Part shown: positions 1-53,366 of the stretch, in pieces
Position numbering within the stretch: position 1 is the first letter of the stretch
Layout: each line of letters begins with the position of its first letter
The notes under the pieces: generated by a model
Told to the model about the DNA's origin: nothing
Database searches by the model: none
What the model saw: the letters and a program-made list of their open reading frames with translations, nothing else
Program-made: the position numbers and the translations under genes
Source: a virus
Lineage: Duplodnaviria; Caudoviricetes
Length of the DNA: 53,366 nucleotides
IMG/VR virus record: IMGVR_UViG_3300025621_001498
Location: 1 to 53,366 of that record
Direction: 5' to 3' (one strand)

Positions 1-552
1 TCACCCTCCCCCTTTTACCCCGTCATAAGCACGCTCACACGCAGTACCCGCTACTCCCCGCTCGTCGGCGACTCCAGCATAGAGTTGAGCGAGCGCTCCA
101 AGCCGGCCGAGCAGCTCGGTACGCACTCGGGAATCGGCTTCTGCTGCCGCGCTGAGCTGGGCAGTGATGGTATTGCCGGCGTCACGACTGCGGCGCTCAG
201 CTGCTTCGAGGCGCAGCTTGAGCCGCTCAAGAGCACTACCAGCATTGGCAGCATCAGTCCGAGCTGCTTCCAATTGTTGTTCGGCATCCTTCTGTACCTC
301 ATCTATTGCCGCTATGCGGCGCTTGGTTTCCTGCAGGGCTGCCAGCGTTGCCTTGCGGTCACGCTCGCTCACTTCGGTTTTGTAGTCGGCCAGGGTCGTA
401 GCTGAGTTGGCCGCCTTGGTCAGCGCACCCGCCGCCTCAACCTGGGCGATGGCCACCCGCACCTGCTGCGCACCTCCGACCAGTACCAGGGACAGCGCCC
501 AGGCCATGGCCAGCCACGCCCAGGAAGGGACCAGTTTTAGCCAGGCCCCCAT
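1..552 (-). CDS. Rz-like i-spanin
   Basis: N-terminal TM helix then coiled coil; ATG 552 overlaps endolysin stop (TGATG). Confidence 0.8.
   Translation of the reverse strand: MGAWLKLVPSWAWLAMAWALSLVLVGGAQQVRVAIAQVEAAGALTKAANSATTLADYKTEVSERDRKATLAALQETKRRIAAIDEVQKDAEQQLEAARTDAANAGSALERLKLRLEAAERRSRDAGNTITAQLSAAAEADSRVRTELLGRLGALAQLYAGVADERGVAGTACERAYDGVKGGG
51..302 (-). CDS. Rz1-like o-spanin lipoprotein embedded in Rz
   Basis: Alternative frame inside Rz; hydrophobic stretch ending in Cys, Pro-rich body, PECVPSC motif; exact start uncertain. Confidence 0.6.
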   Translation of the reverse strand: MRYRRMPNNNWKQLGLMLPMLVVLLSGSSCASKQLSAAVVTPAIPSLPSSARQQKPIPECVPSCSAGLERSLNSMLESPTSGE

Positions 553-989
553 CACGGCACATCCTTGGAGAAGATGTGCCGGCCGATCTTGCACGTGCGA
601 GTAGCGCGTGCAGCCCAGGCCGGCGGAGTTTTCATAGTGGTGGAGTAGTAGTGCGTGGCTTTCCCGGTCGGGTCGGGCTGGTGACCATCGATCACGGCAA
701 CAGCAGCCTCACGGCACTGGATGAACTGAGCCGCCGGGATCTGCTTCTCGCCGCGCAGGTAGGCTGAGTTCGGGTCGTTGCGGTTCCAGCAGCTGAACTG
801 CCAGGGGGCCTTACATACGCCGGCATAGCCTTCGCCCCACCAATCCGGCTTGCCGTCATTGTGCAGGTCCATCTCTACCCGGTTGCGGATGCACCAGCCC
901 ACCGCAATCTGGCCGGCCTGACCTTCGCCGCGCGCCTCACCCCAGATCGTGCGGGCAAGCACATCAATATCAATCTCACGCTGACTCAT
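552..989 (-). CDS. Endolysin, SleB/Hydrolase_2-type cell wall hydrolase
   Basis: LARTIWGEARGE, WQFSCWN, DPTGKATHYY, IGRHIF motifs; GGAG SD before ATG 989. Confidence 0.9.
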   Translation of the reverse strand: MSQREIDIDVLARTIWGEARGEGQAGQIAVGWCIRNRVEMDLHNDGKPDWWGEGYAGVCKAPWQFSCWNRNDPNSAYLRGEKQIPAAQFIQCREAAVAVIDGHQPDPTGKATHYYSTTMKTPPAWAARATRTCKIGRHIFSKDVP

Positions 990-1005
990 ACTTTTCTCCA
1001 GGCGT

Positions 1006-1027
1006 AAAAAATCCCGCACTTGGCGGG
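1006..1027 (-). terminator. Intrinsic terminator-like hairpin upstream of endolysin
   Basis: Minus strand CCCGC-CAAGT-GCGGG-ATTTTTT. Confidence 0.55.
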
Positions 1028-1089
1028 CATGGTCTAGGCTGTGGATTGCGCGCAAGGCGCCCCCACTTATCTATGCAAGGATGCTATCG

Positions 1090-1302
1090 ATGGGACTGAT
1101 CATCGCCCGCAAACTCAACGAAGAGTTCGTACTGATCACCGCGCCAGGGGCTGATCCTGCGCTGCTTGCTGAGCAGTTAGCCGAGGGCTTCACTATCAGG
1201 GTGCACGAAATTAACGACTCAGGCACCAATGTGCGGCTGGACATCTGCGCCCCGGCGGGCCTCAAGATTCTGCGTAGCGAGCTGCTTGATCGCGAGCCTT
1301 AG
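1090..1302 (+). CDS. CsrA/RsmA-family RNA-binding regulator, RsmN/RsmF-like
   Basis: MGLIIARKLNE...VRLDICAPAGLKILRSEL fits the CsrA pattern, with an inserted helix (PALLAEQLAEG) as in RsmN; AAGGA SD. Confidence 0.75.
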   Translation: MGLIIARKLNEEFVLITAPGADPALLAEQLAEGFTIRVHEINDSGTNVRLDICAPAGLKILRSELLDREP

Positions 1303-1760
1303 GCAGCCAGGCGCAGTGCCCAGCTTTCGGTCAGCCACCGACACTGCGCTCCAGTCGTTTGCGGGTTGTAGATCGAAGGGTTCGGCAACGCCAAGGCGCG
1401 CATGCACCACTCTGAACAGAAGGCAGCATGCTGGGTCGGCCGGTTGCGGTTGAAAACCTGGCTGGCGATCAGTGATGGCCAGCCGTAAACGTCGCTGTCA
1501 GTGGCCTCGAAGTAGCGCACGATGGCGGTGCCGTCTGCCCACGGCAGCTCGATCAGATCCCAGTGATCTTCCCCCAGGCTGATTTCATCAGCGCCAGGCC
1601 CTACCCGCTTACGGCGCACGCCTTTGTCCATCACAGAGCTGGAGTAGCACCAGCCATCCACCACCAGCTCACAGTGGCTGTATTGGCTGCCCGTCCACCA
1701 GCGTATAGCGGCATTGCCGCGCTGGCCTTTGCCTTTGTACAGCGCGAGTTGTGCTGGCAT
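1299..1760 (-). CDS. Permuted papain-like (NlpC/P60, YiiX-like) peptidase/amidase
   Basis: YSHCE His motif precedes FCSEW Cys motif. Confidence 0.65.
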   Translation of the reverse strand: MPAQLALYKGKGQRGNAAIRWWTGSQYSHCELVVDGWCYSSSVMDKGVRRKRVGPGADEISLGEDHWDLIELPWADGTAIVRYFEATDSDVYGWPSLIASQVFNRNRPTQHAAFCSEWCMRALALPNPSIYNPQTTGAQCRWLTESWALRLAA

Positions 1761-2368
1761 CAGAAAAGCTCCTGCAGCTGTGCGGGTGGCGTACTCATGA
1801 TCAGCTCGGCCTGGGCCTGCATCTCGGCGTACAGGCTGAGCGGTATTGTGTAGTCCAGTTCCGGGTTGCCACCCGCTTTGATCTGGTCCTCATACTTCTG
1901 CCGCGTGCCGGTTAGATACGAGCTGACCATTTCGAACTGCTGCGCCTTTGTCAGCGTGCGCAGCAAGTATTCCACCCGATCAATCCCGCGTGTTGCAGCT
2001 GCACGATCAATCCATGGGGTGAGCGCGTTATCTGGATCGTCCACCCAGGCTTTTGACTCTTTGTCTTGGGTGGGCCACGTGTCCTTCTCAAGCTGCGGGT
2101 AGTCTGCGGTGATGGCCATCGTTGCCAGCTCGTAACCCGCGTTGTTCGCGAGCAATCGGAGAGCGCGTAGCTCTTGCTCGGTAGGCACCGGCACCGGCAC
2201 CGGTTCAGGCTCCGGCACCGGCTCAGGCCCAACATTAAAGCCGTCCTCTATGCTAACAACCAACCCTTCAAGCAGCCCGGCAAGGGCCTCGAAATACTGC
2301 TGCTCAGTGATTTCGATACCGCCCTCAATTGGGTCGCGACTGATGCGGTTATCTGCTGCATAGGGCAT
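1760..2368 (-). CDS. Tail fibre assembly/associated protein
   Basis: Follows the fibre gene; IEITEQQY motif, PEPV linker, YPQLEKDTW. Confidence 0.6.
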   Translation of the reverse strand: MPYAADNRISRDPIEGGIEITEQQYFEALAGLLEGLVVSIEDGFNVGPEPVPEPEPVPVPVPTEQELRALRLLANNAGYELATMAITADYPQLEKDTWPTQDKESKAWVDDPDNALTPWIDRAAATRGIDRVEYLLRTLTKAQQFEMVSSYLTGTRQKYEDQIKAGGNPELDYTIPLSLYAEMQAQAELIMSTPPAQLQELF

Positions 2369-2904
2369 CAGCGAATCCTCATGTAATAGTCCGCACCGAT
2401 GTTCTTGGCGCGGGTTTCGTTTGCTGTCCGGCCGGATGCGCCACCGGTAGCTACCCCATTGTTAATACCGTTCGGGCGGGCATAAATGCTATCGGGTGGG
2501 CCTAATCCGTTGGTTACAGGTTGGTTGTAGGTGTGGGTGTGCGCTTCCATTGCGTCAGCTTCTACAGTCCCGCTTGAGCCAGCTCGCACGAAACGGCGCT
2601 CAGTGTTAATTAGCCGAACCGTCTGGCCATTCAGCGCGCTGCCAGAGTCGCTAATCGCAGCAGTTGCCTGCACCAGCGGTGCAGACCCGCTGACTGATTC
2701 GCTGGTGAGCACTCCCGTGTTGTAGCTGTCGCTGGCGGTCAGCTTGATGTAGCGGTAGTTCGGGTTGTCGGTTGGCGGTGCCGCTACTCCGGTGAGGTGC
2801 GTCCAGAGCGGGAATGGTGAGCCGATAGGGATGAGCGCCCACACATCAATCTGTTCCTGCGAAGCAATGTCTTCAGCATCGCTTCGCAGGCCTACGTGCC
2901 TCAT
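2368..2904 (-). CDS. Short tail fibre / tail-collar-like protein
   Basis: IPIGSPFP, FVRAG, EAHTH, NETRAKN collar-type motifs; ATG 2904 overlaps upstream stop. Confidence 0.7.
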   Translation of the reverse strand: MRHVGLRSDAEDIASQEQIDVWALIPIGSPFPLWTHLTGVAAPPTDNPNYRYIKLTASDSYNTGVLTSESVSGSAPLVQATAAISDSGSALNGQTVRLINTERRFVRAGSSGTVEADAMEAHTHTYNQPVTNGLGPPDSIYARPNGINNGVATGGASGRTANETRAKNIGADYYMRIR

Positions 2905-3623
2905 GCCACCACCGTTACCCGGTATTGCCCGGTGGTTGGGGCAACGCCAAAGGTGATCTGCACGGTGTCGTCGGTGTTGGCTACCCAATCAGCAATAACG
3001 CCAGCATTGCTCGACACTTCCTTAACGCTCACGATCAGGTCGCGGCTATCCAGGTTGTGGGTAACAGAAATTGTGGTAGCGGTGCCGTCGCCGATGGTGG
3101 CGCTAACCTTGCGCGCTACCACGGCGTCATCGATGGAGATAACCCCGCCACTGATGACGATGCCGGCGCCGGCGGTATAGCTCGCACCGCCGCCGACCTG
3201 AGCCCACACCAGGTCAGTGGTGCCAATCGTGATTGGCCCATCAGTGGTCATGTGCCACTGGCTGTTGCCGTTGGCTGTGCCCTCAGAAACGAAGACTGTT
3301 GCGCCAACCACTTCAGTGCCGGCGTCAAAGTCTGCAGCGCGAGACCAAGCGCCGGTGGCGGCGACGTAAATGCCATTGGCCGAGCCGGCGCTTTGATCCT
3401 TAACCAACACCCGGTCGCCCGCAACAACGCTCACACCATCGATGGTTTGCGCACCAGAGAGCGTGATGTTTGCAGCGCTGGCAGCCCGGACAGGCTCTTT
3501 CCACTTCCAGCCCTGCACGGCGGCATCGAGCTGGGCTTTGCTTACCGCGTCCTGGGGGTCAGTGGCATCAGCCAGGTTCTGAACCCGGAAGCCATCGGCG
3601 TTTAGGTGATTGGTGATTTTCAT
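2901..3623 (-). CDS. Virion/tail fibre-like structural protein
   Basis: DAVSKAQLD, LSGAQTIDG, GDRVLVKDQ, NGIY motifs of phage structural proteins. Confidence 0.7.
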   Translation of the reverse strand: MKITNHLNADGFRVQNLADATDPQDAVSKAQLDAAVQGWKWKEPVRAASAANITLSGAQTIDGVSVVAGDRVLVKDQSAGSANGIYVAATGAWSRAADFDAGTEVVGATVFVSEGTANGNSQWHMTTDGPITIGTTDLVWAQVGGGASYTAGAGIVISGGVISIDDAVVARKVSATIGDGTATTISVTHNLDSRDLIVSVKEVSSNAGVIADWVANTDDTVQITFGVAPTTGQYRVTVVA

Positions 3624-3631
3624 GGGCGCTC

Positions 3632-3958
3632 CTAGTTGCAGTAGGCGAAGCCAGCAACAGGCCGGCCGTGCGTGATTTGGATGATGTTGTCGTCGATGTA
3701 GCGGATATCGGAGATCACGGCATTGCCGGCCAGGTCGGTGACCATGACGCTGGGGCGGCGCTGCAGGTTGTGGGGCACCGTCCAAACAGCTGCCGGATCT
3801 GCTTGCTCAAACTGGAATGTTTCGCCACCGTTAAGCCCTGGCCGCCCAGCAGGCCCCTGCCGCCCACCCGCCACCACTACCGCAGGCGCTTGGCGCGGCT
3901 CTACCACCACAACAAAGGGTTGCCCGCCCACGACAACCGCAGGGCAGCAATCACCCAT
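3632..3958 (-). CDS. Small tail protein with short collagen-like stretch
   Basis: GRQGPAGRPG and WTVPHNL; in tail operon. Confidence 0.55.
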   Translation of the reverse strand: MGDCCPAVVVGGQPFVVVVEPRQAPAVVVAGGRQGPAGRPGLNGGETFQFEQADPAAVWTVPHNLQRRPSVMVTDLAGNAVISDIRYIDDNIIQITHGRPVAGFAYCN

Positions 3959-4532
3959 GGCAGCCACCACTGACGGTCACGTCACCCGACAGCCAGCGGA
4001 TCACGTCGCCATCGCTCATGGTCAGGTCCAAGTCATAGGTGCCGCGCTTCCAGGTGATGGCGTTGCTCTGCTCTACGGTGAGCACGATCATCATCTGCCC
4101 CAGGCCCTCAATCACCAGTCCGCCGTTGGCGGTGGTCAGCTCAAGCTGGTGGCCGGGGCCGCACAGCAGCAAGCGCCCGCTGCAGCCGGCAAGGTCAACC
4201 GGGAGTTGGTAGGTGATGCGCCCACCGGTAGCGCGGCTGTCCACGCCGTCGAGGTTGTTGAATTCCAGGGTGTTGGCATCAATCACATCAGGCATGTAAA
4301 AGGCTTCGCGCCCGGGCTCGCGGTTCAGCGAACCACCGCCCGACACCCCGCGAAGCCATACCGGCCAGGTGCCTGGCAGGCCATGGCCTGGCACGGTCAT
4401 GCGCAGGGGCGCGGTGCGGTGTATCTCGGTAATGGTCGGCGAAGGTGAAACGAACTGCGGCTGCATCAGCCACAGCGGTTTGCGGTTGGTAGCACCCCGA
4501 ACGAGAGGCAGGTCTAGGCGGGCCGGCTGCAT
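3951..4532 (-). CDS. Tail protein
   Basis: Coupled ORF in tail operon; C-terminal YDLDLT..G.V pattern. Confidence 0.55.
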   Translation of the reverse strand: MQPARLDLPLVRGATNRKPLWLMQPQFVSPSPTITEIHRTAPLRMTVPGHGLPGTWPVWLRGVSGGGSLNREPGREAFYMPDVIDANTLEFNNLDGVDSRATGGRITYQLPVDLAGCSGRLLLCGPGHQLELTTANGGLVIEGLGQMMIVLTVEQSNAITWKRGTYDLDLTMSDGDVIRWLSGDVTVSGGCHG

Positions 4533-4587
4533 GGCTGGCTACTCCATTATGGTTTTTGGCGACCGCAGAAGGCCGGGCGGCCTGCTC

Positions 4588-5457
4588 TTATGGCAGGTCG
4601 ATAAATGTGATGCCGGTATAGGGCAACCGCGCGAGGCTAATGCTGACCTCGGCGTTAAGTTCATCTGCCATATCAAGGTATGAGCGCAGCCCGACCAGGG
4701 TCAGGCGCACAGGGTGATCGGTCTCGATGGTGAGCACATCGCCGACGCGGCTAATCGTTGCGCCTGAGTCGAAGTCTTCGCCGCCAATGTAGGTGGCCAC
4801 CACGCCGGCGGGCAGTGCATCGGCCAGGTCGACATGCACCGTCATTGGGTTGGCCGCGCTGCCCATGGCATCGATCACAAAGCCATGAGGCAAAACCGGC
4901 CATTCTGGTAGCTCTAACGTGCACTCAACCTCAGCCGCTGAACCGTCTGCCACGCCAACACGCGCCGCGCGGGCCTCGCGCGGCACGGCATTGGTGGTGC
5001 CTGCAGTGGTGGCGTCATAGTTATAGGGCGCCGGCTCACCAAGCACCTGGGCCCATTGCTCCGGAAAGTCCGAACCAAGGGCGATATATGCGGGCCCAGC
5101 GGGCGCGATATACAGCGCCCCAACCGAGGGCGGCGCGAGCGCCGGCGGGTCTTCACCGGTTACAACCTCAGCGCCACCACCCAGCGAAAACAGCGAAAGC
5201 ATGCCAGCAGTAATGCCCGCATAGATCACGCTGCCCTCTGGCCAGTTGCGCTCCAGCGTGCCTTCCATCCCGCGGGTAAGCGTGGCGGTGCCATCCACTA
5301 CCACGGCCTCGACAATCTCCCACACGGTGGCCAAAGCAGTGGCCGAGTCCGCAATGGTTAGGCGGTAAGTGCCATCGGGCAAATCCAGCGCGCACTCGGT
5401 TACGCCGACTTCCAGGGTTATCCCCCGCAGCCAGTTGTTAATGAAGTTCATGGACAC
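4588..5457 (-). CDS. Tail protein
   Basis: LTRGMEGT..WPEGS motif; position in tail operon. Confidence 0.55.
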   Translation of the reverse strand: MSMNFINNWLRGITLEVGVTECALDLPDGTYRLTIADSATALATVWEIVEAVVVDGTATLTRGMEGTLERNWPEGSVIYAGITAGMLSLFSLGGGAEVVTGEDPPALAPPSVGALYIAPAGPAYIALGSDFPEQWAQVLGEPAPYNYDATTAGTTNAVPREARAARVGVADGSAAEVECTLELPEWPVLPHGFVIDAMGSAANPMTVHVDLADALPAGVVATYIGGEDFDSGATISRVGDVLTIETDHPVRLTLVGLRSYLDMADELNAEVSISLARLPYTGITFIDLP

Positions 5458-5465
5458 TCCTAGGT

Positions 5466-7013
5466 TTAAATCCAGCCCTGTATCAACTGGTCAGCCGGCA
5501 GGTCACAGGCGCGCACTGCGTTGCGGGTAATGGGGCATAGAGCACCGTCATAAAGCGGGCGAAATGCTGAATCGCGACGAATGTTGGCCAGGTCTTCTTG
5601 GGCACCGGAAACACCCGTGGCATGCAGCATTGGTGATTGCGCGCCGTTATCGTCGTCATCAAATGCGACCGCCAAACCCTGGAAGCTTCGGTTGCGGCGA
5701 AGCGCTGCGGTGGCAACGGGACTGCCAGTGTTTAAACCGAGTCGATTACGGCTCGGTAACACCAGCCCACCTGGTGGCGGATAAACGAAAAGCCACTTGA
5801 GCGTTGGAACATACGGCAGGGCACCAGAATATGAGCGGCCCATAATGCTGCCCGCTGAGCTGCCCGTTACATCGTCGCCAGTGCCGCCGGCGGTGACGGT
5901 TACCGTGAAGTCACCCGATATGCTGTGGCCGCCAAACCTGGCCGTGATGCTTTCAGTAAAGGTTTCCAAGCGAGTGATCGTGTCCGGTATCGCTGGCGGG
6001 CTTGAGCTACCGTCATAGCTGCACTCACCGGGGCTTATCTCGGTGCCGGTATAGCCTGGGTTTGACCAGCTGCCAGACAGATCATGTGAGTACGTGTAAT
6101 CGCACGTGAAGTATTCAATGCTGCCTTCGATGTAGAGAGCGCCAGTCACTAGCCCGAAGCGCGCACTGGTGCGTGACGCGCTACCGGCATCTGCCAGATT
6201 GGGCCGCCACTCTTCTCCGGCCGTCACAAGCTCCCAGGAAAGCGCGCAGGGCCCAGGAAATAGCGGGCTTCGGCGCTGGTAGTCGTGCATGCCCGTGTTG
6301 GTGTAGGTGCCCAGGCAATCCTCAATCTGAGCAACCACATCTACCGCGCCTACTACCACATCCTCATCCAGGCTCAGGGTGACTTCGAAGAAGCCCACCG
6401 GCACAAGCTCATAGGGCTGAATGCTTACCCCCGCTCGCTCAAGATGCACGGCATAAAGCCGGCGTACACCATCCGGCGTGGCATCACTGAAGTTCACACC
6501 GAGGCGCATGCCAGTCGTGCCGGAAATCGGATTGAGGTCTTCCTCGCTGTAGATGTTTTCGAGCACTACACCGAAGTCAGCCATGGTCAGGGTTTCAAAT
6601 ATCGGGCCCTGTGAGTCGCCCTTTACTTGCAGGCGCAAATCAATACCAGTGCTCTCCGGGAACAAGAGCACCTCAATCTGGTGGGTTTTATCGGCCAGCC
6701 TAACTGGCATAGAGCCGCCGGCGCGCATCACCCGCCTCCCCAGTGACCGGCCGCTGGCGGCCTCAATCAAAGGGGACTCTGGTGGGTCGGCGCGGCCTAT
6801 ATCCCACAACACACCAGCCTGGTGAGGGCTGTAGTTATGCATGTGAGGGCTAGCGTTAAGGCTTACCCATGTATCGGGGACCTCAATTGCGGGCCGGCCA
6901 TCACGCGGGTCCAACCACTCCACACCGCTCACCCGATAGATCAGGCCGTGGAACGGGTACGGATCAACCGCATCCACCTTGCCCAGAAACGGCCACTGGC
7001 TAGATTCACTCAT
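5466..7013 (-). CDS. Large tail protein, possible receptor-binding protein
   Basis: About 515 aa, beta-rich ORF in distal tail region. Confidence 0.5.
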   Translation of the reverse strand: MSESSQWPFLGKVDAVDPYPFHGLIYRVSGVEWLDPRDGRPAIEVPDTWVSLNASPHMHNYSPHQAGVLWDIGRADPPESPLIEAASGRSLGRRVMRAGGSMPVRLADKTHQIEVLLFPESTGIDLRLQVKGDSQGPIFETLTMADFGVVLENIYSEEDLNPISGTTGMRLGVNFSDATPDGVRRLYAVHLERAGVSIQPYELVPVGFFEVTLSLDEDVVVGAVDVVAQIEDCLGTYTNTGMHDYQRRSPLFPGPCALSWELVTAGEEWRPNLADAGSASRTSARFGLVTGALYIEGSIEYFTCDYTYSHDLSGSWSNPGYTGTEISPGECSYDGSSSPPAIPDTITRLETFTESITARFGGHSISGDFTVTVTAGGTGDDVTGSSAGSIMGRSYSGALPYVPTLKWLFVYPPPGGLVLPSRNRLGLNTGSPVATAALRRNRSFQGLAVAFDDDDNGAQSPMLHATGVSGAQEDLANIRRDSAFRPLYDGALCPITRNAVRACDLPADQLIQGWI

Positions 7014-7443
7014 CAGGCACATCCAGGTTCATGATCGCCGTAGCGCCGTCCACATCGGTAAAGGTCAGTTTGCTGGCCACCAACACCCGGAAATAGCCGC
7101 TGCCATCAAAGGTCTCAACAAAGACCGGATCGGGGGCGTATTCACGTGTGCCGGGCTGCTCGGTCAGCGGGAAGCCAGTGCCAGCACCACCGCGCCCCAC
7201 CGCCGGATAATCCGCACGGCCACGGGTGGCAGGCACCGCACCTACCGGCGCTAATGGCCTCAGGCTCTGGCGAGTACGCTCAGGCTTGGCCAGCGAGCGA
7301 ATATCCTCAACAGCTGTACGCCCAGTGCGGGCCTCGATGTTGGCTTTTTCAATCGCCCGGCGCGCGGCTGCAGCAGCTTCGCCAGTACCACGCGATGCCG
7401 CGGCCGCTTCACCGCTGCGCCGGCGGCGTTCTTCGTTGGTCAT
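7006..7443 (-). CDS. Tail-associated hypothetical protein
   Basis: Coupled ORF in tail operon. Confidence 0.55.
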   Translation of the reverse strand: MTNEERRRRSGEAAAASRGTGEAAAAARRAIEKANIEARTGRTAVEDIRSLAKPERTRQSLRPLAPVGAVPATRGRADYPAVGRGGAGTGFPLTEQPGTREYAPDPVFVETFDGSGYFRVLVASKLTFTDVDGATAIMNLDVPDE

Positions 7444-7444
7444 G

Positions 7445-9232
7445 TCACATCTCCAACGTGTTTTCGGGCACGCCTACGCTGTAAAAGCGATCAAGCTCAT
7501 ACACCTTCTCGTCTCGGTCTTCAGCAGGCAGCTCGCTCGCCGGCGCGGTAAGCCGGCGCGGGAACTGCTCAGTGGCGCCAAGCGATGTGTAGTTACCGGC
7601 AAACCCATCCAGCTCATCGTCGTATGGGTCGGCGCCCGCCTCGGCCAACTGCGTTGGCAAAGTGCGTTGCGGCTGAGTGCCAGGTTGCTCGTCATCAGGC
7701 AGGCCAAGGCGACCAGGCACGGTGAGTGCGCTGCTCTCCCCGCCGCCACTCATCAAGGCAATGCTGATCTGCGTGATTGCTGTGCCTGCAAGGTGGTCGA
7801 AGGTATCCACAATCCGCGCGCACTTGCCGTCTGCCACAACACGCTGATCATCCAGCGACAGCGTATGCACCAGGTCAACGTCCATGGCCATGCTTGTCGG
7901 CACAGACCAGAAAGCGCGCGCACCACGGCTGGCTTTGTACAGTTCAGCCCGGGCAGTCCAGAGCGCCACTTCCAACATGGAGCGTCGCCGCGATTCCTCA
8001 CTGAGGTCTTGCGTTCCATCGATGTTGCCGGCCGGCAAATCGCCCCCACCGATACCAATGGCGCCGGTGAACTCCAACGCGTTCAGGGCATCCACCCACC
8101 CTTCTGCAATCGGGCTTTCAATCTGCAGGCTGTAGCCGGTGCGCTGCACCACACGCTCATCCGCCGACACACCAGCCGGAGTGGCCAGGGTTAACCGATA
8201 AGTCTCGGTAACCGTTTGCACCCATCGGCGCGCGCTCGTCCAGGTGGCGCCAAGCAGCAAATCAGGCACGGTGTTTAACCACGGCACCTCATCACCGCAG
8301 GGGTTTGGCATGGTCAGCGGCAGCAAGTAATAGCTTGCCGATACTAGGACCTGGCCAGCGTTGTTCGCAGCCCCTTGCACCATGTCGATGGTAGGCAGCT
8401 CGCTGTTACGCGCGCGCCAGGCGCAGAAGCCCCCAATGCCGCCGATGTTCTCGGTGTCTGGGTGCGTCCAGGTGTAGGTCTCATTGAACTGCCACAACCG
8501 CGGGTAGCGGTAGCTCACCTCAATCTCAACCCGATTGACCGCGCCTGAAAGCGGAGCAAGCTGCACATCGACCGACTGATCGAGCGTAGTGCCCGGGCCA
8601 AAGTGGAAGCTGGGCGCCACTGGCAACCAGCTGGTGGTACGCAGCTCACCACTCGGCGAGCAATCCAGGCTGGCTGCGCGGCTCTCCATGCGCTCCAGGG
8701 CATAGTCCCAGCGGCTGCGCCCTTCTACAGGTTCGTGCACATCAGCCGACCACAGGCCAAGCGTAAGCGCATCAATCGTCGCAACGCTCAACGCCTCAAC
8801 CCGCTGCTGTAGCCGGTCGCTGCACTCGCATGTCATCAGCCGCGATTCAGGGCTCCAGACCGGATCGATAATGCTGCCGGTAAAGCGCCGCACTTCAGTG
8901 ATCACGCCCAGGCTTTTGCTGATGTAGTCGATGGTTACGCTACGACCCAGCCACTGCAGCGGCAGTACCGGGCTATCCGCTACATAGATCTGCAGCTGCG
9001 CGATCGCAGCAGCTCCCTCTTCACGGTCGATGGTCACCGTACCAGTCAGCAAGTCGCTCATATCCACGCCGCCAACGATCACCCGCAGGCGCCACTGGAA
9101 GCCAAAGCCACGCACCACATACTCAGGCACGTCCGGCCCAGGCTCTGGGCCAGGGTCATGGTCAGGGAAGTCAGGGGTTACATATGCCAGGCTGTTCAGG
9201 GGCGCGCTGTTAATGGGGCCTGCGTTGATCAT
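7445..9232 (-). CDS. Tail tip/hub protein
   Basis: 595 aa, second gene after tape measure. Confidence 0.6.
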   Translation of the reverse strand: MINAGPINSAPLNSLAYVTPDFPDHDPGPEPGPDVPEYVVRGFGFQWRLRVIVGGVDMSDLLTGTVTIDREEGAAAIAQLQIYVADSPVLPLQWLGRSVTIDYISKSLGVITEVRRFTGSIIDPVWSPESRLMTCECSDRLQQRVEALSVATIDALTLGLWSADVHEPVEGRSRWDYALERMESRAASLDCSPSGELRTTSWLPVAPSFHFGPGTTLDQSVDVQLAPLSGAVNRVEIEVSYRYPRLWQFNETYTWTHPDTENIGGIGGFCAWRARNSELPTIDMVQGAANNAGQVLVSASYYLLPLTMPNPCGDEVPWLNTVPDLLLGATWTSARRWVQTVTETYRLTLATPAGVSADERVVQRTGYSLQIESPIAEGWVDALNALEFTGAIGIGGGDLPAGNIDGTQDLSEESRRRSMLEVALWTARAELYKASRGARAFWSVPTSMAMDVDLVHTLSLDDQRVVADGKCARIVDTFDHLAGTAITQISIALMSGGGESSALTVPGRLGLPDDEQPGTQPQRTLPTQLAEAGADPYDDELDGFAGNYTSLGATEQFPRRLTAPASELPAEDRDEKVYELDRFYSVGVPENTLEM

Positions 9233-9738
9233 CAGGCCTCCTCAAGCGTCATAGACCAAGTCCAGCGCCCACTAGATGGTGACTGGGTTTTGGTCGGGCG
9301 CTTGGCAAATACGGAATACACAGGGAACCACCACACCTGGTAAAGGCGAGCGCCAGGCACATCAGCAACGGTAACGATCGAACCTTCAATAGAAACCGGG
9401 GCTCGTTGCAGCCGCTCATCAACCAGGGCAAAGCCCCACGGGGCATGATCTGGGCGAGCAGGGCTGATCAATGAAAATACCCTTTCCGTAGACTGCATCG
9501 TTTCAGGATGGTTACTGCGAAACTCCATCGGCGATCCATAGTCCAGGCCATCTAAGCCTGGGGGGGCAAAGCCTGAAGCACCGATTGTGAATATGAGTTT
9601 CTCCCAGCGGGTCATTTTCACCCCAGTGCCATCGCTAAGCCGCAGCACTGTGCTGCCTCCAAGCTCATCATTGCCAGGTTCCGGCGTGCCGGCATGCGGC
9701 AGTATTTCAACGCCGCCGAGCATGAGTGCGAATGCCAT
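9232..9738 (-). CDS. Distal tail-like protein
   Basis: Immediately after tape measure; ends WSMTLEEA. Confidence 0.6.
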   Translation of the reverse strand: MAFALMLGGVEILPHAGTPEPGNDELGGSTVLRLSDGTGVKMTRWEKLIFTIGASGFAPPGLDGLDYGSPMEFRSNHPETMQSTERVFSLISPARPDHAPWGFALVDERLQRAPVSIEGSIVTVADVPGARLYQVWWFPVYSVFAKRPTKTQSPSSGRWTWSMTLEEA

Positions 9739-9782
9739 TCAGGAAACTCCAGGCGAACAAGCCCGCATTAGACGGGCTGATA

Positions 9783-11816
9783 TCAGCGACGGCGCGAGCG
9801 CCCAAATTTTGTGGCGAGCTGCTTGAGGTTGAGCGCATCAGTTGGGCTGGCATACAAACCGACTTCCTCGCCGCCCATCTCAATCGCAACACGCCCTAGG
9901 TTTGGCATTGACGGCGCGGCGCTTGCCGCGGCCTCCGAAATTCCCGCACCAAAGTCAGGGATGTTCAGCCCGGCCAGGCGCGTCATCAGATTTTGCGATG
10001 CGGTGGCAGTGAGCACCTGCTCACCGCCTGCGAAGTTCACCAGCTCGGGGCCTTTCTCGCCGACCCATGCCATCCCGGCCGGCGCACTATTGGTGCCTTT
10101 GGCAAAACCCGGCGGCTTCGGCAGGTTGGGCACAAACACATACCCATCTTCATCGGCCTGACCGGCCTGTGGCATTGCGACTTTTGGGGTAATCACCATC
10201 GAATTGCTGATTTCAGCGGCGAGCGCCTGCATCACGCCCTTGATTCGGGCGATCTCTTCCGGGGGAAGTTCTACGCTAACCTTGACGTTGCTGGCTTCGT
10301 CCAGCACCACCTTCAGCCGCTTGGCATCTTCCTCGGCTTTGTTAAAGCTGGCCTGCGCTTTGTCTACGTTGATCTGATCCGCTGACTGCTCGATCGCCTG
10401 CAACTCGCGAATGAACCCTTCAAATCCGTATGTACTTTCACCTGCAGCGGCCAGCTGGTTTAGCACTTCAAGCGCAGCCTGGGCCTGCTTCTTAGCGCCC
10501 TCTACATCGCCACCCGCCAAGGCAGCACGGGCTGAAACTTTTAGCGCCTGCGCCTGGCCGTAGGAAGGGTCACCGCCGGCACCGCCAAGCTTGGCCAGCG
10601 CCTCGCTGTAACGCTTCTCGGTATCGAGCTGGGCCTTCTTGGCATCCTCTAACTGTTTCGCTGCTTCACGCTCGGCCTTAATTCGCTCGGCTAGCGCGGA
10701 TTTTGCGTCCTTAACTTGTTTCTTGAGCTGCTCGCCCATGGCTTCGGTGGTCTGCTTAAGGTCGCTGACCATAATCTGCTGTTGTTTCTTCTGCTCAACG
10801 GCGGCTTGGGTTGCGGCCTCGCCGGCGCCTGACCAAAGATCCTTAACCCGCTTGATCATCAGGCCCTGCTCGCGCGCGTTCTCCTCACCCACCTCGCGCA
10901 TAATGTCGGCCGCCTGGGTGAATTCACCTTTAGCAACAGATACCGCCGCCGCAGCAGAAGCACCTATAAGGCGCCCGAGAGAACCAAATCCATTAGCCGC
11001 CACCAGCACTACGGTTGCCAGAACCTTAAGGGCACCACCAAGCACATCGGCTACAACCCTCCCGGCCTCCCCCTCTTTGTTCACATCAACCAGCAATTGG
11101 GAAAGATCAACCAGCGAAGGCAGCAGCTCTGCGGCAATCTGGTTGCCGGCGCCGGCGCCAGCCTCGCCCAGGCGGGTTATGTTGTCGTTGAACACCTCCG
11201 CCTTGGCGGCGGTGTCCTCCGAAATAATCAGGCCCAGGGCTTCCGCTTCCTTGCGCAGCGCTTCCAGGCCTTCAGCTCCGCCGTTAAGCAGCGGGATCAG
11301 CTTGGCGCCGGATCGGCCAAACAGCTCCATGGCAATGGCGGACTTTTGCACGCCATCCGGCATCTGCTGGAAGCGATCGGCAAGCTCAGCCAATACCTGA
11401 TCGCTGCTCTTGATCTGGCCGCTGGCGTTTACAACCGATATGCCGACGCGGTCGAAGGCCTCAACCTGCGCCTTGCCGCCATTGGCAGCCGCATCAATCG
11501 TGCGGTTCAGCTTAGAAAGCCCGGCATCGAGTTCGCCGCTACCAACACCAGCCAGCTTCGCGGCGTAGGTAAGTGCGGTGTATTCCTCTACCGCCAACCC
11601 CACAGCGCTGGCGGATTTGGTGGCGGCATCGGCGGCATTAATGCTGTTTTTAACAAAGGCCGCCAGCGCCGTAACAGAAAGCGCCCCAGCAATGTAGGTG
11701 CCAGCGGCTTTAGCACTGAGACCAATTTTATTCAGCTGCTGATCGGCCTCAGCGAAGGCAGCGCCAGCTTTGTTCTTGCCATCAATGATTAGCTGGGTGG
11801 TGATTTTATTTGACAT
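9783..11816 (-). CDS. Tail tape measure protein
   Basis: 677 aa Ala-rich helical protein; AMELFGRSGAKLIPLL and WVGEKGPE motifs. Confidence 0.92.
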   Translation of the reverse strand: MSNKITTQLIIDGKNKAGAAFAEADQQLNKIGLSAKAAGTYIAGALSVTALAAFVKNSINAADAATKSASAVGLAVEEYTALTYAAKLAGVGSGELDAGLSKLNRTIDAAANGGKAQVEAFDRVGISVVNASGQIKSSDQVLAELADRFQQMPDGVQKSAIAMELFGRSGAKLIPLLNGGAEGLEALRKEAEALGLIISEDTAAKAEVFNDNITRLGEAGAGAGNQIAAELLPSLVDLSQLLVDVNKEGEAGRVVADVLGGALKVLATVVLVAANGFGSLGRLIGASAAAAVSVAKGEFTQAADIMREVGEENAREQGLMIKRVKDLWSGAGEAATQAAVEQKKQQQIMVSDLKQTTEAMGEQLKKQVKDAKSALAERIKAEREAAKQLEDAKKAQLDTEKRYSEALAKLGGAGGDPSYGQAQALKVSARAALAGGDVEGAKKQAQAALEVLNQLAAAGESTYGFEGFIRELQAIEQSADQINVDKAQASFNKAEEDAKRLKVVLDEASNVKVSVELPPEEIARIKGVMQALAAEISNSMVITPKVAMPQAGQADEDGYVFVPNLPKPPGFAKGTNSAPAGMAWVGEKGPELVNFAGGEQVLTATASQNLMTRLAGLNIPDFGAGISEAAASAAPSMPNLGRVAIEMGGEEVGLYASPTDALNLKQLATKFGRSRRR

Positions 11817-12058
11817 TAACCCAGCCCCTTCATGAGCTTCTGGAAGTCTTTCTTGGATGCTCGAGCGGCGCGAACGGCTAGCGCGGCATCTCGCAGCGCA
11901 TCCTTCTTGCCGACTGCCACAGCCTCAATAAACCCCTCGATCTGCGGCAGGGTATAACTCTGAATATCAGCCCAGGCGTGGCCCGCGGATATCAGTTGTT
12001 GCGTAATGCCTGCCCAGCTAGAACTTCCGCCAGTCCTATCAGGGCTTGGTCGAAAAAA
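11816..12058 (-). CDS. Tail assembly chaperone frameshift extension (gpT equivalent)
   Basis: -1 frame is open from slippery T TTT TTC (12058-12052) to a TAA overlapping the tape measure ATG; no own start. Confidence 0.8.
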   Translation of the reverse strand, partial: FFRPSPDRTGGSSSWAGITQQLISAGHAWADIQSYTLPQIEGFIEAVAVGKKDALRDAALAVRAARASKKDFQKLMKGLG

Positions 12059-12354
12059 CTGGCGTTCACCCGCACCACATGCACCATCAACTCAACAGCT
12101 ACAGCTGCCGGCAAACGCCAGATCTGCCACGCGGTGAGGGTGGTTGCGCGGCCGAGGATCGCTCGCAGGTTTTTGTTTTTGGATGCATACAGCAGCACCG
12201 CGCCAGGGGCCGGGCTGGCCAGCGCCGCCATCAGCTCCGCTGAGGCTTTGCCAAATACCTCGAAGTGACGCAGCTGCACCGGCTTTATTCCTACCGACCG
12301 GCCATTCACATCAGCCAAAACAGTCGCCGGGAAAAGGATTTGAAGCTCTGACAT
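11992..12354 (-). CDS. Tail assembly chaperone (gpG equivalent)
   Basis: Upstream of tape measure; slippery heptamer near 3' end. Confidence 0.8.
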   Translation of the reverse strand: MSELQILFPATVLADVNGRSVGIKPVQLRHFEVFGKASAELMAALASPAPGAVLLYASKNKNLRAILGRATTLTAWQIWRLPAAVAVELMVHVVRVNASFFDQALIGLAEVLAGQALRNN

Positions 12355-12371
12355 GCCATTCTCCAGGTAAT

Positions 12372-12395
12372 AAAAAACCCGCCGAAGCGGGTTTT
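12372..12395. terminator. Bidirectional intrinsic terminator after moron
   Basis: AAAAAACCCGC-CGAA-GCGGGTTTT. Confidence 0.85.
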
Positions 12396-12403
12396 AATTA
12401 ATT

Positions 12404-13186
12404 TCAATATTCTTGCAATCTTCCGTCTGCATAGAGAACCTTCTTCAGTTCGAAACTGAGCTTAATATTACCCTCTTCTGCAAATCTAAAACTGTTATGC
12501 CGATCAATAAACTTGTTGTATTTTATTCCTCCAATCCAAGAAAGTATTTTACCGGACTTCACAGGATCATTCACAGCAACATTGGAGTCGATAATTTCGT
12601 TTCCTAAAAGGTCTGTAAAATGAAGGACTCCGTCAAAGGCTCTAATATCTTCTTGGCTGTCATTTTTGAAATCTAAAACAATATCAATTGTACCCTGACC
12701 ATACTCACCTTCAGTAAAGTCCTTTCTGATGAATGCTGCGCTCACTACGCCAGGAGCCAGCGCCTTCTGCAAAGGCTTTACGGGGTCAGCCTCACGCGAG
12801 CCTGAGAATGCGCCAGCCAACCCTTTAAATGAATTCTGTATAGCGCTTTTAATTTCGTACTTTACGTGTTCTCGGCCTGAAAAATAACCTACAACTAAAC
12901 CTAATACTAAAGCACCCACAATCTTCATATGTGGATTACTGTTAATCCAATCAGAGAAAGTTATCTTTGACGCCACTCCAGCGCTTGTAATTTCCGGATC
13001 TGCCTTCCGCTTTGAATTGTCTGAAACCGTTGGCTTTCCAGATTTATCAATTGAAATTTCTGAAGCGCTTTCCAGTCTTCGCTTGTTCGCCAGCGCCTTC
13101 TCATAATAAACGCCGCAAGCCGGACACTTAGCCGGATCACCGAATTCAGACGCTGCTGCCTCATGATCACAAACCGGACACTGCAT
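12404..13186 (-). CDS. Moron: zinc-ribbon plus single-TM membrane protein
   Basis: AT-rich; CPVC...CPAC, TM helix IVGALVLGLVVGYF; GGAGG SD; flanked by hairpins. Confidence 0.75.
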   Translation of the reverse strand: MQCPVCDHEAAASEFGDPAKCPACGVYYEKALANKRRLESASEISIDKSGKPTVSDNSKRKADPEITSAGVASKITFSDWINSNPHMKIVGALVLGLVVGYFSGREHVKYEIKSAIQNSFKGLAGAFSGSREADPVKPLQKALAPGVVSAAFIRKDFTEGEYGQGTIDIVLDFKNDSQEDIRAFDGVLHFTDLLGNEIIDSNVAVNDPVKSGKILSWIGGIKYNKFIDRHNSFRFAEEGNIKLSFELKKVLYADGRLQEY

Positions 13187-13288
13187 AGAGGAATCCCTCC
13201 CAATTGATATGGGAAGGACTGTAGCCCAGCCGAGGTAGAGGTTGCCAGCCAACGATATAGAACCTGCAACAGATGCCCAGAAACGACG

Positions 13289-13308
13289 AGGCCCGCAAAA
13301 GCGGGCCT
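13289..13308 (-). terminator. Hairpin after major tail gene
   Basis: AGGCCCGC-AAAA-GCGGGCCT. Confidence 0.6.
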
Positions 13309-13326
13309 TGTTCGTCTGGGCAGGCT

Positions 13327-14103
13327 TTAGACGGCGGACTTGTCCTCCACTTCCCACTGCCACATTGCAGCCTCACCGATATCGGTGATATTGGGATCTG
13401 CCAGCAGCCGGATCTGTACGGGGATGGTGCCGAACTCTGCACCCTGATTCAGCGGGATACCGCCGTTGAGCGCAATGCGGCAGTAGAAGCACTGGATGCG
13501 ACGGCGCTCGTTGTTGCCACCTTCGTTGATCTGGCTGAGCAGCACACGGTAGTACTTCTGGCCAACGGTGAAGGGCTTGATCAGGTCGATGGTCGGATAG
13601 CTGTAGCTGACCTTGATCGGCAGCATCAGCTCGCTCTCGGCCGCAATGTCCTCAGCCAGGCGCCCGCCGATCAGGATGCGGATGCCACCTGGAGTGACAG
13701 AGAAATCGATGTTGCGCTGGTACGGCTCGGACACCCCGTCTGCCGTAACCGCGGTTACCTCGAGCGGGATGTGCGCCAGCATGATGGTGCGGTCGATGTA
13801 AGCAGGATGCTCTTCTTCGACCACGCTGCCAGATGGCACCTTGGTGACGGAGCCATACATGGCGATCGCCGCGGCGGCTGGGTTGAATGCCACGGCCTCG
13901 CCGTTCAGCACGATCTCGCTGGTGGAGGTGAGGCTGTCCAGTGGCGGCAAGCCGATGCGGGTCGGATCGGGAATAGTGATCTCTTCCGTGGTCGGCTCGG
14001 CCGTTACGTTCTGCAGCTTGAACACTTCTTCGAAGTTCCAGCCCGGCCACAGGGCAACGCCCACGGGGCCACGAAAGAGTTGAGTGTGGAGCATCTGGCT
14101 CAT
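13327..14103 (-). CDS. Major tail (tube) protein
   Basis: 258 aa between tail completion genes and chaperone; GGAG SD. Confidence 0.75.
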   Translation of the reverse strand: MSQMLHTQLFRGPVGVALWPGWNFEEVFKLQNVTAEPTTEEITIPDPTRIGLPPLDSLTSTSEIVLNGEAVAFNPAAAAIAMYGSVTKVPSGSVVEEEHPAYIDRTIMLAHIPLEVTAVTADGVSEPYQRNIDFSVTPGGIRILIGGRLAEDIAAESELMLPIKVSYSYPTIDLIKPFTVGQKYYRVLLSQINEGGNNERRRIQCFYCRIALNGGIPLNQGAEFGTIPVQIRLLADPNITDIGEAAMWQWEVEDKSAV

Positions 14104-14126
14104 GGGGTTCTCCTGGCCGGCGGCCG

Positions 14127-14570
14127 TCAGTTGTAGGTTTCGACGTAGGTCACGCCGATGGTGATTGTGATGCTGTGGGTGGTTTCGCCCTTCTGGGCAA
14201 AGCGCCAGGTGGCTTCGTCTTCGTCCTCAATGAGGCCTGGGAAGATGCGTTCATAAAGGTCTTGGCCAATGCCGAGCGCGCGCAGCACATCAACGTGCAC
14301 TGCATCCATGGCGCTGAGCGGCGCGGATTTTGAGAAAACAAACTCGATCTCGAACTGCCGCAGCCGAGTGGCCTGACTGCTGGCCATGCCGGTGCGCGTA
14401 TCGCTGGCTGGACGGATCAAGGAATAGGGTTTCGGGGCGCCATCCGGTACGTTTTCATCCGGCTCATACACACGCTGCAGATCGGTCGAGTAGCCGTTGA
14501 TTGGCTTTATTTGTTCCAGCCGGGCGCGCAGCGAGGCAGAAACCTCGCTGGCCTTTATGGGGTATGGCAT
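14127..14570 (-). CDS. Tail terminator/completion protein
   Basis: Position; LEQIKPINGYSTDL motif. Confidence 0.65.
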   Translation of the reverse strand: MPYPIKASEVSASLRARLEQIKPINGYSTDLQRVYEPDENVPDGAPKPYSLIRPASDTRTGMASSQATRLRQFEIEFVFSKSAPLSAMDAVHVDVLRALGIGQDLYERIFPGLIEDEDEATWRFAQKGETTHSITITIGVTYVETYN

Positions 14571-14573
14571 GGG

Positions 14574-15158
14574 TCAACCTCGGCGCAGTTCTTTGCGCAT
14601 GCGCTTGGCGAATTCTTGTTGCAGGTAGGTGTTCACCCAGCGGATGGTCTGAGTACCCGATAACTGCTTGAACCAGTAGGCAGCGCTGGGGCCCATGGCT
14701 AAACGCCGGTGCTCCCATGCATTTGCTTTGTTCTGCCGTGCGCGCTTGCTGCGCGTATCCCAGGGCAGGCGCTGGGCGCTGTTTGGGTTTACAAAGCCGG
14801 CAGCAACCTTGCGGCCACTCGGGCCGCGCACCCATAACCGCGCACGCGTGGCGTCAATCGCGTCGTAGCCCCAGGTGTTGTAATTGAGCAAGGTGATTCC
14901 GGATGAAGACGGGATGATGCGGCTTTCCATTCTTCGGGTATTGGCGCGCTTTACCTTCATGGCGCTACGCAGCCGGGCGGGCTTGATGGAGCCGCGCATG
15001 GGGTTGATGTAACGCTCTGTTCTGGCTTTGGTTCCTGTGCTGTTGAGTGAGGCGCGAATAACCGGATCAATCTTCTTGCCCTGCTCGGCGAGCTGGCGAC
15101 GGGCAAGCTCTCCACCGATCAGCCGCACATTTACGTTCAGCCCACCGGCTCCAGCCAT
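14574..15158 (-). CDS. Neck/tail completion protein (lambda Z / HK97 gp10-like)
   Basis: Basic protein at the expected position; start uncertain. Confidence 0.6.
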   Translation of the reverse strand: MAGAGGLNVNVRLIGGELARRQLAEQGKKIDPVIRASLNSTGTKARTERYINPMRGSIKPARLRSAMKVKRANTRRMESRIIPSSSGITLLNYNTWGYDAIDATRARLWVRGPSGRKVAAGFVNPNSAQRLPWDTRSKRARQNKANAWEHRRLAMGPSAAYWFKQLSGTQTIRWVNTYLQQEFAKRMRKELRRG

Positions 15159-15691
15159 AGCCCCCTCACAATGCCGTCATCGCTTTCATCGGCGTAATCG
15201 ATCACGTTGTAGAGCACGCCACCCACTTCAAGCTGGCTGCTATCGGCCTGCAGGCGACCGGCCTCAATCAAGGCCACTTCGGCCCGGGTTCTGTAGCTGG
15301 TGGCCTGGCCCATCTCGTCACGGTATGGCGCATCGTGAAGCAGGAACACGCGACAAGGGCGCGGTGGGTGGCCTTCGTGGATGGCCGCGCCGCACTCGCC
15401 TACAAACTCGGTGGCGGTGATGGCCAACTCGGCGCGCTTGCCAGTGAAGTCGCGGACGCTGTCGATATGGAACAGGCGGCCATCGGCTTCCAGGTAACGG
15501 CCCTGGCGCAGTCGATCATCCCAGTGCGTGCGGATGGTGACCTTGGCGGGGTTGCGCAGCCCGGTGGGATACGCAACGTCGCCGGCTTCTTTGGTTTGAA
15601 TGCCACACCAGAGCCAGTCCAGCTGGCAGGCCTGAAGGTTGGCATCCAACACCAGCAGCTTTGCAGGCGTATCAAACCGGCCGGTTCTCAT
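15137..15691 (-). CDS. Head closure/head-tail adaptor
   Basis: MRTGRFD N-terminus, GRLFHIDSV; position. Confidence 0.7.
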   Translation of the reverse strand: MRTGRFDTPAKLLVLDANLQACQLDWLWCGIQTKEAGDVAYPTGLRNPAKVTIRTHWDDRLRQGRYLEADGRLFHIDSVRDFTGKRAELAITATEFVGECGAAIHEGHPPRPCRVFLLHDAPYRDEMGQATSYRTRAEVALIEAGRLQADSSQLEVGGVLYNVIDYADESDDGIVRGLWLEPVG

Positions 15692-15996
15692 ACGCCGAAG
15701 CCAACGCGGTAAAAGTGCAGCATGTTTTCGGCCTTGGGTATCTTGGTGTAGCTAGTGCCAACCAGCGATTCTTCCCGGTTGGCGTAGTACTCGGCGGCGA
15801 TGATCTTGATGGCCAGGCCAACGCTCTTTGGCACGTCGACATCAGCGCCCGCTTCGTCCTTCCAGGGGATCGGGCGACCGATGAACTGCGCGGCATAGTC
15901 GATAGCGGCCGCGAGCTTGTCCTCCAGGTCAGCATCTTCCGCGTCATGCCGAATGCGCAGGTGGGCCTTCAGCTGGGCGAGTGTTGGTACTGGCAT
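15688..15996 (-). CDS. Head-tail connector protein
   Basis: TLAQLKAHLRI...YYANRE motif. Confidence 0.9.
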   Translation of the reverse strand: MPVPTLAQLKAHLRIRHDAEDADLEDKLAAAIDYAAQFIGRPIPWKDEAGADVDVPKSVGLAIKIIAAEYYANREESLVGTSYTKIPKAENMLHFYRVGFGV

Positions 15997-16004
15997 GGCA
16001 GACC

Positions 16005-16628
16005 TCAGCGGTAACGGCGGAAGGCGAAGCTGGTGATGCCATCGCGGCCCAGCTCGGACTCGCGCTCATTGATCTCGACACAGCCGAAACCCTGCCGGGC
16101 GAACCAGGCGATCAGGCCGTTTTGTGTGAAGTACCAGAGATGCTCGCCAGGCTTGTAGTGCTTGCTGGCCAGACAATCGGAGAGGCTGAAGTAGATCGGC
16201 ATGGAGACGAAAACCCAGTCGCCCACCTGATCAAGCAGGGTCTCTGGATCGGGTATGTGCTCGAGGCTATCCCAGCAGGATATTGCTTCTGTCACCCCGG
16301 AGCGATTGGAGTAGATATCGAAATAGCGCTCGCGCGACTTAAGCCACGCCACCGCCTCGGGGTTCACGTCGTAGCCCCAACCATCTGCATCAAGCACGAA
16401 GCGCCCACCACCGATGCCGATGTCTACAACACCGCCGGCATAGTGGCGTTTGACCATTGCCACGCGGGCGGCAGTGAGTTCGGCACCCATCGGGGTGGCG
16501 TCCAGGGCCTGGTACTTCTCGAAGTAGGGGCCGCTGTAATCCATCGGCGGGCGTGGGTGGTAGCCCATACCAAGCTCTTCAGACCACAGCAGGCAGTCGG
16601 TCAGCCCATTCGGCAAAGCGCTGGTCAT
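16005..16628 (-). CDS. Class I SAM-dependent methyltransferase
   Basis: VVDIGIGGG motif I, GYDVN, WDSLEHIPDP, EHLWYF. Confidence 0.85.
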   Translation of the reverse strand: MTSALPNGLTDCLLWSEELGMGYHPRPPMDYSGPYFEKYQALDATPMGAELTAARVAMVKRHYAGGVVDIGIGGGRFVLDADGWGYDVNPEAVAWLKSRERYFDIYSNRSGVTEAISCWDSLEHIPDPETLLDQVGDWVFVSMPIYFSLSDCLASKHYKPGEHLWYFTQNGLIAWFARQGFGCVEINERESELGRDGITSFAFRRYR

Positions 16629-17439
16629 AGTTGGCGATTCTCTTGTCACAGGTGTGTTGCCGCTCAGTGCAGCGGCAGAAGTTGTCCGGCACAGCGAAGG
16701 TCAGCTGGCTGGTTTTCATTGCGCGATCGGTGATCAGTTCTGGCGCGTTGTAGCCACCCTGCCCACCACACACGACCCAGGCCGGCACGCCGGCGGCAAT
16801 GCTGGCCGGGACTACCCAGCCGATGCCGCCAATCACAGCGGCGGCGCCCTGCAGCAGGGCAAGCAGTTGCTCAACCGGCAGTTCGCCGGCGTGGTAGCGC
16901 ACATCCGCAGCGGGCAGTGGCTCAAGCGCCCACTCATGTCCAGGCTGCAGGTCTGCCACCGAAACCACCTGGTAGCCGCGCCGGCGCATTTCAGCGGCAG
17001 CGGCGGCGATGTACTCGGGCAGCGGATTGCGGGCATCCGCCCGCCACTCGGCCCGCACGGTTACCGGACGCACCAACACATAGCGGCCGGTAACGGGTGG
17101 CGAGCCGAAGCCGGGCAAGTCCAGCACACCGGGCTGCACCCGGAAGGCGCTCCGCATGCCGTTGTAAATGCCGGCACCGCCATAGCGGATGTTCAGCGTG
17201 CCCAAGCCGCTTGGCGGCCTGACCCACTTGGCGTGCCGCTGGATGTTCTTGGCCTGAGTGCGCAGCTCAGTGGCTGGGCGCACACAGCGCACGTGAGGCA
17301 TGTCCTGATACAGCTCCGGCCATGGGGTTTCCAGAAACACCGGGCCACGCAACTGGCGGATAAAGGCGCGTTGGTAAATGCAATCGCCGAGGCCTTTCAT
17401 TCCACGGATCAGCACAGTCAGACGCCTGGGGCCGGGCAA
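16579..17439 (-). CDS. GT-B glycosyltransferase, GT9/heptosyltransferase-like
   Basis: IRGMKGLGD N-terminal motif; GELPVEQLLALLQGAAAVIG...ASIAAGVP C-terminal pattern. Confidence 0.7.
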   Translation of the reverse strand: MPGPRRLTVLIRGMKGLGDCIYQRAFIRQLRGPVFLETPWPELYQDMPHVRCVRPATELRTQAKNIQRHAKWVRPPSGLGTLNIRYGGAGIYNGMRSAFRVQPGVLDLPGFGSPPVTGRYVLVRPVTVRAEWRADARNPLPEYIAAAAAEMRRRGYQVVSVADLQPGHEWALEPLPAADVRYHAGELPVEQLLALLQGAAAVIGGIGWVVPASIAAGVPAWVVCGGQGGYNAPELITDRAMKTSQLTFAVPDNFCRCTERQHTCDKRIANYDQRFAEWADRLPAVV

Positions 17440-17630
17440 ACCTCTATGGAGATTTCGCTGTCAAAAAGCACGACATCTGCCGCCCCAAGGCGAGTGACAA
17501 ACACTTCTCTGGCGTAGCTAAGCAGCCGATCGTGTTGCTCCAGATTCAGGCGTGAAGGCACCTTCAGTACAACGGTGTCGCCGGGGGTGATCTTCGTCCG
17601 GAGTATTTCAGTGACCTCGGGGAGGTTCAT
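17418..17630 (-). CDS. Hypothetical protein
   Basis: 70 aa, overlaps both neighbours. Confidence 0.55.
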   Translation of the reverse strand: MNLPEVTEILRTKITPGDTVVLKVPSRLNLEQHDRLLSYAREVFVTRLGAADVVLFDSEISIEVCPAPGV

Positions 17631-18184
17631 AGCGCTTGCTCCAGCAGCATACGCGGGAAGCAGCTCAATGCCGTTTCCCGACTGCAGTTGATGATTTCGA
17701 TACTTGGGTGATCTTTGCGCAGCTGCTCGAACTGCTCAGGCCAGTTGGCAATTGCACCAGCGTTGCCCAGCTTTGCCGGGTGATCGCCATGCCAGTGGCG
17801 GCGGCCACCGGTGTACTGCATGTCATAGCCCAGCAGCAGCACGCGCTGAGCGCCGCGGGCGATGGCAAGTGCCACTGCGCCGGCCCCGGAGTTGCGGTAA
17901 TCCTTCAAGCGCCAGGGCATTACGCCGTAGGGCGTGAGATTCATGGTTGCCAGTTCGCCGGCAAATACACGGCGAACCTCTGGGATGTACTCAGCCCACC
18001 ACGCTCTATCCATGGCGAACAATGCATCTGCCCAGGGCACGATGCGGAAACTGGTGTTGGCACAAACTACGGCTTTGGTTTGGCCTGCTTCGGCTTCTCG
18101 CCAGCGCCGGACTTGTTCGCAGTCTTCGCGGGTGAGGCTTGGCCCACTGGCGATACAGACGGCGGTGTGCCAGGTTGGGGCTTT
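17627..18184 (-). CDS. DUF115/MAF-like transferase domain, probably expressed by -1 frameshift
   Basis: Frame open to 18241; AVCIASGPSL, VVCANTSF, NSGAGAVALA, VLLLGYDM, IINCS; first canonical start (18040) lies downstream of the conserved N-terminal motifs. Confidence 0.7.
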   Translation of the reverse strand, partial: KAPTWHTAVCIASGPSLTREDCEQVRRWREAEAGQTKAVVCANTSFRIVPWADALFAMDRAWWAEYIPEVRRVFAGELATMNLTPYGVMPWRLKDYRNSGAGAVALAIARGAQRVLLLGYDMQYTGGRRHWHGDHPAKLGNAGAIANWPEQFEQLRKDHPSIEIINCSRETALSCFPRMLLEQAL

Positions 18185-18336
18185 GGGGCTTTTTCGCCCT
18201 CGGCTTCCGCGACAAGGTTTTTGCCCTGCAACTGCAGGAACTCATTGCGCGACAGCGGGAATGGTTTGGACTTTCTCGACTTGATCTCATTGCCCAGCTG
18301 AAACGAACGCAAGGCGATAGCGATAACGTGAGACAT
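18067..18336 (-). CDS. Small basic capsid-adjacent protein
   Basis: GAGGT SD before ATG 18336; directly after capsid gene; Pro/Lys-rich tail. Confidence 0.75.
   Translation of the reverse strand: MSHVIAIALRSFQLGNEIKSRKSKPFPLSRNEFLQLQGKNLVAEAEGEKAPKPQPGTPPSVSPVGQASPAKTANKSGAGEKPKQAKPKP
18181..18187 (-). promoter_or_regulatory. Putative -1 ribosomal frameshift site C CCA AAG
   Basis: In-frame X XXY YYZ heptamer; GAGG 10 nt upstream; CTGGC...GCCAG hairpin 7 nt downstream. Confidence 0.7.
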
Positions 18337-18347
18337 AGACACCTCTG

Positions 18348-18375
18348 AACAGGGACCGGGTTACCGGTCCCTGTT
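18348..18375 (-). terminator. 12-bp hairpin after capsid gene (terminator or mRNA stabiliser)
   Basis: AACAGGGACCGG-GTTA-CCGGTCCCTGTT. Confidence 0.65.
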
Positions 18376-18389
18376 GGGTTGCGGGTGGA

Positions 18390-19766
18390 TTAGCTGCCAG
18401 TCAAGGAGCCAGTAACGAAGGCTTCAGGACGGTACACGGCAAACGCCAGGCGCTCCTCGGCACGGATCGAAACCATGTTGGTTTCGAAGTCCTTGTCGTT
18501 CTCGGTCGAGATCAGGATCTCGGCCATGAGGCGGTCGAAGATCTGCGCGCCAAGGCTGAACGCACCAACCAGGAAGTCGTCCTGCACGATTGCCTGGGTG
18601 GCCACAACAGGGCGAGCCCACAGGCGTGCAGCAGTACCATCCTGCGGCACGGCAATGATGTAGCGGTTCTCGCCATCCTTGGTCAGCTCGATGGCCGCCC
18701 AGTCGATTGGGTTGAGAACGATGCCGCTGGCAGGGAACTCAGCCAGTTCAGCCTGCAGCAGCGCCAGGCGCAGACGGTCGATGCGCTGCTCGGCAGTCAC
18801 GCTAATGCCAGCCGGGGCAGAGTAGGCGTTGGCCTGAGGGATCAGGCCATGCACGTTCACGCCAGTGCCATTGCCGTAAAGCAGCTGCGATTCTTCAGCG
18901 AGCAGCAGGCCATAGCGGGCGCGGGCGTCGATGTAGCTCTGCAGAGCAGAAGCGTCATCGAGGATCTGACGGCTGGCCTTGAACAGGTGCGCAATGGTGC
19001 GCACCGGTGCGTTGTCCAGTTCGAAGGTGATCTCCGAATATGGCTTCGCAGTACCCTCGGTTACTGGCGCAGCATTGTTGGTGAAGCCAGTTTCGCGAAC
19101 GTACTCGATGGAGTTGCTGCCAGTGGTGCCAGGCGCAACCAGGTCACGGATGGTCAGGCGGCGCTCAGGCGCGGCCACAATGCCAGGGCGGCGATCAGGC
19201 GCAACCAGATTGCCACCGGAACCATCCACCGAGGTGATGGCGGCACGCGGGATCTCGATACGGCGCGAACCACGGAAGGACGCATTCAGGTCCTTCATCT
19301 GCTCGCTTTCGGCAACCAACTGGCCAACCGACTTGGGTGCGGCTTCCGGCTGGTTGCGGGTGCCAGCATTAACCAGCTTCTGCTCGGCTTCCTGCAGGCG
19401 GGCCTGCAGCTCGCCCTGCTTGGTCAGCATCTCGTCGACCTTGGTACGGGTTTCACCGTGCATCTCGCCGGCAGCCTTGATTTCCTTTTCGGTCTTCTCG
19501 GCGTAGGTCTTCAGCTGGTCACCAACGGTTTTGAGATTTGCCTGAACTTCTTTGTACTCGGCTTCGATATCGGCTTCGCCGATCTTGCCCAGCTGGGCAC
19601 GCATACCGGTGTAACGGCTGGCGCCTGGCTGGATGAGTGCGGTGGCCAAGGCCACTACAGAAACGGCGGCAACAATGGATTGGATGCTGACACCGATAGT
19701 AATCGGCACCAGGGCAGCAACAGCCAGGACGGCCATCATAAACAGTGGAGAAAGACGGAATTTCAT
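18390..19766 (-). CDS. Major capsid protein, HK97 family
   Basis: Coiled-coil delta domain, LTIRDLVAPG, ASRQILDD, IRAEERLAFAVYRPEAF. Confidence 0.96.
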   Translation of the reverse strand: MKFRLSPLFMMAVLAVAALVPITIGVSIQSIVAAVSVVALATALIQPGASRYTGMRAQLGKIGEADIEAEYKEVQANLKTVGDQLKTYAEKTEKEIKAAGEMHGETRTKVDEMLTKQGELQARLQEAEQKLVNAGTRNQPEAAPKSVGQLVAESEQMKDLNASFRGSRRIEIPRAAITSVDGSGGNLVAPDRRPGIVAAPERRLTIRDLVAPGTTGSNSIEYVRETGFTNNAAPVTEGTAKPYSEITFELDNAPVRTIAHLFKASRQILDDASALQSYIDARARYGLLLAEESQLLYGNGTGVNVHGLIPQANAYSAPAGISVTAEQRIDRLRLALLQAELAEFPASGIVLNPIDWAAIELTKDGENRYIIAVPQDGTAARLWARPVVATQAIVQDDFLVGAFSLGAQIFDRLMAEILISTENDKDFETNMVSIRAEERLAFAVYRPEAFVTGSLTGS

Positions 19767-19777
19767 GGCGTAAATCC

Positions 19778-20614
19778 TCATGCGGGAAAGGAGAGCTTTG
19801 GGAGTGGTTCCAGGTTCAGCTCGACAGCGCGAGGCGTGTCGGTCGGGACAGCGCTCGGCGTGTCCCCGCCAGCAGCGCTCGGCGTGCTGGGCTTGAAGGT
19901 GGCGAACATTTCGCGGCGCTCAGTACGGGACATGCCGGCTTTGGCCAGGGCCATATCCATGGCCTTGAGGGCGCTGGCTTGTTTGGCTTCTGGGTCAGGC
20001 CGCTCGACCACTTCTTCCGCAGTTAGCAGGCTGGTGGCCAGGCCAAGCTCTAAGGCGCGTTTGCCGCGAATGAAGGTTTCGTCGTCCATCAACTCAGCCA
20101 TGTCTTCCACTGGCTGGCCGCTGGTTTCGGCGTACAGGTCGGCCATTGCCGCGTCGAACTCTTGGAGGTCGTCAGCTACATCGCGCAGGTAGTGGCGGTT
20201 GCCGGCGAGCCAGGTCCAGCAGTTGTGGATCATCAGGAAAGCGCTGCTCGCTACTTGGCGCTCTGCGCCGGCGAGGTAGATGACAGATGCTGCAGAGGCC
20301 GCCAGGCCAAGAACTTTGGTGGTGACCTTTTGGCTGTGCTCGCGCAGGCGGTTGTAGATAGCAATGCCTTCGAACATGTCGCCGCCCGGCGAGTTGATGT
20401 AGACGTCGACCGGTTTGTCGCCGATGGCGCGCAAGGCGGCATCAATACGCTTGAGGGTAACGCCCTCGCCAAACCAATCTTCACCAATGATTCCGTAGAT
20501 GGTGATGGTGTCGGACGTGTTTTCAACGGCGGCCTTGATGGCCGGGTTCCATTTCTCGAGCGCGCGCGGGCTCAGCTCGGAGCGAATGCTCCCAGCTTTG
20601 ATGTTCAGCTGCAT
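19778..20614 (-). CDS. ClpP-type head maturation protease
   Basis: INSPGGDMFEG, GLAASAAS, LMIHN. Confidence 0.95.
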   Translation of the reverse strand: MQLNIKAGSIRSELSPRALEKWNPAIKAAVENTSDTITIYGIIGEDWFGEGVTLKRIDAALRAIGDKPVDVYINSPGGDMFEGIAIYNRLREHSQKVTTKVLGLAASAASVIYLAGAERQVASSAFLMIHNCWTWLAGNRHYLRDVADDLQEFDAAMADLYAETSGQPVEDMAELMDDETFIRGKRALELGLATSLLTAEEVVERPDPEAKQASALKAMDMALAKAGMSRTERREMFATFKPSTPSAAGGDTPSAVPTDTPRAVELNLEPLPKLSFPA

Positions 20615-20617
20615 GGG

Positions 20618-21922
20618 TTACTCCTTGGAGTGGTCGGCGTTGAGCCAGTTCTGCAGAGCCGCCCTGACTGACTGCCCTTCGTTCTGCTTGCCCAATTGAT
20701 CGAGCGGCACCAGGTTGGATTGAACGGTAAGAATGTCGCCGCCCGGTTTGCTGGGCAGGTTCTCCTTGCGCCGCCCCTCGTTGCGGGTCATGAACCCGTT
20801 CTGAGCCATAGTGCTGAGATAAGCGGCGCGCCCGGCACTGTCTGCACGCAAGAAGGCTTCCAGTGAGTACTCGGGGTAATAGGTAATTCGATCTACTGGG
20901 GTTAGCAGTTTCTTTGCTACGCCCTGCTCAATAGGGGCGGTGTACGACATGATGCAGTAGGTCAGGAATGCCAACTGCTGTTGCTCGAGACCGGTACCCC
21001 AATTGCTGCCCTTATCGGTCTTCATGACCATCCAGGGAGGTACGCCGAACCAGCGGCAGATCTCTTCGACACTATGCCCGCGCGATTCCAATAGCTGGGC
21101 GTCTACTGGGTTGATGCCGATTGATTCAGGTGTTACGCCCGCCTCAAGTACCGGAGATTTGCCGGCGTTAAGGGCGCCTGAAACCGTTTCAACGTACTCG
21201 CGGAATTCTGCGCGCTGCTCTTTCTTGAGCACGCGATCGACCTTGAAGGCAACGGTGGGCATCATGCCGCTCTTGAATGTGCTGTTGGCCGCATCGTCTG
21301 CAGACATGGCAGAGCCAAACACGTCAGCGCCGTAGCGAATGGCTGACAAACCGACCTTGCCGTCCAGGGTGAAAGCTGGAATATGCAGCATGTTTTCGCG
21401 CCGTATCTCGCGACGCGGGCCTTTCTTTGGGGTAAACCAATAAGTCAGCCGGCCATCGTCGTCTGCTTCAGGCTCGACTCGCGACGGCAGCAAAAAGTCC
21501 AATGCGATTACACGGCCCGCCGATCGGTGAATCTCACAATAGGCGTTACCCCAAAGCAGCATAGAGGCCACAACCGATTGCCAAAATTGAAAGGCGGTCA
21601 TGTCCTCGTTAGGGTTGGCGTGCACCACATCGTATAGCGGAAAGTCCCTGGCCGTTTCGCGGCTACCGTCCGGCTGGCGGCGGTAAATGTTCATCGGCAA
21701 CCCGGCGACCGACATGGAGATAATGCGCACGCAGGCCCACACAGTGGAAAGGCGCATGGCGTTGTCGACGTTTACGCTTTTGCCGGAACTCGATTGGCCG
21801 CCAAAATAGCTACTCCAGAAGCCCCCATCACTGAGACGGATAGGCTTGCCAACCCAATCCCCAAGGCTGGCGCTTGGCTGATGCGCGGCAGAGTTCAGCG
21901 CCTGCAATAGAGACTTAGCCAC
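20618..21922 (-). CDS. Portal protein, HK97 family
   Basis: TVWACVRIIS, LLWGNAY, EEICRWFGVPP, MTRNEGR. Confidence 0.96.
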   Translation of the reverse strand: MAKSLLQALNSAAHQPSASLGDWVGKPIRLSDGGFWSSYFGGQSSSGKSVNVDNAMRLSTVWACVRIISMSVAGLPMNIYRRQPDGSRETARDFPLYDVVHANPNEDMTAFQFWQSVVASMLLWGNAYCEIHRSAGRVIALDFLLPSRVEPEADDDGRLTYWFTPKKGPRREIRRENMLHIPAFTLDGKVGLSAIRYGADVFGSAMSADDAANSTFKSGMMPTVAFKVDRVLKKEQRAEFREYVETVSGALNAGKSPVLEAGVTPESIGINPVDAQLLESRGHSVEEICRWFGVPPWMVMKTDKGSNWGTGLEQQQLAFLTYCIMSYTAPIEQGVAKKLLTPVDRITYYPEYSLEAFLRADSAGRAAYLSTMAQNGFMTRNEGRRKENLPSKPGGDILTVQSNLVPLDQLGKQNEGQSVRAALQNWLNADHSKE

Positions 21923-22076
21923 CCGTCATACCCCGCCGAATAAAACCCGCGATGCAGAACATGGAGGCAGCCCCCGCCAGCAGCGCATAGCCCGTACCGG
22001 CGAGCAGCCAGACGCCAGCGCACAGCAGACCGAAACCAAGCAGGCCAGCCAGGATGAAGCAGGTAAGTGCGCTCAT
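21915..22076 (-). CDS. Small hydrophobic protein between terminase and portal
   Basis: Own translation MSALTCFILAGLLGFGLLCAGVWLL..., 53 aa, overlaps both neighbours. Confidence 0.7.
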   Translation of the reverse strand: MSALTCFILAGLLGFGLLCAGVWLLAGTGYALLAGAASMFCIAGFIRRGMTGG

Positions 22077-23830
22077 GCGATCATCGGGTTCCGTATTGCA
22101 TTCATGAAGTCGTCCTCATCGTCCTTCTCTTCGGATTCAAGCGATGAGACGCCGATGGCCATCAGGAGCGCGGCCATGTCATCGATCTTGTCTGCGCTTC
22201 GCTTCTTGTCTGGCGCCATGTTGAGGTTGTCGTCTCGCCTGGCGATCAGGTTTGAGGCGCACCAGTTCAGTATCTGATCACCGCCATGAGCCAGAGCACC
22301 GGAGATGTAGGCACGCTCAAGCGCCTGCATTGCAGGGTGGTAGGACCTCGGCCCCTGGATGAACTCGATCATTGGCAGCTCAGCGGCAACCAGGCGGTTT
22401 ACCAGGTCACTGGCGTTCCACCGGTCATAGGCGATGAGCTGGACATTGAAGTCCTGGCAGACCGACCTGACATCAGCCTCGATAACCGCGTAGTCCGTTA
22501 CGTTGCCTTCGGTTTGCTTGAGCAGCCCCGCTTCTACCCAGGACTGATACGGGACCGTGCCGCGCTCTGTGCGGTAGGCAACTGCACTCTCCGGCGCCCA
22601 GCGCCAGCCGTAGGTGTAATAAACGCAATCGACCAGCCATACCAGGCGGAACGAGCAAAGGTCAGCGGTGCTGGCCAGGTCGAGCCCGCCCCAGCAGGGG
22701 TAAGCGCGAAGCCAATCGAGATCGACCTCGCCGCTGCAGGCCTGCCACTTGTTCAGATCAACCCAACCATCAGCGGTTGAGGCTGGGCGGTTGAGGCGCT
22801 TGATTCGAAACTCAGCGAGCTTCGATGGCATCTGCTTGGCTTCGATGGCCTCCTTGCGGATGGCGGCCATCAGATGCGGGTTCACATCCATCAGCGGGTT
22901 GGCTTTTATCCAACACCGCTCATCAAATTCATCGTCTGGCTTTATGCCTTGCGACTTGTCTTCATCATCGACCGCGTAGAACACCACCAGGAAGTGATCG
23001 GCCGTTGTGCCGAACAGACCGGCCAACAGCTTCTTGGCGAACATCCTGATCTCGGCCCACGGACCAGGGTTCGTGTAACCCTCAGTCGTGGTGTAAAGCC
23101 AGAGCGGGTTACTCCGCGCACCGGCAGCCGAGGTAAGAACGTTGAGCAGGTCAGCCGTCTTGTGCGCGTGGATCTCGTCCAACCCCACATGCGACGGGTT
23201 TAAACCGTCCTGCGTGGATGCCTTTGCGTGGATCGGCTTGAAGGTTGCGCCAGTCTCAGCCCGGCTGATGGCCTTGGCCCAGGTCTCCAGGCCGAAGGCC
23301 TCGCGCAGATCGGCGGTCTTCTCCACCATCCTCTTGGCGGTGTTGAAGATGATCGAGGCCTGCGGGAATGTGGTCGCTGCGCTGATTACCTGGGCGCCTT
23401 CTTCCGGCTCGCAGCATTCGCAGTACAGCAGGATGGCCGAGGCAAGCGTGGACTTGGCGTTCTTCCTTGCAACGGCAAACAGCGCCGATGTGTAACGGCG
23501 CGGGCGGAAATCGCCATAGCCTTCAATGTGCGTCGCTTCGCGCTTGCGGAACCCGAAGAGCTGCACGGTGAAGAACACGTGCGATGGGTGCATCACAATC
23601 GTCGGAGTTACCCACTTGCCTTCAACGTGTGGCAGCTTCTCGATGAAGTCGCATGGGTCGTTGGCGTGCCACTCATCAAAGATGAATGGACAGGATTTCT
23701 TCTTGGCGCGCTTGAGGTCATCAAGGAAACGGCGTGCAGCCTGGCGAATCAGCTTGCCGTGCTTCTTGCGACCTCTATCGGCTACAGCGGCCTTGGCATA
23801 GTCGACGGCGATCTTGACGTAATCACGCAC
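22073..23830 (-). CDS. terL: Terminase large subunit
   Basis: VARKNAKST Walker A, LDEIH, GGLDLAST, DKIDD. Confidence 0.96.
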   Translation of the reverse strand: MRDYVKIAVDYAKAAVADRGRKKHGKLIRQAARRFLDDLKRAKKKSCPFIFDEWHANDPCDFIEKLPHVEGKWVTPTIVMHPSHVFFTVQLFGFRKREATHIEGYGDFRPRRYTSALFAVARKNAKSTLASAILLYCECCEPEEGAQVISAATTFPQASIIFNTAKRMVEKTADLREAFGLETWAKAISRAETGATFKPIHAKASTQDGLNPSHVGLDEIHAHKTADLLNVLTSAAGARSNPLWLYTTTEGYTNPGPWAEIRMFAKKLLAGLFGTTADHFLVVFYAVDDEDKSQGIKPDDEFDERCWIKANPLMDVNPHLMAAIRKEAIEAKQMPSKLAEFRIKRLNRPASTADGWVDLNKWQACSGEVDLDWLRAYPCWGGLDLASTADLCSFRLVWLVDCVYYTYGWRWAPESAVAYRTERGTVPYQSWVEAGLLKQTEGNVTDYAVIEADVRSVCQDFNVQLIAYDRWNASDLVNRLVAAELPMIEFIQGPRSYHPAMQALERAYISGALAHGGDQILNWCASNLIARRDDNLNMAPDKKRSADKIDDMAALLMAIGVSSLESEEKDDEDDFMNAIRNPMIA

Positions 23831-24239
23831 GAGGACTCCCGTTGTTGGCAAACTTGTTGCCCTTCGGCTTCTCACCGCTGCTCGAAACTTTGCGGCGGCT
23901 GGCTGGGGTCATACCGAATTCAGAGAACAGCGCCTTCAGTGCGCCATCTTCCGAGGCGGTCAGCTCCATGCCGGCCTTGGCCTTCTGCCGAAATCTCTGC
24001 CAGGCAAAACACAACTGCTCGAGCGAATACAGATCCACGACCTGCAGCACTCTGGCGCTGACCAACTGCCGGCCGAGGTTTCGCCACATTTCAACCCCGT
24101 CAGGGTTCAGGTGCTGGGGAGCCTCGGGGAAGTCTTCAACCAGATCGTATTCGGGGGCGTCCGGAACCTCGCGATCCGGGCGATCAGTACCAGCCAGAAC
24201 CTTGAGGTGCGGAGCCGTTGGCTTCCGTCCTCTAGTCAT
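23823..24239 (-). CDS. terS: Terminase small subunit (P27-like)
   Basis: RGRKP N-terminus, EFGMTPASR. Confidence 0.92.
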   Translation of the reverse strand: MTRGRKPTAPHLKVLAGTDRPDREVPDAPEYDLVEDFPEAPQHLNPDGVEMWRNLGRQLVSARVLQVVDLYSLEQLCFAWQRFRQKAKAGMELTASEDGALKALFSEFGMTPASRRKVSSSGEKPKGNKFANNGSPRA

Positions 24240-24244
24240 TACGC

Positions 24245-24355
24245 ATCCTCAAAAAACCATTTTCTAATTTTGACGGTGCGAAAATTTGGCTCCCCCCGTC
24301 GTTCGGGGATTAAATTTGCCCAGACTTTTGACCCACCCCCACCCCCACCGCTAGC
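24245..24355. other. Probable cos packaging region
   Basis: Non-coding gap between HNH and terS with G-rich then A/T tracts, the usual cos position in HK97-like phages; cut site not determinable. Confidence 0.5.
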
Positions 24356-24376
24356 GGAGCCTGCTCACCAGGCTCG

Positions 24377-24766
24377 TCAAGCGCGATTGGAGGTCAGCCC
24401 AACCTTCTCCCCAACCCTGTTGTGGCATGGCCGGCATAGCGCACGCAGGTTGTCCCACTCCAAAGACAATTCGGGGTGGGTCTTGCGTGGTTTTATGTGG
24501 TCAGTAATGTCGCTGGCGGCGGCATCGCACTCTTCGCAAACGGGATGGCACTTGCGGTAGTAAGCCGCGAGCTTCTTCCACCGCTCTGTTTTGTAGAAGG
24601 CATCGGACTCATCGCGGCGGGCGTTGTAGTCTTTATGAACAGCTTTCTGCTGAACCTCACGGCGAGCATCAGCGATCACCTTGTGCGCGCTGCAGCGATG
24701 CGAACCAGGGACGGAAGGCTTGGCACACGCTGCCTCTGAGCACATTCGAGGAGGTCTTACTGGCAT
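24377..24766 (-). CDS. Terminase-associated HNH endonuclease
   Basis: CEEC, DHIKP, NLRALCRPCHN. Confidence 0.9.
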   Translation of the reverse strand: MPVRPPRMCSEAACAKPSVPGSHRCSAHKVIADARREVQQKAVHKDYNARRDESDAFYKTERWKKLAAYYRKCHPVCEECDAAASDITDHIKPRKTHPELSLEWDNLRALCRPCHNRVGEKVGLTSNRA

Positions 24767-24812
24767 CAGCTGACATCCTCAAAGGGATCGCGGCCGGTGC
24801 CAACGATGTACA

Positions 24813-24986
24813 TCACGTGAGCAATGCATGAGCAGCGCCGGCTAATGCATAGATCAGAGCCAGCAACAACAGGAAACAGGCCAGAAGGAAGCGGCACCAG
24901 GCTACAAGCTCATCAGTGGCGCGATGGGATAGCGCCCAGAAGAAGACGGCAGCGGCTGCCAGCAGAACAGGTATCAGCCATTGCAT
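24813..24986 (-). CDS. Small two-TM protein
   Basis: Own translation MQWLIPVLLAAAAVFFW..., 57 aa; GAGG SD. Confidence 0.6.
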   Translation of the reverse strand: MQWLIPVLLAAAAVFFWALSHRATDELVAWCRFLLACFLLLLALIYALAGAAHALLT

Positions 24987-24999
24987 ACGCAACCTCGGT

Positions 25000-25395
25000 T
25001 CAGGTCTTGCTCCACACCACCGCTTTAAGCTCGCGGATCATGTCTGGCAGGCTCATGTGCTGTCGCAGCTCGGCATAGACGAACCAGGCGCGAACCATGA
25101 CCCATGCCGGGAGGCCGCAAACAAAGATGATGCCAGCCAGCGCAATCACGCCGATGTCGTCGTTTGCGAAGTGCTGTAGCTCAAACCAGCGGATGACGAA
25201 GGCGCCGCCGCCAATGCTCGACACAACCGTGCAGATCATCGCAACAACGAACTCCCGGACGGTCTTCGGCAGCGTCATGGCCATAACCACAATGGTGACC
25301 AGGACGGCGGCGAACGCACCCAGCACGCCCAGCTTGTACAGCGCGATTCCGCCGAATGCGGTAGATGCTGGCTCTGTCATGTCTCTGGCTCTCAT
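25000..25395 (-). CDS. Holin
   Basis: Three TM segments, MTEP N-terminus, early in late operon; alternative start 25380. Confidence 0.7.
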   Translation of the reverse strand: MRARDMTEPASTAFGGIALYKLGVLGAFAAVLVTIVVMAMTLPKTVREFVVAMICTVVSSIGGGAFVIRWFELQHFANDDIGVIALAGIIFVCGLPAWVMVRAWFVYAELRQHMSLPDMIRELKAVVWSKT

Positions 25396-25557
25396 AGGCG
25401 TGACCTTGGCCTTCGCCGGCCGGGCTGTGCATGTAGATCCGGCACCACGATGCAGCGCCATCCGCTCGGAGCAAGGACGAGTGCACGGGTGTCGGAATTC
25501 AGGAATAAAAAGGCCGGGTGTGACGCCGGCAAGACGCTGGGGGGGGGGGCAGCGGAT

Positions 25558-25797
25558 TTATTCGGCCGGGAAGATATCGATGTAGTAGGCCTTGCCGACT
25601 TCCATCTTCTCAGCCACCTCGGTGACGATTCCTGCGCGGAACTCGCCGTAAGGTGTTGCCTTACCGTAGATGTAGTCCTCGGTTTCTTTTTCCGGGGAAT
25701 AGACCGCCCCAAGCTGAACGGTGCATAGCTCACCGCGGCTGTGTTCGTTCGGGGTTACGGCATTGCAGATCATTTTGCAGCGCATGCGATGAGACAT
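25558..25797 (-). CDS. Hypothetical protein
   Basis: 79 aa with GAGGA SD. Confidence 0.7.
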   Translation of the reverse strand: MSHRMRCKMICNAVTPNEHSRGELCTVQLGAVYSPEKETEDYIYGKATPYGEFRAGIVTEVAEKMEVGKAYYIDIFPAE

Positions 25798-25855
25798 TGG
25801 GGCTTCCTCTTGGGTAGTGCAGGAGGGCCTATCAGTCTTTCGCCTGCCGGAAATG

Positions 25856-25886
25856 AAAAAGCCCCGGCGCGAAGGCCAGGGCTTTT
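25856..25886 (-). terminator. Terminator in late leader (tR'-like)
   Basis: AAAAAGCCCCGGC-GCGAAG-GCCAGGGCTTTT. Confidence 0.65.
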
Positions 25887-25948
25887 AAAAGCGGTAAAAC
25901 CGCAAGATAGGAATATATTGTTCGCTTGTTCGCTTCGCGTCAAATGAT

Positions 25949-26521
25949 TTATGCAGCCTCGCGCTCGATCAGGGCATTTTCTTCCAACAGACTGGTTACT
26001 TGGCGAAATGCTTCATCGACGCGACCGTTAAGCCAGCCCATTGTGATGTGCTTCCAGCGGCGCAGGCTTCCATCTGGCGTGCCGTCAGCATCCCATGTGT
26101 TCACGTCATAGAACGCATCCGGCAGCCCGCGGCGCGAGGTCTTGACGCCATCCTGCACACCGCGGCGCTTGGGGATCGCCCAGGCCGTGACGCACTTCAT
26201 GCGGAACAGGTGGTGCGCTGGAGTAACTGCGCGCGGCACCAGGTAGTGCACGGACTCTGCCACCTCGTAGTCGTTGATGCTGTACTTGGCCACCAGCGCG
26301 TGCCACAGGTCGGCCGACAGCTCCCGGTGGATCATGCTGCGCGTCATGCTGTCCTGGGTCAGGCGCTCGCCCTCGCTTAGCGGGCAGGGATTGGCCGGCT
26401 CGGAACCCTCCACAAAGCCAGGCCGGTACTGCCGCTGCCAACTGGCCTTCTTCGTGCCGTCGATGGTCTCAATGCTCATGATCCGGCTGATTGCGTGTGC
26501 CGCGTCTCTGTATACATTCAT
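25949..26521 (-). CDS. Probable late antiterminator (Q position)
   Basis: Last gene of early-right operon before late genes; basic C-terminal HTH-like region; ATGA coupling. Confidence 0.6.
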   Translation of the reverse strand: MNVYRDAAHAISRIMSIETIDGTKKASWQRQYRPGFVEGSEPANPCPLSEGERLTQDSMTRSMIHRELSADLWHALVAKYSINDYEVAESVHYLVPRAVTPAHHLFRMKCVTAWAIPKRRGVQDGVKTSRRGLPDAFYDVNTWDADGTPDGSLRRWKHITMGWLNGRVDEAFRQVTSLLEENALIEREAA

Positions 26522-27657
26522 GCTGCATCCCCCTTGAGCATGTCCGGGCTCACCGTATGGCGGGCCACTTCGCCGAATTCGCTGTGCATGACGATGCACT
26601 TCATGTTCTGCCGCGCCCGGTACCCGCCGAATGCTGCATAGGCATCCTTCGCGGTCAGGGTGTTGAAGCTCTCGACGGTGACGCCGGCGTATTCCTTGAC
26701 GCTCTGGTGGTGGACGTGGCCCAAGTACCAGTAGCGGAACTCGGTGCGGCCCCATGCCTTGGCCTGGTCTGCCGCCATCACGCCGGGCAGACGTTCGATC
26801 TTGCAGGTGTGGCCGTGGTGGGTGCCGATCAGCACCTTGCCGTGTTCGATGTAGTGGAATGCCGCCGGCGACTTGTCGATCAGGACGCGAGGCTCGTTCT
26901 CGTAGGTGTGGCGCAGGGCCACGCTCATCCAGAGCGCCCCAGTGTCGTCGTGGTTGCCCACCACATTGATGACGCGCACTGTCTTGTGCTTGCGCAGTGC
27001 CGAGGTGATGCATTGCCTCATCACCATCATCCCGACGTCGATCATCTTGGCGTAACGGCCATCCAGATCCATGACGTGGCCCGAGCGGCTGGTCATGCCT
27101 TCCATGTTGTCAGCGTGCAGCCAGTCGCCAAGGTTGATGATCACCGCCTGCTCTGCGGGCGGGGCCAGGTCGACCAGTGCAGCCATGGCGCCGCACTGCA
27201 CGCGGACGGCCTCGGTCATATCCCAGCTGTCACCCTGCGTTTCCTCACCCCAGGAACGGAGGCCGATATGCGCATCCCCAATGGGATAAACAGCCATCAG
27301 ATGCGCCAGGGTGATCAGCGGCCCGGTGACCGATTCGACCTGTGGCAGCTCAGCCGCCATGGATTCAGCCGCAGCGATGAACAGTTCGCGCTGGCGCTCA
27401 TGGTCGATGCTGGTTTTGACCCATTGCAGCTTGGGCTGCCCGTCCTCGCCGTAGAGGGTTGATGTGCCTTTGAGGTGGAAGCCATCAGGCACGACTTTGG
27501 TCATGTCATGCTCTGGGCTCCACCCCTGCCGAGCAAACCGCGCTTTGTGGGAGTAAAGATTGCGCTCATGCAACCCCAGCAGCTTGGCGGCCTCGGCAAC
27601 CGTTCGCCCTCTCAGCGCTTCCTTCATATCTTCGTCAGAGTGCTTTCTGGCGACCAT
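26518..27657 (-). CDS. Calcineurin-like metallophosphoesterase with N-terminal HTH
   Basis: GDAH, GD...D, GNHD, HHGH, GHVH motifs. Confidence 0.8.
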   Translation of the reverse strand: MVARKHSDEDMKEALRGRTVAEAAKLLGLHERNLYSHKARFARQGWSPEHDMTKVVPDGFHLKGTSTLYGEDGQPKLQWVKTSIDHERQRELFIAAAESMAAELPQVESVTGPLITLAHLMAVYPIGDAHIGLRSWGEETQGDSWDMTEAVRVQCGAMAALVDLAPPAEQAVIINLGDWLHADNMEGMTSRSGHVMDLDGRYAKMIDVGMMVMRQCITSALRKHKTVRVINVVGNHDDTGALWMSVALRHTYENEPRVLIDKSPAAFHYIEHGKVLIGTHHGHTCKIERLPGVMAADQAKAWGRTEFRYWYLGHVHHQSVKEYAGVTVESFNTLTAKDAYAAFGGYRARQNMKCIVMHSEFGEVARHTVSPDMLKGDAA

Positions 27658-27998
27658 TAGGCTTGCTCCTCGACTGAGTTACGCTGGCGTGACAATTCAG
27701 GGCCTATGTCCGGCTCGCGTGACACTTGGCTGGCCAAGGCCTCGGCCTTAAGCGCGGAATAGGCCACGCCATCCTCGGCTGAGTCGGCGTGGTACTTCTC
27801 CGGGTTCTGCCATTGCCGCACGTTCTTGAGGATTTCCATGAACAGCCACCCCTCCGCCTCGGTAATCCGCTTGCCCGTGATGTTTTGGAAGGCGGCGACG
27901 GTTTTCCCCATGCTCCGTTCGCCGCTGGGCTGGTCGTACTGCTTGCCGCGCTCATCCATGATGGCGGCGGCGCTGTGCAGGAAGTCTGGTGCTTTCAT
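27657..27998 (-). CDS. DUF6378-like helical protein (dNTP pyrophosphatase-like)
   Basis: ERGKQYD, LKNVR, HADSAEDGVAYSAL. Confidence 0.6.
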   Translation of the reverse strand: MKAPDFLHSAAAIMDERGKQYDQPSGERSMGKTVAAFQNITGKRITEAEGWLFMEILKNVRQWQNPEKYHADSAEDGVAYSALKAEALASQVSREPDIGPELSRQRNSVEEQA

Positions 27999-28216
27999 GC
28001 AGGCTCATCCCCGTCGAAGATCATGGCCAGCGGGCCCATGTTTGCCTCAGATCCAATCTCGGCGAATGCGTCGCTGATGAAGGGCTGCAGCAGGTCGAGG
28101 TCGGTATATTTGGCCAGCACATGGCGAAGCTCGTCCTTCATGGCCTCGTGCATGTTCAGCTGATGGCCAAGCCGGTCGGTCTTGGTGCCTATTGGGGTGA
28201 CGTTGTTGTCGCTCAT
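27995..28216 (-). CDS. Hypothetical protein
   Basis: Coupled ORF. Confidence 0.6.
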   Translation of the reverse strand: MSDNNVTPIGTKTDRLGHQLNMHEAMKDELRHVLAKYTDLDLLQPFISDAFAEIGSEANMGPLAMIFDGDEPA

Positions 28217-28683
28217 GCCTGTTCCCTCCCGCCAAACTTGGCTATCAAAATCGCATCAGCTACCGCCTGTCCTTTGCCTTTCAGGTCAAGCACTCGCAAA
28301 TTCGGATAAAGCTGGATGGCTCGGCTGCGCGCGGCGTCCTTGTCCTGACCGATCAGCCCCGCACGCTTCTTCCAGGCCTGCGGGGTCACCAGCGTGTAAG
28401 GAATCCCAAGCCCTTGAAGCAGGCCCTCCACAACGCCGGCGGCATGGCCAAAGGTGAACATGCTGGAAACGCCCTGCCCCGGCATTGCCCCGACTTGCTC
28501 AAGGTAGGCGTGGCAGCTATCGCAGTGCATCGCATCACGCAGAAAGGAGGCGACGGCAGCGCCGTTAACGCGACTCTTGGTTCCGACCTTGATCGTCGGC
28601 ATGTTCAGGTGGGCGCTGACGTTGTTGTTGCGGTCAAGGACGACAATCGCCCCGCTACAGCCCGGATCAATGCCGATAATCAT
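28213..28683 (-). CDS. RuvC-like Holliday junction resolvase
   Basis: IIGIDPG, YLEQV, VTPQAWKK, ADAILIA. Confidence 0.85.
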   Translation of the reverse strand: MIIGIDPGCSGAIVVLDRNNNVSAHLNMPTIKVGTKSRVNGAAVASFLRDAMHCDSCHAYLEQVGAMPGQGVSSMFTFGHAAGVVEGLLQGLGIPYTLVTPQAWKKRAGLIGQDKDAARSRAIQLYPNLRVLDLKGKGQAVADAILIAKFGGREQA

Positions 28684-28970
28684 GCGGCCACCTTCCCTTC
28701 TTTCAGCAGGATTGCCTGGGTGCGGATAACGCCTTCCAGGTGTGCGAGTGATGCGCTGTCGGCGTCGATACGGCGTGTGCGACGGTCGATTTCGTCGTGG
28801 CAGCTGGAGCAGGCCCATGCGCCCAACAGGTCGTGTGGCTTAATGCCCATGCCGCAGGTGCCGGCCAGGCGGTAGTGCGCCAGGACGGTGGTTTCGGGGT
28901 CGTGATTGCAGATGCCCGGAAGGCGTACCTGGCAATCGCGACCGCGCGCGAGCTTGGTGAGTTTGCTCAT
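28680..28970 (-). CDS. DUF1364/YbcO-like zinc-binding protein
   Basis: ARGRDCQVRLPGIC, ACSSCHD. Confidence 0.85.
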   Translation of the reverse strand: MSKLTKLARGRDCQVRLPGICNHDPETTVLAHYRLAGTCGMGIKPHDLLGAWACSSCHDEIDRRTRRIDADSASLAHLEGVIRTQAILLKEGKVAA

Positions 28971-29134
28971 CAGTAGCTCACCCCTACCCAGAACCAACCA
29001 AGGCAGACGTAACCCCAGTGGCAGTCGTAATAGCCGTGATGGAAGCTGAACCATGGATCGCCCGGCGACCTCTCCCATCCGCAATCCCAGTCACCGTGGC
29101 GAATCGCCCAGTAGATGTGCTTGAGCTTGCTCAC
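28970..29134 (-). CDS. Small Trp-rich hypothetical protein
   Basis: Coupled ORF, GTG start. Confidence 0.5.
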   Translation of the reverse strand: MSKLKHIYWAIRHGDWDCGWERSPGDPWFSFHHGYYDCHWGYVCLGWFWVGVSY

Positions 29135-29406
29135 GGCCGGATCTCCAGGGCTCCGCGCAGCAGCCAGCAAGCCAGCCGCTCGCGCAGGGTCATGAAGCGC
29201 GACTTGCCGCGCGCGTTGATGATCAGCGCCCCATCCTTCTTCCGGTGGACACGAACAGCGTGCTTATCCAGATGCATGGCAGCCTCAAGCAGCGTGTGCT
29301 TTGCCTCGCCTTCGTGATGGCTGCCGCTGTAGCTCAGGCACCGAGCAATACCTTGGCACTGGCTTGCCAGCTTCGATTCGTAGCAGGTATCGGTTTGATT
29401 GCTCAT
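29131..29406 (-). CDS. Hypothetical protein
   Basis: Coupled ORF. Confidence 0.6.
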   Translation of the reverse strand: MSNQTDTCYESKLASQCQGIARCLSYSGSHHEGEAKHTLLEAAMHLDKHAVRVHRKKDGALIINARGKSRFMTLRERLACWLLRGALEIRP

Positions 29407-29990
29407 GCAAAACTCCCCAACTGATCGGCGGCCGAAATCGCATCGGCCTCGGTTTCAAAGTGCGCGGACAGCACCAAGCGCCAGCAGGCGTTGAACACGT
29501 CGCGGTAAAGGGGCTCGAATGCGGTGTCATCCATCGCGGCCCAGCTGATCGACTTGGCCTCTTTGCGGATGCCTTCGGGCGTCTGCACCAGGTGGAAGTG
29601 GCCGGCTTCGACGGTCACCCACTCGCGGAAGGCTTCGCGGCTCTTATCCACGGCTGGGAAGCGCTCGGCACGGTCGGTTTCGAGTTGGTCGATGTAGGAC
29701 TGCACAGCGTTCTGCAGCTGGCCCGGCTTGCCGTTGAGGTCTTCGAAGTACTTGGCCAGGCCGCGAATGCCGCGCATTTCCTGGCGAGGCACCAGACCGC
29801 CCTTCGGCTCCCAGTACTCATAGGCCAGATCCAGCATGGCGAAGAACTTGCCGTGGAACTTGGCGTTGCGCATGCGGGCGAACTTGCCGTGCACGACCTG
29901 GCCGGCTTTCCACTTCTGCACAAGCTCGCGGTCGGCTTCGGTCGCCGGCACCAGGCCGTTGGCGGTACGGATCAACGCGAGGTCAGCCAT
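29403..29990 (-). CDS. DUF1367-like protein
   Basis: RNAKFHGKFFAML, AKSISWAAMD. Confidence 0.8.
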   Translation of the reverse strand: MADLALIRTANGLVPATEADRELVQKWKAGQVVHGKFARMRNAKFHGKFFAMLDLAYEYWEPKGGLVPRQEMRGIRGLAKYFEDLNGKPGQLQNAVQSYIDQLETDRAERFPAVDKSREAFREWVTVEAGHFHLVQTPEGIRKEAKSISWAAMDDTAFEPLYRDVFNACWRLVLSAHFETEADAISAADQLGSFA

Positions 29991-30177
29991 TGATCATCAC
30001 CCCGCCCCGCACGATCTTCTTCTGTCCCTTGTGGCTCAGGTGCACGCCATCAGCCTTGCGTTCAAGGACCCAGCCGTTGATCAGCATCCACTCGACATCA
30101 AGGCGCATCTGCGGATAGAGGCGCTGGCCGTCTTTGTTCTGGTGTGGGGTGTATTCGATTGCGGGGAGGTCAGTCAT
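29983..30177 (-). CDS. Hypothetical protein
   Basis: Coupled ORF with GGAGG SD. Confidence 0.55.
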   Translation of the reverse strand: MTDLPAIEYTPHQNKDGQRLYPQMRLDVEWMLINGWVLERKADGVHLSHKGQKKIVRGGVMING

Positions 30178-30787
30178 TGCCAACAACCTCCACGGCCATA
30201 GCTGAGTCGATGTAACCGTCCACATCCGCCTGTCGAAACCGAACGCCAGAAAACCAGAGGGGCACACTCAGATAGAAACTGTGAATGGCTTCGCTCTTAT
30301 CTCTAAGCCAGCGATAGCGCCCTGCATCCTTGCGCAGCGACTCGTTCTCGACCTTGAGCTGATCGCGCTCTGTTTCTGCCTGCTCAAGCGCATCAGTGAG
30401 AATGGCGTTTGTGTCGCGCTCGGCGTTGACGTTCGCGGCAGTAGCCAGAATTGTCTGGTGCATCGTGTGGCTCGACTGCGCGCGCCAGTGCTGGGCCTGC
30501 CGGCATTTGGAGTTGGCCAGCATCAGCAATGACGTGAACTGCTTGCGCAAGGCTTCGTAGTCAGCGGCAGGTTCTGCCTTGATTTCATCAGGGTCGCCCA
30601 GCACGGCGTGAAGCGCTTCGCACTGATCCAGCAGGGCGATCACCACACCCGGCTCGGCAGCGGCAACGTAATCAGCCCAATCGTCTGCCATGACAGCTCG
30701 CCACTCGTCGCTGTCCAGCCATTCAACGCCAGACTCTGACGCCTCATGAGCCAGCCGGCGCAGCTCCTGCTTGTTCAGGTCAGTCAT
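30170..30787 (-). CDS. Ead/Ea22-like protein
   Basis: AAAEPGVVIALLD and LRKDAGRYRWLRD motifs. Confidence 0.65.
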   Translation of the reverse strand: MTDLNKQELRRLAHEASESGVEWLDSDEWRAVMADDWADYVAAAEPGVVIALLDQCEALHAVLGDPDEIKAEPAADYEALRKQFTSLLMLANSKCRQAQHWRAQSSHTMHQTILATAANVNAERDTNAILTDALEQAETERDQLKVENESLRKDAGRYRWLRDKSEAIHSFYLSVPLWFSGVRFRQADVDGYIDSAMAVEVVGND

Positions 30788-31022
30788 GGCTCAGGCTCCT
30801 TTCCGATGTGACCGGAACGGAAAGCTTCACCTCGATGGCGCCCAGCAACAGGTCGCGCTGGCGGGTTACTTCTGCCAACTCTCGCCGAGTAGCCAGATGC
30901 TGGTCATGCGCGCACATGTAGCACTGCGGAACTGGAGAATCCTTCGCCTCATGCCAATCATCGAACTGCTCGAATCGCAGGCCATGCTTGGAGCACTCAA
31001 GGGTGGTTTTGCGGCTCATCAC
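30780..31022 (-). CDS. Hypothetical zinc-binding protein
   Basis: CxxH and CxxC. Confidence 0.55.
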   Translation of the reverse strand: MMSRKTTLECSKHGLRFEQFDDWHEAKDSPVPQCYMCAHDQHLATRRELAEVTRQRDLLLGAIEVKLSVPVTSERSLSHD

Positions 31023-31144
31023 GCCACCTCCGCATTCGGCCAGATCGAGCGCGCAACAGTCAGCGCGTCGTCTTCGTCATCCATCAGGATCATTGAGAAA
31101 GGCGGCAGGCCTGGCAGCAGGACTTTCCAGCAGCGCTTAGTCAT
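31019..31144 (-). CDS. Small hypothetical protein
   Basis: Own translation MTKRCWKVLLPGLPPFSM..., 41 aa, coupled on both sides. Confidence 0.5.
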   Translation of the reverse strand: MTKRCWKVLLPGLPPFSMILMDDEDDALTVARSIWPNAEVA

Positions 31145-32540
31145 CGCCGACACCTCGCGACTTGTATCCGTTGATCATCGATCTGGCAGAGGACTTGATC
31201 GGGCGAACCTGAGCGGCCTGCTGTTGTTCACGCTGACCTGCGAAGTTCACAAAGCGAGAGAACTGGCCCTGGTGCTGAACGATGCAAGAGCCGATGGCCG
31301 CATGGCGGTGCTTCACGATGTTCAACTCGGTGATACCGGAGCGCCCCTGGTCCGACTCAGGGTCGCGGTGAGCCATGATGATTACGTCCGCGTCCTGCTC
31401 AATCTCGCCAGAGTCGCGGAGGTCGCTCATTTTTGGGGAATGGTTGCCGCGCGTCTCGATGCTGCGGTTTAGCTGCGCCAGGACAATGATCGGGAGGTTT
31501 AGCTCCTTGGCCATCGCCTTAATGCCGCGGCTGATTGCTCCAAGTTCAAGGTTTCGGTTCTGTTGGCGTGCGCTAGCCTCAGGCGCGATCAGGCCGATGT
31601 AGTCGATAACAATTAGGTCGAGCGGCTTGGCCTTGTGCTGGAATCGGGCGATGGTGCGGATTCGGCTGAGAGGCAGCCCGCCCTTCTGGCAGATGCGCAG
31701 GTCGGCGCCGGCCATGCGACTCACGGCACCAGTGATCCTGACTATCTTGTCGCCGTCCTTCATGGCGTTGCCGGTGTCGATATCGTCCGTTGCAACCTCG
31801 GCGGCAGAGGCCAAGCTGCGCTTGCCAAGCTCCTTGCCGGACATTTCCAGCGAGAACACCAGAGCCGAGTGACCGTGGCGAATAGTCAGAAACTCGGCGA
31901 TGCCCAGGCCAAGAGTGGTTTTCCCTGTACCAGGGCGACCAGCGATGATCACCACGTTCTGCGGGCGCAGCCCCTTGAGTACGTTATCCAGATCAACTAG
32001 GCCGGTTGGCAGGCCGTTGATGCCCTCGCCATTGAATCGGGCATCCATCTCGTCGACTACCGGGCCCAGGGCCTGGCACAGAGTGATTACGTCCGGCTCA
32101 TCGTCCTCGGTATTGAGCGACAGCACGGCGTTCTGTGCCTCGGCGATGATCGACGACAGCGGCCGGTTCTGGTTGGCCAGTTCGACAATCTGCTGACCGA
32201 TGCTGGCGATTTTGCGTGCTTTGGAGCGCTCGACAACGATCCGGGCGTACTCCAGACCATTCGCAGATGACGGCACATTCCGCATGATCTGCGAGGCGTA
32301 GACGATGGTCAGTTCACCGCTAGACAGGGTGTGGCGGATGTCGGACAGCGCTATCGAATCAACCGGGCGACCTGCAGACCTGGCAGAAAGGATCACCGCG
32401 TAAAGCTCGGCAACATCGGGGTCGCTGAAGTCGGCCGGCGAAATCAGCGCTCCGATAGATTCGACGAGCCGAGCATCATGCATCATCGCGCCAATCACGC
32501 CGTATTCGGCTTCCATTGCAATCAGGGGGCGCTCGTTCAT
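31137..32540 (-). CDS. dnaB: DnaB-like replicative helicase
   Basis: AGRPGTGKT, FSLEM, IDYIGL, DLRDSGEIEQDAD. Confidence 0.95.
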   Translation of the reverse strand: MNERPLIAMEAEYGVIGAMMHDARLVESIGALISPADFSDPDVAELYAVILSARSAGRPVDSIALSDIRHTLSSGELTIVYASQIMRNVPSSANGLEYARIVVERSKARKIASIGQQIVELANQNRPLSSIIAEAQNAVLSLNTEDDEPDVITLCQALGPVVDEMDARFNGEGINGLPTGLVDLDNVLKGLRPQNVVIIAGRPGTGKTTLGLGIAEFLTIRHGHSALVFSLEMSGKELGKRSLASAAEVATDDIDTGNAMKDGDKIVRITGAVSRMAGADLRICQKGGLPLSRIRTIARFQHKAKPLDLIVIDYIGLIAPEASARQQNRNLELGAISRGIKAMAKELNLPIIVLAQLNRSIETRGNHSPKMSDLRDSGEIEQDADVIIMAHRDPESDQGRSGITELNIVKHRHAAIGSCIVQHQGQFSRFVNFAGQREQQQAAQVRPIKSSARSMINGYKSRGVGDD

Positions 32541-33334
32541 CACTGCGCCTCCAAGATTTTCAGGACCGATTTTTCGCGGGTTAGAAACTCGATGTCGGCG
32601 CGCCATTGGCGATCATTGCTGCCGGTCCAGTGCGGGTTGAGCAGGCAGTCGTTGAAATACCCCTCCCAGAAATCACTGGAGCGGAACGGGTAGCCGCCGT
32701 TGAAATTCAGGTTCCAGCACTTGCGGATGTTCCGCCGGCGGTCATCGCTAAGCTTCAAGCACTCTGGCAATACCCCAGCGCAAACGCGGTTGTAGATTTC
32801 CTGAATCTTGGCGAACGGGATTCGCTCAGGCTTTGGTTGATCAGGGCTTGGAGTGTCTTCAAGAATCGGTTCCGGCTCGGTCGAAGCGGCAGCGTCGACA
32901 AGAACCGAAGGTTCTAGATTGTCTTTACTGTCTTTAATGTGTGTCGGAAATAACACTAAGGACGTGTCGGATTTAACACTCTGTGTCGTTTTGGAAGGGG
33001 TCTTTTTGTCGTCATTTTTAGCGTCGATTTTCCACTCGGCGGAGGGTGAAATTCCGATAGGCGCCTTGCTTCCGCCATCACGATAAATCACCCGCTGGCG
33101 GATCAGCTCGCCGATGATGCGCGATACGTTCTCACGCGCTATGCCGGACATCTTGGCGATGTTCACAGCAGGGATGCGAGCCGTCTCGACGTTATAGCCT
33201 GCTGTGTACCGGTGAATCGCCAGAGCAACACGCAGCTCTCGCCCGGACAGGTCAGCGCCTATCAGGGCTTCGTAAAGGTCATTGTCCATCCGGGTAAACC
33301 CCTGGGACTTGTTGAGACTAATTACGTTGGTCAT
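32540..33334 (-). CDS. Replication initiator (lambda O-like)
   Basis: GFTRMDNDLYEAL N-terminal wHTH; WRADIEFL C-terminus. Confidence 0.85.
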   Translation of the reverse strand: MTNVISLNKSQGFTRMDNDLYEALIGADLSGRELRVALAIHRYTAGYNVETARIPAVNIAKMSGIARENVSRIIGELIRQRVIYRDGGSKAPIGISPSAEWKIDAKNDDKKTPSKTTQSVKSDTSLVLFPTHIKDSKDNLEPSVLVDAAASTEPEPILEDTPSPDQPKPERIPFAKIQEIYNRVCAGVLPECLKLSDDRRRNIRKCWNLNFNGGYPFRSSDFWEGYFNDCLLNPHWTGSNDRQWRADIEFLTREKSVLKILEAQ

Positions 33335-33513
33335 ACTGTCTCCGTTGGTCGTACGCGCACGGTTGCAGCCGAGCGCAAAGACAAAGCCCTGTAGCGCTCG
33401 CTCAGGGCTTTGTTGTTTCTGGCACGAAGTGGATTGATGCTGATGCGCGCCAGCTCTTCAGCAGCGACTGCCATAGCGGCGTAGTCCTCTGGGGTGAAGT
33501 GCTGGGCTTTCAT
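33331..33513 (-). CDS. Hypothetical protein
   Basis: Coupled ORF. Confidence 0.55.
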   Translation of the reverse strand: MKAQHFTPEDYAAMAVAAEELARISINPLRARNNKALSERYRALSLRSAATVRVRPTETV

Positions 33514-33514
33514 G

Positions 33515-33937
33515 TCAGGCCGCCTTCACAGAGGCTTCGAGCACTTCGAGGCTCTTGCGCGCACCGGCCAGCTCGCGGTTGATCAGGGCCTTCTCGGTCT
33601 GCGAGACATGGCCGTCGTCCAGGGCGTCGGTCACCGCACGGGTCACGTCGGCGACCTCGGCGGACATATGCAGGAGCGCGCTGGTCAGCGTTGTGGCCGC
33701 GGTCTTCTCCTTGGCTACCAGCTCGAAACCGAACTCGCCAGCCAGGGCCTGCAGTGGGCGCATATCACCGGAGTGCAGCAGCAAGGCATACAGGTGCTTG
33801 GCGTTCATCCAGTGCCCGTCGTTGTCCGGGTTCACGCGCTGCAGCAGGCTTATCTGCGGCATGTTCATCAGCGCTGCGAGCTTCTTGGTATCGGCGTCTT
33901 TCACCACGTCGTGGCACGCCCTCAGAAAGTCTTCCAT
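33515..33937 (-). CDS. CII-like/YmfL regulatory protein
   Basis: Downstream of cro; LLQRVNPD and ALDDGHVS motifs. Confidence 0.75.
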   Translation of the reverse strand: MEDFLRACHDVVKDADTKKLAALMNMPQISLLQRVNPDNDGHWMNAKHLYALLLHSGDMRPLQALAGEFGFELVAKEKTAATTLTSALLHMSAEVADVTRAVTDALDDGHVSQTEKALINRELAGARKSLEVLEASVKAA

Positions 33938-34023
33938 CCGTAAATCCTCGATTTTCTTTCCGTGGAGCCATCGACTTCTCGCTGGCAACCTGTCACCACT
34001 CGATCAATGACAGGGACTTACCC

Positions 34024-34272
34024 ATGCAACCGACCGTTGAATCACTCCAGGGCGAACTGCTTGCCCTTCGTTGTCACCTGGGAGCGCTGGAAGAAATGCT
34101 TCCCCTCTCCCAACAGCTCCGCTTTAGGGCGAAGCTAGAAACCTGTGGGCTGCTGCTGCGCCCGAATCAACCAGGCGAGCGGCAAGCCGCGTTCGACCGC
34201 GCAACGAATTCGTTGGCGGCTAAGCGACGGCCTCAATTGGATAAAGGTCGGGACGAAGCACATGCCGGCTGA
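34024..34272 (+). CDS. Hypothetical protein antisense between cII and cro
   Basis: AGGGA SD; MQPTVESLQGELLALRC; overlaps cro 3' end. Confidence 0.45.
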   Translation: MQPTVESLQGELLALRCHLGALEEMLPLSQQLRFRAKLETCGLLLRPNQPGERQAAFDRATNSLAAKRRPQLDKGRDEAHAG

Positions 34273-34444
34273 CTTCGCCGCTGGTGGCTTTCTCGATCGG
34301 GAGAACCAGATCAGCAGGGATGCGCTGATTGCGGTTGATGCACTGCCAAATGCGGGGTTGGCTGGTGTTGCAGCGGCGGGCCAACTCAGCCTGACCACCC
34401 GCAATGCGCACCGCTTTCTCGATTGGAGTTTCGTTCGAATTCAT
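34220..34444 (-). CDS. cro: Cro-like repressor (YdaS family)
   Basis: GGQAELARRC HTH, LRPDLY; divergent from cI. Confidence 0.9.
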   Translation of the reverse strand: MNSNETPIEKAVRIAGGQAELARRCNTSQPRIWQCINRNQRIPADLVLPIEKATSGEVSRHVLRPDLYPIEAVA

Positions 34445-34454
34445 GGCCTGAGCC

Positions 34455-34535
34455 TCTACTAGAGTTATGACCATGATAACGCAAGTTATGGAAACGTCAA
34501 ACGCATGTTATTTGCGCGCTGATAACACACGTTTT
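34455..34535. promoter_or_regulatory. OR operators and pR promoter
   Basis: ATAAC-N4-GTTAT at 34476, variants at 34455, 34498, 34522; minus strand TTGACG(34500)-16-TATCAT. Confidence 0.8.
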
Positions 34536-34547
34536 AGCCTTGGAGGC

Positions 34548-35327
34548 ATGATTACTTCCCTAAACACTTTTGGTGAGCGACTGCTTTTTGCCCGCGAAAA
34601 GCGTGGCCTTAGCCAAGATCAGCTCGGCGAAAAAGCCGGCGTCTCTCAAGTCACCATCAATCACATCGAGAAAGGCCGGAACGCCAGCAGCAAGAAGCTG
34701 GTGGATATCGCGCGTGCTCTGAAAGTCCCCGCTGAATGGCTTGCCAGTGGCGAAGGTCAACACGCAGTCCTGAGGGATTTCCTACAGGAAGACCTCAATG
34801 GCCCGGGCCCCTCGGCTGAAAGCAACGCCGAGCTAATAGGCATGATGTCTGGCTGGGATGGCCGCACCCCTCTCGAAGCAGACGAAGTTGCAATCCCTCT
34901 CTATAAGGAAGTGGAAATGGCGGCAGGCTTCGGTGCCACTGAAGTGATTGAGGTTCCCGGCCGGTTACTGCGCTTCGCCAAGTCGACCTTGCGTGAGGCT
35001 GGCGTGCTCGAGCAGAACGCCGCCTGTGCAACGATCAAGGGCCGCAGCATGGAGCGCCTGATCATGGATGGCGCCACCATCGGCATCGACCTGGGCACAA
35101 AGCACATCGATGACGGCGAGATATACGCCTTCGACCAAGACGGCATGCTGCGCGTTAAATACCTGTACCGCCTGCCCGGCGGCGGCGTGCGCATCCGCAG
35201 CGAGAACGACGAAGAATTCCCCGATGAAACCCTGACCGCTGAGCAGTTCGCGAACATCCGCATGCTCGGCTGGGTTTTCTGGTGGTCAACTGTCCGCCGC
35301 CGGCGCGGGCTCAGCATCGCAAAATAG
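34548..35327 (+). CDS. cI: CI repressor (HTH plus S24 peptidase)
   Basis: XRE HTH, AG cleavage site, GRSME serine, VKYL lysine; GGAGG SD. Confidence 0.95.
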   Translation: MITSLNTFGERLLFAREKRGLSQDQLGEKAGVSQVTINHIEKGRNASSKKLVDIARALKVPAEWLASGEGQHAVLRDFLQEDLNGPGPSAESNAELIGMMSGWDGRTPLEADEVAIPLYKEVEMAAGFGATEVIEVPGRLLRFAKSTLREAGVLEQNAACATIKGRSMERLIMDGATIGIDLGTKHIDDGEIYAFDQDGMLRVKYLYRLPGGGVRIRSENDEEFPDETLTAEQFANIRMLGWVFWWSTVRRRRGLSIAK

Positions 35328-35346
35328 AACACACAAGGAGGTCGCC

Positions 35347-35625
35347 ATGCGCGCACTGGTAGCTGCTTCACTGTTGGCACTGCTGGCGGGCTGCGCCGGC
35401 ACCGACTTCACCTACGACAACGCGCGCCAGGTGCGTGTCGGCATGACCGAGGCCGAGGTCACTCGGCTGATGGGGCCGCCCTACTCCATTGCCTCTCGCG
35501 GCGACGAACAGATGTGGGTGTGGAGCCAGGCTAACGGCTTTACCGGTGCCAGCCGAGCCATATCCTTCAAGATGAAGGACGGCCAGGTCATCGAAGTGCC
35601 GCAGATCCCCGAGTCGCTCAAGTAG
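35347..35625 (+). CDS. SmpA/BamE-like lipoprotein
   Basis: Lipobox LAGC; VRVGMTEAEVTRLMGPP. Confidence 0.8.
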   Translation: MRALVAASLLALLAGCAGTDFTYDNARQVRVGMTEAEVTRLMGPPYSIASRGDEQMWVWSQANGFTGASRAISFKMKDGQVIEVPQIPESLK

Positions 35626-35702
35626 CCCACCAAGCATGTGCGACTCAATGCACCAGGGCCCATGTATGCACCTAGAGCGATACAATTTATCAATTAGCTA
35701 AA

Positions 35703-35720
35703 TGTCCCTTTAAAGGTACA
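35703..35720. promoter_or_regulatory. Near-palindrome, likely antitoxin operator
   Basis: TGTCCCTTTAAAGGTACA just before the toxin start. Confidence 0.5.
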
Positions 35721-35723
35721 CTC

Positions 35724-36056
35724 TTGGAATACGAGATCCGCCGGGCCTTATCTGCCAACAGCGTCGACATTTACCAGTGTTGGCTAGATACGCTGCGAGA
35801 CAGGAAAGCCAAACTCAAGATCATGACCCGCGTTGACCGCGCAGGTCAGGGCAATTTCGGAGTTCACCGCTCAGTTGGCGGTGGGGTTTACGAGCTAGTG
35901 ATCGACTATGGTCCTGGCTACAGGGTGTACTACGCGATGGCAGGCTTAGAAATAGTGCTACTCCTTGGAGGCGGCACCAAAGACCTGCAACAAAACGACA
36001 TTGATCAAGCCAAAGAGCTATGGCAGTGCGTACAGAGGGAGAACGGAAATGCTTAG
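35724..36056 (+). CDS. RelE/HigB-like toxin
   Basis: GNFG, GVYEL.IDYGPGYRVYY, LLGGGTK. Confidence 0.9.
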   Translation: MEYEIRRALSANSVDIYQCWLDTLRDRKAKLKIMTRVDRAGQGNFGVHRSVGGGVYELVIDYGPGYRVYYAMAGLEIVLLLGGGTKDLQQNDIDQAKELWQCVQRENGNA

Positions 36057-36390
36057 AACAGGTTCGCATGACGAAGCTGTAATCGAGATGCTGAGTAGAG
36101 ATCAAGGCTTTGCCCTTGAATACCTCGCTGCAGCCCTAGAAGAGATTGATGAGGAAGGCGGCGAAGCGGTGTTTCTTCAGGCTGTGCGCCGTGTTATTGA
36201 GGCGCGTGGTGGAATGTCAGCCGTAGCCAAGGCCACTTCCCTTTCGCGACCAAATCTATATCGCGCCCTTTCTGTCGATGGCGATCCAAAGCTTTCCACC
36301 GTCCTTAAGATACTTTCTGCAATTGGGCTGGGGCTATCCCAGGTGGTCACGCATGCACAGCACGACCCTGCTCAAGTAGCGCTCCTTTAA
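36049..36390 (+). CDS. HTH antitoxin (HigA-like addiction module antidote)
   Basis: GGMSAVAKATSLSRPNLYRALS..GDPKLSTV. Confidence 0.9.
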   Translation: MLRTGSHDEAVIEMLSRDQGFALEYLAAALEEIDEEGGEAVFLQAVRRVIEARGGMSAVAKATSLSRPNLYRALSVDGDPKLSTVLKILSAIGLGLSQVVTHAQHDPAQVALL

Positions 36391-36395
36391 CAAAG

Positions 36396-36476
36396 GCCCC
36401 GCCACTCGCGGGGCTTTTTATTGCCTGACCAGTAACCAGCCAAACACCCAAGCCCGCCACTGCGCGGGCTTTTTTT
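36396..36476 (+). terminator. Two tandem related intrinsic terminators
   Basis: GCCCCGC-CACTC-GCGGGGC-T5 and AAGCCCGC-CACTGC-GCGGGCT-T run. Confidence 0.85.
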
Positions 36477-36493
36477 CGTCCGCAGAAAAATAA

Positions 36494-36555
36494 ATAACTT
36501 AGGTTATTGACACGCTGCAAACCTGCGTTATCATCAAACCCATAACTTGAGTTAT
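36494..36555 (+). promoter_or_regulatory. pL promoter with OL operators
   Basis: TTGACA(36507)-16-TATCAT(36529); ATAAC-N4-GTTAT at 36494 and 36542, variant at 36518. Confidence 0.85.
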
Positions 36556-36595
36556 CAAATCAAGTGAAGGCAGAGATGCCCCGGCCCAGCCGAAA

Positions 36596-36604
36596 CGCTC
36601 TTTA
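36596..36604 (+). promoter_or_regulatory. boxA-like antitermination element
   Basis: CGCTCTTTA about 60 nt downstream of the pL -10 box. Confidence 0.6.
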
Positions 36605-37165
36605 TACAACTTGGAATCCTCGCGGCGTGATCCGGGCAACCGTACAACGCGAGTCATAAATTTCACGCCCCGCGCCACTGCGGATCAGTGGCCACCGAAG
36701 CCCATGCAACGGTGCGAACAGGCATAGCGGCCTGCCAATCGCCAGCAGCGAACGGTGGGATATCGACGGTGAGAGTCGAGCGCAGGGATGGCCTGGGAGA
36801 AAGCGTTTTACTGGCTGGCCCCGGAAATGGTCAGTGAGAACAAGGCTGAGGCAATCAAGATGCGAAGTTAGAGCACATCACCCCACACAACCCGCCGCGC
36901 ACTACGTCGCATTGAGCGGTAGAGCAAACACCGGCAGTCGCCGGAATCTCATTTGTACAGTCGACCCCGTAACCAGCCGGCATCACTGGCCATGAGTGCA
37001 TAGAAAAAGCGCTGAGCATGACCCCGCATCCACGCCGAGTTCCTAAGGGTTCCGGTCGCAACGGATAGCCACTGCTGTCAGCGCTTCATTGTGTGCACAC
37101 AGAAATTTTCACTTCTGCACCTGGTGACGGGTGCAGCGGGAAAACAACCACGCAGGAATGCAGAG

Positions 37166-37579
37166 ATGAAGAACGTAAAGATCGTGATTGCCATGCTTTT
37201 GGTAGCGGTGCTGGCGGGCTGCAGTGACGCAGAGGTCGCTTCGAACAACCTCTCGAAGGCCGCCGACAACTTCGAAATCAACCGCCGCGTGATCTTCTAC
37301 AACGGCATCACCGGTGAATACATGCTGACCATCGAGGGTCGCTGCTCACTCGGCAGCGGCACCAGCACCAAGTCGCTCACGGTTACCTGCAAGACCGGTG
37401 CGAGTGAGTACAAAAAGCACTTCCTCGGCCTCTCGGACAACGTGACCTACTTCGCCGAGCAGCTGCAGGCGGCAAGCGTCAGCGCCTACCACTACCGCGT
37501 GATCTTCAAGCCGCAAACGATCCTGCCTGACGTTGATTTCAAGGGCAGCACCGACGCGCTGATTGATCTGGCGAAGTAA
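37166..37579 (+). CDS. Phage lipoprotein
   Basis: Signal peptide with LAGC lipobox. Confidence 0.8.
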   Translation: MKNVKIVIAMLLVAVLAGCSDAEVASNNLSKAADNFEINRRVIFYNGITGEYMLTIEGRCSLGSGTSTKSLTVTCKTGASEYKKHFLGLSDNVTYFAEQLQAASVSAYHYRVIFKPQTILPDVDFKGSTDALIDLAK

Positions 37580-37692
37580 CCGAATCCCCCACCGACAAAT
37601 CGGGGGAGCCACCCAGCCAACGCAGGAGCGAAAGCTGGGCGCTATGCAGGCTGGCCACCTGGGCAGTTCGGCCAACTTAATAGGAGAACGTC

Positions 37693-37923
37693 ATGTTTGA
37701 TGCAATTTCGCATGTTGCGACCGCTGAAGGCATGACGGTTGCGGCATACAGATCAACCGAGGCAGATGGTGTTGTGAGCTTCCACGTCAACCATGAGCGC
37801 TGCAGGACCATAGCCAAGCTTCACGACGACAACTATCAGACCGTGCGCAGAACAGTGTCAGGTCAGTACTACTGCAAGGCAATAAATGCGATGCGGTCGC
37901 GCTATACCGACGAGAGCGAATAG
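37693..37923 (+). CDS. Hypothetical protein
   Basis: AGGAG SD. Confidence 0.6.
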   Translation: MFDAISHVATAEGMTVAAYRSTEADGVVSFHVNHERCRTIAKLHDDNYQTVRRTVSGQYYCKAINAMRSRYTDESE

Positions 37924-38005
37924 CCCGCGCTGGCAGTCAGGGCCACTGAACAACCAGCGCCGAAGTCAGCCTGACTATAACTGCCCGATCACCCTGGCAA
38001 CAGGG

Positions 38006-38123
38006 CGCATCGGGGTGTGACCTGAATCCTGCCGCCACGCAGCACAGCTTCCATGCAGCGAGGCCCGAGCAATGAACAGGGCTTGTGCAGAGTTTGGCTC
38101 CTGCCAGGTCACACCCCGATGCG
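38006..38123. repeat. 19-bp perfect inverted repeat enclosing 80 nt
   Basis: CGCATCGGGGTGTGACCTG (38006-24) and CAGGTCACACCCCGATGCG (38105-23). Confidence 0.9.
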
Positions 38124-38187
38124 GACCGCCCGCATCACATACCACGGCAAGAGAAAGCGCGCCGCGCAACATCAACCGGAGACAACC

Positions 38188-38370
38188 ATGCTCCACATCA
38201 TTCTGATCGGCGCAATGCTCGACGAATCGCGGCCAGAACCGCAACTGCAGGGCGCGCCACCCGCTGACACCGATGCCGGCCGAGAGGTCTGGCGCTGGCG
38301 ATGTACCAGCGGGGTCGACCGGCATTCTGGTGCCAGCTTCCCCGCCAAGAAACCCCGCGCGGCGCAGTAA
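38188..38370 (+). CDS. Small hypothetical protein
   Basis: GGAG SD, MLHIILIG. Confidence 0.5.
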   Translation: MLHIILIGAMLDESRPEPQLQGAPPADTDAGREVWRWRCTSGVDRHSGASFPAKKPRAAQ

Positions 38371-38625
38371 GCCTGAAGGCTGCGCCCGTAAGCCGGCAGG
38401 CAGCGGCCAAATGTGGCGTCCATGTCACCGCGCATGGGCCGGGCAACCGGCAGCCCACCCGAGTACGACGACCACCGCTGACGCAACACACCCAGGCCGA
38501 CGCCAGTAGCGGGCCTGGGCACCCTTCCCACTCCGAACCCATAAGCAGGCATCCAGGCCAAACCTTTGCGGAAAGTCTGAGGCCTGGCTGTCTTCTTATG
38601 CGTGTGGTCACCCGAGGTAACTGAT

Positions 38626-39051
38626 ATGTCGACTCAAGACATTCCCCATTACACCGCCCGCAACAGCGAGCGCTTCGCACATCGGCCAGCACCTAGCTAC
38701 GGCCGAGCTGAAAAGTACGTGCCCGGTGGCCACCTCACCGCCCGCACCGATGATCGCCAAGCCGCACTGCGCAAAGCTGCTGCACTGCGCCAGGCCTTCC
38801 GCCTTGAGCAGCACTGCAAGATTTCATTCAGCGGCAACGCCTTCCAGCGAGGCTGCCTGCGCCTGCTTGAGCAGCTGCTGGCAGTTCGTGAAGCCGAGAA
38901 CATCGACGTGCTGTACCTGCGCGATCGGGTGCTGACTGGCCTGATCGACGGGGCGTGGGTGTTTGAGTCGATCACCAAGGAGGCATACGGCCGGCTGCGC
39001 GATCTGCACAGCAACGCTTTCGACCTTCGCCACAAGGAGCTGCTGCCGTGA
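38626..39051 (+). CDS. Hypothetical protein
   Basis: GAGGT SD. Confidence 0.65.
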   Translation: MSTQDIPHYTARNSERFAHRPAPSYGRAEKYVPGGHLTARTDDRQAALRKAAALRQAFRLEQHCKISFSGNAFQRGCLRLLEQLLAVREAENIDVLYLRDRVLTGLIDGAWVFESITKEAYGRLRDLHSNAFDLRHKELLP

Positions 39052-39086
39052 CCACCAAAGCCCCTACCCGCCCCCAGCTGATCCAG

Positions 39087-39109
39087 GCCCTGCAATCGCA
39101 GGGCTTTTT
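39087..39109 (+). terminator. Intrinsic terminator
   Basis: GCCCTGC-AATC-GCAGGGC-TTTTT. Confidence 0.65.
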
Positions 39110-39307
39110 ATTGGTCGCCGATCTGCCCAAGCCGGTCAAGGTCGTGCGGCAGGCGAAGGTGCTGGAGTTGCGGTCATGACCCGCTACCAGCGTGCCAAGC
39201 GTCTCCATACCTGGGCCGCCTGCGCCGGCGTCGCCTTCCTTCTAATCCTCGTAACCGTGGTTGGCCCATCACTGGGGTGACCAATGCGCAATGCGCAGGG
39301 AGCAGCA

Positions 39308-40405
39308 ATGACCGAATCTACCGAAGTGAAGCTGATCGAAGACATCAGCGAAGAGAACGCCCCAGCCATTTACGTTAAGGGCGGGCTGCAGAAGTTTTTG
39401 GACGCGGTAACCGCAGAGGTTTCTACCGAGGTTCCCGACCTGACCACCCGCAAAGGTCGTGACCGCATCGCCTCCTTGGCCGCGAAGGTCAGCAAGTCGA
39501 AGGTTGCCGTTGAGAAGCCAGGCCGCGACTACCTCAAACGCCTCAAGGAAATGCCAAAGGTCGTTGAAACCGAGCTTCGTGAGTTCGTCGACGCCATGGA
39601 TGCCCTGCGCGACGCAACACGCAAACCGCTGACCGAGTGGGAAGAGGCCGAGGAAAAGCGAGTTGCTGACCATCAAGCCGGCCTTGAACACCTGCGCAGC
39701 ACCGATACCGACGGCAAGGACTCCGCTGCAATCATCGGAATGATCCAAGACCTTGATGAAGTGCAGATCGGTGACGACTGGCAGGAGTTCGAAGCCGAGG
39801 CCCACAGAATTAAAACCGCCAGCTTGGCCACCCTTCGTGTTGCCCTTGCAGCCCGCCAGCAATTTGAACACGAACAGGCTGAGCTTGCCGAGCTGCGCCG
39901 CCAGCAGGCCGAACGCGATGCTCAAGATGAGCGCGACCGCATTGCCCGCGAAGCAGCCGAGCGCGCTACCCAGGAAGCTGAACTGCGCGCCAAGGCCGAA
40001 CGTGACGCCGCAGAACAGCGCGAACGTGACGCCCTGGCCGCCGCTGAGCAATCCCGTCTCAATGCCGAACTGGCCGAACAGCGCCGTATTGCTGCCGAGC
40101 AGCAGGCAGAACTGGATCGCCAGGCGGCGGTCGAGCGTGAGCGCCAGGCGGCCCAGCAGGCAGAGCGCGATGCGCAGGCGCGCGCCGATGCAGCCGCTGC
40201 CGCAGAACGCCAGCGACAGGCTGACGAACAGGCACGGCTGCAGCGCGAAGCTGAGGCCCGCGAGGCTGACAAAGCGCACAAGGCCAAGATCAACCGCGCT
40301 GCTATGGAAGCATTCATGGCCGGCGGCATGACCGAAGAGTGTGCCAAGCAGGCTGTGACCCTGATCGCCAAGCGAGAAATCCCCAACGTAACGATCACCT
40401 ATTGA
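39308..40405 (+). CDS. Conserved phage coiled-coil protein
   Basis: KGRDRIASLAAKVSKSK; long EARQ-rich coil. Confidence 0.8.
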   Translation: MTESTEVKLIEDISEENAPAIYVKGGLQKFLDAVTAEVSTEVPDLTTRKGRDRIASLAAKVSKSKVAVEKPGRDYLKRLKEMPKVVETELREFVDAMDALRDATRKPLTEWEEAEEKRVADHQAGLEHLRSTDTDGKDSAAIIGMIQDLDEVQIGDDWQEFEAEAHRIKTASLATLRVALAARQQFEHEQAELAELRRQQAERDAQDERDRIAREAAERATQEAELRAKAERDAAEQRERDALAAAEQSRLNAELAEQRRIAAEQQAELDRQAAVERERQAAQQAERDAQARADAAAAAERQRQADEQARLQREAEAREADKAHKAKINRAAMEAFMAGGMTEECAKQAVTLIAKREIPNVTITY

Positions 40406-40413
40406 GGTGACAC

Positions 40414-40575
40414 ATGCAGGCCATCAACAGCAACACCCCTCCAGCCCTTGCCGCCCAGATCGACTGGATGATGCAGGGGCAGTTCAACCCAGACCAATTC
40501 GATGGCGAGCAGCGCCGGCTTTATGAGCAGGAAGCGGCACGCATCGAGCAGCAGTGGGATAACAAACCGGAGTAA
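40414..40575 (+). CDS. Small hypothetical protein
   Basis: Own translation, 53 aa; GAGGT SD. Confidence 0.6.
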   Translation: MQAINSNTPPALAAQIDWMMQGQFNPDQFDGEQRRLYEQEAARIEQQWDNKPE

Positions 40576-40580
40576 CAACC

Positions 40581-41435
40581 ATGTTCAAGAAGGCAGAACG
40601 CAAGCAGGCCAAGCTACGGCTGGCACTTGCCGGGCCAAGCGGCGCGGGCAAAACCTACTCAGCCCTGCTGATCGCAAAGGGGCTTGGCGGGAAAATCGCC
40701 GTGCTGGATACCGAGAAGGGCAGCGCTTCGCTGTATTCAGACCTGGTCGACTTCGATGTGGTCGACCTGACTGCGCCTTTCACCCCCGAGCGCTATACCG
40801 AAGTGATCACCGCCGCCGAAGCTGCAGGCTATGACACGCTGATCATCGACAGCTACTCGCATGAGTGGACGGGACCGGGTGGCTGCCTGGAAGAAAACGA
40901 GAAACTTGCCCACTCCAAGTTCAAGGGCAACACCTGGGCGGCCTGGAACGAAACCACGCCCCGCCACCGCAAGCTGACCAACAAGATTCTGGGCAGCTCG
41001 CTGCACATCATCTGCACCATGCGCAGCAAGACGGAGACGGTTCAGGGTGAAGGCAAGAAGATCATCAAGCTCGGCATGAAAAGCGAGCAGCGCGATGGCA
41101 CCGATTACGAGTTCACGGTGGTGCTGGATGTTTCGCATGACACGCACGAAGCCGTGGCCAGCAAAGACCGGACGCGCCTGTTCAATGGCTACGAGGTCAT
41201 CACTGAAGAAACCGGCCGCAAGCTGATCGCCTGGCTGAACGGTGGCACTTCGGTGAAGGATCAGCTTGTTGACCTTATCGCCGACATTGCCACGGCCAAG
41301 AATATTGAGGCGTTGCAGTCAGCATTCAGCGCGGCATGTGCCACGGCGCGCGGTGACGATCAATCGCTGGCCAAGATCGTTGAGGCCAAGGACAAGCGCA
41401 AAGCAGAGCTACAACCGCAGCAGGCCAGCGCATGA
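40581..41435 (+). CDS. Sak4-like (AAA_24) single-strand annealing ATPase
   Basis: GPSGAGKT, LDTEKGSA, IIDSYSHEW; upstream of exo and ssb. Confidence 0.8.
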   Translation: MFKKAERKQAKLRLALAGPSGAGKTYSALLIAKGLGGKIAVLDTEKGSASLYSDLVDFDVVDLTAPFTPERYTEVITAAEAAGYDTLIIDSYSHEWTGPGGCLEENEKLAHSKFKGNTWAAWNETTPRHRKLTNKILGSSLHIICTMRSKTETVQGEGKKIIKLGMKSEQRDGTDYEFTVVLDVSHDTHEAVASKDRTRLFNGYEVITEETGRKLIAWLNGGTSVKDQLVDLIADIATAKNIEALQSAFSAACATARGDDQSLAKIVEAKDKRKAELQPQQASA

Positions 41436-42139
41436 AAGCGATCATCTTCGACACCGAAACCACCGGCCCAAACCCAGCGGTCGATCAAGTCATTGAGGCT
41501 GCGTGGCTGGTACTCCCTGGCACGGTTGACGAGTTCGCAGCTCGCCACCCAAACGTGCTGCCGAGTACCTGCCAGCGCTTTAAGCCTTCGATCCCGATCA
41601 CGGTTGGCGCTCAGGCCACGCACCACATCCTCGCGGGCGACCTTGTTGGTTGCCCCGACTATAGCGAGTTCGCTTTGCCGGACGGCGTGACTTATCTGGT
41701 GGGCCATAAAGTTGATTTCGACTGGAGCATGGCCGGCCAGCCTGACGTTAAACGCATCTGCACTCTCGCCCTGAGCCGCTATCTGTTCCCTGATGCCGGC
41801 AGCCACACCCTGAGCGCGATGATGTATCTGTTTGCGCGAATGACCGGGCGGGAGTCGGCGGCGCGCGATGCTCTACGCAATGCCCACGCGGCGCTGGACG
41901 ATGTAATCAACTGCGGGCGAGTGCTGCAGTTCCTGATCCGCCAGGCCAGGGTTGCCGGTCATGTGTGCGGATCATGGGCTGATGTTTACGAGCTGAGTGA
42001 GTTGGCGCGCATACCGCTGGTGATTGGCTTCGGCAAGCACAAGGGAACGGCCATTGCCGATCTTCCCGAGAGCTACAAGACCTGGCTCGCCGCGCAAGAC
42101 AACATCGATCCCTACCTTCTCAAAGCAATCACAGCGTAA
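41432..42139 (+). CDS. DEDDh 3'-5' exonuclease (ExoX-like)
   Basis: FDTETTG, VGHKVDFD, AHAALDD, FGKHKG. Confidence 0.88.
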   Translation: MKAIIFDTETTGPNPAVDQVIEAAWLVLPGTVDEFAARHPNVLPSTCQRFKPSIPITVGAQATHHILAGDLVGCPDYSEFALPDGVTYLVGHKVDFDWSMAGQPDVKRICTLALSRYLFPDAGSHTLSAMMYLFARMTGRESAARDALRNAHAALDDVINCGRVLQFLIRQARVAGHVCGSWADVYELSELARIPLVIGFGKHKGTAIADLPESYKTWLAAQDNIDPYLLKAITA

Positions 42140-42148
42140 GGAGGCCTT

Positions 42149-42631
42149 ATGGCCCGTGGCGTTAACAAAGTCATCCTGGTCGGCACCTGCGGCCAAGACC
42201 CGGAAACCCGCTACATGCCGAATGGCAACGCGGTTACCAACCTGAGCCTGGCCACCAGCGAACAGTGGACCGACAAGCAGACCGGTCAGAAGGTCGAGAA
42301 GACCGAATGGCACCGCGTCTCGCTGTTCGGCAAGGTCGCCGAGATTGCCGGCGAGTACCTGCGCAAAGGCTCCCAGGTATACATCGAGGGCAAGCTGCAG
42401 ACCCGCGAGTGGGAAAAGGACGGCATCAAGCGTTACACCACCGAGATCATCGTCGACATGCAGGGCACCATGCAGCTGCTGGGCGGCAAGCCTGACGGTG
42501 AACGGCCGGCGACGCCACAGTCAGCGCGACATCCTGCGCCCCGTCCTCAGCCAAATCAGCAGGACGCCCCGCCAGACGACTTCGACCAAGATATTCCATT
42601 TGCCCCGCTACACCACCTCGCCGGGGCATAA
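42149..42631 (+). CDS. ssb: Single-stranded DNA-binding protein
   Basis: [16 protein letters not shown] tail. Confidence 0.97.
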
Positions 42632-42648
42632 GCCCTCAGGAGCGCCGC

Positions 42649-43116
42649 ATGAAACACTGTAAAAAGTGCGGCGCTCAGAAAGCGGAAACCGATTACTACG
42701 CCAGAGACAACACCTGCAAAGAGTGTCGTAAGGCTGCGGTTCGCTCTAACTATGCGAACAATCGGGAGCATTACCGCGAGTATGAGCGCGGCCGTGCCAG
42801 TCTGCCCCACCGGGTAAAGGCCAGAGAGAAGTATCAGAACACTCCAGCCGGCAAAGAGCGCGGCAACGCTGCCAGGCGCTCATACATTCAGCGCAATCCT
42901 GAAAAGCGCATTGCCCACAACCTCACACAGAGCGCACTCAAGCGAAACAAGGTTTGGCGCGCGCCCTGCTGCATGGCTCCAGGCTGCTTCAGCACTGAGC
43001 GTCTGCATGGTCACCACTGCGACTACGACAAGCCGCTTTCGGTGGTCTGGCTTTGCGCCAAGTGCCATGCCGAGTTGCACCGAGAATTCACGATGAAGCA
43101 ACGGGCGGCTGCCTGA
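42649..43116 (+). CDS. Zinc-finger/HNH-like protein
   Basis: CKKC, CKEC, HHCDY...WLCAKCH. Confidence 0.7.
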   Translation: MKHCKKCGAQKAETDYYARDNTCKECRKAAVRSNYANNREHYREYERGRASLPHRVKAREKYQNTPAGKERGNAARRSYIQRNPEKRIAHNLTQSALKRNKVWRAPCCMAPGCFSTERLHGHHCDYDKPLSVVWLCAKCHAELHREFTMKQRAAA

Positions 43117-43138
43117 TGCCATTCACTGAGAGCCCACC

Positions 43139-43414
43139 ATGATCACAGAAGCCATCCGCACCGAGCCGTGGCACTTCGGCCCCGAGCGCCGCATCGTCCT
43201 ACCCCGCCGCCGCGAGCAGCTGCAGCGGGCGCGACAACTGACTGACTTCATCACCGCCAACCGCTTCGGCCGGGTCAAAGGCTTTACCCGCCTGCGCACG
43301 CCGAACGAATTGGCCAAGCTTGGCCGCGAACAGGGCCACGACTTCAAACCCCTGGAAATCGAGTACGCCGCCGCCCGCGCAATGCTGGCCATAGGCGAAC
43401 CCGTCAAGTACTGA
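43139..43414 (+). CDS. Hypothetical protein
   Basis: 91-aa ORF with phage-like codon use. Confidence 0.6.
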   Translation: MITEAIRTEPWHFGPERRIVLPRRREQLQRARQLTDFITANRFGRVKGFTRLRTPNELAKLGREQGHDFKPLEIEYAAARAMLAIGEPVKY

Positions 43415-43475
43415 CCCACACCCAATTGAACACCACAGGCGCTTCGGCGCTTTTCTTTTGCCCGAGGTATTTGTC

Positions 43476-44153
43476 ATGAGCACAGACCTTGCACCTATCG
43501 CCGAACCAGCACTCCCCGCCGACATCTGGGCGCGCTCTGCTACTGAGCTGAACGACTACCACTTCAACGTGAAAGGCCGCATCAGCCAGGCTGAGCTTGA
43601 TCAGCTGGAGGCTGAGTTTCTGGCCAAGGGCGGTGAGATTCAGGCCATCCCTACCGGCGTGAGCGGCGAAGACAGCAGCCAGTTCAACAACCGCACGGTT
43701 GCCGTCAACCCGGTATCGCAGTTCAGCACCGCAGAGCAGAGACAGCACGCCAGGGAGCGCACCGAGAAGGTGTATGCGGCCGACGCTGAGCTGGTTGCAG
43801 CGATAGCCGTGAACCTGCCCGCAGTGCAGACGGCCCGCCAACTGTGCCAGCTCTGCAAGTGCCACGCAGACCGCCTCGATCGCATCCTGCGCACCTACTT
43901 CGCCGACGACGCCATGGCCAAGCCATTCATTCGCATCAGCCGGGAAGAGCGCGAGGCCAAGATCATTCGCGAATACCCGCAGCTGATAAACCAGATGAGT
44001 CAGTCCGACTGCGCCAAGGCCCTGCATGTGCACCATTGCGAGCTGAAACGCATCGTCGCCCTGCACCGGCTCAAGCCAGCACCCACCGCAGCGCAGGTCT
44101 GGAATAACCCAAACCGCCCGGCTACGCGACAGGCGGCTGAGGCTGCGGCCTAA
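43476..44153 (+). CDS. Hypothetical protein, possible DNA binder
   Basis: EFLAKGGEIQAIP motif and two HTH-like segments. Confidence 0.65.
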   Translation: MSTDLAPIAEPALPADIWARSATELNDYHFNVKGRISQAELDQLEAEFLAKGGEIQAIPTGVSGEDSSQFNNRTVAVNPVSQFSTAEQRQHARERTEKVYAADAELVAAIAVNLPAVQTARQLCQLCKCHADRLDRILRTYFADDAMAKPFIRISREEREAKIIREYPQLINQMSQSDCAKALHVHHCELKRIVALHRLKPAPTAAQVWNNPNRPATRQAAEAAA

Positions 44154-44246
44154 CCGGAAAAACATTTCCCCTTTCCGGTAAAACTTTTCCACCCACCCAA
44201 GCCCAGCGCCAGCAGCGCAACGGGCTGCTATTGCCTGGAGAAAGCT

Positions 44247-44628
44247 ATGCAGAACGTACTTTATGCCGGCCTGCGTAACCCTGAGCGCGACCAGAACATC
44301 TTCAACGCCCTGGCGGGCAAGTCGATCAGCGAAGTGGCGGAGCTTATGGAGCTGCAGCCGAGCACGGTGCGAGCGGCGCAGAAGCGTATCGCAGCCCTTG
44401 CCACCTTTAACCTCACCCTCACAGGGGGGGGGTAAGGACATCTCGATTGGGCCGGTCGCTGCCAAGTCATTCCGGCGTGCCGCTCTCGGTGCATACCGCC
44501 ACTTTTGCGGCACCTTCCGCAGCCTAGAGCTGAATCAGTGGGCCGTAACGGACGGCACCACAACCATCAGCATCCAAGACCTTCGAGATCTCGACTCGGG
44601 TGTTGCCTCGGTAACCGAGGACGATTAG
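44247..44628 (+). pseudogene. HTH gene interrupted by G9 tract
   Basis: ORF 44247-44435 stops right after G9 (44424-44432); G8 would continue in frame to 44628. Confidence 0.65.
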
Positions 44629-44683
44629 GAGTTGTGCAGTAGGAGCCATCCTGAACACAAGGCGCGGCCGGAGGATGTGAAAT

Positions 44684-44995
44684 ATGCCAACTAATCCGCA
44701 GCAGGATGAATACATGCACGCCTGGGTAAATCATAACTTCCACGCATACATGGCAATGGCAGGCCTTGAGCTTCCGCCAATTGGTGGTCGGCGTGAAGGC
44801 ATCGCATCCAGCGCCGCCATCAATGGCTACAGCGTGATCGTAGAAAACCACGGTACCTACGCCATGTGCTACGGCTCGGCTCCAGCAGGTAGTAGAGGCG
44901 GGTTTTGCTGGCGACAAGCGTTCGCAATACAGCCAGGTCGGCCAGAGTCAACAGGTAAAGGCCGAGCAGCTGCCACTGCTTTGAGGCAACTATGA
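44684..44995 (+). CDS. Hypothetical protein
   Basis: GGAGG SD; ATGA coupling to next gene. Confidence 0.5.
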   Translation: MPTNPQQDEYMHAWVNHNFHAYMAMAGLELPPIGGRREGIASSAAINGYSVIVENHGTYAMCYGSAPAGSRGGFCWRQAFAIQPGRPESTGKGRAAATALRQL

Positions 44996-45738
44996 CCAGT
45001 TTATCAACCGCCGATAAGGCGCTCGACAGCGGCCGGAGGGCGCGGCCGACTAAACGCTCTTGGACCAAGGCCGAAGAGAAGCTGCTCGCCGAACTCTACC
45101 CGGATACCCCGCTGCACCGGCTGCTGGTCATCTTCAACCGCAGCGAGAGCGCTATCTATGGCAAAGCATTCGGTCTCGGCCTGAAGCGTAGCGAGGCATT
45201 CATGAGCGGACCCTTCGCGGGGCGCATAAAGCCCGGGGCAGATATAGGTCGCGGGGCGCGTTTCGAGAAAGGCCACACTGCCTGGAACAAAGGCATTAAA
45301 GGCTTCAATCCAGGCGGTCGGGCCGCAGATACCCAGTTCAAGCCGGGCCAAGTCAACGGCAAGGCCGCGCTGCTGCTACAGCCGCTGGGTACCGAGCGCA
45401 TCACCAAGGATGGCATCCGACAACGCAAGATTCGTGAAGACGGCCCCGCCAAGCAGCGCTGGCGGGCCTGTCACGCAATCCTCTGGGAAGAGCATCACGG
45501 GCCGATACCTGCTGGCCACATCGTAGTGTTCTGTGATCGCGACACGACCCGCATCGAGATCGAAAACCTAGAGCTTATTACCCGCGCCGAGAACATGCGG
45601 CGCAACACGATCCACCGCTACCCGCCAGAGCTGAAAGAAGTCATCCAGCTAAAGAAAAAGATTGAGCGGAAAATCAGGAGCCTTATCGATGAAAAACAAG
45701 ATGACAGACGTGCGCAACCACCTGTTTGCCGTACTTGA
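44992..45738 (+). CDS. HNH endonuclease-signature protein
   Basis: FEKGHTAWNKG, WEEHHGPIP, NLELITRAENM. Confidence 0.8.
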   Translation: MTSLSTADKALDSGRRARPTKRSWTKAEEKLLAELYPDTPLHRLLVIFNRSESAIYGKAFGLGLKRSEAFMSGPFAGRIKPGADIGRGARFEKGHTAWNKGIKGFNPGGRAADTQFKPGQVNGKAALLLQPLGTERITKDGIRQRKIREDGPAKQRWRACHAILWEEHHGPIPAGHIVVFCDRDTTRIEIENLELITRAENMRRNTIHRYPPELKEVIQLKKKIERKIRSLIDEKQDDRRAQPPVCRT

Positions 45739-45919
45739 AGGCCTACAGGACAAAGACAACCCCATGGAGATCGAGCGCGCAAAAGCCGTCTGCCAGGTAG
45801 CGGGGGTGCTGGTGGAGTCAGCGAAGGTAGAAGTGGCCTTCATCAATGCTGTCGGCATGGGCGCCAAAACCACAGGTTTCATTGAGTCGGAACCACCCCT
45901 GCCAGCTCCCCGGGGCTAA
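45689..45919 (+). CDS. Conserved hypothetical phage protein
   Basis: DVRNHLFAVLE, EIERAKAV, SAKVEV. Confidence 0.7.
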   Translation: MKNKMTDVRNHLFAVLEGLQDKDNPMEIERAKAVCQVAGVLVESAKVEVAFINAVGMGAKTTGFIESEPPLPAPRG

Positions 45920-46095
45920 TAGTTTGGTTGCTGTACTGATCGCCCAATGCAAGCAGCAGACGAACAGCTCGACATATTCAACGCCCAGTAATAACCACCC
46001 TACCCGCCCACTCCCTGCCTGATGCTCGGGCGGGAGGGTGGTGAACATAGACCCTACGCACTTCCAATAATTCACGCCACTGGCGAGGACTCCCC

Positions 46096-46713
46096 ATGAG
46101 CACGAAACGCGACATGATCAAGATCGAAACCCCGGAAGGCTTCAAGCTGTCCGTGCCGGCCCATGTTGTGGCCACCACCTTTATCTCGGCGGCGCTGGCC
46201 CAGGTTGGCGTTGTGCAGCAGGTTTCTGCGCCAGCTCAGCCGCTGAGCGCCCAGGCCATCCCGGCAGTCGGTGAATACTGGCCAGGTCAGGGCGGTATCA
46301 ATGGCGGCGGGGTTGCGGCGCACGGCGATGTGCCGGCCCATTACCTGATCTGGGCGACAGATGATGTCGGCGAGCACGAATGGGGCGGGCGCGGCAAAGA
46401 GTCGGGCGCCATCTGCAAGCGTGACGGCCAGGCCAATACCAAGGCGTTGCTGGCCGAGGGCGATCATCCAGCGGCAATAGCTGCAGTGATCAGTGCCGAT
46501 GGTCACTACGACTTCTACCTGCCGGCTGCAGCAGAGCTTTACCACGGCTGGCTGAACGTGCCGGACATCTTCAAGAAGGATCGCTGGTACTGGTCGAGTT
46601 CGCAGCGCTCCGCCTACCTCGCTTTCTACGTGAACTTCGATGATGGCTATCAGGGCATCTACGCCAAGTACAACGAGTGTCTCGTCCGCCCCGTCCGCAG
46701 AGCATTCATTTGA
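46096..46713 (+). CDS. DGR target 1, C-type-lectin-like (DUF1566-like)
   Basis: FYLPAAAEL, WYWSSS, C-terminal VR ending VRPVRR. Confidence 0.9.
   Translation: MSTKRDMIKIETPEGFKLSVPAHVVATTFISAALAQVGVVQQVSAPAQPLSAQAIPAVGEYWPGQGGINGGGVAAHGDVPAHYLIWATDDVGEHEWGGRGKESGAICKRDGQANTKALLAEGDHPAAIAAVISADGHYDFYLPAAAELYHGWLNVPDIFKKDRWYWSSSQRSAYLAFYVNFDDGYQGIYAKYNECLVRPVRRAFI
46600..46701 (+). repeat. Variable repeat VR1
   Basis: 101/102 identical to TR; one mismatch, 46660 T versus TR adenine 48062. Confidence 0.95.
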
Positions 46714-46730
46714 TCATTTGCTAATTCATT

Positions 46731-46746
46731 CTGGCCGACAGGCCAG
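46731..46746. other. Hairpin downstream of VR1 (retrohoming target signal)
   Basis: CTGGCC-GACA-GGCCAG. Confidence 0.7.
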
Positions 46747-46757
46747 CCGTAACTCAG

Positions 46758-46777
46758 GGCGCAGCAGCGCCTTTTTT
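46758..46777 (+). terminator. Terminator between the two target genes
   Basis: GGCGC-AGCA-GCGCC-TTTTTT. Confidence 0.55.
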
Positions 46778-46803
46778 GTTGCCTTAAAAAAGAGGATGCA
46801 CCC

Positions 46804-47421
46804 ATGCAAGCAGCACAACAGCAGGCCCCTGCGGTAACCATTCCCGAAATCGGCGCACCCTACGGTGGCGGCTTCTTCTCGGGCATCACTGTGCAGGATG
46901 GCAAGCACTACCTGAACATCACCGCCGGCCGTGAGCATGAGCTGGAAGGTGAATGGGGCAATTACGGCGTGAAGATCGAAGGGGCGGACAGCTTCACCGA
47001 CAGCCGCGCCAATACCGAGGCCATGGCCGCAGCCGGTAGCGTACTGGCGCAGCAGGTGCTGGCACTGGATATCGGCGGCTTCACTGACTGGGCGATCCCG
47101 GCCCGCGACGTGCAGGAGCTGCAGTACCGCCACTTCAAGCCAACCGGCCAGCAGAACTACTGCTGGAACCGTGACGGCGACAACCCCAACAGCCTGCCGG
47201 TAGGCAACCTGTACACCGAAGAGTCGCCGGCACAGACCGCGCTGGAGGCCTTCAAGCATGGCGGCGCTGATGCCTTCCAGGGGCGCTGGTACTGGAGCAG
47301 CTCGCAGCGCTCCGCCTACGACGCTTTCTACGTGAACTTCGATGATGGCTATCAGGGCATCACCGCCAAGTACATCGAGTGTCTCGTCCGCCCCGTCCGC
47401 AGCGAGTTGCTCATTGATTAA
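46804..47421 (+). CDS. DGR target 2, C-type-lectin-like (DUF1566-like)
   Basis: DWAIPARD, WYWSSS, C-terminal VR; paralogue of target 1. Confidence 0.9.
   Translation: MQAAQQQAPAVTIPEIGAPYGGGFFSGITVQDGKHYLNITAGREHELEGEWGNYGVKIEGADSFTDSRANTEAMAAAGSVLAQQVLALDIGGFTDWAIPARDVQELQYRHFKPTGQQNYCWNRDGDNPNSLPVGNLYTEESPAQTALEAFKHGGADAFQGRWYWSSSQRSAYDAFYVNFDDGYQGITAKYIECLVRPVRSELLID
47302..47402 (+). repeat. Variable repeat VR2
   Basis: 97/101 identical to TR; mismatches 47363 and 47375 at TR adenines, 47320-21 at TR CT. Confidence 0.95.
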
Positions 47422-47435
47422 TTCGTTCATTTAAT

Positions 47436-47453
47436 CCGGCCGCTTGCGGCCGG
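47436..47453. other. Hairpin downstream of VR2
   Basis: CCGGCCG-CTTG-CGGCCGG. Confidence 0.7.
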
Positions 47454-47473
47454 TGCTTTATGGAAGCCAGCCG

Positions 47474-47830
47474 ATGGCAATGCATACGGATCTGCCGATA
47501 CACAAACTCGCCTTTGATCTGCTCAGTCTTGCCACCGATATCACGCGGAACATTCCGCGCGACTTGAAGGCCGGGCTTGGCGCGAAGGTTCGCGATGAAT
47601 GCATAGAGGTCATGGTGCTGATTGCCAGGGCCAATGCCGCGCGAGACAAGCAGCCGCACCTGGGCTCACTGGTTGAGCGCATCCAGGTGGTTGAGTTCCT
47701 GCTCAGGCTGTTCAAGGAAAAGCGCTTTATCAGCGTTCCGCAGCATGCGGCGGCCATTGAGTTGACCGCCTCCATCGGCAAACAGGCCAATGCCTGGAAA
47801 CGCTACACCGCAACCGCGCCCGCTACTTGA
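47474..47830 (+). CDS. avd: Accessory variability determinant (four-helix bundle)
   Basis: LPIHK.A.DL, IPRDLK..LG, IGKQANAWK; located between targets and TR. Confidence 0.88.
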   Translation: MAMHTDLPIHKLAFDLLSLATDITRNIPRDLKAGLGAKVRDECIEVMVLIARANAARDKQPHLGSLVERIQVVEFLLRLFKEKRFISVPQHAAAIELTASIGKQANAWKRYTATAPAT

Positions 47831-48001
47831 TCGTCACGGCGATCAGGTCTGTGCGATTTGAATCTGGTCGTGCCGCTGGCCAATTGGCCACCGCCATGCG
47901 CATACGAGATACCGCCGGTCTAAAGCGGCCGCGTAGGTCTCGCGCAGTTACCGGGCTGATCGGCTTTGCCTTCGGCTCGGCGACGTAGATAGCACGACAG
48001 G

Positions 48002-48103
48002 TCGCAGCGCTCCGCCTACCTCGCTTTCTACGTGAACTTCGATGATGGCTATCAGGGCATCAACGCCAAGTACAACGAGTGTCTCGTCCGCCCCGTCCGC
48101 AGA
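48002..48103 (+). repeat. Template repeat TR
   Basis: Repeat copy between avd and RT; holds A at three VR-variable positions. Confidence 0.92.
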
Positions 48104-49202
48104 TTCGACTGTTGCACCCTACCCGTTCCGCGACCTGGTCCAGGCCTACTACGACTGCCGGCGCTCCAAGCGCAACAGCGCCAGCGCGCTGGCATTCGAG
48201 GCAGACCTAGAGCGGAACCTCACCAAGCTGCACAGCGACCTGACTGCCGGCACCTACCGGCCAGGCCGCTCCATCTGCTTCGTGGTTACCAGGCCCAAGG
48301 CCAGGGAGGTATGGGCGGCGGACTTCCGAGACCGCATCGTCCACCACCTGCTGTACAACCATGTGGCACCGCGCTTCTACGCCAGCTTCATAGCGGACAG
48401 TTGCGCCTGCATACCCGGGCGCGGCACGTTGTACGCCGCTGAGCGCCTGGAATCGAAGATCCGCAGCATCAGCCAGAACTGGGCGAAGCCGGTCTTCTAC
48501 CTCAAGTGCGACCTAGCCAACTTCTTTGTCGCCATCGACAAGCAGGTGCTGCGCCAGCAGTTGGCAGCGCGCATCACTGAGCCCTGGTGGCAAGCACTGG
48601 CCGAACAGATACTGATGCACGACCCGCGCACCGACTACGAGGTGCGCAGCCCCAACCACCTGTTCAACCGGGTGCCGCAGCACAAGCGCCTGACTGCTCA
48701 GCCTGCGCGGCTGGGTTTGCCGATCGGCAACCTGTCTTCGCAGTTCTTCGCCAACGTGCACCTGGATTCCCTGGACCAGTTCGTAAAACACCGCCTGCGC
48801 TGCAAGCACTACGTGCGCTACGTCGACGACTTCGTGCTGCTGCATGAGTCGCCGCAACAGCTGAACGCCTGGCTGGCCCAGATAGAGGCGTTCCTGCCCT
48901 CGCTGGGCGCGAGGCTCAACCCGACCAAGACCATCCTGCAGCCAGTTGCCCGCGGCGTGGACTTCGTTGGTCACGTCATCAAGCCCTGGCGGCGTACCAC
49001 CCGGAAGCGCTCAGTGGCCCAGGCCATCAAGCGCACCGCCGCAGCACCAGCAGAAGACCTGCGCGAAACCGCCAACAGCTACTTCGGCCTGCTCAGCCAG
49101 GCCAGCCACAGCCAGAAAGACCGCGCCGCCCTGGCGCGCCTGATCCTAAAGCGCGGCCATGCAGTGAATGGTGCGCTGACTAAAACCTATCCGAAGAGGT
49201 GA
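48042..49202 (+). CDS. DGR reverse transcriptase
   Basis: FRDRIVHH, LKCDLANFF, GLPIGNLSSQ, YVRYVDDF, GVDFVG; no maturase or endonuclease tail. Confidence 0.95.
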   Translation: MMAIRASTPSTTSVSSAPSADSTVAPYPFRDLVQAYYDCRRSKRNSASALAFEADLERNLTKLHSDLTAGTYRPGRSICFVVTRPKAREVWAADFRDRIVHHLLYNHVAPRFYASFIADSCACIPGRGTLYAAERLESKIRSISQNWAKPVFYLKCDLANFFVAIDKQVLRQQLAARITEPWWQALAEQILMHDPRTDYEVRSPNHLFNRVPQHKRLTAQPARLGLPIGNLSSQFFANVHLDSLDQFVKHRLRCKHYVRYVDDFVLLHESPQQLNAWLAQIEAFLPSLGARLNPTKTILQPVARGVDFVGHVIKPWRRTTRKRSVAQAIKRTAAAPAEDLRETANSYFGLLSQASHSQKDRAALARLILKRGHAVNGALTKTYPKR

Positions 49203-49205
49203 ATC

Positions 49206-49646
49206 ATGCCCGCCGAAAACAAACTATCGCAAAAGCGCCAGCGCGCTGAGCACGTAAACCAGGCCATCAAGATTATTGCCGACCACGGCCGGCGCTTCTT
49301 CTACAGCCAGGCCAGTGGCCGCTATGCCTCAGTCGAAGTCGACGCGCGTGGCAAGGTCTGGTGGATCGATGACTACAGTGGCAAGCGCATCTACACCCAC
49401 CCGACAACCTGGGGCTCCAGGTGGCGGGGCTTCACCCACGGCGGCACGTTGCGCGATCTAGTCGAGGCCTTTCGCGACTACATCTGCACCGGCGAGCAGC
49501 TGAGTCCCTTCTACCTCGGCCCTGAGCGACACCGCATCACAGACGGGAATATTTGGGGCTACGCGACAGATGCCATGACTGCAGTTCGCGAGCAGGCCGG
49601 AGCCTTACCAGTGTTCCGCCAGCCGCAGCAGCAGGCCGCGGCATGA
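49206..49646 (+). CDS. Conserved hypothetical phage protein
   Basis: GRRFF, WRGFTHGGTL, NIWGY; GAGGT SD. Confidence 0.75.
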   Translation: MPAENKLSQKRQRAEHVNQAIKIIADHGRRFFYSQASGRYASVEVDARGKVWWIDDYSGKRIYTHPTTWGSRWRGFTHGGTLRDLVEAFRDYICTGEQLSPFYLGPERHRITDGNIWGYATDAMTAVREQAGALPVFRQPQQQAAA

Positions 49647-49732
49647 CCCCAACCACCTTCTGCCGCACCTGGCGCAAGCCGGCCGAAGAATGCCGCTGCT
49701 TGCGGTGCACGCCCATCACGCCGGAGTAACCC

Positions 49733-49906
49733 ATGAAGCACCTGATAAACGTCCTGATCGTGATCGGGCTGACGCTGATGTGCATCCGTGTCGGCACCGA
49801 CCTGACTGGCCTGAGCGACCAGACATACAGCTTCACGACCGATGACCTGCTCTGTGTCGTAAACATCGAGCGCGGCCTGGCTTCCATGTCCTGCCTCAAG
49901 GAGTAA
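49733..49906 (+). CDS. Small membrane/secreted protein
   Basis: Own translation MKHLINVLIVIGLTLMC..., 57 aa; GGAG SD. Confidence 0.55.
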   Translation: MKHLINVLIVIGLTLMCIRVGTDLTGLSDQTYSFTTDDLLCVVNIERGLASMSCLKE

Positions 49907-49909
49907 CCC

Positions 49910-50233
49910 ATGCGCCGCATCTACCTTGCCGGGCCAATGACCGGCATTCCCGAGTTCAACTACCCAGCCTTCAACGCAGAAGCAGCCAGGCTGCGGGCGC
50001 TGGGTTACCACGTCGAGAACCCAGCCGAGAACCCGGCGCCAGAGTGCGGCACCTGGGAGGCATATCTGCGAATCGCCCTGCGCCAGATGCTCACCTGCGA
50101 AGTCGTTGCCCTGCTGCCTGGCTGGATTGATAGCCGCGGCGCCACGCTTGAGCGCTACACGGCGCAGCAGGTTGGCATCGCCATCATCAACGCATCAGCC
50201 ATTCAGGAGGCATTGCAATGTCAGGCTGCATGA
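49910..50233 (+). CDS. DUF4406 nucleoside deoxyribosyltransferase-like protein
   Basis: RIYLAGPMTG, NPAE, LPGW..SRGATLE. Confidence 0.85.
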   Translation: MRRIYLAGPMTGIPEFNYPAFNAEAARLRALGYHVENPAENPAPECGTWEAYLRIALRQMLTCEVVALLPGWIDSRGATLERYTAQQVGIAIINASAIQEALQCQAA

Positions 50234-50421
50234 CCGACAGCGCCCAAGTGCAGCGCATCAACCGACAGCTTGAACGCTGGCTGCACAAACCCAGCGGCCG
50301 GCGAGGCTGCGTGATCTTCGAAGTAGCCGGAACCTGCGAATTGCAGGGCATAGACGGCCGCAGCTTCTACGCCAAGCGGGAAGACCTCAACAACACCGAA
50401 ACCTGGGAGCGACTGCCATGA
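50218..50421 (+). CDS. Hypothetical protein
   Basis: Coupled ORF, GGAGG SD. Confidence 0.55.
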   Translation: MSGCMTDSAQVQRINRQLERWLHKPSGRRGCVIFEVAGTCELQGIDGRSFYAKREDLNNTETWERLP

Positions 50422-50627
50422 ACTTGAAGAAGCAGATCGAGTTGCCAATGAGCTGCGGGGTTGATGGCCGGACATGGCACCTCTTCACGTTCGACTTCAC
50501 AACCCCGGACGGCACGTTCAGCAGCTACCTGTACGCGATTTCAAGCGAGCACGCGGCTGCGCTTATCGCCGACATGAAAGAAACCGCCCAGCTGAGCGGG
50601 CAAATGGTGGGAGTTGTGCAGCCATGA
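50418..50627 (+). CDS. Hypothetical protein
   Basis: ATGA-coupled ORF. Confidence 0.6.
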   Translation: MNLKKQIELPMSCGVDGRTWHLFTFDFTTPDGTFSSYLYAISSEHAAALIADMKETAQLSGQMVGVVQP

Positions 50628-50902
50628 GCCTGTTTCAGTGCTACGAATGCGGTTGCCGGGAGAACACAGCGACCTGCAATTTTTGGTCGCGTGTTGAGGG
50701 TGACTGGCGAGGCGTAGAGCCTCAGCCTTGGGCTCTCTGCTCTGCGTGCGACCCGGATATTGGAAGCTGGCACGACAAGTTCCCGAGGCTGTTCCTGCCG
50801 AAAGGAATGTTCATCACCAATCAGCGCGGCAACCTTGCTCACAAGGAAACGGGCGACGAGAACACCGCCGCTTATGCAATCAACCAGCAGCGGAGTACAT
50901 AA
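50624..50902 (+). CDS. Zinc-finger hypothetical protein
   Basis: CYECGC, CSAC. Confidence 0.65.
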   Translation: MSLFQCYECGCRENTATCNFWSRVEGDWRGVEPQPWALCSACDPDIGSWHDKFPRLFLPKGMFITNQRGNLAHKETGDENTAAYAINQQRST

Positions 50903-50904
50903 CG

Positions 50905-51606
50905 ATGGCCGAAGAACTGAAAGCGTGCGCCGAATGCGGAGCGCCGGAAGGATACGTGAGCGGCGAGCGGTTCATGGCTGAGCATGAGCGGGTGCGCGAG
51001 CTGCGAGCTGAAATAGCAGCGCTGCGCGCCAAGGCCAGCCAAGTGGGCGAGGCTGTTGCGGAGTATCAGCAGCTATCGCGATACGGGAACTGGGACAGGA
51101 TAGACAAGGTTGACTTTGACCTTGGCATACTGGGCAGCTGCCCGGAGAAATTCAGGGCGCTCTACACCCACCCAGCCGACCAAGTGGCAGAGCCGGTACT
51201 TGAGCGTCCAGCCAAGGTAGGCGCCGGTACTTTCTCCGCTGGCCTACCGCAGCGAATGGTGGTCGAGGCGGCGTACCGCCAATACGAGTACGCGCAAGAC
51301 CCGCCGTTCAGTGACGAGAATATCAAGTCGCTAGTCCAGGCTTTCACGCAAGGAAATCCACAGGTCGTTGCGCCAGACAATTTTCGTGAGCCCGCGCAAA
51401 TGGTCGACCCTGAACTGGTCGAGTTGCTGCGCGGCCTGGTCGAGATTGTCGGGCGCAAGAACCGTGGCCGCTCCGGCTCGCCGAATCACGGCCACTCAAT
51501 CCCGGGCATATGGGATAGCGACAACGGCGACCTGGCTGGCAAGCCCTGCGCAGAGTGCGCCCTGTACGACCTGGCTGTCGCAAGAATCGCAGCACTCCAA
51601 CCCTAA
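50905..51606 (+). CDS. Mosaic hypothetical phage protein
   Basis: EELKACAECG, ALYTHP; GGAG SD. Confidence 0.6.
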   Translation: MAEELKACAECGAPEGYVSGERFMAEHERVRELRAEIAALRAKASQVGEAVAEYQQLSRYGNWDRIDKVDFDLGILGSCPEKFRALYTHPADQVAEPVLERPAKVGAGTFSAGLPQRMVVEAAYRQYEYAQDPPFSDENIKSLVQAFTQGNPQVVAPDNFREPAQMVDPELVELLRGLVEIVGRKNRGRSGSPNHGHSIPGIWDSDNGDLAGKPCAECALYDLAVARIAALQP

Positions 51607-51660
51607 CCCCGATCAAACCCCAATCAACTGTGCCGGCCATGCCGGTGGAGAGGTATTGCC

Positions 51661-52020
51661 ATGCCTGATTTTCAAGCTGTCAGCACACGCACGGCCAAAA
51701 AGCAGCATGTGTGCTGCGAATGCCGTGGCCATATCCAGCCTGGCCAGGAATATCAGCTCACATCAGGAAGCTGGGAAGGCTCCATGGATTCGTTCAAGAC
51801 CTGCCTTGGCTGTGCGGATGCTCGCGATTGGGCAACTGCTCAGCCTGAGTGGGCCGGCGACGGCGAATGTCTCTTCTACTTCGGCATGCTGGAAGAAGAC
51901 CTGGCCAACCTGGCACCGGAAATCATCACCACCGATGGCCGGCGCTTCCACACATACCGCCTGCAGGCGCAGATGGCTAACCGTCGCAACGCCCACACCA
52001 GCCAGAGCAAAGCAGCCTAA
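51661..52020 (+). CDS. Zinc-finger hypothetical protein
   Basis: HVCCEC..IQPGQEY..KTCLGC. Confidence 0.7.
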   Translation: MPDFQAVSTRTAKKQHVCCECRGHIQPGQEYQLTSGSWEGSMDSFKTCLGCADARDWATAQPEWAGDGECLFYFGMLEEDLANLAPEIITTDGRRFHTYRLQAQMANRRNAHTSQSKAA

Positions 52021-52061
52021 CCCCTTCCCACCCTCCCCGGCATAGGGGTAGAGAGGTATCC

Positions 52062-52316
52062 ATGAGCGCAGCAGAGCAAATCGGTCACCAGACCGAAACC
52101 CTGGAAGACGACGAGCTGGTTGCGATCACCGGCTATCGTCTACCCTCCAAACAAATCGCCTGGCTCAAGCTGAAAGGCTGGGAGTTCGTCACCAGCGGGG
52201 CCAATCGCCCTGTTGTTGGCCGGGTATACGCCCGCCTCAAGCTGGCCGGCGTGAAACCATCAACCACAAACGCAGTGGCCGAGCCCTGGTCGCTGGACTT
52301 GTCTCGCGTGGGGTAA
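52062..52316 (+). CDS. Excisionase-like protein (DUF4224)
   Basis: ELVAITGY...QIAWL; directly before integrase. Confidence 0.8.
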   Translation: MSAAEQIGHQTETLEDDELVAITGYRLPSKQIAWLKLKGWEFVTSGANRPVVGRVYARLKLAGVKPSTTNAVAEPWSLDLSRVG

Positions 52317-52319
52317 AGC

Positions 52320-53366
52320 ATGCGCCCGAAGAAACCCGCTAACCGCGACCTGCCGCCACGGATGATCCGGCGGGTGCGCAAGCTGAAGTCAGGCGAGGAA
52401 TGGATCGGCTACTACTACGCCGGGCGGGATGATGCAGGGAAGCGAAAGGAGATACCGCTGGGGACTGACGCCGATGAGGCGCGGGTGAAGTGGGCGCAGC
52501 TGGAGCGCAAGCAGGTGCCGCTGGCAGCCAAGACAGTTGGCGATCTGCTGCGGCGTTATGACAGGGACGTGATCCCAGGTAAGGGCGTGAAGACGCAGAA
52601 CGATAACCGCAAGTGCCTGACGCAGCTGTACAAGGCGTTCGACAGTGCGCCGATGGATGCCATCACCCCGCAGATTATCGCCCAGTACCGCGATGCCAGG
52701 ACGGCACCAGTGCGGGCAAACCGGGAGATTGCCCTGCTCTCCCATGCGTTCAACATGGCCAGGGAATGGGGCATCTACAACAAAGAGAACCCCACGCGGG
52801 GCGTCAGGCGCAACAAGGAAGAGCCGCGCGACGTGTATGTCACCGACGAGGTTTGGCAGGCGCTATACCTCGAGGCACCGAAAGACCTGCGCCTGGCCAT
52901 GGATATTGCCTATCTCACCGGGCAGCGGCCGGCGGACGTGCGCAAGATGCGCTGGGCTGACGTAGGCGATGATTTCTTAATGGTGGGCCAGGGCAAGACC
53001 TCGACCAAGCTGCGCATCCGGCTGCACATCGATGGGCTACGCACAGGCCTTGGTCGCCTGCTCGATCAACTCGACCGCAACCGACCGCACCTGATCACCA
53101 ACGAGAACGGCGCCCAATTGACGGAGAACATGCTGCGGCTTCGGTTTGAGCCGGCGAGGAAACGGGCTGCTGCCAAGGCGATGGCCAACAAAGACCCCGA
53201 CCTGGCAGCGGCCATCATGCAGTTCCAGTTCCGCGACATTCGCCCCAAGGCGGCATCGGAAATTGTGAGCCTGGAAGATGCCTCTGACCTACTTGGCCAC
53301 ACCACTCAGGGCATGACCCAGCGCGTATACCGCCGTGTTGGGAAGGTGGTAAACCCGGTCAAATAG
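52320..53366 (+). CDS. int: Tyrosine integrase
   Basis: TGQRPADV, QGKT, FRDIRPK, LLGH, RVY catalytic residues. Confidence 0.95.
   Translation: MRPKKPANRDLPPRMIRRVRKLKSGEEWIGYYYAGRDDAGKRKEIPLGTDADEARVKWAQLERKQVPLAAKTVGDLLRRYDRDVIPGKGVKTQNDNRKCLTQLYKAFDSAPMDAITPQIIAQYRDARTAPVRANREIALLSHAFNMAREWGIYNKENPTRGVRRNKEEPRDVYVTDEVWQALYLEAPKDLRLAMDIAYLTGQRPADVRKMRWADVGDDFLMVGQGKTSTKLRIRLHIDGLRTGLGRLLDQLDRNRPHLITNENGAQLTENMLRLRFEPARKRAAAKAMANKDPDLAAAIMQFQFRDIRPKAASEIVSLEDASDLLGHTTQGMTQRVYRRVGKVVNPVK

Follow-up and report, generated by a model that had tools for sequence, protein, structure and literature searches.

Gene organization at the post-capsid locus

The window analyzed here is the whole 53,366-nucleotide stretch of the IMG/VR virus record IMGVR_UViG_3300025621_001498 (Duplodnaviria; Caudoviricetes), and the features described below are collected in Table 1. 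Immediately after the gene for an HK97-type major capsid protein lies a small open reading frame (ORF) with its own Shine-Dalgarno (SD) sequence, and a comparable GAGG/GGAG-like element stands 5' of the start in most of the homologous small ORFs displayed. Its product consists of a conserved N-terminal domain followed by a Pro/Ala/Lys-rich tail, and this tail is simply the out-of-frame reading of the N-terminus of a transferase. The transferase frame (P0001, minus strand) overlaps the small ORF in the −1 frame; its 204 open codons begin at 18241 and run to the stop at 17627. A scan of the window sequence found no ATG, GTG or TTG in this frame 5' of the conserved W..VCIASGPSL segment. Not until codon 68, GTG 18040, does a canonical start occur; initiation there would remove about 45 residues, including the C, SGPSL, D and N that are invariant in the homologue alignment, and with them the first 40 or more positions of the PHROG 4603 profile. 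A −1 slip within the small ORF is predicted to yield, besides the 89-aa protein, a fusion of 52 + 184 = 236 aa, and both products would have the N-terminal domain in common. A sequence-only reading of this DNA had described these frames and starts, a slippery heptamer, an upstream GAGG, a downstream stem and the product sizes, and all of these descriptions hold on the minus strand.

Table 1. Features of the post-capsid locus and of related regions of the window
Feature	Coordinates	Strand	Details
HK97-type major capsid protein gene	18390..19781	-	Pfam Phage_capsid, E 2.4e-59; directly upstream of the small ORF
Shine-Dalgarno GAGG of the small ORF	18342..18345	-	5 nt before ATG 18336
Zero-frame small ORF, 89 aa	18067..18336	-	ATG 18336, stop 18067; PHROG 7993, E 3.1e-5
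N-terminal domain, DUF7210-like	18184..18336	-	51 aa, up to the slip-site proline; alignment A3
Internal SD-like GAGG, possible stimulator	18198..18201	-	10 nt 5' of the heptamer
Slippery heptamer C_CCA_AAG, proposed −1 shift site	18181..18187	-	in frame with the small ORF (GCC CCA AAG)
Stem S1	18147..18173	-	5' arm CTGGC-ACA, 18173-18166; 3' arm TGT..GCCAG, 18157-18147
Possible second helix, pseudoknot S2	18118..18164	-	loop CGCCGTCT (18164-18157) with AGACTGCG (18125-18118)
Transferase-like domain, −1 frame, post-shift	17627..18181	-	184 codons plus stop; PHROG 4603
Whole recoded gene (predicted)	17627..18336	-	18336..18181 in frame 0, then 18181..17627 in frame −1
286-aa partner protein, PHROG 6804	16579..17439	-	PHROG E 1.5e-141; same module
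SAM-dependent methyltransferase	16005..16649	-	Pfam Methyltransf_23, E 5.2e-10; PHROG 6564; same module
Tail assembly chaperone frameshift arrangement	11816-12354

Conservation of the layout and of the slip site

Homologous loci (n = 138) comprised 110 with the frameshift layout, 26 with their own start and 2 fragments. In the 110 loci the enzyme lies in the −1 frame of the upstream small ORF, whose end is 73-205 nt beyond the SGPSL motif; they contain 87 distinct frameshift junctions and 54 non-redundant representatives. A CCC-N slip site is found at the homologous position, 12-15 codons before the SGPSL motif, in 86 of the 87 distinct junctions (Psp6, L005, lacks it) and in none of the 23 own-start homologues compared. 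No canonical start is present anywhere in the open −1 frame of 48 of 86 distinct junctions. Furthermore, 17 junctions have a −1-frame stop no more than 6 codons before the CCC; in 13 the distance is at most 3 codons, and in 4 the stop immediately precedes the CCC, so that no room is left for an initiation codon 5' of the conserved GRW.

The form of the site differs by clade: the heptamer C_CCA_AAG characterizes the Pseudomonas D3-like clade and the window, while C_CCU or C_CCC is used elsewhere. The zero-frame proline codon is CCA in 36 of the 86 junctions (followed by AAG in 35), CCU in 32, CCC in 16 and CCG in 2, the last being nearly absent against a background usage of 46% in the same loci. 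These proportions can be compared with the sections of Sharma et al. 2014 (PMC4066793) on slippery motifs, where C_CC.U and C_CC.C are equally active when a pseudoknot follows, C_CCA and C_CCG hardly exceed background, and V_VV.A_AA.R heptamers are among the most efficient. The near absence of CCG and of a lone C_CCA matches that hierarchy, and the codon choice at the site thus fits measured slipperiness.

Conservation is concentrated on the site itself. The sequence-only reading had asked for heptamer conservation among homologues, and the heptamer proved invariant in all 9 non-redundant representatives of its class, with only 48% identity over the 21 nt before and 7 nt after it. Among the 54 representatives, synonymous diversity is 0.00 at the CCC codon and at most 0.29 over the first 13 codons, compared with 0.53 gene-wide. 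A core SD-like motif occurs 5' of the site in only 16 of 86 distinct junctions and is consequently not a conserved part of the signal. Transcriptional slippage was considered separately and ruled out, since the slip site contains no homopolymer run of more than 4 bases.

In 28 D3-like junctions a GTG or TTG located 21 codons before the motif is a conceivable own start. Its context is poor, with 18 TTG codons lacking an SD and 10 GTG codons having a GAGG only 3 nt away, and in the close relatives L053 and L055 stops separate this position from the heptamer. In the window the D3-like position holds neither GTG nor TTG.

Downstream RNA structure

A GC-rich stem begins 5-7 nt 3' of the slip site across the family. 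In alignment A2, 80.8% of its cells are paired, as opposed to at most 54.5% when the arms are slid, and 21 cells show double changes versus 7.1 ± 2.3 in shuffles, none of 500 shuffles reaching that value. Compensatory changes include GGCCGC/GCGGCC to GCCCGC/GCGGGC and CGC-TGG/CCA-GCG to CAC-TGG/CCA-GTG. Of the 45 tetramer representatives, 27 have a spacer of 5 nt between site and stem; among the 9 of the heptamer class, this spacer is 5-7 nt long in 7. The median minimum free energy of the 48-nt segment is −20.3 kcal/mol for the 86 frameshift junctions and −14.1 kcal/mol for the 23 own-start homologues. The RNAalifold consensus of the family did not return the long stem, giving a 4-bp consensus only, and the D3-like rows break several of the long-stem pairs.

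In the window, stem S1 begins 7 nt 3' of the heptamer with 5+3 bp. It is homologous to the family-wide stem of 10-12 bp, whose arms code for GRW and IASGP, and it is a weakened version of that stem; taken alone it is statistically unremarkable (fold z = −0.75; 48-nt segment z = −0.6). Of the two stimulators named in the sequence-only reading, the downstream structure is thus borne out at the level of the family by compensatory changes, in a form that the window has weakened, while the SD-like element does not stand as a conserved one. The signal possibly includes the pseudoknot S2 as well. Its pairing appears in the centroid fold of the window, and in the family alignment A2 the corresponding columns, 43-51 with 76-84, reach 76.8% pairing, compared with 71.4% after a slide of +3; the helix showed no significant covariation in this alignment. 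Both of its arms are under strong synonymous constraint, with values of 0.04 (Val) and 0.12 (Asp) where the gene mean is 0.53.

The N-terminal domain and natural in-frame fusions

The N-terminal domain forms a conserved protein family (alignment A3, 53 loci). Pfam PF23843 (DUF7210) matches 21 of the 53 members, with a best E of 3.8e-7. The window's own 51-aa domain gave no match to this model at E ≤ 1, and we call it DUF7210-like because A3 links the window to the matching homologues. A profile search of PDB sequences returned nothing significant for the domain, the Atlas gave no usable match, and a profile search for longer proteins containing it yielded one uninformative match.

The sequence-only reading had suggested looking for natural in-frame fusions among homologous loci, and such fusions were found. 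The N-domain and the enzyme are joined in one frame in about 18 of the best 150 representative clusters, including P0050, P0063, P0116, P0033, P0040, P0086 and P0088, and hhalign aligned the N-domain profile to the N-termini of natural fusions with 96.7% probability (E 3.7e-10). In P0050 the zero-frame-type motif TKVIRExP continues directly into xxGRW..VVC, which is what a slip at the proline predicts; a related-locus search with this fusion found no viral contig. In P0127 the PHROG 6804 partner is fused to the N-domain and transferase (33% identity, E 4e-33), and in some lineages the fusion partners of the enzyme are the PHROG 6804 protein and the methyltransferase. The tree of homologues was built by a quick method and has a weak backbone; within the transferase family, in-frame fusions and own-start forms arose repeatedly.

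Enzyme identity and genomic context

Residues 30-204 of the −1 frame match positions 1-173 of the 178 in the PHROG 4603 profile (E 1.7e-58), which starts at CIASGPSL and is annotated as 'alpha-2,3-sialyltransferase'. Pfam PF01973 (MptE-like, former DUF115) scored 16 bits, below its gathering cut-off of 34.6, and for this reason the enzyme is treated as a distant MptE-like/DUF115 relative only; weak matches to the same model occur in 27 of 49 relatives (best E 1.7e-5). The Atlas gave only leads below 0.9 for the enzyme, among them WaaZ_KDO_III, and PDB sequence searches with the enzyme profile and with the 286-aa neighbor returned nothing significant. The label of sialyltransferase or CMP-ulosonic-acid transferase is therefore putative, being based on the PHROG name and this WaaZ_KDO_III lead.

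A capsid homologue lies directly upstream in all 90 frameshift-class loci with full flanks, compared with 1 of 18 own-start forms. Within the flanks of these 90 loci the PHROG 6804 partner occurs in 67, and the methyltransferase falls inside the fetched flank in 38, which points to a three-enzyme module, so far unexplored, that accompanies the capsid gene. The transferase gene was mis-annotated or left blank in all five phage records inspected, and databases hold many truncated 'proteins' of 130-170 aa that lack the nucleotide-binding N-terminus of the enzyme. A literature search, covering mostly the open literature, found no account of this frameshift, of recoding in D3 orf6.5/orf7 or of DUF7210. 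The transferase family could be among the clusters listed in the supplements to Antonov 2013 and Sharma 2014.

Proposed mechanism and alternative explanations

It is very probable, from the comparative sequence data, that the small post-capsid gene and the start-less transferase frame form one gene recoded by a −1 frameshift at C_CCA_AAG. This proposal of the sequence-only reading now draws on five kinds of comparative evidence: the conserved layout and site, the stops before the site, the compensatory stem, the suppressed synonymous change and the natural in-frame fusions. Ribosomes would initiate at ATG 18336 and make the 51-aa DUF7210-like domain; most would remain in frame 0 and terminate at 18067, releasing the 89-aa protein. 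A fraction would slip back one base on the heptamer, with tRNA-Pro leaving CCA to re-pair with CCC and tRNA-Lys leaving AAG to re-pair with AAA, and would then read the −1 frame to 17627, producing the 236-aa protein in which the N-domain is joined to a complete MptE/DUF115-like transferase domain, presumably the active form of the enzyme. C_CCA_AAG is highly shift-prone in E. coli (PMC5009743). The signal is very probably an old family-wide cassette made up of a CCC-N site, a GC-rich stem 5-7 nt later and possibly a pseudoknot. Most lineages use the tetramer C_CCU or C_CCC, which implies slippage of the A-site tRNA-Pro, and in the D3-like clade and the window the tetramer would have been converted to the tandem heptamer C_CCA_AAG, the base of the stem being shortened by about 3-4 nt. 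The fusion is probably the minority product; tetramer motifs gave 0.26-5.6% frameshifting in the E. coli reporters described in PMC4066793, and it could accordingly be very rare.

If the transferase were instead translated independently, from a non-canonical or internal codon or from GTG 18040 as a 137-aa protein, its overlap with the small ORF would be incidental. Gene callers and annotators do yield products of this kind: the Atlas entry for the window protein runs from residue 59 onward, about 13 truncated representatives of 130-170 aa turned up, the annotated start of D3 orf7 is an ATC codon, and the D3-like GTG or TTG at −21 codons gives the 198-aa P0008. Own-start homologues without the N-domain also exist and work (PAJU2 gp10, P1 PmgO and L007). 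We nevertheless judge independent initiation improbable, given that the open −1 frame of the window offers no canonical start before the core, that the start at 18040 deletes invariant residues and the beginning of the PHROG profile, and that the stops at or shortly before the CCC leave no place to initiate before GRW; moreover, such initiation would leave unexplained why CCC is invariant and CCG avoided, and why the stem and the in-frame fusions exist. It is barely credible that the gene is broken and makes no functional enzyme, whether because an ancestral in-frame fusion lost 1 nt and became a pseudogene or because of an assembly indel. In favor of a broken gene, the window comes from a metagenome-type contig, and in-frame fusions do exist from which the split form might in principle have decayed. 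The same split recurs in all 110 loci, across many genera and in cultured phages such as D3, with the −1 frame intact and conserved to its end and 19 invariant columns kept in the enzyme domain among 49 sequences; in a pseudogene the slip site, the covariation of the stem and the low synonymous diversity would not have been retained. Neither insertions nor deletions occur across 17634-18336 in independent contigs from four other studies, which excludes the sequencing indel that the sequence-only reading had listed as an alternative. One contig, from X5 at depth 4, carries three G>T changes, of which one would destroy the heptamer; a second X5 contig lacks these changes there.

With the −1 frameshift retained as the preferred explanation, the remaining question concerns its role. 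It is possible, though we lean against it, that the frameshift is real but only throttles the enzyme behind a highly translated capsid gene, the 89-aa product and the N-domain having no capsid-related role. The weakness of tetramer sites in reporters is consistent with this, as are L007, an own-start homologue without the N-domain that even lies directly after a capsid gene, and the tail of the 89-aa product, which is unconstrained out-of-frame sequence. On the other hand, the N-domain is a conserved family, it is kept in the natural in-frame fusions, where throttling by slippage is absent, and the frameshift form is tied to the post-capsid position in a way that own-start forms are not. Rather doubtful, and drawn by analogy, is the idea that the DUF7210 domain serves to bind capsids or procapsids and that the frameshift is a Gag-Pol-like device that places a glycan-building enzyme on the shell. 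If this were true, free N-domain would be abundant and the fusion a fixed small fraction, both docking on the capsid; the enzyme would modify the capsid protein in situ alongside the PHROG 6804 protein and the methyltransferase, and recoding would set the stoichiometry for enzymatic decoration of the phage head.

With this frameshift, D3-like prophages and many further HK97-type prophages of Pseudomonadota would have a second widely conserved recoding event in their late operon, one that extends over at least 54 non-redundant lineages, including the long-studied phage D3. The family would also provide a natural experiment in the evolution of frameshift sites, in which C_CC.Y and C_CC.A_AA.G alternate and the start of the stem shifts along with them.

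Comparison with known recoding systems

The slip site of E. coli dnaX is A_AAA_AAG, and that of E. coli copA is C_CCA_AAG, identical to the heptamer of the window. Both systems resemble the present case in an A_AAG-type A-site slip and in two products with a common N-terminus; unlike here, the shift in those genes truncates the protein, whereas in the post-capsid gene it would extend a small protein to a full enzyme, the frame-0 product being the short one. Frameshifting in copA is described as well supported (PMC9548414). The tail assembly chaperone genes G/GT likewise combine a conserved −1 shift in a phage late operon with a short and a long product that have a common N-terminus. They differ in the gene concerned, which here occupies a post-capsid position and would give an enzyme fusion rather than a chaperone extension.

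Frameshifts in capsid genes themselves are listed by Atkins et al. 2016 (PMC5009743) for T3/T7, Lactobacillus phage A2 and the Listeria phages A118, A500 and PSA. These are similar in that recoding takes place in or beside the capsid gene of a tailed phage, and PSA slips on a proline codon before a pseudoknot; in the cases given there, however, the capsid protein itself is extended, in PSA by a +1 shift, while here a separate small gene would gain an enzyme. In retroviral Gag-Pol, Pol is packaged via Gag (PMC5009743). The likeness is functional only, a minority −1 fusion by which an enzyme is joined to a small or structural protein made in abundance, and a structural role of the N-domain or its incorporation into the capsid is here an analogy.

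The sequence-only reading had pointed to dnaX and IS911 as models. The comparison is apt, and for most relatives the Z_ZZN tetramer with an IS3-type structure is the closer one, as far as the IS3-family cassettes presented in PMC4066793 show. IS3/IS911 cassettes have a slip motif in frame 0, a start-less −1 ORF and, some 5 nt after the motif, a GC-rich stem or pseudoknot; the catalytic domain is part of the fusion product, and their preference for C_CC.Y matches that seen here (PMC4066793). Here, unlike in those cassettes, the host gene codes for an enzyme of a phage structural operon instead of a transposase; conserved residues of that enzyme, GRW and IASGP, are encoded by the stem arms, and two motif types alternate inside one gene family. 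What the post-capsid locus presents is a new gene family with a known recoding mechanism.

Organization of the locus

The late genes of this 53-kb phage-like contig lie on the minus strand, and no tRNA genes were found in a search of its whole length. A small ORF that directly follows the major capsid gene is overlapped by a second, transferase-like frame at -1 relative to it.

Features of the locus and of the late genes around it
Feature	Position	Strand	Remarks
Head protease	20614-19778	-	First of the listed late genes
HK97-type major capsid protein	19781-18390	-	Directly before the locus
Small ORF, 89 aa	ATG 18336 to stop 18067	-	GAGG precedes the ATG
Second frame, -1 relative to the small ORF	Open 18241 to 17627	-	
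Heptamer C CCA AAG	18187-18181	-	In frame with the small ORF
GAGG (SD-like)	10 nt upstream of the heptamer	-	
Stem arms CTGGC-ACA and TGT..GCCAG	Begin 7 nt downstream of the heptamer	-	
70-aa ORF	17418-17630	-	ATGA overlap couples it to the transferase stop
286-aa protein (PHROG 6804)	16579-17439	-	After the 70-aa ORF
Methyltransferase		-	After the PHROG 6804 gene
Head-tail adaptor, neck and tail genes		-	After the methyltransferase

The sequence-only reading, which proposed a -1 frameshift at C CCA AAG, described this anatomy correctly in every point, including the in-frame heptamer and the -1 frame, in which ATG, GTG and TTG are absent ahead of the conserved W..VCIASGPSL segment. It was also right that the first canonical start, GTG 18040, would cost about 45 residues; among them are homologue-invariant columns and the beginning of the PHROG 4603 profile, which starts at CIASGPSL. 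The 70-aa ORF has no Pfam or PHROG match, and tblastn found it in none of the other 89 loci of the same layout with full flanks.

Two further features of the late region were observed. The capsid ORF has 463 aa, against 395 aa in phage D3, and the extra ~68 N-terminal residues (19578-19781, minus), which are strongly hydrophobic (MKFRLSPLFMMAVLAVAALVP...) and also present in the closest relative (L006), are either an unusual membrane-like addition to the delta domain or a sign that translation really begins at an internal Met. A 91-codon ORF (11816-12091), which reads in a different frame and stops at the tape-measure start, overlaps the tail assembly chaperone ORF (PHROG 1442, 11992-12354, minus); this is the usual G/GT layout, presumably the frameshift that the sequence-only reading counted as its first.

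Distribution across homologous loci

To place the locus among its relatives, 137 homologous loci were gathered from annotated phage records, IMG/VR contigs (the best 80 of 557 confirmed) and species-representative genomes (52 loci), and were classified together with the window. Homologues with their own start, a possibility the sequence-only reading had weighed against itself, do exist: 26 loci, including PAJU2 gp10 and P1 PmgO, start the enzyme 2-35 codons ahead of the motif, but in 110 the enzyme lies in the -1 frame of an upstream small ORF (frameshift class); two are fragments. The 110 reduce to 87 distinct 120-nt junctions and 54 representatives (<92% identity), from Pseudomonas, Bordetella, Achromobacter, Variovorax, Halomonas, Lysobacter, Dechloromonas and other genera. 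The capsid gene is directly upstream in 90/90 frameshift-class loci with full flanks, versus 1/18 own-start loci. The closest own-start relative (L007, 2477-3653; 69% identity) lies directly 3' of a capsid gene, has no DUF7210 ORF and is followed by a divergent SGPS-motif paralogue of 202 aa.

In phage D3 (L001, 2615-3073), orf6.5 overlaps orf7 and carries the identical in-frame C CCA AAG, and RefSeq starts orf7 at a non-canonical ATC downstream of the conserved CLASGPSL segment; in GenBank KT887557 (phi1) the whole region is without annotation. Own-start, fused and frameshift forms are intermixed in a rapidly built tree whose backbone is weak; at least 13 state changes are required, and the heptamer class falls within one clade.

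Conservation of the proposed slip site

A CCC codon in the -1 frame stands 12-15 codons ahead of SGPSL in 86 of the 87 distinct junctions (13 codons in 75), so that frame 0 reads xxC CCN; all 23 distinct own-start homologues lack CCC there. The sole frameshift-class junction without it is that of Psp6 (L005, 2396-2612), whose small ORF has a long insertion and offers candidates further upstream, T_TTT_TTG (~2404) and A_AAG (~2433). A -1-frame stop occurs immediately 5' of CCC in four junctions (L071, L094, L097, L098), at most three codons before it in 13 and at most six in 17, and the open -1 frame lacks any canonical start in 48/86. Since GRW follows just 3-4 codons downstream, the predicted frame change must fall on CCC-N or directly beyond it.

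At this site frame 0 encodes proline as CCA in 36 junctions (AAG comes next in 35), as CCU in 32, as CCC in 16 and as CCG in two, whereas CCG accounts for 46% of all proline codons in these loci. This choice matches the E. coli measurements of Sharma et al. (2014, PMC4066793), where, with a downstream pseudoknot, A_AA.G >> U_UU.C > U_UU.U > C_CC.U = C_CC.C > A_AA.A, C_CCA and C_CCG barely exceed background, and V_VV.A_AA.R heptamers, C_CC.A_AA.G included, are among the most efficient; Atkins et al. (2016, PMC5009743) likewise rate C_CCA_AAG as highly shift-prone in E. coli. All 9 representatives of the clade that includes D3 and the window share the identical heptamer; identity is 48% over the 21 nt that precede it and the 7 nt that follow.

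Downstream RNA element and nucleotide constraint

The GRW-encoding sequence (consensus GGCCGCUGGC) is the reverse complement of the IASGP-encoding sequence (GCCAGCGGCC). On a 71-sequence alignment (A2), the resulting 12-bp helix is paired in 80.8% of cells, versus at most 54.5% with one arm slid, and double-change cells number 21, versus 7.1 +/- 2.3 in shuffles (0/500 as high). Some amino-acid changes in one arm are balanced by synonymous changes in the other: Gly->Ala in the 5' arm pairs with GGC->GGG opposite, and Arg->His is accompanied by AGC->AGU. The predicted stem begins 5 nt past the tetramer in 27/45 representatives and 5-7 nt past the heptamer in 7/9, so that the 3-nt growth of the motif was accompanied by a shift of the stem base. 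Complementarity between the loop (GUCGUCUGC) and GCAGACGAC, which lies another 25 nt along, points to a possible H-type pseudoknot; this second helix gave no significant covariation, the +3 register pairs almost equally well, and the RNAalifold consensus lacks the long stem. Synonymous diversity among the 54 representatives is 0.00 at CCC, at most 0.29 over the first 13 codons (5-codon window), and 0.04 (Val) and 0.12 (Asp) at the putative second-helix codons, versus 0.53 gene-wide.

As to the two putative stimulators named by the sequence-only reading, GAGG is present in the window, but an SD-like motif occurs in only 16/86 junctions, and the stem arms are there, but the window's own stem is short and not exceptional against shuffled sequence.

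Natural fusions and identity of the domains

The in-frame fusions that the sequence-only reading suggested looking for were found. A search with the -1-frame translation returned 1484 relatives, some of 230-265 aa with N-termini resembling the small ORF's N-terminal domain, and a profile of this domain, built on 53 frameshift loci (A3), hits seven fusions (A4) at their N-termini with 96.7% probability (E 3.7e-10). In P0050 and its relatives, a frame-0-type TKVIRExP (cf. L081, L089, L096) continues straight into xxGRW..VVC, the spacing that a slip at the proline would be expected to produce. When all 1.84 billion representatives were scanned, roughly 18 of the best 150 matches were such fusions, and at least 13 were truncated calls of 130-170 aa, of the kind typically seen at frameshift loci.

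The N-domain matches Pfam DUF7210 in 21/53 homologues; no such match is detectable in the window's own copy, and no solved relative was found. The enzyme is a member of PHROG 4603 (annotation 'alpha-2,3-sialyltransferase'), scores a sub-threshold 16 bits against Pfam MptE-like/DUF115 (cut-off 34.6; 27/49 relatives match weakly) and has no PDB match by sequence, so that 'transferase' is a family label rather than a demonstrated activity. Three proteins of 522-526 aa (P0127, P0148, P0173) join a DUF7210 and a transferase domain in one polypeptide, and the C-terminal domain of P0127 is PHROG 6804-like (33% identity, E 4e-33, to the window's 286-aa neighbour), which, in Rosetta-stone fashion, links the enzyme to that neighbour (16579-17439). 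The latter has no Pfam or PDB match; its GxGD-rich N-terminus is, we presume, reminiscent of GT9 heptosyltransferases.

A capsid-modifying role of the enzyme would be plausible by analogy with mycobacteriophages, for which phage-encoded glycosyltransferases suggestive of capsid glycosylation are mentioned (PMC11256854).

Proposed mechanism and alternative explanations

The comparisons demonstrate the anatomy, how well it is conserved, the constraint on its nucleotides, the occurrence of natural fusions and the lack of an indel; slippage itself, its efficiency and the roles of both products we infer as follows. Ribosomes would initiate at 18336 and most would complete the 89-aa protein, while some would slip -1 on C_CCA_AAG, with help from the stem that begins 7 nt past it and perhaps from GAGG 10 nt upstream, to yield a 236-aa N-domain-enzyme fusion, the sole route to a complete enzyme. 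Independent initiation of the enzyme, from a GTG/TTG 21 codons upstream, is possible only in D3-like loci, where these candidates sit in poor context; neither the window nor the numerous loci with stops close by leave room for it. Slippage may instead serve purely to limit enzyme dose, but the N-domain is kept even in in-frame fusions, which suggests that it matters in its own right.

That the locus is a pseudogene or an assembly error is contradicted by its conservation and by independent contigs of four other studies, aligned over 17600-18400 and free of indels inside the coding region. One X2 contig covers 17634-18400 with 13 substitutions and a single indel, at 18350 upstream of the ORF, and the X5, X6 and X7 pieces have indels at 18355 and 18368 only; the split reading frames are thus not an artefact. 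A low-depth X5 contig (depth 4) carries three G>T changes within 40 nt (18177, 18186, 18216), one inside the heptamer, and a second X5 contig there lacks them; the all-G>T pattern looks like sequencing damage, although it could be a real variant without the slip site.

Relation to known frameshift systems

None of the five phage records inspected (D3, phi1, Psp6, D14C, phita81A) carries a join annotation, and no description of this frameshift was found in openly accessible articles. The cassette, as predicted from sequence, would work like the IS3/IS911 and dnaX signals, a likeness that the sequence-only reading had drawn for dnaX and IS911, and at the level of the family it has every testable defining feature of such -1 signals; it similarly resembles the G/GT frameshift, of which the window itself appears to have an example at 11816-12354.

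Follow-up and report, generated by a model that had tools for sequence, protein, structure and literature searches.

A diversity-generating retroelement with two lectin-like targets in the repressor-to-integrase arm of a Pseudomonas prophage

Organization of the cassette

The window analysed here is a 53,366-bp stretch of Pseudomonas prophage DNA, and the presence of a diversity-generating retroelement (DGR) cassette at 46096-49202 (+) was confirmed (Table 1). ORFs, repeats and profile matches bear out the order target 1-target 2-avd-TR-RT proposed in an earlier note, and both targets are, as stated there, 205 aa. The cassette is also, as claimed, distant from the tail genes and on the opposite strand. 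Its assignment to a 'pL early operon' holds as to position, in the arm between the cI-like repressor and the integrase, with 'pL operon' being a label based on synteny.

Table 1. Features of the window and of the DGR cassette
Feature	Position	Strand	Remarks
Tail fibre, tape measure, major tail, capsid, portal, terminase and replication genes	1-33334	-	
cI-like repressor	34467-35327	+	
Recombination genes and SSB, HNH, DGR	after cI-like repressor, before integrase	+	
Promoter-like site	46042-46071	+	weak consensus match (9/12), upstream of target 1
Target 1 (T1 type)	46096-46713	+	ORF, 205 aa
VR1	46600-46700	+	3' end of target 1
GC-rich hairpin, 4-nt loop	46731-46746	+	CTGGCC-GACA-GGCCAG; 30 nt past VR1
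Terminator-like stem-loop with T-run	46756-46773	+	between target 1 and target 2
Target 2 (T2 type)	46804-47421	+	ORF, 205 aa
VR2	47302-47402	+	3' end of target 2
GC-rich hairpin, 4-nt loop	47436-47453	+	CCGGCCG-CTTG-CGGCCGG; 33 nt past VR2
Avd ORF	47444-47830	+	Pfam bAvd, E 3.6e-13
RT-15 structured RNA	47814-48004	+	Rfam RF03018; abuts TR 5' end
TR	48002-48102	+	101-nt core
RT ORF	48042-49202	+	RVT_1, E 1.1e-16
Integrase	52320 to window end	+	

The likely start codon of Avd, ATG at 47474, gives a protein of 118 aa, the length of the Cruim01 homolog. With 50.4 bits it exceeds the cut-off (40) of Pfam bAvd, identifying it as a DGR accessory protein; against NCBIfam DivGenRetAVD it scores 49.9 bits, below the cut-off of 80, and a homolog is present in 158 of 160 relatives. 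The structured RNA matches RF03018 over its full length with 182.9 bits (gathering score 82; E 8.8e-46), and an RT-15 RNA is also part of the Cruim01 annotation. The RT is uninterrupted (386 aa) and has an intact YVDD box and IGNLSSQFFAN motif, YxDD-type boxes and IGNLSSQFFAN-like motifs being typical of DGR RTs. The sole in-frame ATG of the RT ORF falls within the TR; homology to the relatives begins at ~48102.

VR1 and VR2 end 13 and 19 nt, respectively, ahead of the target stop codons, and each is followed by the cis elements of a DGR, a GC-rich end and a hairpin. The hairpin past VR1 (DNA fold z-score -2.7) is likely a DGR target-recognition hairpin, and the one past VR2 (z-score -2.9) scores as terminator-like too. 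Across the family, hairpins of this kind are found past 135 of 332 VRs versus 1 of 153 TRs, with CTTG the most frequent loop in the relatives (75/135), and no hairpin of the VR type is present downstream of the window TR. The promoter-like site is the single match in 43000-53366, a region for which shuffled sequence averages 2.5 matches, and is a lead rather than evidence.

In the model DGR, that of Bordetella phage BPP-1 (mtd-avd-TR-brt), the tail-fibre protein Mtd is mutated in tropism switching. The window element has the same order target-avd-TR-RT, VRs at the 3' ends of genes for targets with a C-type-lectin fold (predicted from sequence for the window) and a GC-rich end with a downstream hairpin with a 4-nt loop, and its family shares adenine-specific mutagenesis with BPP-1. 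Unlike in BPP-1, an RT-15 RNA precedes the TR, the RT ORF begins inside the TR and the targets are of the DUF1566/Lcl_C rather than the Mtd type. The window family has two, sometimes three, small paralogous targets whereas BPP-1 has a single tail-fibre protein, and the BPP-1 cassette is next to the tail genes whereas that of the window is in the repressor-to-integrase arm. These features of BPP-1 are in part described in PMC5758913.

Repeats and adenine-specific variation

A repeat search found three direct copies (46577-46700, 47279-47402 and 47979-48102) that share a core of 101 nt and are the only copies in the whole record. This agrees with the proposals that one TR serves both targets and that VR copies are absent from tail genes, and no VR lies in any structural gene. 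The first ~22 nt of the TR copy fall within the RT-15 RNA match, and in an independent assembly of run X1 (record 4), examined as assembled contigs in which rare variants are dropped, the 5' half of the TR is joined to its upstream flank with 0 differences. VR1 differs from the TR at one site, a TR adenine (A>T at 48062), and VR2 at four (A>C at 48063, A>T at 48075 and CT>GA at 48020-21), the last change falling on a codon that reads AAC in the TRs of the relatives. With only three of the five differences at adenines, the adenine bias of the window is weak on its own.

Such a count would suit an element that is not a DGR, the repeats being conserved C-termini of paralogs with a chance or pseudogene copy ahead of an unrelated RT, an explanation that we consider exceedingly improbable and have rejected. 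The 161 loci analysed, 160 relatives and the window, have two VRs in 108 cases and three in 38. In the 333 gapless VRs of the relatives, with a median of 14 mismatches per VR, 4449 of 4679 TR/VR mismatches (95%) are at TR adenines, against an adenine content of 30% in the TR. The 3148-nt cassettes of two relatives, L159 and L161, differ at 32 sites, all within the two VRs (18 and 14) and none outside them, and 31 of these are at TR adenines. Adenine-specific variation across relatives, the absence of which the earlier note had named as refuting, is present. This family bias and the L159/L161 pair refute the non-DGR explanation, and the presence of Avd, the RT-15 RNA and VR-specific hairpins also argues against it. 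Although the signature of the window itself is weak, the family-wide TR/VR adenine bias settles the identity and, judged by sequence, the element is a genuine DGR of a family common in Pseudomonas prophages.

The target proteins

In target 1, a conserved N-terminal module of ~45 aa and a Pro/Ala linker precede a DUF1566/Lcl_C lectin-like domain, the last ~33 residues of which are encoded by VR1. Target 2 is a stand-alone DUF1566/Lcl_C lectin-like domain with a ~40-aa insertion and without an N-terminal extension, and its C-terminus is encoded by VR2. The description of both as little more than a lectin-like domain fits target 2 but not target 1. Both fall below the gathering threshold (34.9) of Pfam Lcl_C (PF07603), target 1 with 26 bits (E 1.2e-5) and target 2 with 31.4 bits (E 2.5e-7). 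Precomputed annotation assigns PF07603.18 to the window's own target 2 and to most homologs, two Duganella homologs reach 38 bits, and the targets are divergent PF07603 members or close kin. Both match phrog_4245 (E 1.1e-27 and 3e-31 for targets 1 and 2, respectively). Target 2 has 804 homologs; among the 120 listed, 119 are of 202-207 aa and one is of 265 aa. The only solved structure reached by a target 2 profile is Lcl-CTD (8q4e), in a weak match (E 0.024) over residues 133-200. The sub-threshold Pfam scores, the PHROG matches and the weak PDB profile match point to a lectin fold, and a C-type-lectin fold is usual for DGR variable domains.

As described in the available part of PMC11162425, Lcl-CTD (PDB 8Q4E), from the C-terminus of the Legionella collagen-like protein, is a trimer-forming C-type-lectin-like domain containing DUF1566. 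Lcl, to whose CTD target 2 has this weak match, is a secreted protein fused to a collagen-like stalk, and its ligands are host glycosaminoglycans. The category 'd' targets of Wu et al. 2018 (DUF1566/DUF823/Fib_succ_major, CLec2; accessible sections of PMC5758913), of which Legionella LdtA is the exemplar, resemble the window targets in that the VR overlaps a DUF1566-type motif, and about half are short proteins with the DUF1566 domain alone. LdtA is a surface lipoprotein, whereas sequence inspection and hydropathy revealed no lipobox or signal-like N-terminus in either window target; an early-arm prophage location and T1/T2 pairing are not described in those sections. The Kyte-Doolittle 19-residue maximum is 1.31 for target 2 and 1.67 for target 1, the latter a borderline value from residue 22, behind a charged N-terminus. 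The reported lack of a signal peptide and TM segment is thus supported as regards a signal-like N-terminus, but target 1 has this borderline hydrophobic stretch. The phrog_4245 profile has 583 positions, with the lectin part at 400-583, and includes forms of ~580 aa, and a 1514-aa relative carries fn3 and Big domains, so that the domain can serve in large, probably external proteins.

Location in relatives and homologs in other phages

Two cultured phages, Cruim01 and phPA-G, and a Duganella prophage with an RT 71% identical to that of the window have the cI-to-DGR-to-integrase layout too, and this placement is kept across Gamma- and Betaproteobacteria. A cI-like gene was found near 39 of the 160 loci (38 upstream, 38 on the same strand) and an integrase near 63 (all 63 downstream, 56 on the same strand). 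Homologs of the window's 10 structural proteins were found within +-8 kb of none of the 160 loci, with the window's own proteins as the only probes, so that flanking structural genes of the relatives could be missed. Among 22 near-complete cassette-bearing proviruses, the tail-fibre protein of the window recurs in 2 and its capsid protein in 1, and with capsids and tail fibres so unrelated a conserved docking partner is not evident. In all 22, the full-length TR-like copies are on the TR strand, within ~10 kb upstream of the TR, and no VR lies outside the early arm. Encoding in the tail module or co-inheritance with it, which would mark a tail-fibre or receptor-binding protein, is not seen for the targets, and target 2 has no N-terminal extension that could serve for virion attachment.

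Stand-alone homologs of the targets are present in siphoviruses, jumbo myoviruses and phages named vB_PaeP. D3 orf68, the first gene past cI, the PMG1 homolog, PA5oct EST35_0104 and the T1 and T2 pair of Medea1 and Aurca01 belong to the same family, phrog_4245, and are 31-68% identical to target 2 (34% over 192 aa, E 6e-24, for EST35_0104). In Medea1 and Aurca01, the pair is kept after the recombination genes with a broken C-terminal remnant of an RT downstream. In PA5oct, gp34-gp105 are early genes and only gp39, gp48 and gp51 are structural (Lood et al. 2020, available text of PMC7318152), a block in which EST35_0104 is placed on the assumption that the locus-tag number is the gp number. These DGR-less DUF1566 proteins of Pseudomonas phages are, like the window targets, early or immunity-proximal in position, but they are without Avd, TR and RT and their C-termini are consequently fixed. 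The lytic phage PMBT3 has a homolog of 217 aa that overlaps the end of a 495-aa protein, which has matches to 'virion structural' and, weakly, tail-fibre PHROGs.

Possible roles of the targets

With the transcription, mutagenic copying and homing steps taken from the model DGR of phage BPP-1, transcription of the cI-to-integrase arm would provide both targets, Avd, an RNA with RT-15 and the 101-nt TR, and the RT. The RT and Avd would copy the TR RNA to cDNA, misincorporating opposite adenines. In each target gene, the cDNA would take the place of the matching 101 nt at the 3' end; the GC-rich end common to the repeats (...CGTCCGCCCCGTCCGCAG) and the GC hairpin with a 4-nt loop ~30 nt downstream would act as guides. 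At the family level, both targets are shown to be recipients, and the rewritten stretch to encode the last ~33 residues of the predicted DUF1566/Lcl_C C-type-lectin-like domain, presumably its ligand-binding face.

The targets most likely act off the virion: within an infected cell or a lysogen, they would be variable binders in conflicts of the phage with its host or with other phages. The early-arm position, a cassette uncoupled from the unrelated virion modules of its carriers, the lack of VRs in structural genes and the early DGR-less homologs all point to this and favour the earlier note's description of the targets as non-structural early proteins. PMBT3, in which the homolog abuts a tail-fibre-like gene, counts against it, as do the large, probably external proteins with this domain, the surface location of the DUF1566-type Legionella proteins Lcl and LdtA and the borderline hydrophobic segment of target 1.

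We regard it as unlikely that the targets are instead virion parts, tail-fibre tips or adaptors whose genes merely happen to sit outside the late operon, with the DGR switching host range as for Mtd in the BPP-1 paradigm. Viral DGR targets are mostly tail proteins (Roux 2021, accessible part of PMC8144416), and the gene neighbour in PMBT3, the ~580-aa phrog_4245 forms and the 1514-aa fn3/Big relative would all fit such a role; phage structural proteins are also without a signal peptide-like N-terminus, and the conserved N-terminal module of target 1 could dock. This is opposed by the cassette's place between cI and integrase, on the other strand from the tail genes, across proteobacterial classes, by the rarity among the 22 carriers of the window's capsid and tail-fibre proteins, and by the range of phages with stand-alone homologs. 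Target 2 has no N-terminal extension, and the PA5oct homolog is placed in an early block of which only gp39, gp48 and gp51 were found in virions (PMC7318152, as available).

Also improbable in our view is expression of the targets mainly in lysogens, as variable sensors or blockers that exclude superinfecting phages in the manner of rexAB, which adjoins lambda cI. In D3 and the Duganella prophage the targets are directly past the cI-like repressor on the same strand, the first VR begins within 1.5 kb of the cI end in 5 of the 37 loci with a recognisable cI, and target 1 is flanked by promoter-like and terminator-like sites. The promoter-like match is, however, no better than in shuffles, the window targets are 11 kb downstream of cI, behind recombination genes, and an effector domain is absent. 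PADLOC gave no match, and the homolog expressed early in virulent jumbo phages fits a lytic-cycle role.

A published hypothesis linking DGRs to immunity is also in keeping with lysogen exclusion. Belalov et al. 2023, a survey and hypothesis built on Pfam compositions, propose variable VR-bearing recognition proteins, including cytosolic ones, in virus-host conflict (PMC10053308, in the text available), so that DGR-diversified recognition proteins in the cytosol are, as a general idea, already a published hypothesis. 'Pseudomonas' and 'DUF1566' are absent from that text, and the direction proposed there is host defence whereas the window element is phage-borne.

For the off-virion reading, we tentatively suggest a more specific form, which is rather unlikely to hold in full: that the targets are two cooperating cytoplasmic lectin-fold binders, varied by the DGR into a population repertoire and directed against host defence proteins or proteins of rival phages. 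It would cover temperate Pseudomonas phages and some phages of Betaproteobacteria, with expression from the immunity/early arm. If true, the cassette would amount to 'adaptive' counter-defence or exclusion through recognition of fast-evolving intracellular partners, and no DGR before it would have been shown to act in phage conflicts within the cell instead of on a surface.

An adenine-eroded template

The window TR has 19 adenines in the 101-nt core. Counted over the last 100 nt, it has 20 versus 23-38 (mode 31) in 153 relatives, with 3 AAC codons versus a mode of 9, and is the most adenine-poor of the 154. All 13 of its differences from the TR of the nearest relative (L086, RT 96.7% identical) are at adenines of the latter, A-to-N. 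On this evidence the window TR is shown to have been overwritten by an already mutagenised sequence, with loss of 12-13 adenines and 6 of 9 AAC codons, and both VRs to have then been homogenised to it, leaving three later A-to-N changes visible. The repertoire is estimated to have gone down from ~10^17 to at most ~10^10.7 amino-acid combinations. Per-site frequencies in the family predict ~7.1 changed sites per VR, versus 1 and 2 in the window (P 3e-4 and 3e-3), and none of the 333 VRs of the relatives has 4 or fewer mismatches. The element looks intact, and its recent output is far below the family norm; with an eroded TR and VRs nearly identical to it, 'hypervariable' is not an apt term for this copy.

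The same depletion and near-identity would be expected if the DGR of this provirus no longer diversifies, the repeats having become near-identical by ordinary gene conversion once the TR had been overwritten, and the targets now being fixed alleles heading for the DGR-less state of Medea1 and Aurca01. In those phages the targets have outlived the RT, and VR2 of the window keeps a codon that is not that of the TR (GAC versus CTC). We consider this possible though doubtful: the RT and Avd, RT-15, the two hairpins and the GC-rich ends have all stayed intact, the three differences outside the GAC codon are all at adenines, in AAC positions 1-2 as residual mutagenic homing predicts, and the VR2 pattern fits partial homing on the 3' side. 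The account as a whole, a genuine DGR whose targets are most likely variable binders off the virion and whose TR is eroded in this copy, is in our judgement fairly probable. If the cytoplasmic-repertoire suggestion were true, the window TR, the TR of the relative L055 and the RT remnants of Medea1 and Aurca01 would be snapshots of freezing once a useful specificity had been found. The L055 TR is partly eroded.

Organization of the cassette

The 53,366-bp sequence corresponds to a complete provirus record in IMG/VR, and its overall gene order is lambdoid. The earlier note had described a cassette with the order target 1, target 2, Avd, template repeat (TR), reverse transcriptase (RT), and the ORFs, direct repeats, RT-15 RNA and hairpins found there establish that this anatomy is real. 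Searching the whole record revealed three direct repeats, all within the cassette, and no further copies, consistent with the claim that the tail genes contain no copy of the variable repeat (VR). The bases immediately 5′ of the TR are covered by a full-length RT-15 RNA (RF03018, 182.9 bits), and a GC-rich hairpin with a 4-nt loop is located ~30 nt 3′ of both VR1 and VR2, with no hairpin of this type following the TR of the window. The mechanism is that of an ordinary diversity-generating retroelement (DGR) of the BPP-1 type. A terminator 3′ of VR1 was considered as a feature of the family and rejected, the strict pattern being present in only 10 of 140 loci, a count in which the window site was not scored. 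Neither the targets and Avd nor five neighbouring proteins have a PADLOC match, and the RT has only generic ones.

Features of the provirus and of its DGR cassette
Feature	Position	Strand
Tail-fibre, tape-measure, major-tail, capsid, protease, portal, terminase, RuvC-like, DnaB-like and O-like genes	1-33334	-
cI-like repressor	34467-35327	+
Sak4-like, exonuclease, SSB and HNH endonuclease genes	between cI-like repressor and cassette	+
Target 1 ORF, 205 aa	46096-46713	+
VR1, 101-nt shared core	46600-46700	+
Target 2 ORF, 205 aa	46804-47421	+
VR2, 101-nt shared core	47302-47402	+
Avd ORF	47444-47830, probable ATG 47474	+
TR, 101-nt shared core	48002-48102	+
RT ORF, YVDD box intact	48042-49202	+
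Integrase, runs off record end	52320-53366	+

The RT ORF contains a single in-frame ATG, which is positioned within the TR, in the conserved GATGATGG (48042-48102), and RT residues 1 to ~20 are therefore template-encoded and altered by the erosion of the TR documented below. Translation of a TR as an N-terminal extension of the RT has been reported in Pseudoalteromonas phages, where it was called unusual (PMC10612066).

Adenine-specific variation in related cassettes

VR1 differs from the TR of the window at one position, an adenine, and VR2 at two adenines and one CT>GA dinucleotide. As the DGR hallmark is thin when judged from the window alone, relatives of the RT were gathered; 244 of 312 candidate stretches were confirmed in bacterial and archaeal species-representative genomes, and for IMG/VR viral contigs the number was 495 of 498. 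Eighty loci were retained from each collection, providing 160 relatives. With the window included, the 161 loci have zero (6 loci), one (8), two (108), three (38) or four (1) VR matches. Mismatches were counted in the 333 gapless, same-strand VRs of the relatives, with 7 left out for gaps or strand. Classified by TR base, there are 4,449 mismatches at A, 176 at G, 32 at C and 22 at T, so that adenines, which constitute 30% of the TR bases, account for 95.1% of the TR/VR mismatches. The median VR has 14 mismatches, 13 of them at adenines.

The clearest support was obtained by pairwise comparison of 137 cassettes, which identified 14 gapless pairs that are at least 97% identical. Ten are fully identical, and probably represent the same phage recorded twice. 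Two pairs that share one locus (L100/L102 and L100/L103) each have two differing sites, all outside the VRs, and L126/L130 has two differing sites, both of them VR positions and both non-adenine. The remaining pair, the IMG/VR loci L159 and L161, has 3,148-nt cassettes (−2050 to +1098 relative to the RT start) that differ at 32 sites, all within the two VRs (18 and 14) and 31 at TR adenines, with no differences across the remaining ~2,940 nt. These two loci constitute a natural before/after pair for the DGR family of the window. As their differences are confined to the two VRs and are, with one exception, at TR adenines, both targets are, by this comparison, actively diversified by adenine-specific retrohoming in this family. 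The proposal that one TR serves two paralogous targets is upheld, and adenine-specific variation, whose absence would have counted against the earlier note, is present across the relatives.

An eroded template in the window

The TRs of the relatives encode SQRSANNAFNMNFDDGNQNNNDKNNE..., with nine AAC codons as the mode (93 of 153), and the TR of the window encodes SQRSAYLAFYVNFDDGYQGINAKYNE..., with three AAC codons. The 3′-terminal 100 nt of the TR contain 20 adenines in the window, the lowest number in 154 TRs, versus 23 to 38 (mode 31) in the relatives. L086, a related locus, encodes an RT 96.7% identical to that of the window. Its TR differs from the window TR at 13 of 101 positions, and the adjacent RT-15 regions are identical at 179 of 188 positions. 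As all 13 TR differences are at L086 adenines, the window TR carries the A-to-N mutational signature of the DGR itself. The original template was replaced either by mutagenised cDNA or, through gene conversion, by a VR. Milder erosion is apparent at a second related locus, L055, in which the TR has 23 adenines.

In Logan's independent assembly of X1, a sequencing run that is probably the source sample of the window, the A-poor 5′ half of the TR is contiguous with the unique sequence upstream of it. The X1 contig (record 4) has no differences from the window over 47376-48031, and 48031-48076 is bridged by no unique contig. X1 also contains a second, related cassette variant (46158-47405 and 48791-49085; contigs 1, 3 and 7) at a depth of ~5-10 versus ~30-37, with target genes that differ at many non-VR sites.

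VR1 and VR2 are near-copies of the eroded TR. Based on the per-site frequencies in the family, ~7.1 of the 19 TR adenines would be expected to be changed in each VR; one and two are changed in the window (P = 3e-4 and 3e-3, respectively), and none of the 333 VRs of the relatives has four or fewer mismatches. The GAC codon of VR2 that corresponds to CTC in the TR is located at a codon that is AAC in the TRs of the relatives, and so represents an earlier diversification that has persisted on the 5′ side; partial homing on the 3′ side would leave this GAC in place. The number of theoretically possible amino-acid combinations drops from ~10^17 to no more than 10^10.7. The term hypervariable, applied to the targets in the earlier note, does not fit the window copy, with the TR decayed and the VRs close to it in sequence. 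As a natural case of an adenine-mutagenised TR, the window is relevant to the decay of DGRs and to the protection of directional transfer from TR to VR.

Two types of target protein

Targets 1 and 2 are paralogous (38% identity by BLASTP) and represent two distinct types, T1 and T2, respectively, that are aligned by hhalign with 99.8% probability (T1 45-205 and T2 7-204). Both match the C-terminal third of phrog_4245, and their matches to the Pfam Lcl_C/DUF1566 family are sub-threshold (26 bits for target 1 and 31.4 bits for target 2; cut-off 34.9). Neither has a match in NCBIfam. They conform to the short-DUF1566 class, category 'd' in the consulted portion of Wu et al. 2018 (PMC5758913). Target 2 homologs were recovered from 804 of 1,066 candidates at E ≤ 0.001. 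Most of the 120 listed carry the name DUF1566, and 119 are 202-207 aa in length, with one of 265 aa; only two longer or fused relatives were present among 978 candidates. The target 2 profile weakly matches Lcl-CTD (8Q4E, E 0.024), a domain described in the part of its report consulted as trimeric and C-type-lectin-like (PMC11162425).

Target 1 is extended at its N-terminus by a conserved module of ~45 aa, together with a Pro/Ala linker. A profile of 39 such N-termini matched nothing relevant in PDB or Pfam, and an AbrB/MazE-like fold was rejected for this module, the best PDB match of the profile being TetR at E 0.65. In the ESM Atlas, all structural neighbours of target 1 residues 2-40 were under the reporting bar.

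Proximal targets could be classified in 138 loci, where the arrangements are T1-T2 (83), T2-T1 (24), T2-T2 (9), T1-T1 (8) and a single target (14). As a rule there is one target of each type, and the T1 and T2 proteins may therefore work together.

Genomic position and site of action

Textbook phage DGRs mutate a tail fibre and so change host range. In the window, the tail genes are on the − strand and the cassette is on the + strand between the cI-like repressor and the integrase, in agreement with the non-tail location that had been claimed. The order cI, targets/Avd/TR/RT, integrase on one strand recurs in the cultured Pseudomonas phages Cruim01 and phPA-G, and a Duganella prophage has the same layout with the targets directly after cI. 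A cI gene was recognised in 39 of the 160 related loci, upstream of the cassette in 38, and an integrase in 63, downstream of the cassette in all 63. Homologs of T1, T2 and Avd are present in 136, 142 and 158 of these loci, respectively, with mosaic flanks, and the cassette is a mobile module. With the window's own proteins as probes, no homologs of its ten structural proteins were detected within ±8 kb in the 160 loci. In 22 near-complete proviruses with the cassette, the tail-fibre protein of the window is present in two and the capsid protein in one, so that a conserved virion docking partner is not evident. These proviruses have one to five full-length TR-like copies per record, all on the TR strand and ≤ ~10 kb upstream.

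Target homologs are present in 29 of 50,697 records of a phage collection, all Pseudomonas phages, and are located in early or immunity regions of the phage genomes inspected, apart from PMBT3. In D3, the gene that comes first after cI is orf68, and an FBPa19 fragment is likewise downstream of cI. Phages Medea1 and Aurca01 have T1 and T2 pairs after recombination genes, and all that is left of the RT downstream is a broken remnant. This remnant (Medea1, 48401-48673; Aurca01, 32115-32387) is the C-terminal 90 residues with two in-frame stops and is directly 3′ of the intact pair; the DGR is gone and the targets are kept. In PA5oct, EST35_0104 is among the small ORFs of the terminal repeat. In the portion of Lood et al. 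2020 (PMC7318152) consulted, most genes from gp34 to gp105 are described as highly transcribed early, and only gp39, gp48 and gp51 of the terminal-repeat block as structural; if tag 0104 is gp104, EST35_0104 belongs to this early, mostly non-virion block.

An off-virion role for both targets, as had been proposed, is plausible from these genomic contexts. Counted against it are a borderline hydrophobic stretch in target 1, the existence of long fused forms and the context in PMBT3. In this lytic phage, a 495-aa protein with virion-structural and weak tail-fibre PHROG matches is encoded directly after the lysis genes, and the homolog overlaps its end (2484-4621). The DUF1566 homolog is translationally coupled to this protein, the one context that favours structural use of the domain. 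Also counted against an off-virion role, the characterised DUF1566 proteins described in the consulted parts of two reports are surface proteins (PMC5758913, PMC11162425).

Roux et al. 2021 found viral DGR targets to be mostly tail proteins, with non-structural targets barely touched on in the sections consulted (PMC8144416). Belalov et al. 2023 hypothesised that there are DGR-based recognition proteins, cytosolic ones among them, and their text mentions neither Pseudomonas nor DUF1566 (PMC10053308). The main texts of the Cruim01 and phPA-G papers do not mention a DGR. In the literature searched, the early-arm location, the T1/T2 pairing and this Pseudomonas DGR family are undescribed, although supplementary tables of surveys may list the family. 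This is a large DGR family in which the diversified genes are located in the repressor-to-integrase arm and move separately from the virion modules. Should the targets prove to function within the cell, phage counter-defence or superinfection exclusion would gain DGRs as a tool, and the known use of accelerated protein evolution would be wider. As phages with the two-target cassette are in culture (Cruim01 on P. syringae and phPA-G on P. aeruginosa), the role of a DGR in the immunity/early arm is directly testable and, as a family-level question, worth experiment.

Neighbouring genes

Several other ORFs in the window were noted. A short segment of a 231-aa early protein (43458-44153, +) matches the RNA-polymerase-binding domain of SutA (PF20661, E 4e-7, 29.7 bits; cut-off 29.3), and the protein may be a factor for takeover of host transcription. 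The cassette is flanked by small ORFs that match phrog_2044, which carries the label RNA polymerase beta subunit (45662-45919, +; E 1e-14), and nucleoside 2-deoxyribosyltransferase-like PHROGs (49910-50233, +; E 2.5e-33). Between the tape-measure and major-tail genes there is a 319-aa ORF (12404-13363, −) with no PHROG or NCBIfam match, located within the stretch of lowest GC content (12001-14000; 0.526 versus ~0.60). Beyond the tail-fibre genes, an ORF at 1299-1760 (−) matches the enoyl-CoA hydratase/carnithine racemase-like phrog_1128, in the moron/AMG category (E 2.1e-36).

Follow-up and report, generated by a model that had tools for sequence, protein, structure and literature searches.

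The closest described counterparts of the element analysed here are DGRs of the Bordetella phage BPP-1 type (architecture B; Wu et al. 2018, PMC5758913), which have the order avd-TR-RT and targets with a C-type-lectin fold. In the available part of PMC3240598, homing is described as leaving the template repeat (TR) unaltered, its directionality being determined by the sequence at the 3′ end of the VR, and DGR models assume a one-way flow of information from an unchanging template. According to the accessible part of a survey of 372 DGRs (PMC5758913), two tandem targets are the commonest multi-target form (50/372). In the same part of that survey, TR/VR mismatches other than A-to-N occur in 86/372 DGRs (23%) and are attributed to atypical incorporation by the reverse transcriptase (RT), integration errors or unrelated mutation.

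Template change has been described in engineered elements. In DGRec-type synthetic systems in E. coli, the template drifts and preferentially loses adenines, and the search space narrows (bioRxiv 10.64898/2026.06.12.731847 and 10.64898/2026.07.21.739853). As far as the available portions of these preprints go, an annealing protein is implicated, recombining cDNA with any homologous sequence, including the TR. For natural DGRs, a full-text literature search, which covered articles rather than the supplements of DGR surveys where A-poor TRs may be listed, returned no description of template erosion or VR-to-TR transfer.

Here we analyse a window of 53,366 nucleotides, a 53-kb provirus record whose relatives are found in Pseudomonas genomes and phages. 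Judged by its sequence, the window appears to carry the DGR of a Pseudomonas prophage as a complete- and intact-looking cassette (46096–49202, + strand). The cassette resembles BPP-1-type DGRs in having an RT, a bAvd protein, a TR beside the RT and VRs at the 3′ ends of the target genes, in the GC-rich 3′ end common to TR and VR, and in the hairpins that follow the VRs. In addition, the family to which it belongs shows the adenine-specific TR/VR differences of that type. It differs from BPP-1-type DGRs in that the RT start codon lies inside the TR. Furthermore, whereas the BPP-1-type TR is described as unchanged in the available part of PMC3240598, the TR of the window has lost 13 adenines and carries a VR haplotype. 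Like the DGRec-type systems, the window encodes an annealing-type recombinase and a single-stranded DNA-binding protein (SSB). However, those systems are engineered plasmids in which, in the portions of the preprints at hand, TR mutation is attributed to cDNA, whereas the window is a natural element whose TR matches a resident VR, which points to DNA copying from VR to TR.

Organisation of the cassette

The DGR consists of two Lcl_C-type target genes, avd, an RT-15 RNA, the TR and the RT gene, in this order and all on the + strand. Target gene 1 (46096–46713, 205 aa) encodes a putative C-terminal Lcl_C/C-type-lectin-like domain that ends in VR1 (46600–46701), and its paralogue, target gene 2 (46804–47421, 205 aa), encodes a putatively Lcl_C-like protein that ends in VR2 (47302–47403). 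The Pfam matches of the two proteins to Lcl_C (PF07603) lie under the gathering cut-off of 34.9 bits, at 26 bits (E = 1.2e-5) for target 1 and 31.4 bits (E = 2.5e-7) for target 2. The accessory variability determinant gene avd (47474–47830, 118 aa) matches bAvd (PF22296) above the cut-off (50.7 bits, E = 2.8e-13). The RT-15 RNA motif (47814–48004; Rfam RF03018) is recovered by its covariance model over the full length (1–192) with 182.9 bits (gathering score 82; E = 7e-46); it is located directly 5′ of the TR and extends into it. The RT gene (48042–49202; Pfam RVT_1, E = 1e-16) encodes YVDD and IGNLSSQ, the latter in keeping with [I/L]GxxxSQ, the signature of DGR RTs. Because the segment at 48002–48103 sits between the RT-15 RNA and the RT, without a coding context of its own, we assign it as the template. 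In the GenBank record of the related phage Cruim01, an RT-15 RNA is likewise annotated 5′ of the TR (L005, 2717–2909), while the RT is named 'retron-type', the targets are hypothetical and the DGR is not annotated as such. In the window, a run of nine G (44424–44432), possibly prone to slippage, is present 5′ of the DGR, at the end of a 62-aa ORF (44247–44435).

In phage BPP-1, target recognition requires a hairpin or cruciform. Each VR of the window is followed by a GC-rich hairpin with a 4-nt loop on the + strand, one with a 6-bp stem 30 nt 3′ of VR1 (46731–46746) and one with a 7-bp stem 33 nt 3′ of VR2 (47436–47453). By analogy with the requirement in BPP-1, both hairpins are candidate target-recognition elements. 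Unlike the two VRs, the TR is followed on its 3′ side by no hairpin and no stable fold (z = +0.76), so that the target-side elements, a GC-rich VR end and a hairpin 3′ of it, are present at the VRs and the hairpin is missing on the TR side.

The sole in-frame start codons of the RT are two adjacent ATGs at 48042–48047, inside the TR (columns 41–46). They are preceded in the RT frame by a TGA at columns 32–34 (48033–48047 corresponds to columns 32–46), and the TR, read in a second frame, supplies the first ~20 codons of the RT. The TGA at columns 32–34 and the ATG at columns 44–46 are kept in 40/42 distinct TRs, and the TR of the window retains both ATGs. A decaying or altered RT was considered as a cause of the low mutagenesis described below and was rejected, as, at columns conserved to at least 95%, the RT of the window carries 4 private substitutions, within the range of 0–9 among 81 RTs. 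The RT carries Y220H (~48759–48761, the residue counted from 48102) in the motif SQFFANV(Y/H)L, at a position where Tyr is invariant in 80/80 relatives (the best 80 of 495).

A recombination module is encoded 5′ of the DGR on the same strand (40581–42631). It is composed of a Sak4-like AAA_24 ATPase (40581–41435; E = 9e-27), whose phage homologues are annotated as RecA-like recombination protein, an RNase_T-type exonuclease (41432–42139; E = 5e-5) and an SSB (42149–42631; E = 8e-37).

The template repeat is eroded at adenines only

The TR (48002–48103) contains 20 adenines and 3 in-frame AAC codons in 102 nt, the same counts as those reported by the first-pass annotation. VR1 differs from it at a single site, 48062 (A in TR, T in VR1; AAC/TAC). 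In VR2, two TR adenines are changed, 48063 (A>C) and 48075 (A>T); its other differences are at codon 7, where 48020–48021 read CT in the TR and GA in VR2 (CTC/GAC), and at the last base, 48103 (A/C). The alignment reproduces the differences that had been noticed at first, one site in VR1 and two adenines plus GAC/CTC in VR2, and adds the last base. VR1 and VR2 differ from each other at 5 bases (hand count, columns 1–101), and from about column 21 on, just three differences are left among the three copies, in AAC codons 21 and 25. Three of the five internal TR/VR differences lie at TR adenines and the other two, in VR2 codon 7, lie elsewhere, numbers that are few for a standalone test.

We compared the TR with those of related elements. 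The comparison set comprises three GenBank phages of the same two-target architecture (SC_8_H2H8_2017, Cruim01 and LPPA56) and 80 IMG/VR loci, the best 80 of 495 found, with RTs 84–97% identical to that of the window. The TRs of all 83 loci (the best 80 of 495 plus the three phages) contain 27–33 A and 6–9 AAC codons. A further 69 loci were retrieved from metagenome and genome collections through the conserved TR 5′ flank, 66 of them with a complete flank-defined TR. Pooling 148 loci, with the more distant LPPA56 left out here and in the column statistics, gave 120 unique cassettes, or 118 after removal of L121 and L103. In these two metagenome loci the conserved TR 5′ flank is followed by a TR that breaks into unrelated sequence, after about 24 nt in L121 and near the 3′ end in L103, as in rearranged or truncated cassettes.

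Among the 118 unique cassettes, TRs with 32 or 33 adenines predominate (54 and 32 cassettes), followed by 31 (11), 30 (5), 29 (10), 28 (3) and 27 (2); one TR, that of L091, has 20. The TR carries 9 AAC codons in 90/118 cassettes, and the consensus TR likewise has 9. The TR of the window, with 20 A, is outside the range of 27–33 A that holds for 117/118 related cassettes, and its 20 A and 3 AAC codons depart from the invariant AAC-rich template characteristic of DGRs. The element derives from a DGR, though one whose template did not remain invariant. The first-pass annotation had anticipated AAC in relatives at the altered codons and had traced both CTC and GAC to AAC; codon 7 is indeed AAC in 116/118 cassettes. 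The contrary outcome, relatives that all carry this same TR, was not observed. An ordinary lineage-specific TR, that is, a phage group that simply has an A-poor template, has nothing in its favour beyond the sequence itself and is at odds with 117/118 unique cassettes as well as with the closest relative, whose TR has 33 A and 9 AAC codons, so we give this explanation practically no weight.

That closest relative among the best 80 of 495, L007, has an RT 97% identical to that of the window, and its TR shares the distinctive TGT CTC near the 3′ end. The two TRs differ at 13 sites, and all of them are adenines in L007 (13/33 A sites versus 0/69 non-A sites; Fisher p = 6.1e-8). Specifically, the eroded sites are 48013, 48017, 48020, 48021, 48025, 48029, 48032, 48050, 48056, 48057, 48060, 48066 and 48071, and they are the sole differences between window and L007 over 47951–48133, whereas the surrounding sequence differs at roughly 3–6 sites per 100 nt. 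The erosion includes a synonymous third-position A (GCA to GCT), which fits adenine mutagenesis and not selection at the protein level. The list of mutated codons in the first-pass annotation holds for the most part, except that TTC (codons 9 and 13) and GGC (codon 16) are scaffold codons in AAC-rich relatives, and that GCT (from GCA), GTG (from ATG) and GCC (from GAC) had been left out.

VR1 has the same base as the TR of the window at 13/13 eroded sites. Because all 13 changes relative to L007 are at adenines and VR1 is identical at every one of them, the TR reads as a VR-type sequence and, on the evidence of these alignments, is a VR-type derivative of an AAC-rich ancestor; the earlier proposal that the TR was overwritten, by mutagenic cDNA or by conversion from VR1, agrees with this result. 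Compared with the L007 TR, VR1 shows 14 A-to-N changes (the 13 sites and 48062) and no change at a non-A base (hand count). As 14 is within the range of 7–21 changes seen in relatives, VR1 resembles what ordinary homing from the ancestral TR would give.

The first-pass annotation had named assembly collapse of the three repeats as the main alternative: the sequence of one repeat would have been threaded through three copies, and the true TR would be AAC-rich. We examined the public run X1, which contains 96% of the sampled cassette words and was available as k=31 contigs from an independent assembler, maybe of the same sample as the window. A 656-nt X1 contig with a depth of 30 spans 47376–48031 with 0 differences and joins the unique RT-15 flank to TR columns 1–30, which hold 6/13 eroded sites. 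A second X1 contig covers 48076–48820, again with 0 differences, and joins TR columns 75 onward to the RT; the k=31 contigs leave TR columns 31–74 unlinked to the TR flanks. Among the differences listed, an A at 48017 is seen in no X1 contig. Runs X2, X3 and X7 contain relatives' sequence only (word shares 0.18–0.20), and there the relatives have A at 48017.

Since a k=31 contig runs from the unique 5′ flank into the first 30 eroded bases, repeat collapse is unlikely, and the AAC-rich TR that would have spoken for an artefact does not appear beside the TR flank in X1. In addition, an AAC-rich TR shares just 11–15 nt with the 5′ side of VR1, too short for the usual k-mer merging, so a k-mer graph would have had nothing to collapse, and the three copies are non-identical, each with distinct flanks. 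What speaks for an artefact is that the three copies are unusually alike, that the sample also contains a second related phage at lower depth, and that columns 31–74 are unlinked to the flanks in the k=31 contigs; taken together, we consider an assembly artefact very improbable. The second phage in X1 has a depth of 5–7 and is represented over the region 46158–49085 by contigs with 16–36 differences. The major-strain contigs of X1 begin exactly at column 75 of VR2 (47376) and of the TR (48076). The start in VR2 fits a minor related strain joining there, while the start in the TR, which the window sequence does not predict, may reflect linkage of the TR flank to a variant base at 48075.

Proposed transfer between the repeats

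The copies in the window are more alike than mutagenic homing leaves them. In 145 TR/VR pairs of relatives, 45.5% of A sites differ, versus 0.5% of non-A sites. The per-column frequencies in relatives, which come from AAC-rich templates and from VRs already through selection, predict about 7.1 changes at the adenines left in the window TR, whereas VR1 has 1 (P = 2.4e-4) and VR2 has 2 (P = 2.5e-3). Consistent with this, 201 related TR/VR pairs have 7–21 changes each, with one exception, in L091, that has 0, and VR1 and VR2 differ at 11–44 bases in 94 relatives versus 5 in the window. These comparisons indicate that at least one pair of the copies is related by non-mutagenic copying at the DNA level. 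In the 3′ part of the repeat (columns 61 and beyond), 2.8 changes are expected and the observed numbers are unexceptional (P = 0.11 for 1 or fewer, P = 0.37 for 2 or fewer), so that this part is compatible with later short-tract homing. According to the available part of bioRxiv 10.64898/2026.06.12.731847, adenine misincorporation is context-dependent and cascading; an A-poor template may mutate less, which would weaken the argument from similarity.

We propose, at a probability of roughly 55%, that the sequence of the element's own VR1 replaced that of the TR in a transfer at the DNA level. We infer the direction and the agent of the transfer, the order of events and any continuing activity from the comparisons above, and the sequence of events would be as follows. 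Mutagenic homing from an AAC-rich, L007-like ancestral TR would first have introduced about 14 A-to-N changes into VR1. By gene conversion, a non-reciprocal homologous recombination for which either host RecA or the phage's own annealing proteins could serve, VR1 would then have been copied into the TR, with the loss of 13/33 adenines and 6/9 AAC codons. This step would have spared the flanks, namely the RT-15 RNA and the region 3′ of the repeat, together with the RT start codon inside the TR, and since flanks and start codon are intact, the element may still work. Finally, VR2 would have taken over the sequence of the new TR, starting at about column 21, and would have kept at codon 7 the older GAC, derived from AAC.

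The same end state would be reached by self-targeting, in which cDNA made from the TR, with mutagenised adenines, inserted back into the TR, for example at the replication fork with the aid of a single-strand annealing protein of the phage; VR1 and VR2 would subsequently have received copies of the new TR. This route is in line with the position of the changes (13/13 at adenines) and with the mutated, adenine-depleted TRs that synthetic DGRs acquire in the presence of an annealing protein, as described in the accessible parts of bioRxiv 10.64898/2026.07.21.739853 and 10.64898/2026.06.12.731847. It also fits the Sak4-like AAA_24, exonuclease and SSB genes of the window and the recurrence in relatives of small erosions at A sites, often in the 3′-most AAC codons, where cDNA integration would begin. 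However, self-targeting calls for an extra copy from TR to VR1 with almost no mutagenesis (1 change where about 7 are expected, and 0 in L091). The TR has gained no target-like sequence, as its 3′ flank is identical to that of L007 up to 48133, and no hairpin is found 3′ of it. Nor is AAA_24 clearly linked with erosion: matches above the cut-off occur in 2/5 partly eroded relatives (L075 and L068) versus 1/10 uneroded ones (L013), a comparison of few records and of AAA_24 only. The proposed help from a Sak4/SSB system is thus borne out as to the presence of the genes at 40581–42631, which are possible helpers of repeat-to-repeat transfer, and not as to a clear link with erosion. On balance, we regard self-targeting as rather unlikely, and the emphasis that the first-pass annotation placed on it gives way to conversion of the TR by VR1.

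Gene conversion is favoured as the shortest account of both the window and L091, since the cDNA route requires the same copy and mis-targeting besides. Against the proposed direction, the outcome would be no different if mis-targeted cDNA had entered the TR and the TR had then been copied into VR1, at the cost of one additional step. The A at 48062 in the TR, where VR1 has T, would reflect either patchy conversion or a later change in VR1. Furthermore, the near-identity of VR2 needs a second transfer, and full-length copies at the DNA level look rare in relatives (1/201 pairs).

Erosion in related elements and its consequences

L091, the other TR with 20 A, appears from its sequence to be an independent parallel, in which the TR and one VR share one sequence with no adenine mutagenesis between them. 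Its TR shows 12 A-to-N changes and no others, and TR and VR1 are identical throughout the 101 columns compared. VR2 of L091 mismatches the TR at 12 non-A sites and, since these mismatches lie at non-adenine sites, is best explained as the older product of an AAC-rich template. L091 is a 6-kb metagenome contig, and on the two sides its VR1 has 27 nt and 29 nt in common with the expected TR, which makes a bubble-popping artefact possible.

Smaller erosions recur in other relatives, some of them isolate genomes, and are confined to adenine sites. The two 3′-most AAC codons are replaced by GAC GAC (L017, L018 and L089), ACC CAC (L043 and L090), TTC AGC (L061) or AGC CAC (L039), and the two 5′-most AAC codons by TAC TAC (L022 and L140); two sites are eroded in L075 and a single site in L068, L105, L134, L151 and L154. 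In several eroded relatives, one VR matches the changed TR while the other mismatches at a now non-A base, which is the situation of VR2 codon 7 in the window. Over columns 16–75, 19/49 non-A TR/VR mismatches are at eroded sites, 12 of these 19 from L091. One Pseudomonas palmensis genome has two cassettes on different contigs (L134 and L154) with the same TR erosion, AAT to TAT at codon 17.

Relatives with one, two or three eroded sites, and VRs still mismatched at a now non-A site as in VR2 codon 7, are what would be expected if adenines were lost in many small patches, by conversion, cDNA or point mutation, with the VRs rewritten at each step. Such a stepwise ratchet predicts intermediates, and the relatives contain none with a subset of the window's 13 changes; of the bases in which the window departs from the consensus, they share at most 4, all of them in the non-eroded TGT CTC. 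In the 66 extra flank-defined TRs, eroded sites are shared with the window not beyond chance. A pattern search for derivatives of the window TR, with N at the remaining adenines, gave 0 matches in the three collections viral_contigs, genome_contigs and metagenome_contigs, from which the window's own genome may have been left out. Nor does the stepwise scheme account for the near-identity of both VRs with the TR at the adenines that remain, and we consider this scheme quite unlikely.

The CTC/GAC mismatch of VR2 belongs to the non-A-to-N class of PMC5758913. In comparison with the causes given in the available part of that survey, the mismatches in the window and in L017, L061, L043 and L039 correspond to a TR changed at a former adenine, with one VR left behind. 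If the overwriting of the window TR by VR1 is real, it provides a simple cause for some non-adenine TR/VR mismatches. It would also mean that templates are imperfectly protected in nature, just as in engineered DGR systems, and against the one-way models the TR would have taken the sequence of its product. For annotation it would serve as a warning, as a TR that is poor in A or identical to a VR can be an eroded one and not a mis-call.

The transfer would show one specific way in which a DGR loses its capacity to diversify, or focuses it. The amino-acid repertoire, calculated on paper, drops from about 10^17 to 10^10.7. Over the columns that vary in relatives, it falls from 10^13.5 to 10^7.1, with 13/26 of these columns still A, 12 of them in counted codons. 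The ratchet suggested by the first-pass annotation, which would fix successful residues and use up diversity, is matched by a loss of diversity on paper, and the fixing of successful residues is conjecture. A bolder reading, in which write-back from VR to TR is a recurrent and possibly selected feature of this family of Pseudomonas prophage DGRs, so that a working haplotype becomes the template and later diversification stays near a proven binding site, strikes us as doubtful. If true, write-back, in which annealing and recombination proteins of the phage itself may take part, would narrow the search space heritably, as a ratchet and not by mere decay, and would explain part of the non-adenine TR/VR mismatches across natural DGRs.

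With the RT start codon positioned within the TR in this family, silencing of the RT is a further possible effect of write-back. In L091, the eroded TR reads GGT GCT, and both RT ATGs and the TGA are lost, which may have frozen that element. As a separate feature of the family, a third VR-like copy is found about 2–5 kb upstream of the cassette in some relatives (L038:86, L045:89, L071:2 and L134:1773) and is probably an extra, non-adjacent target.
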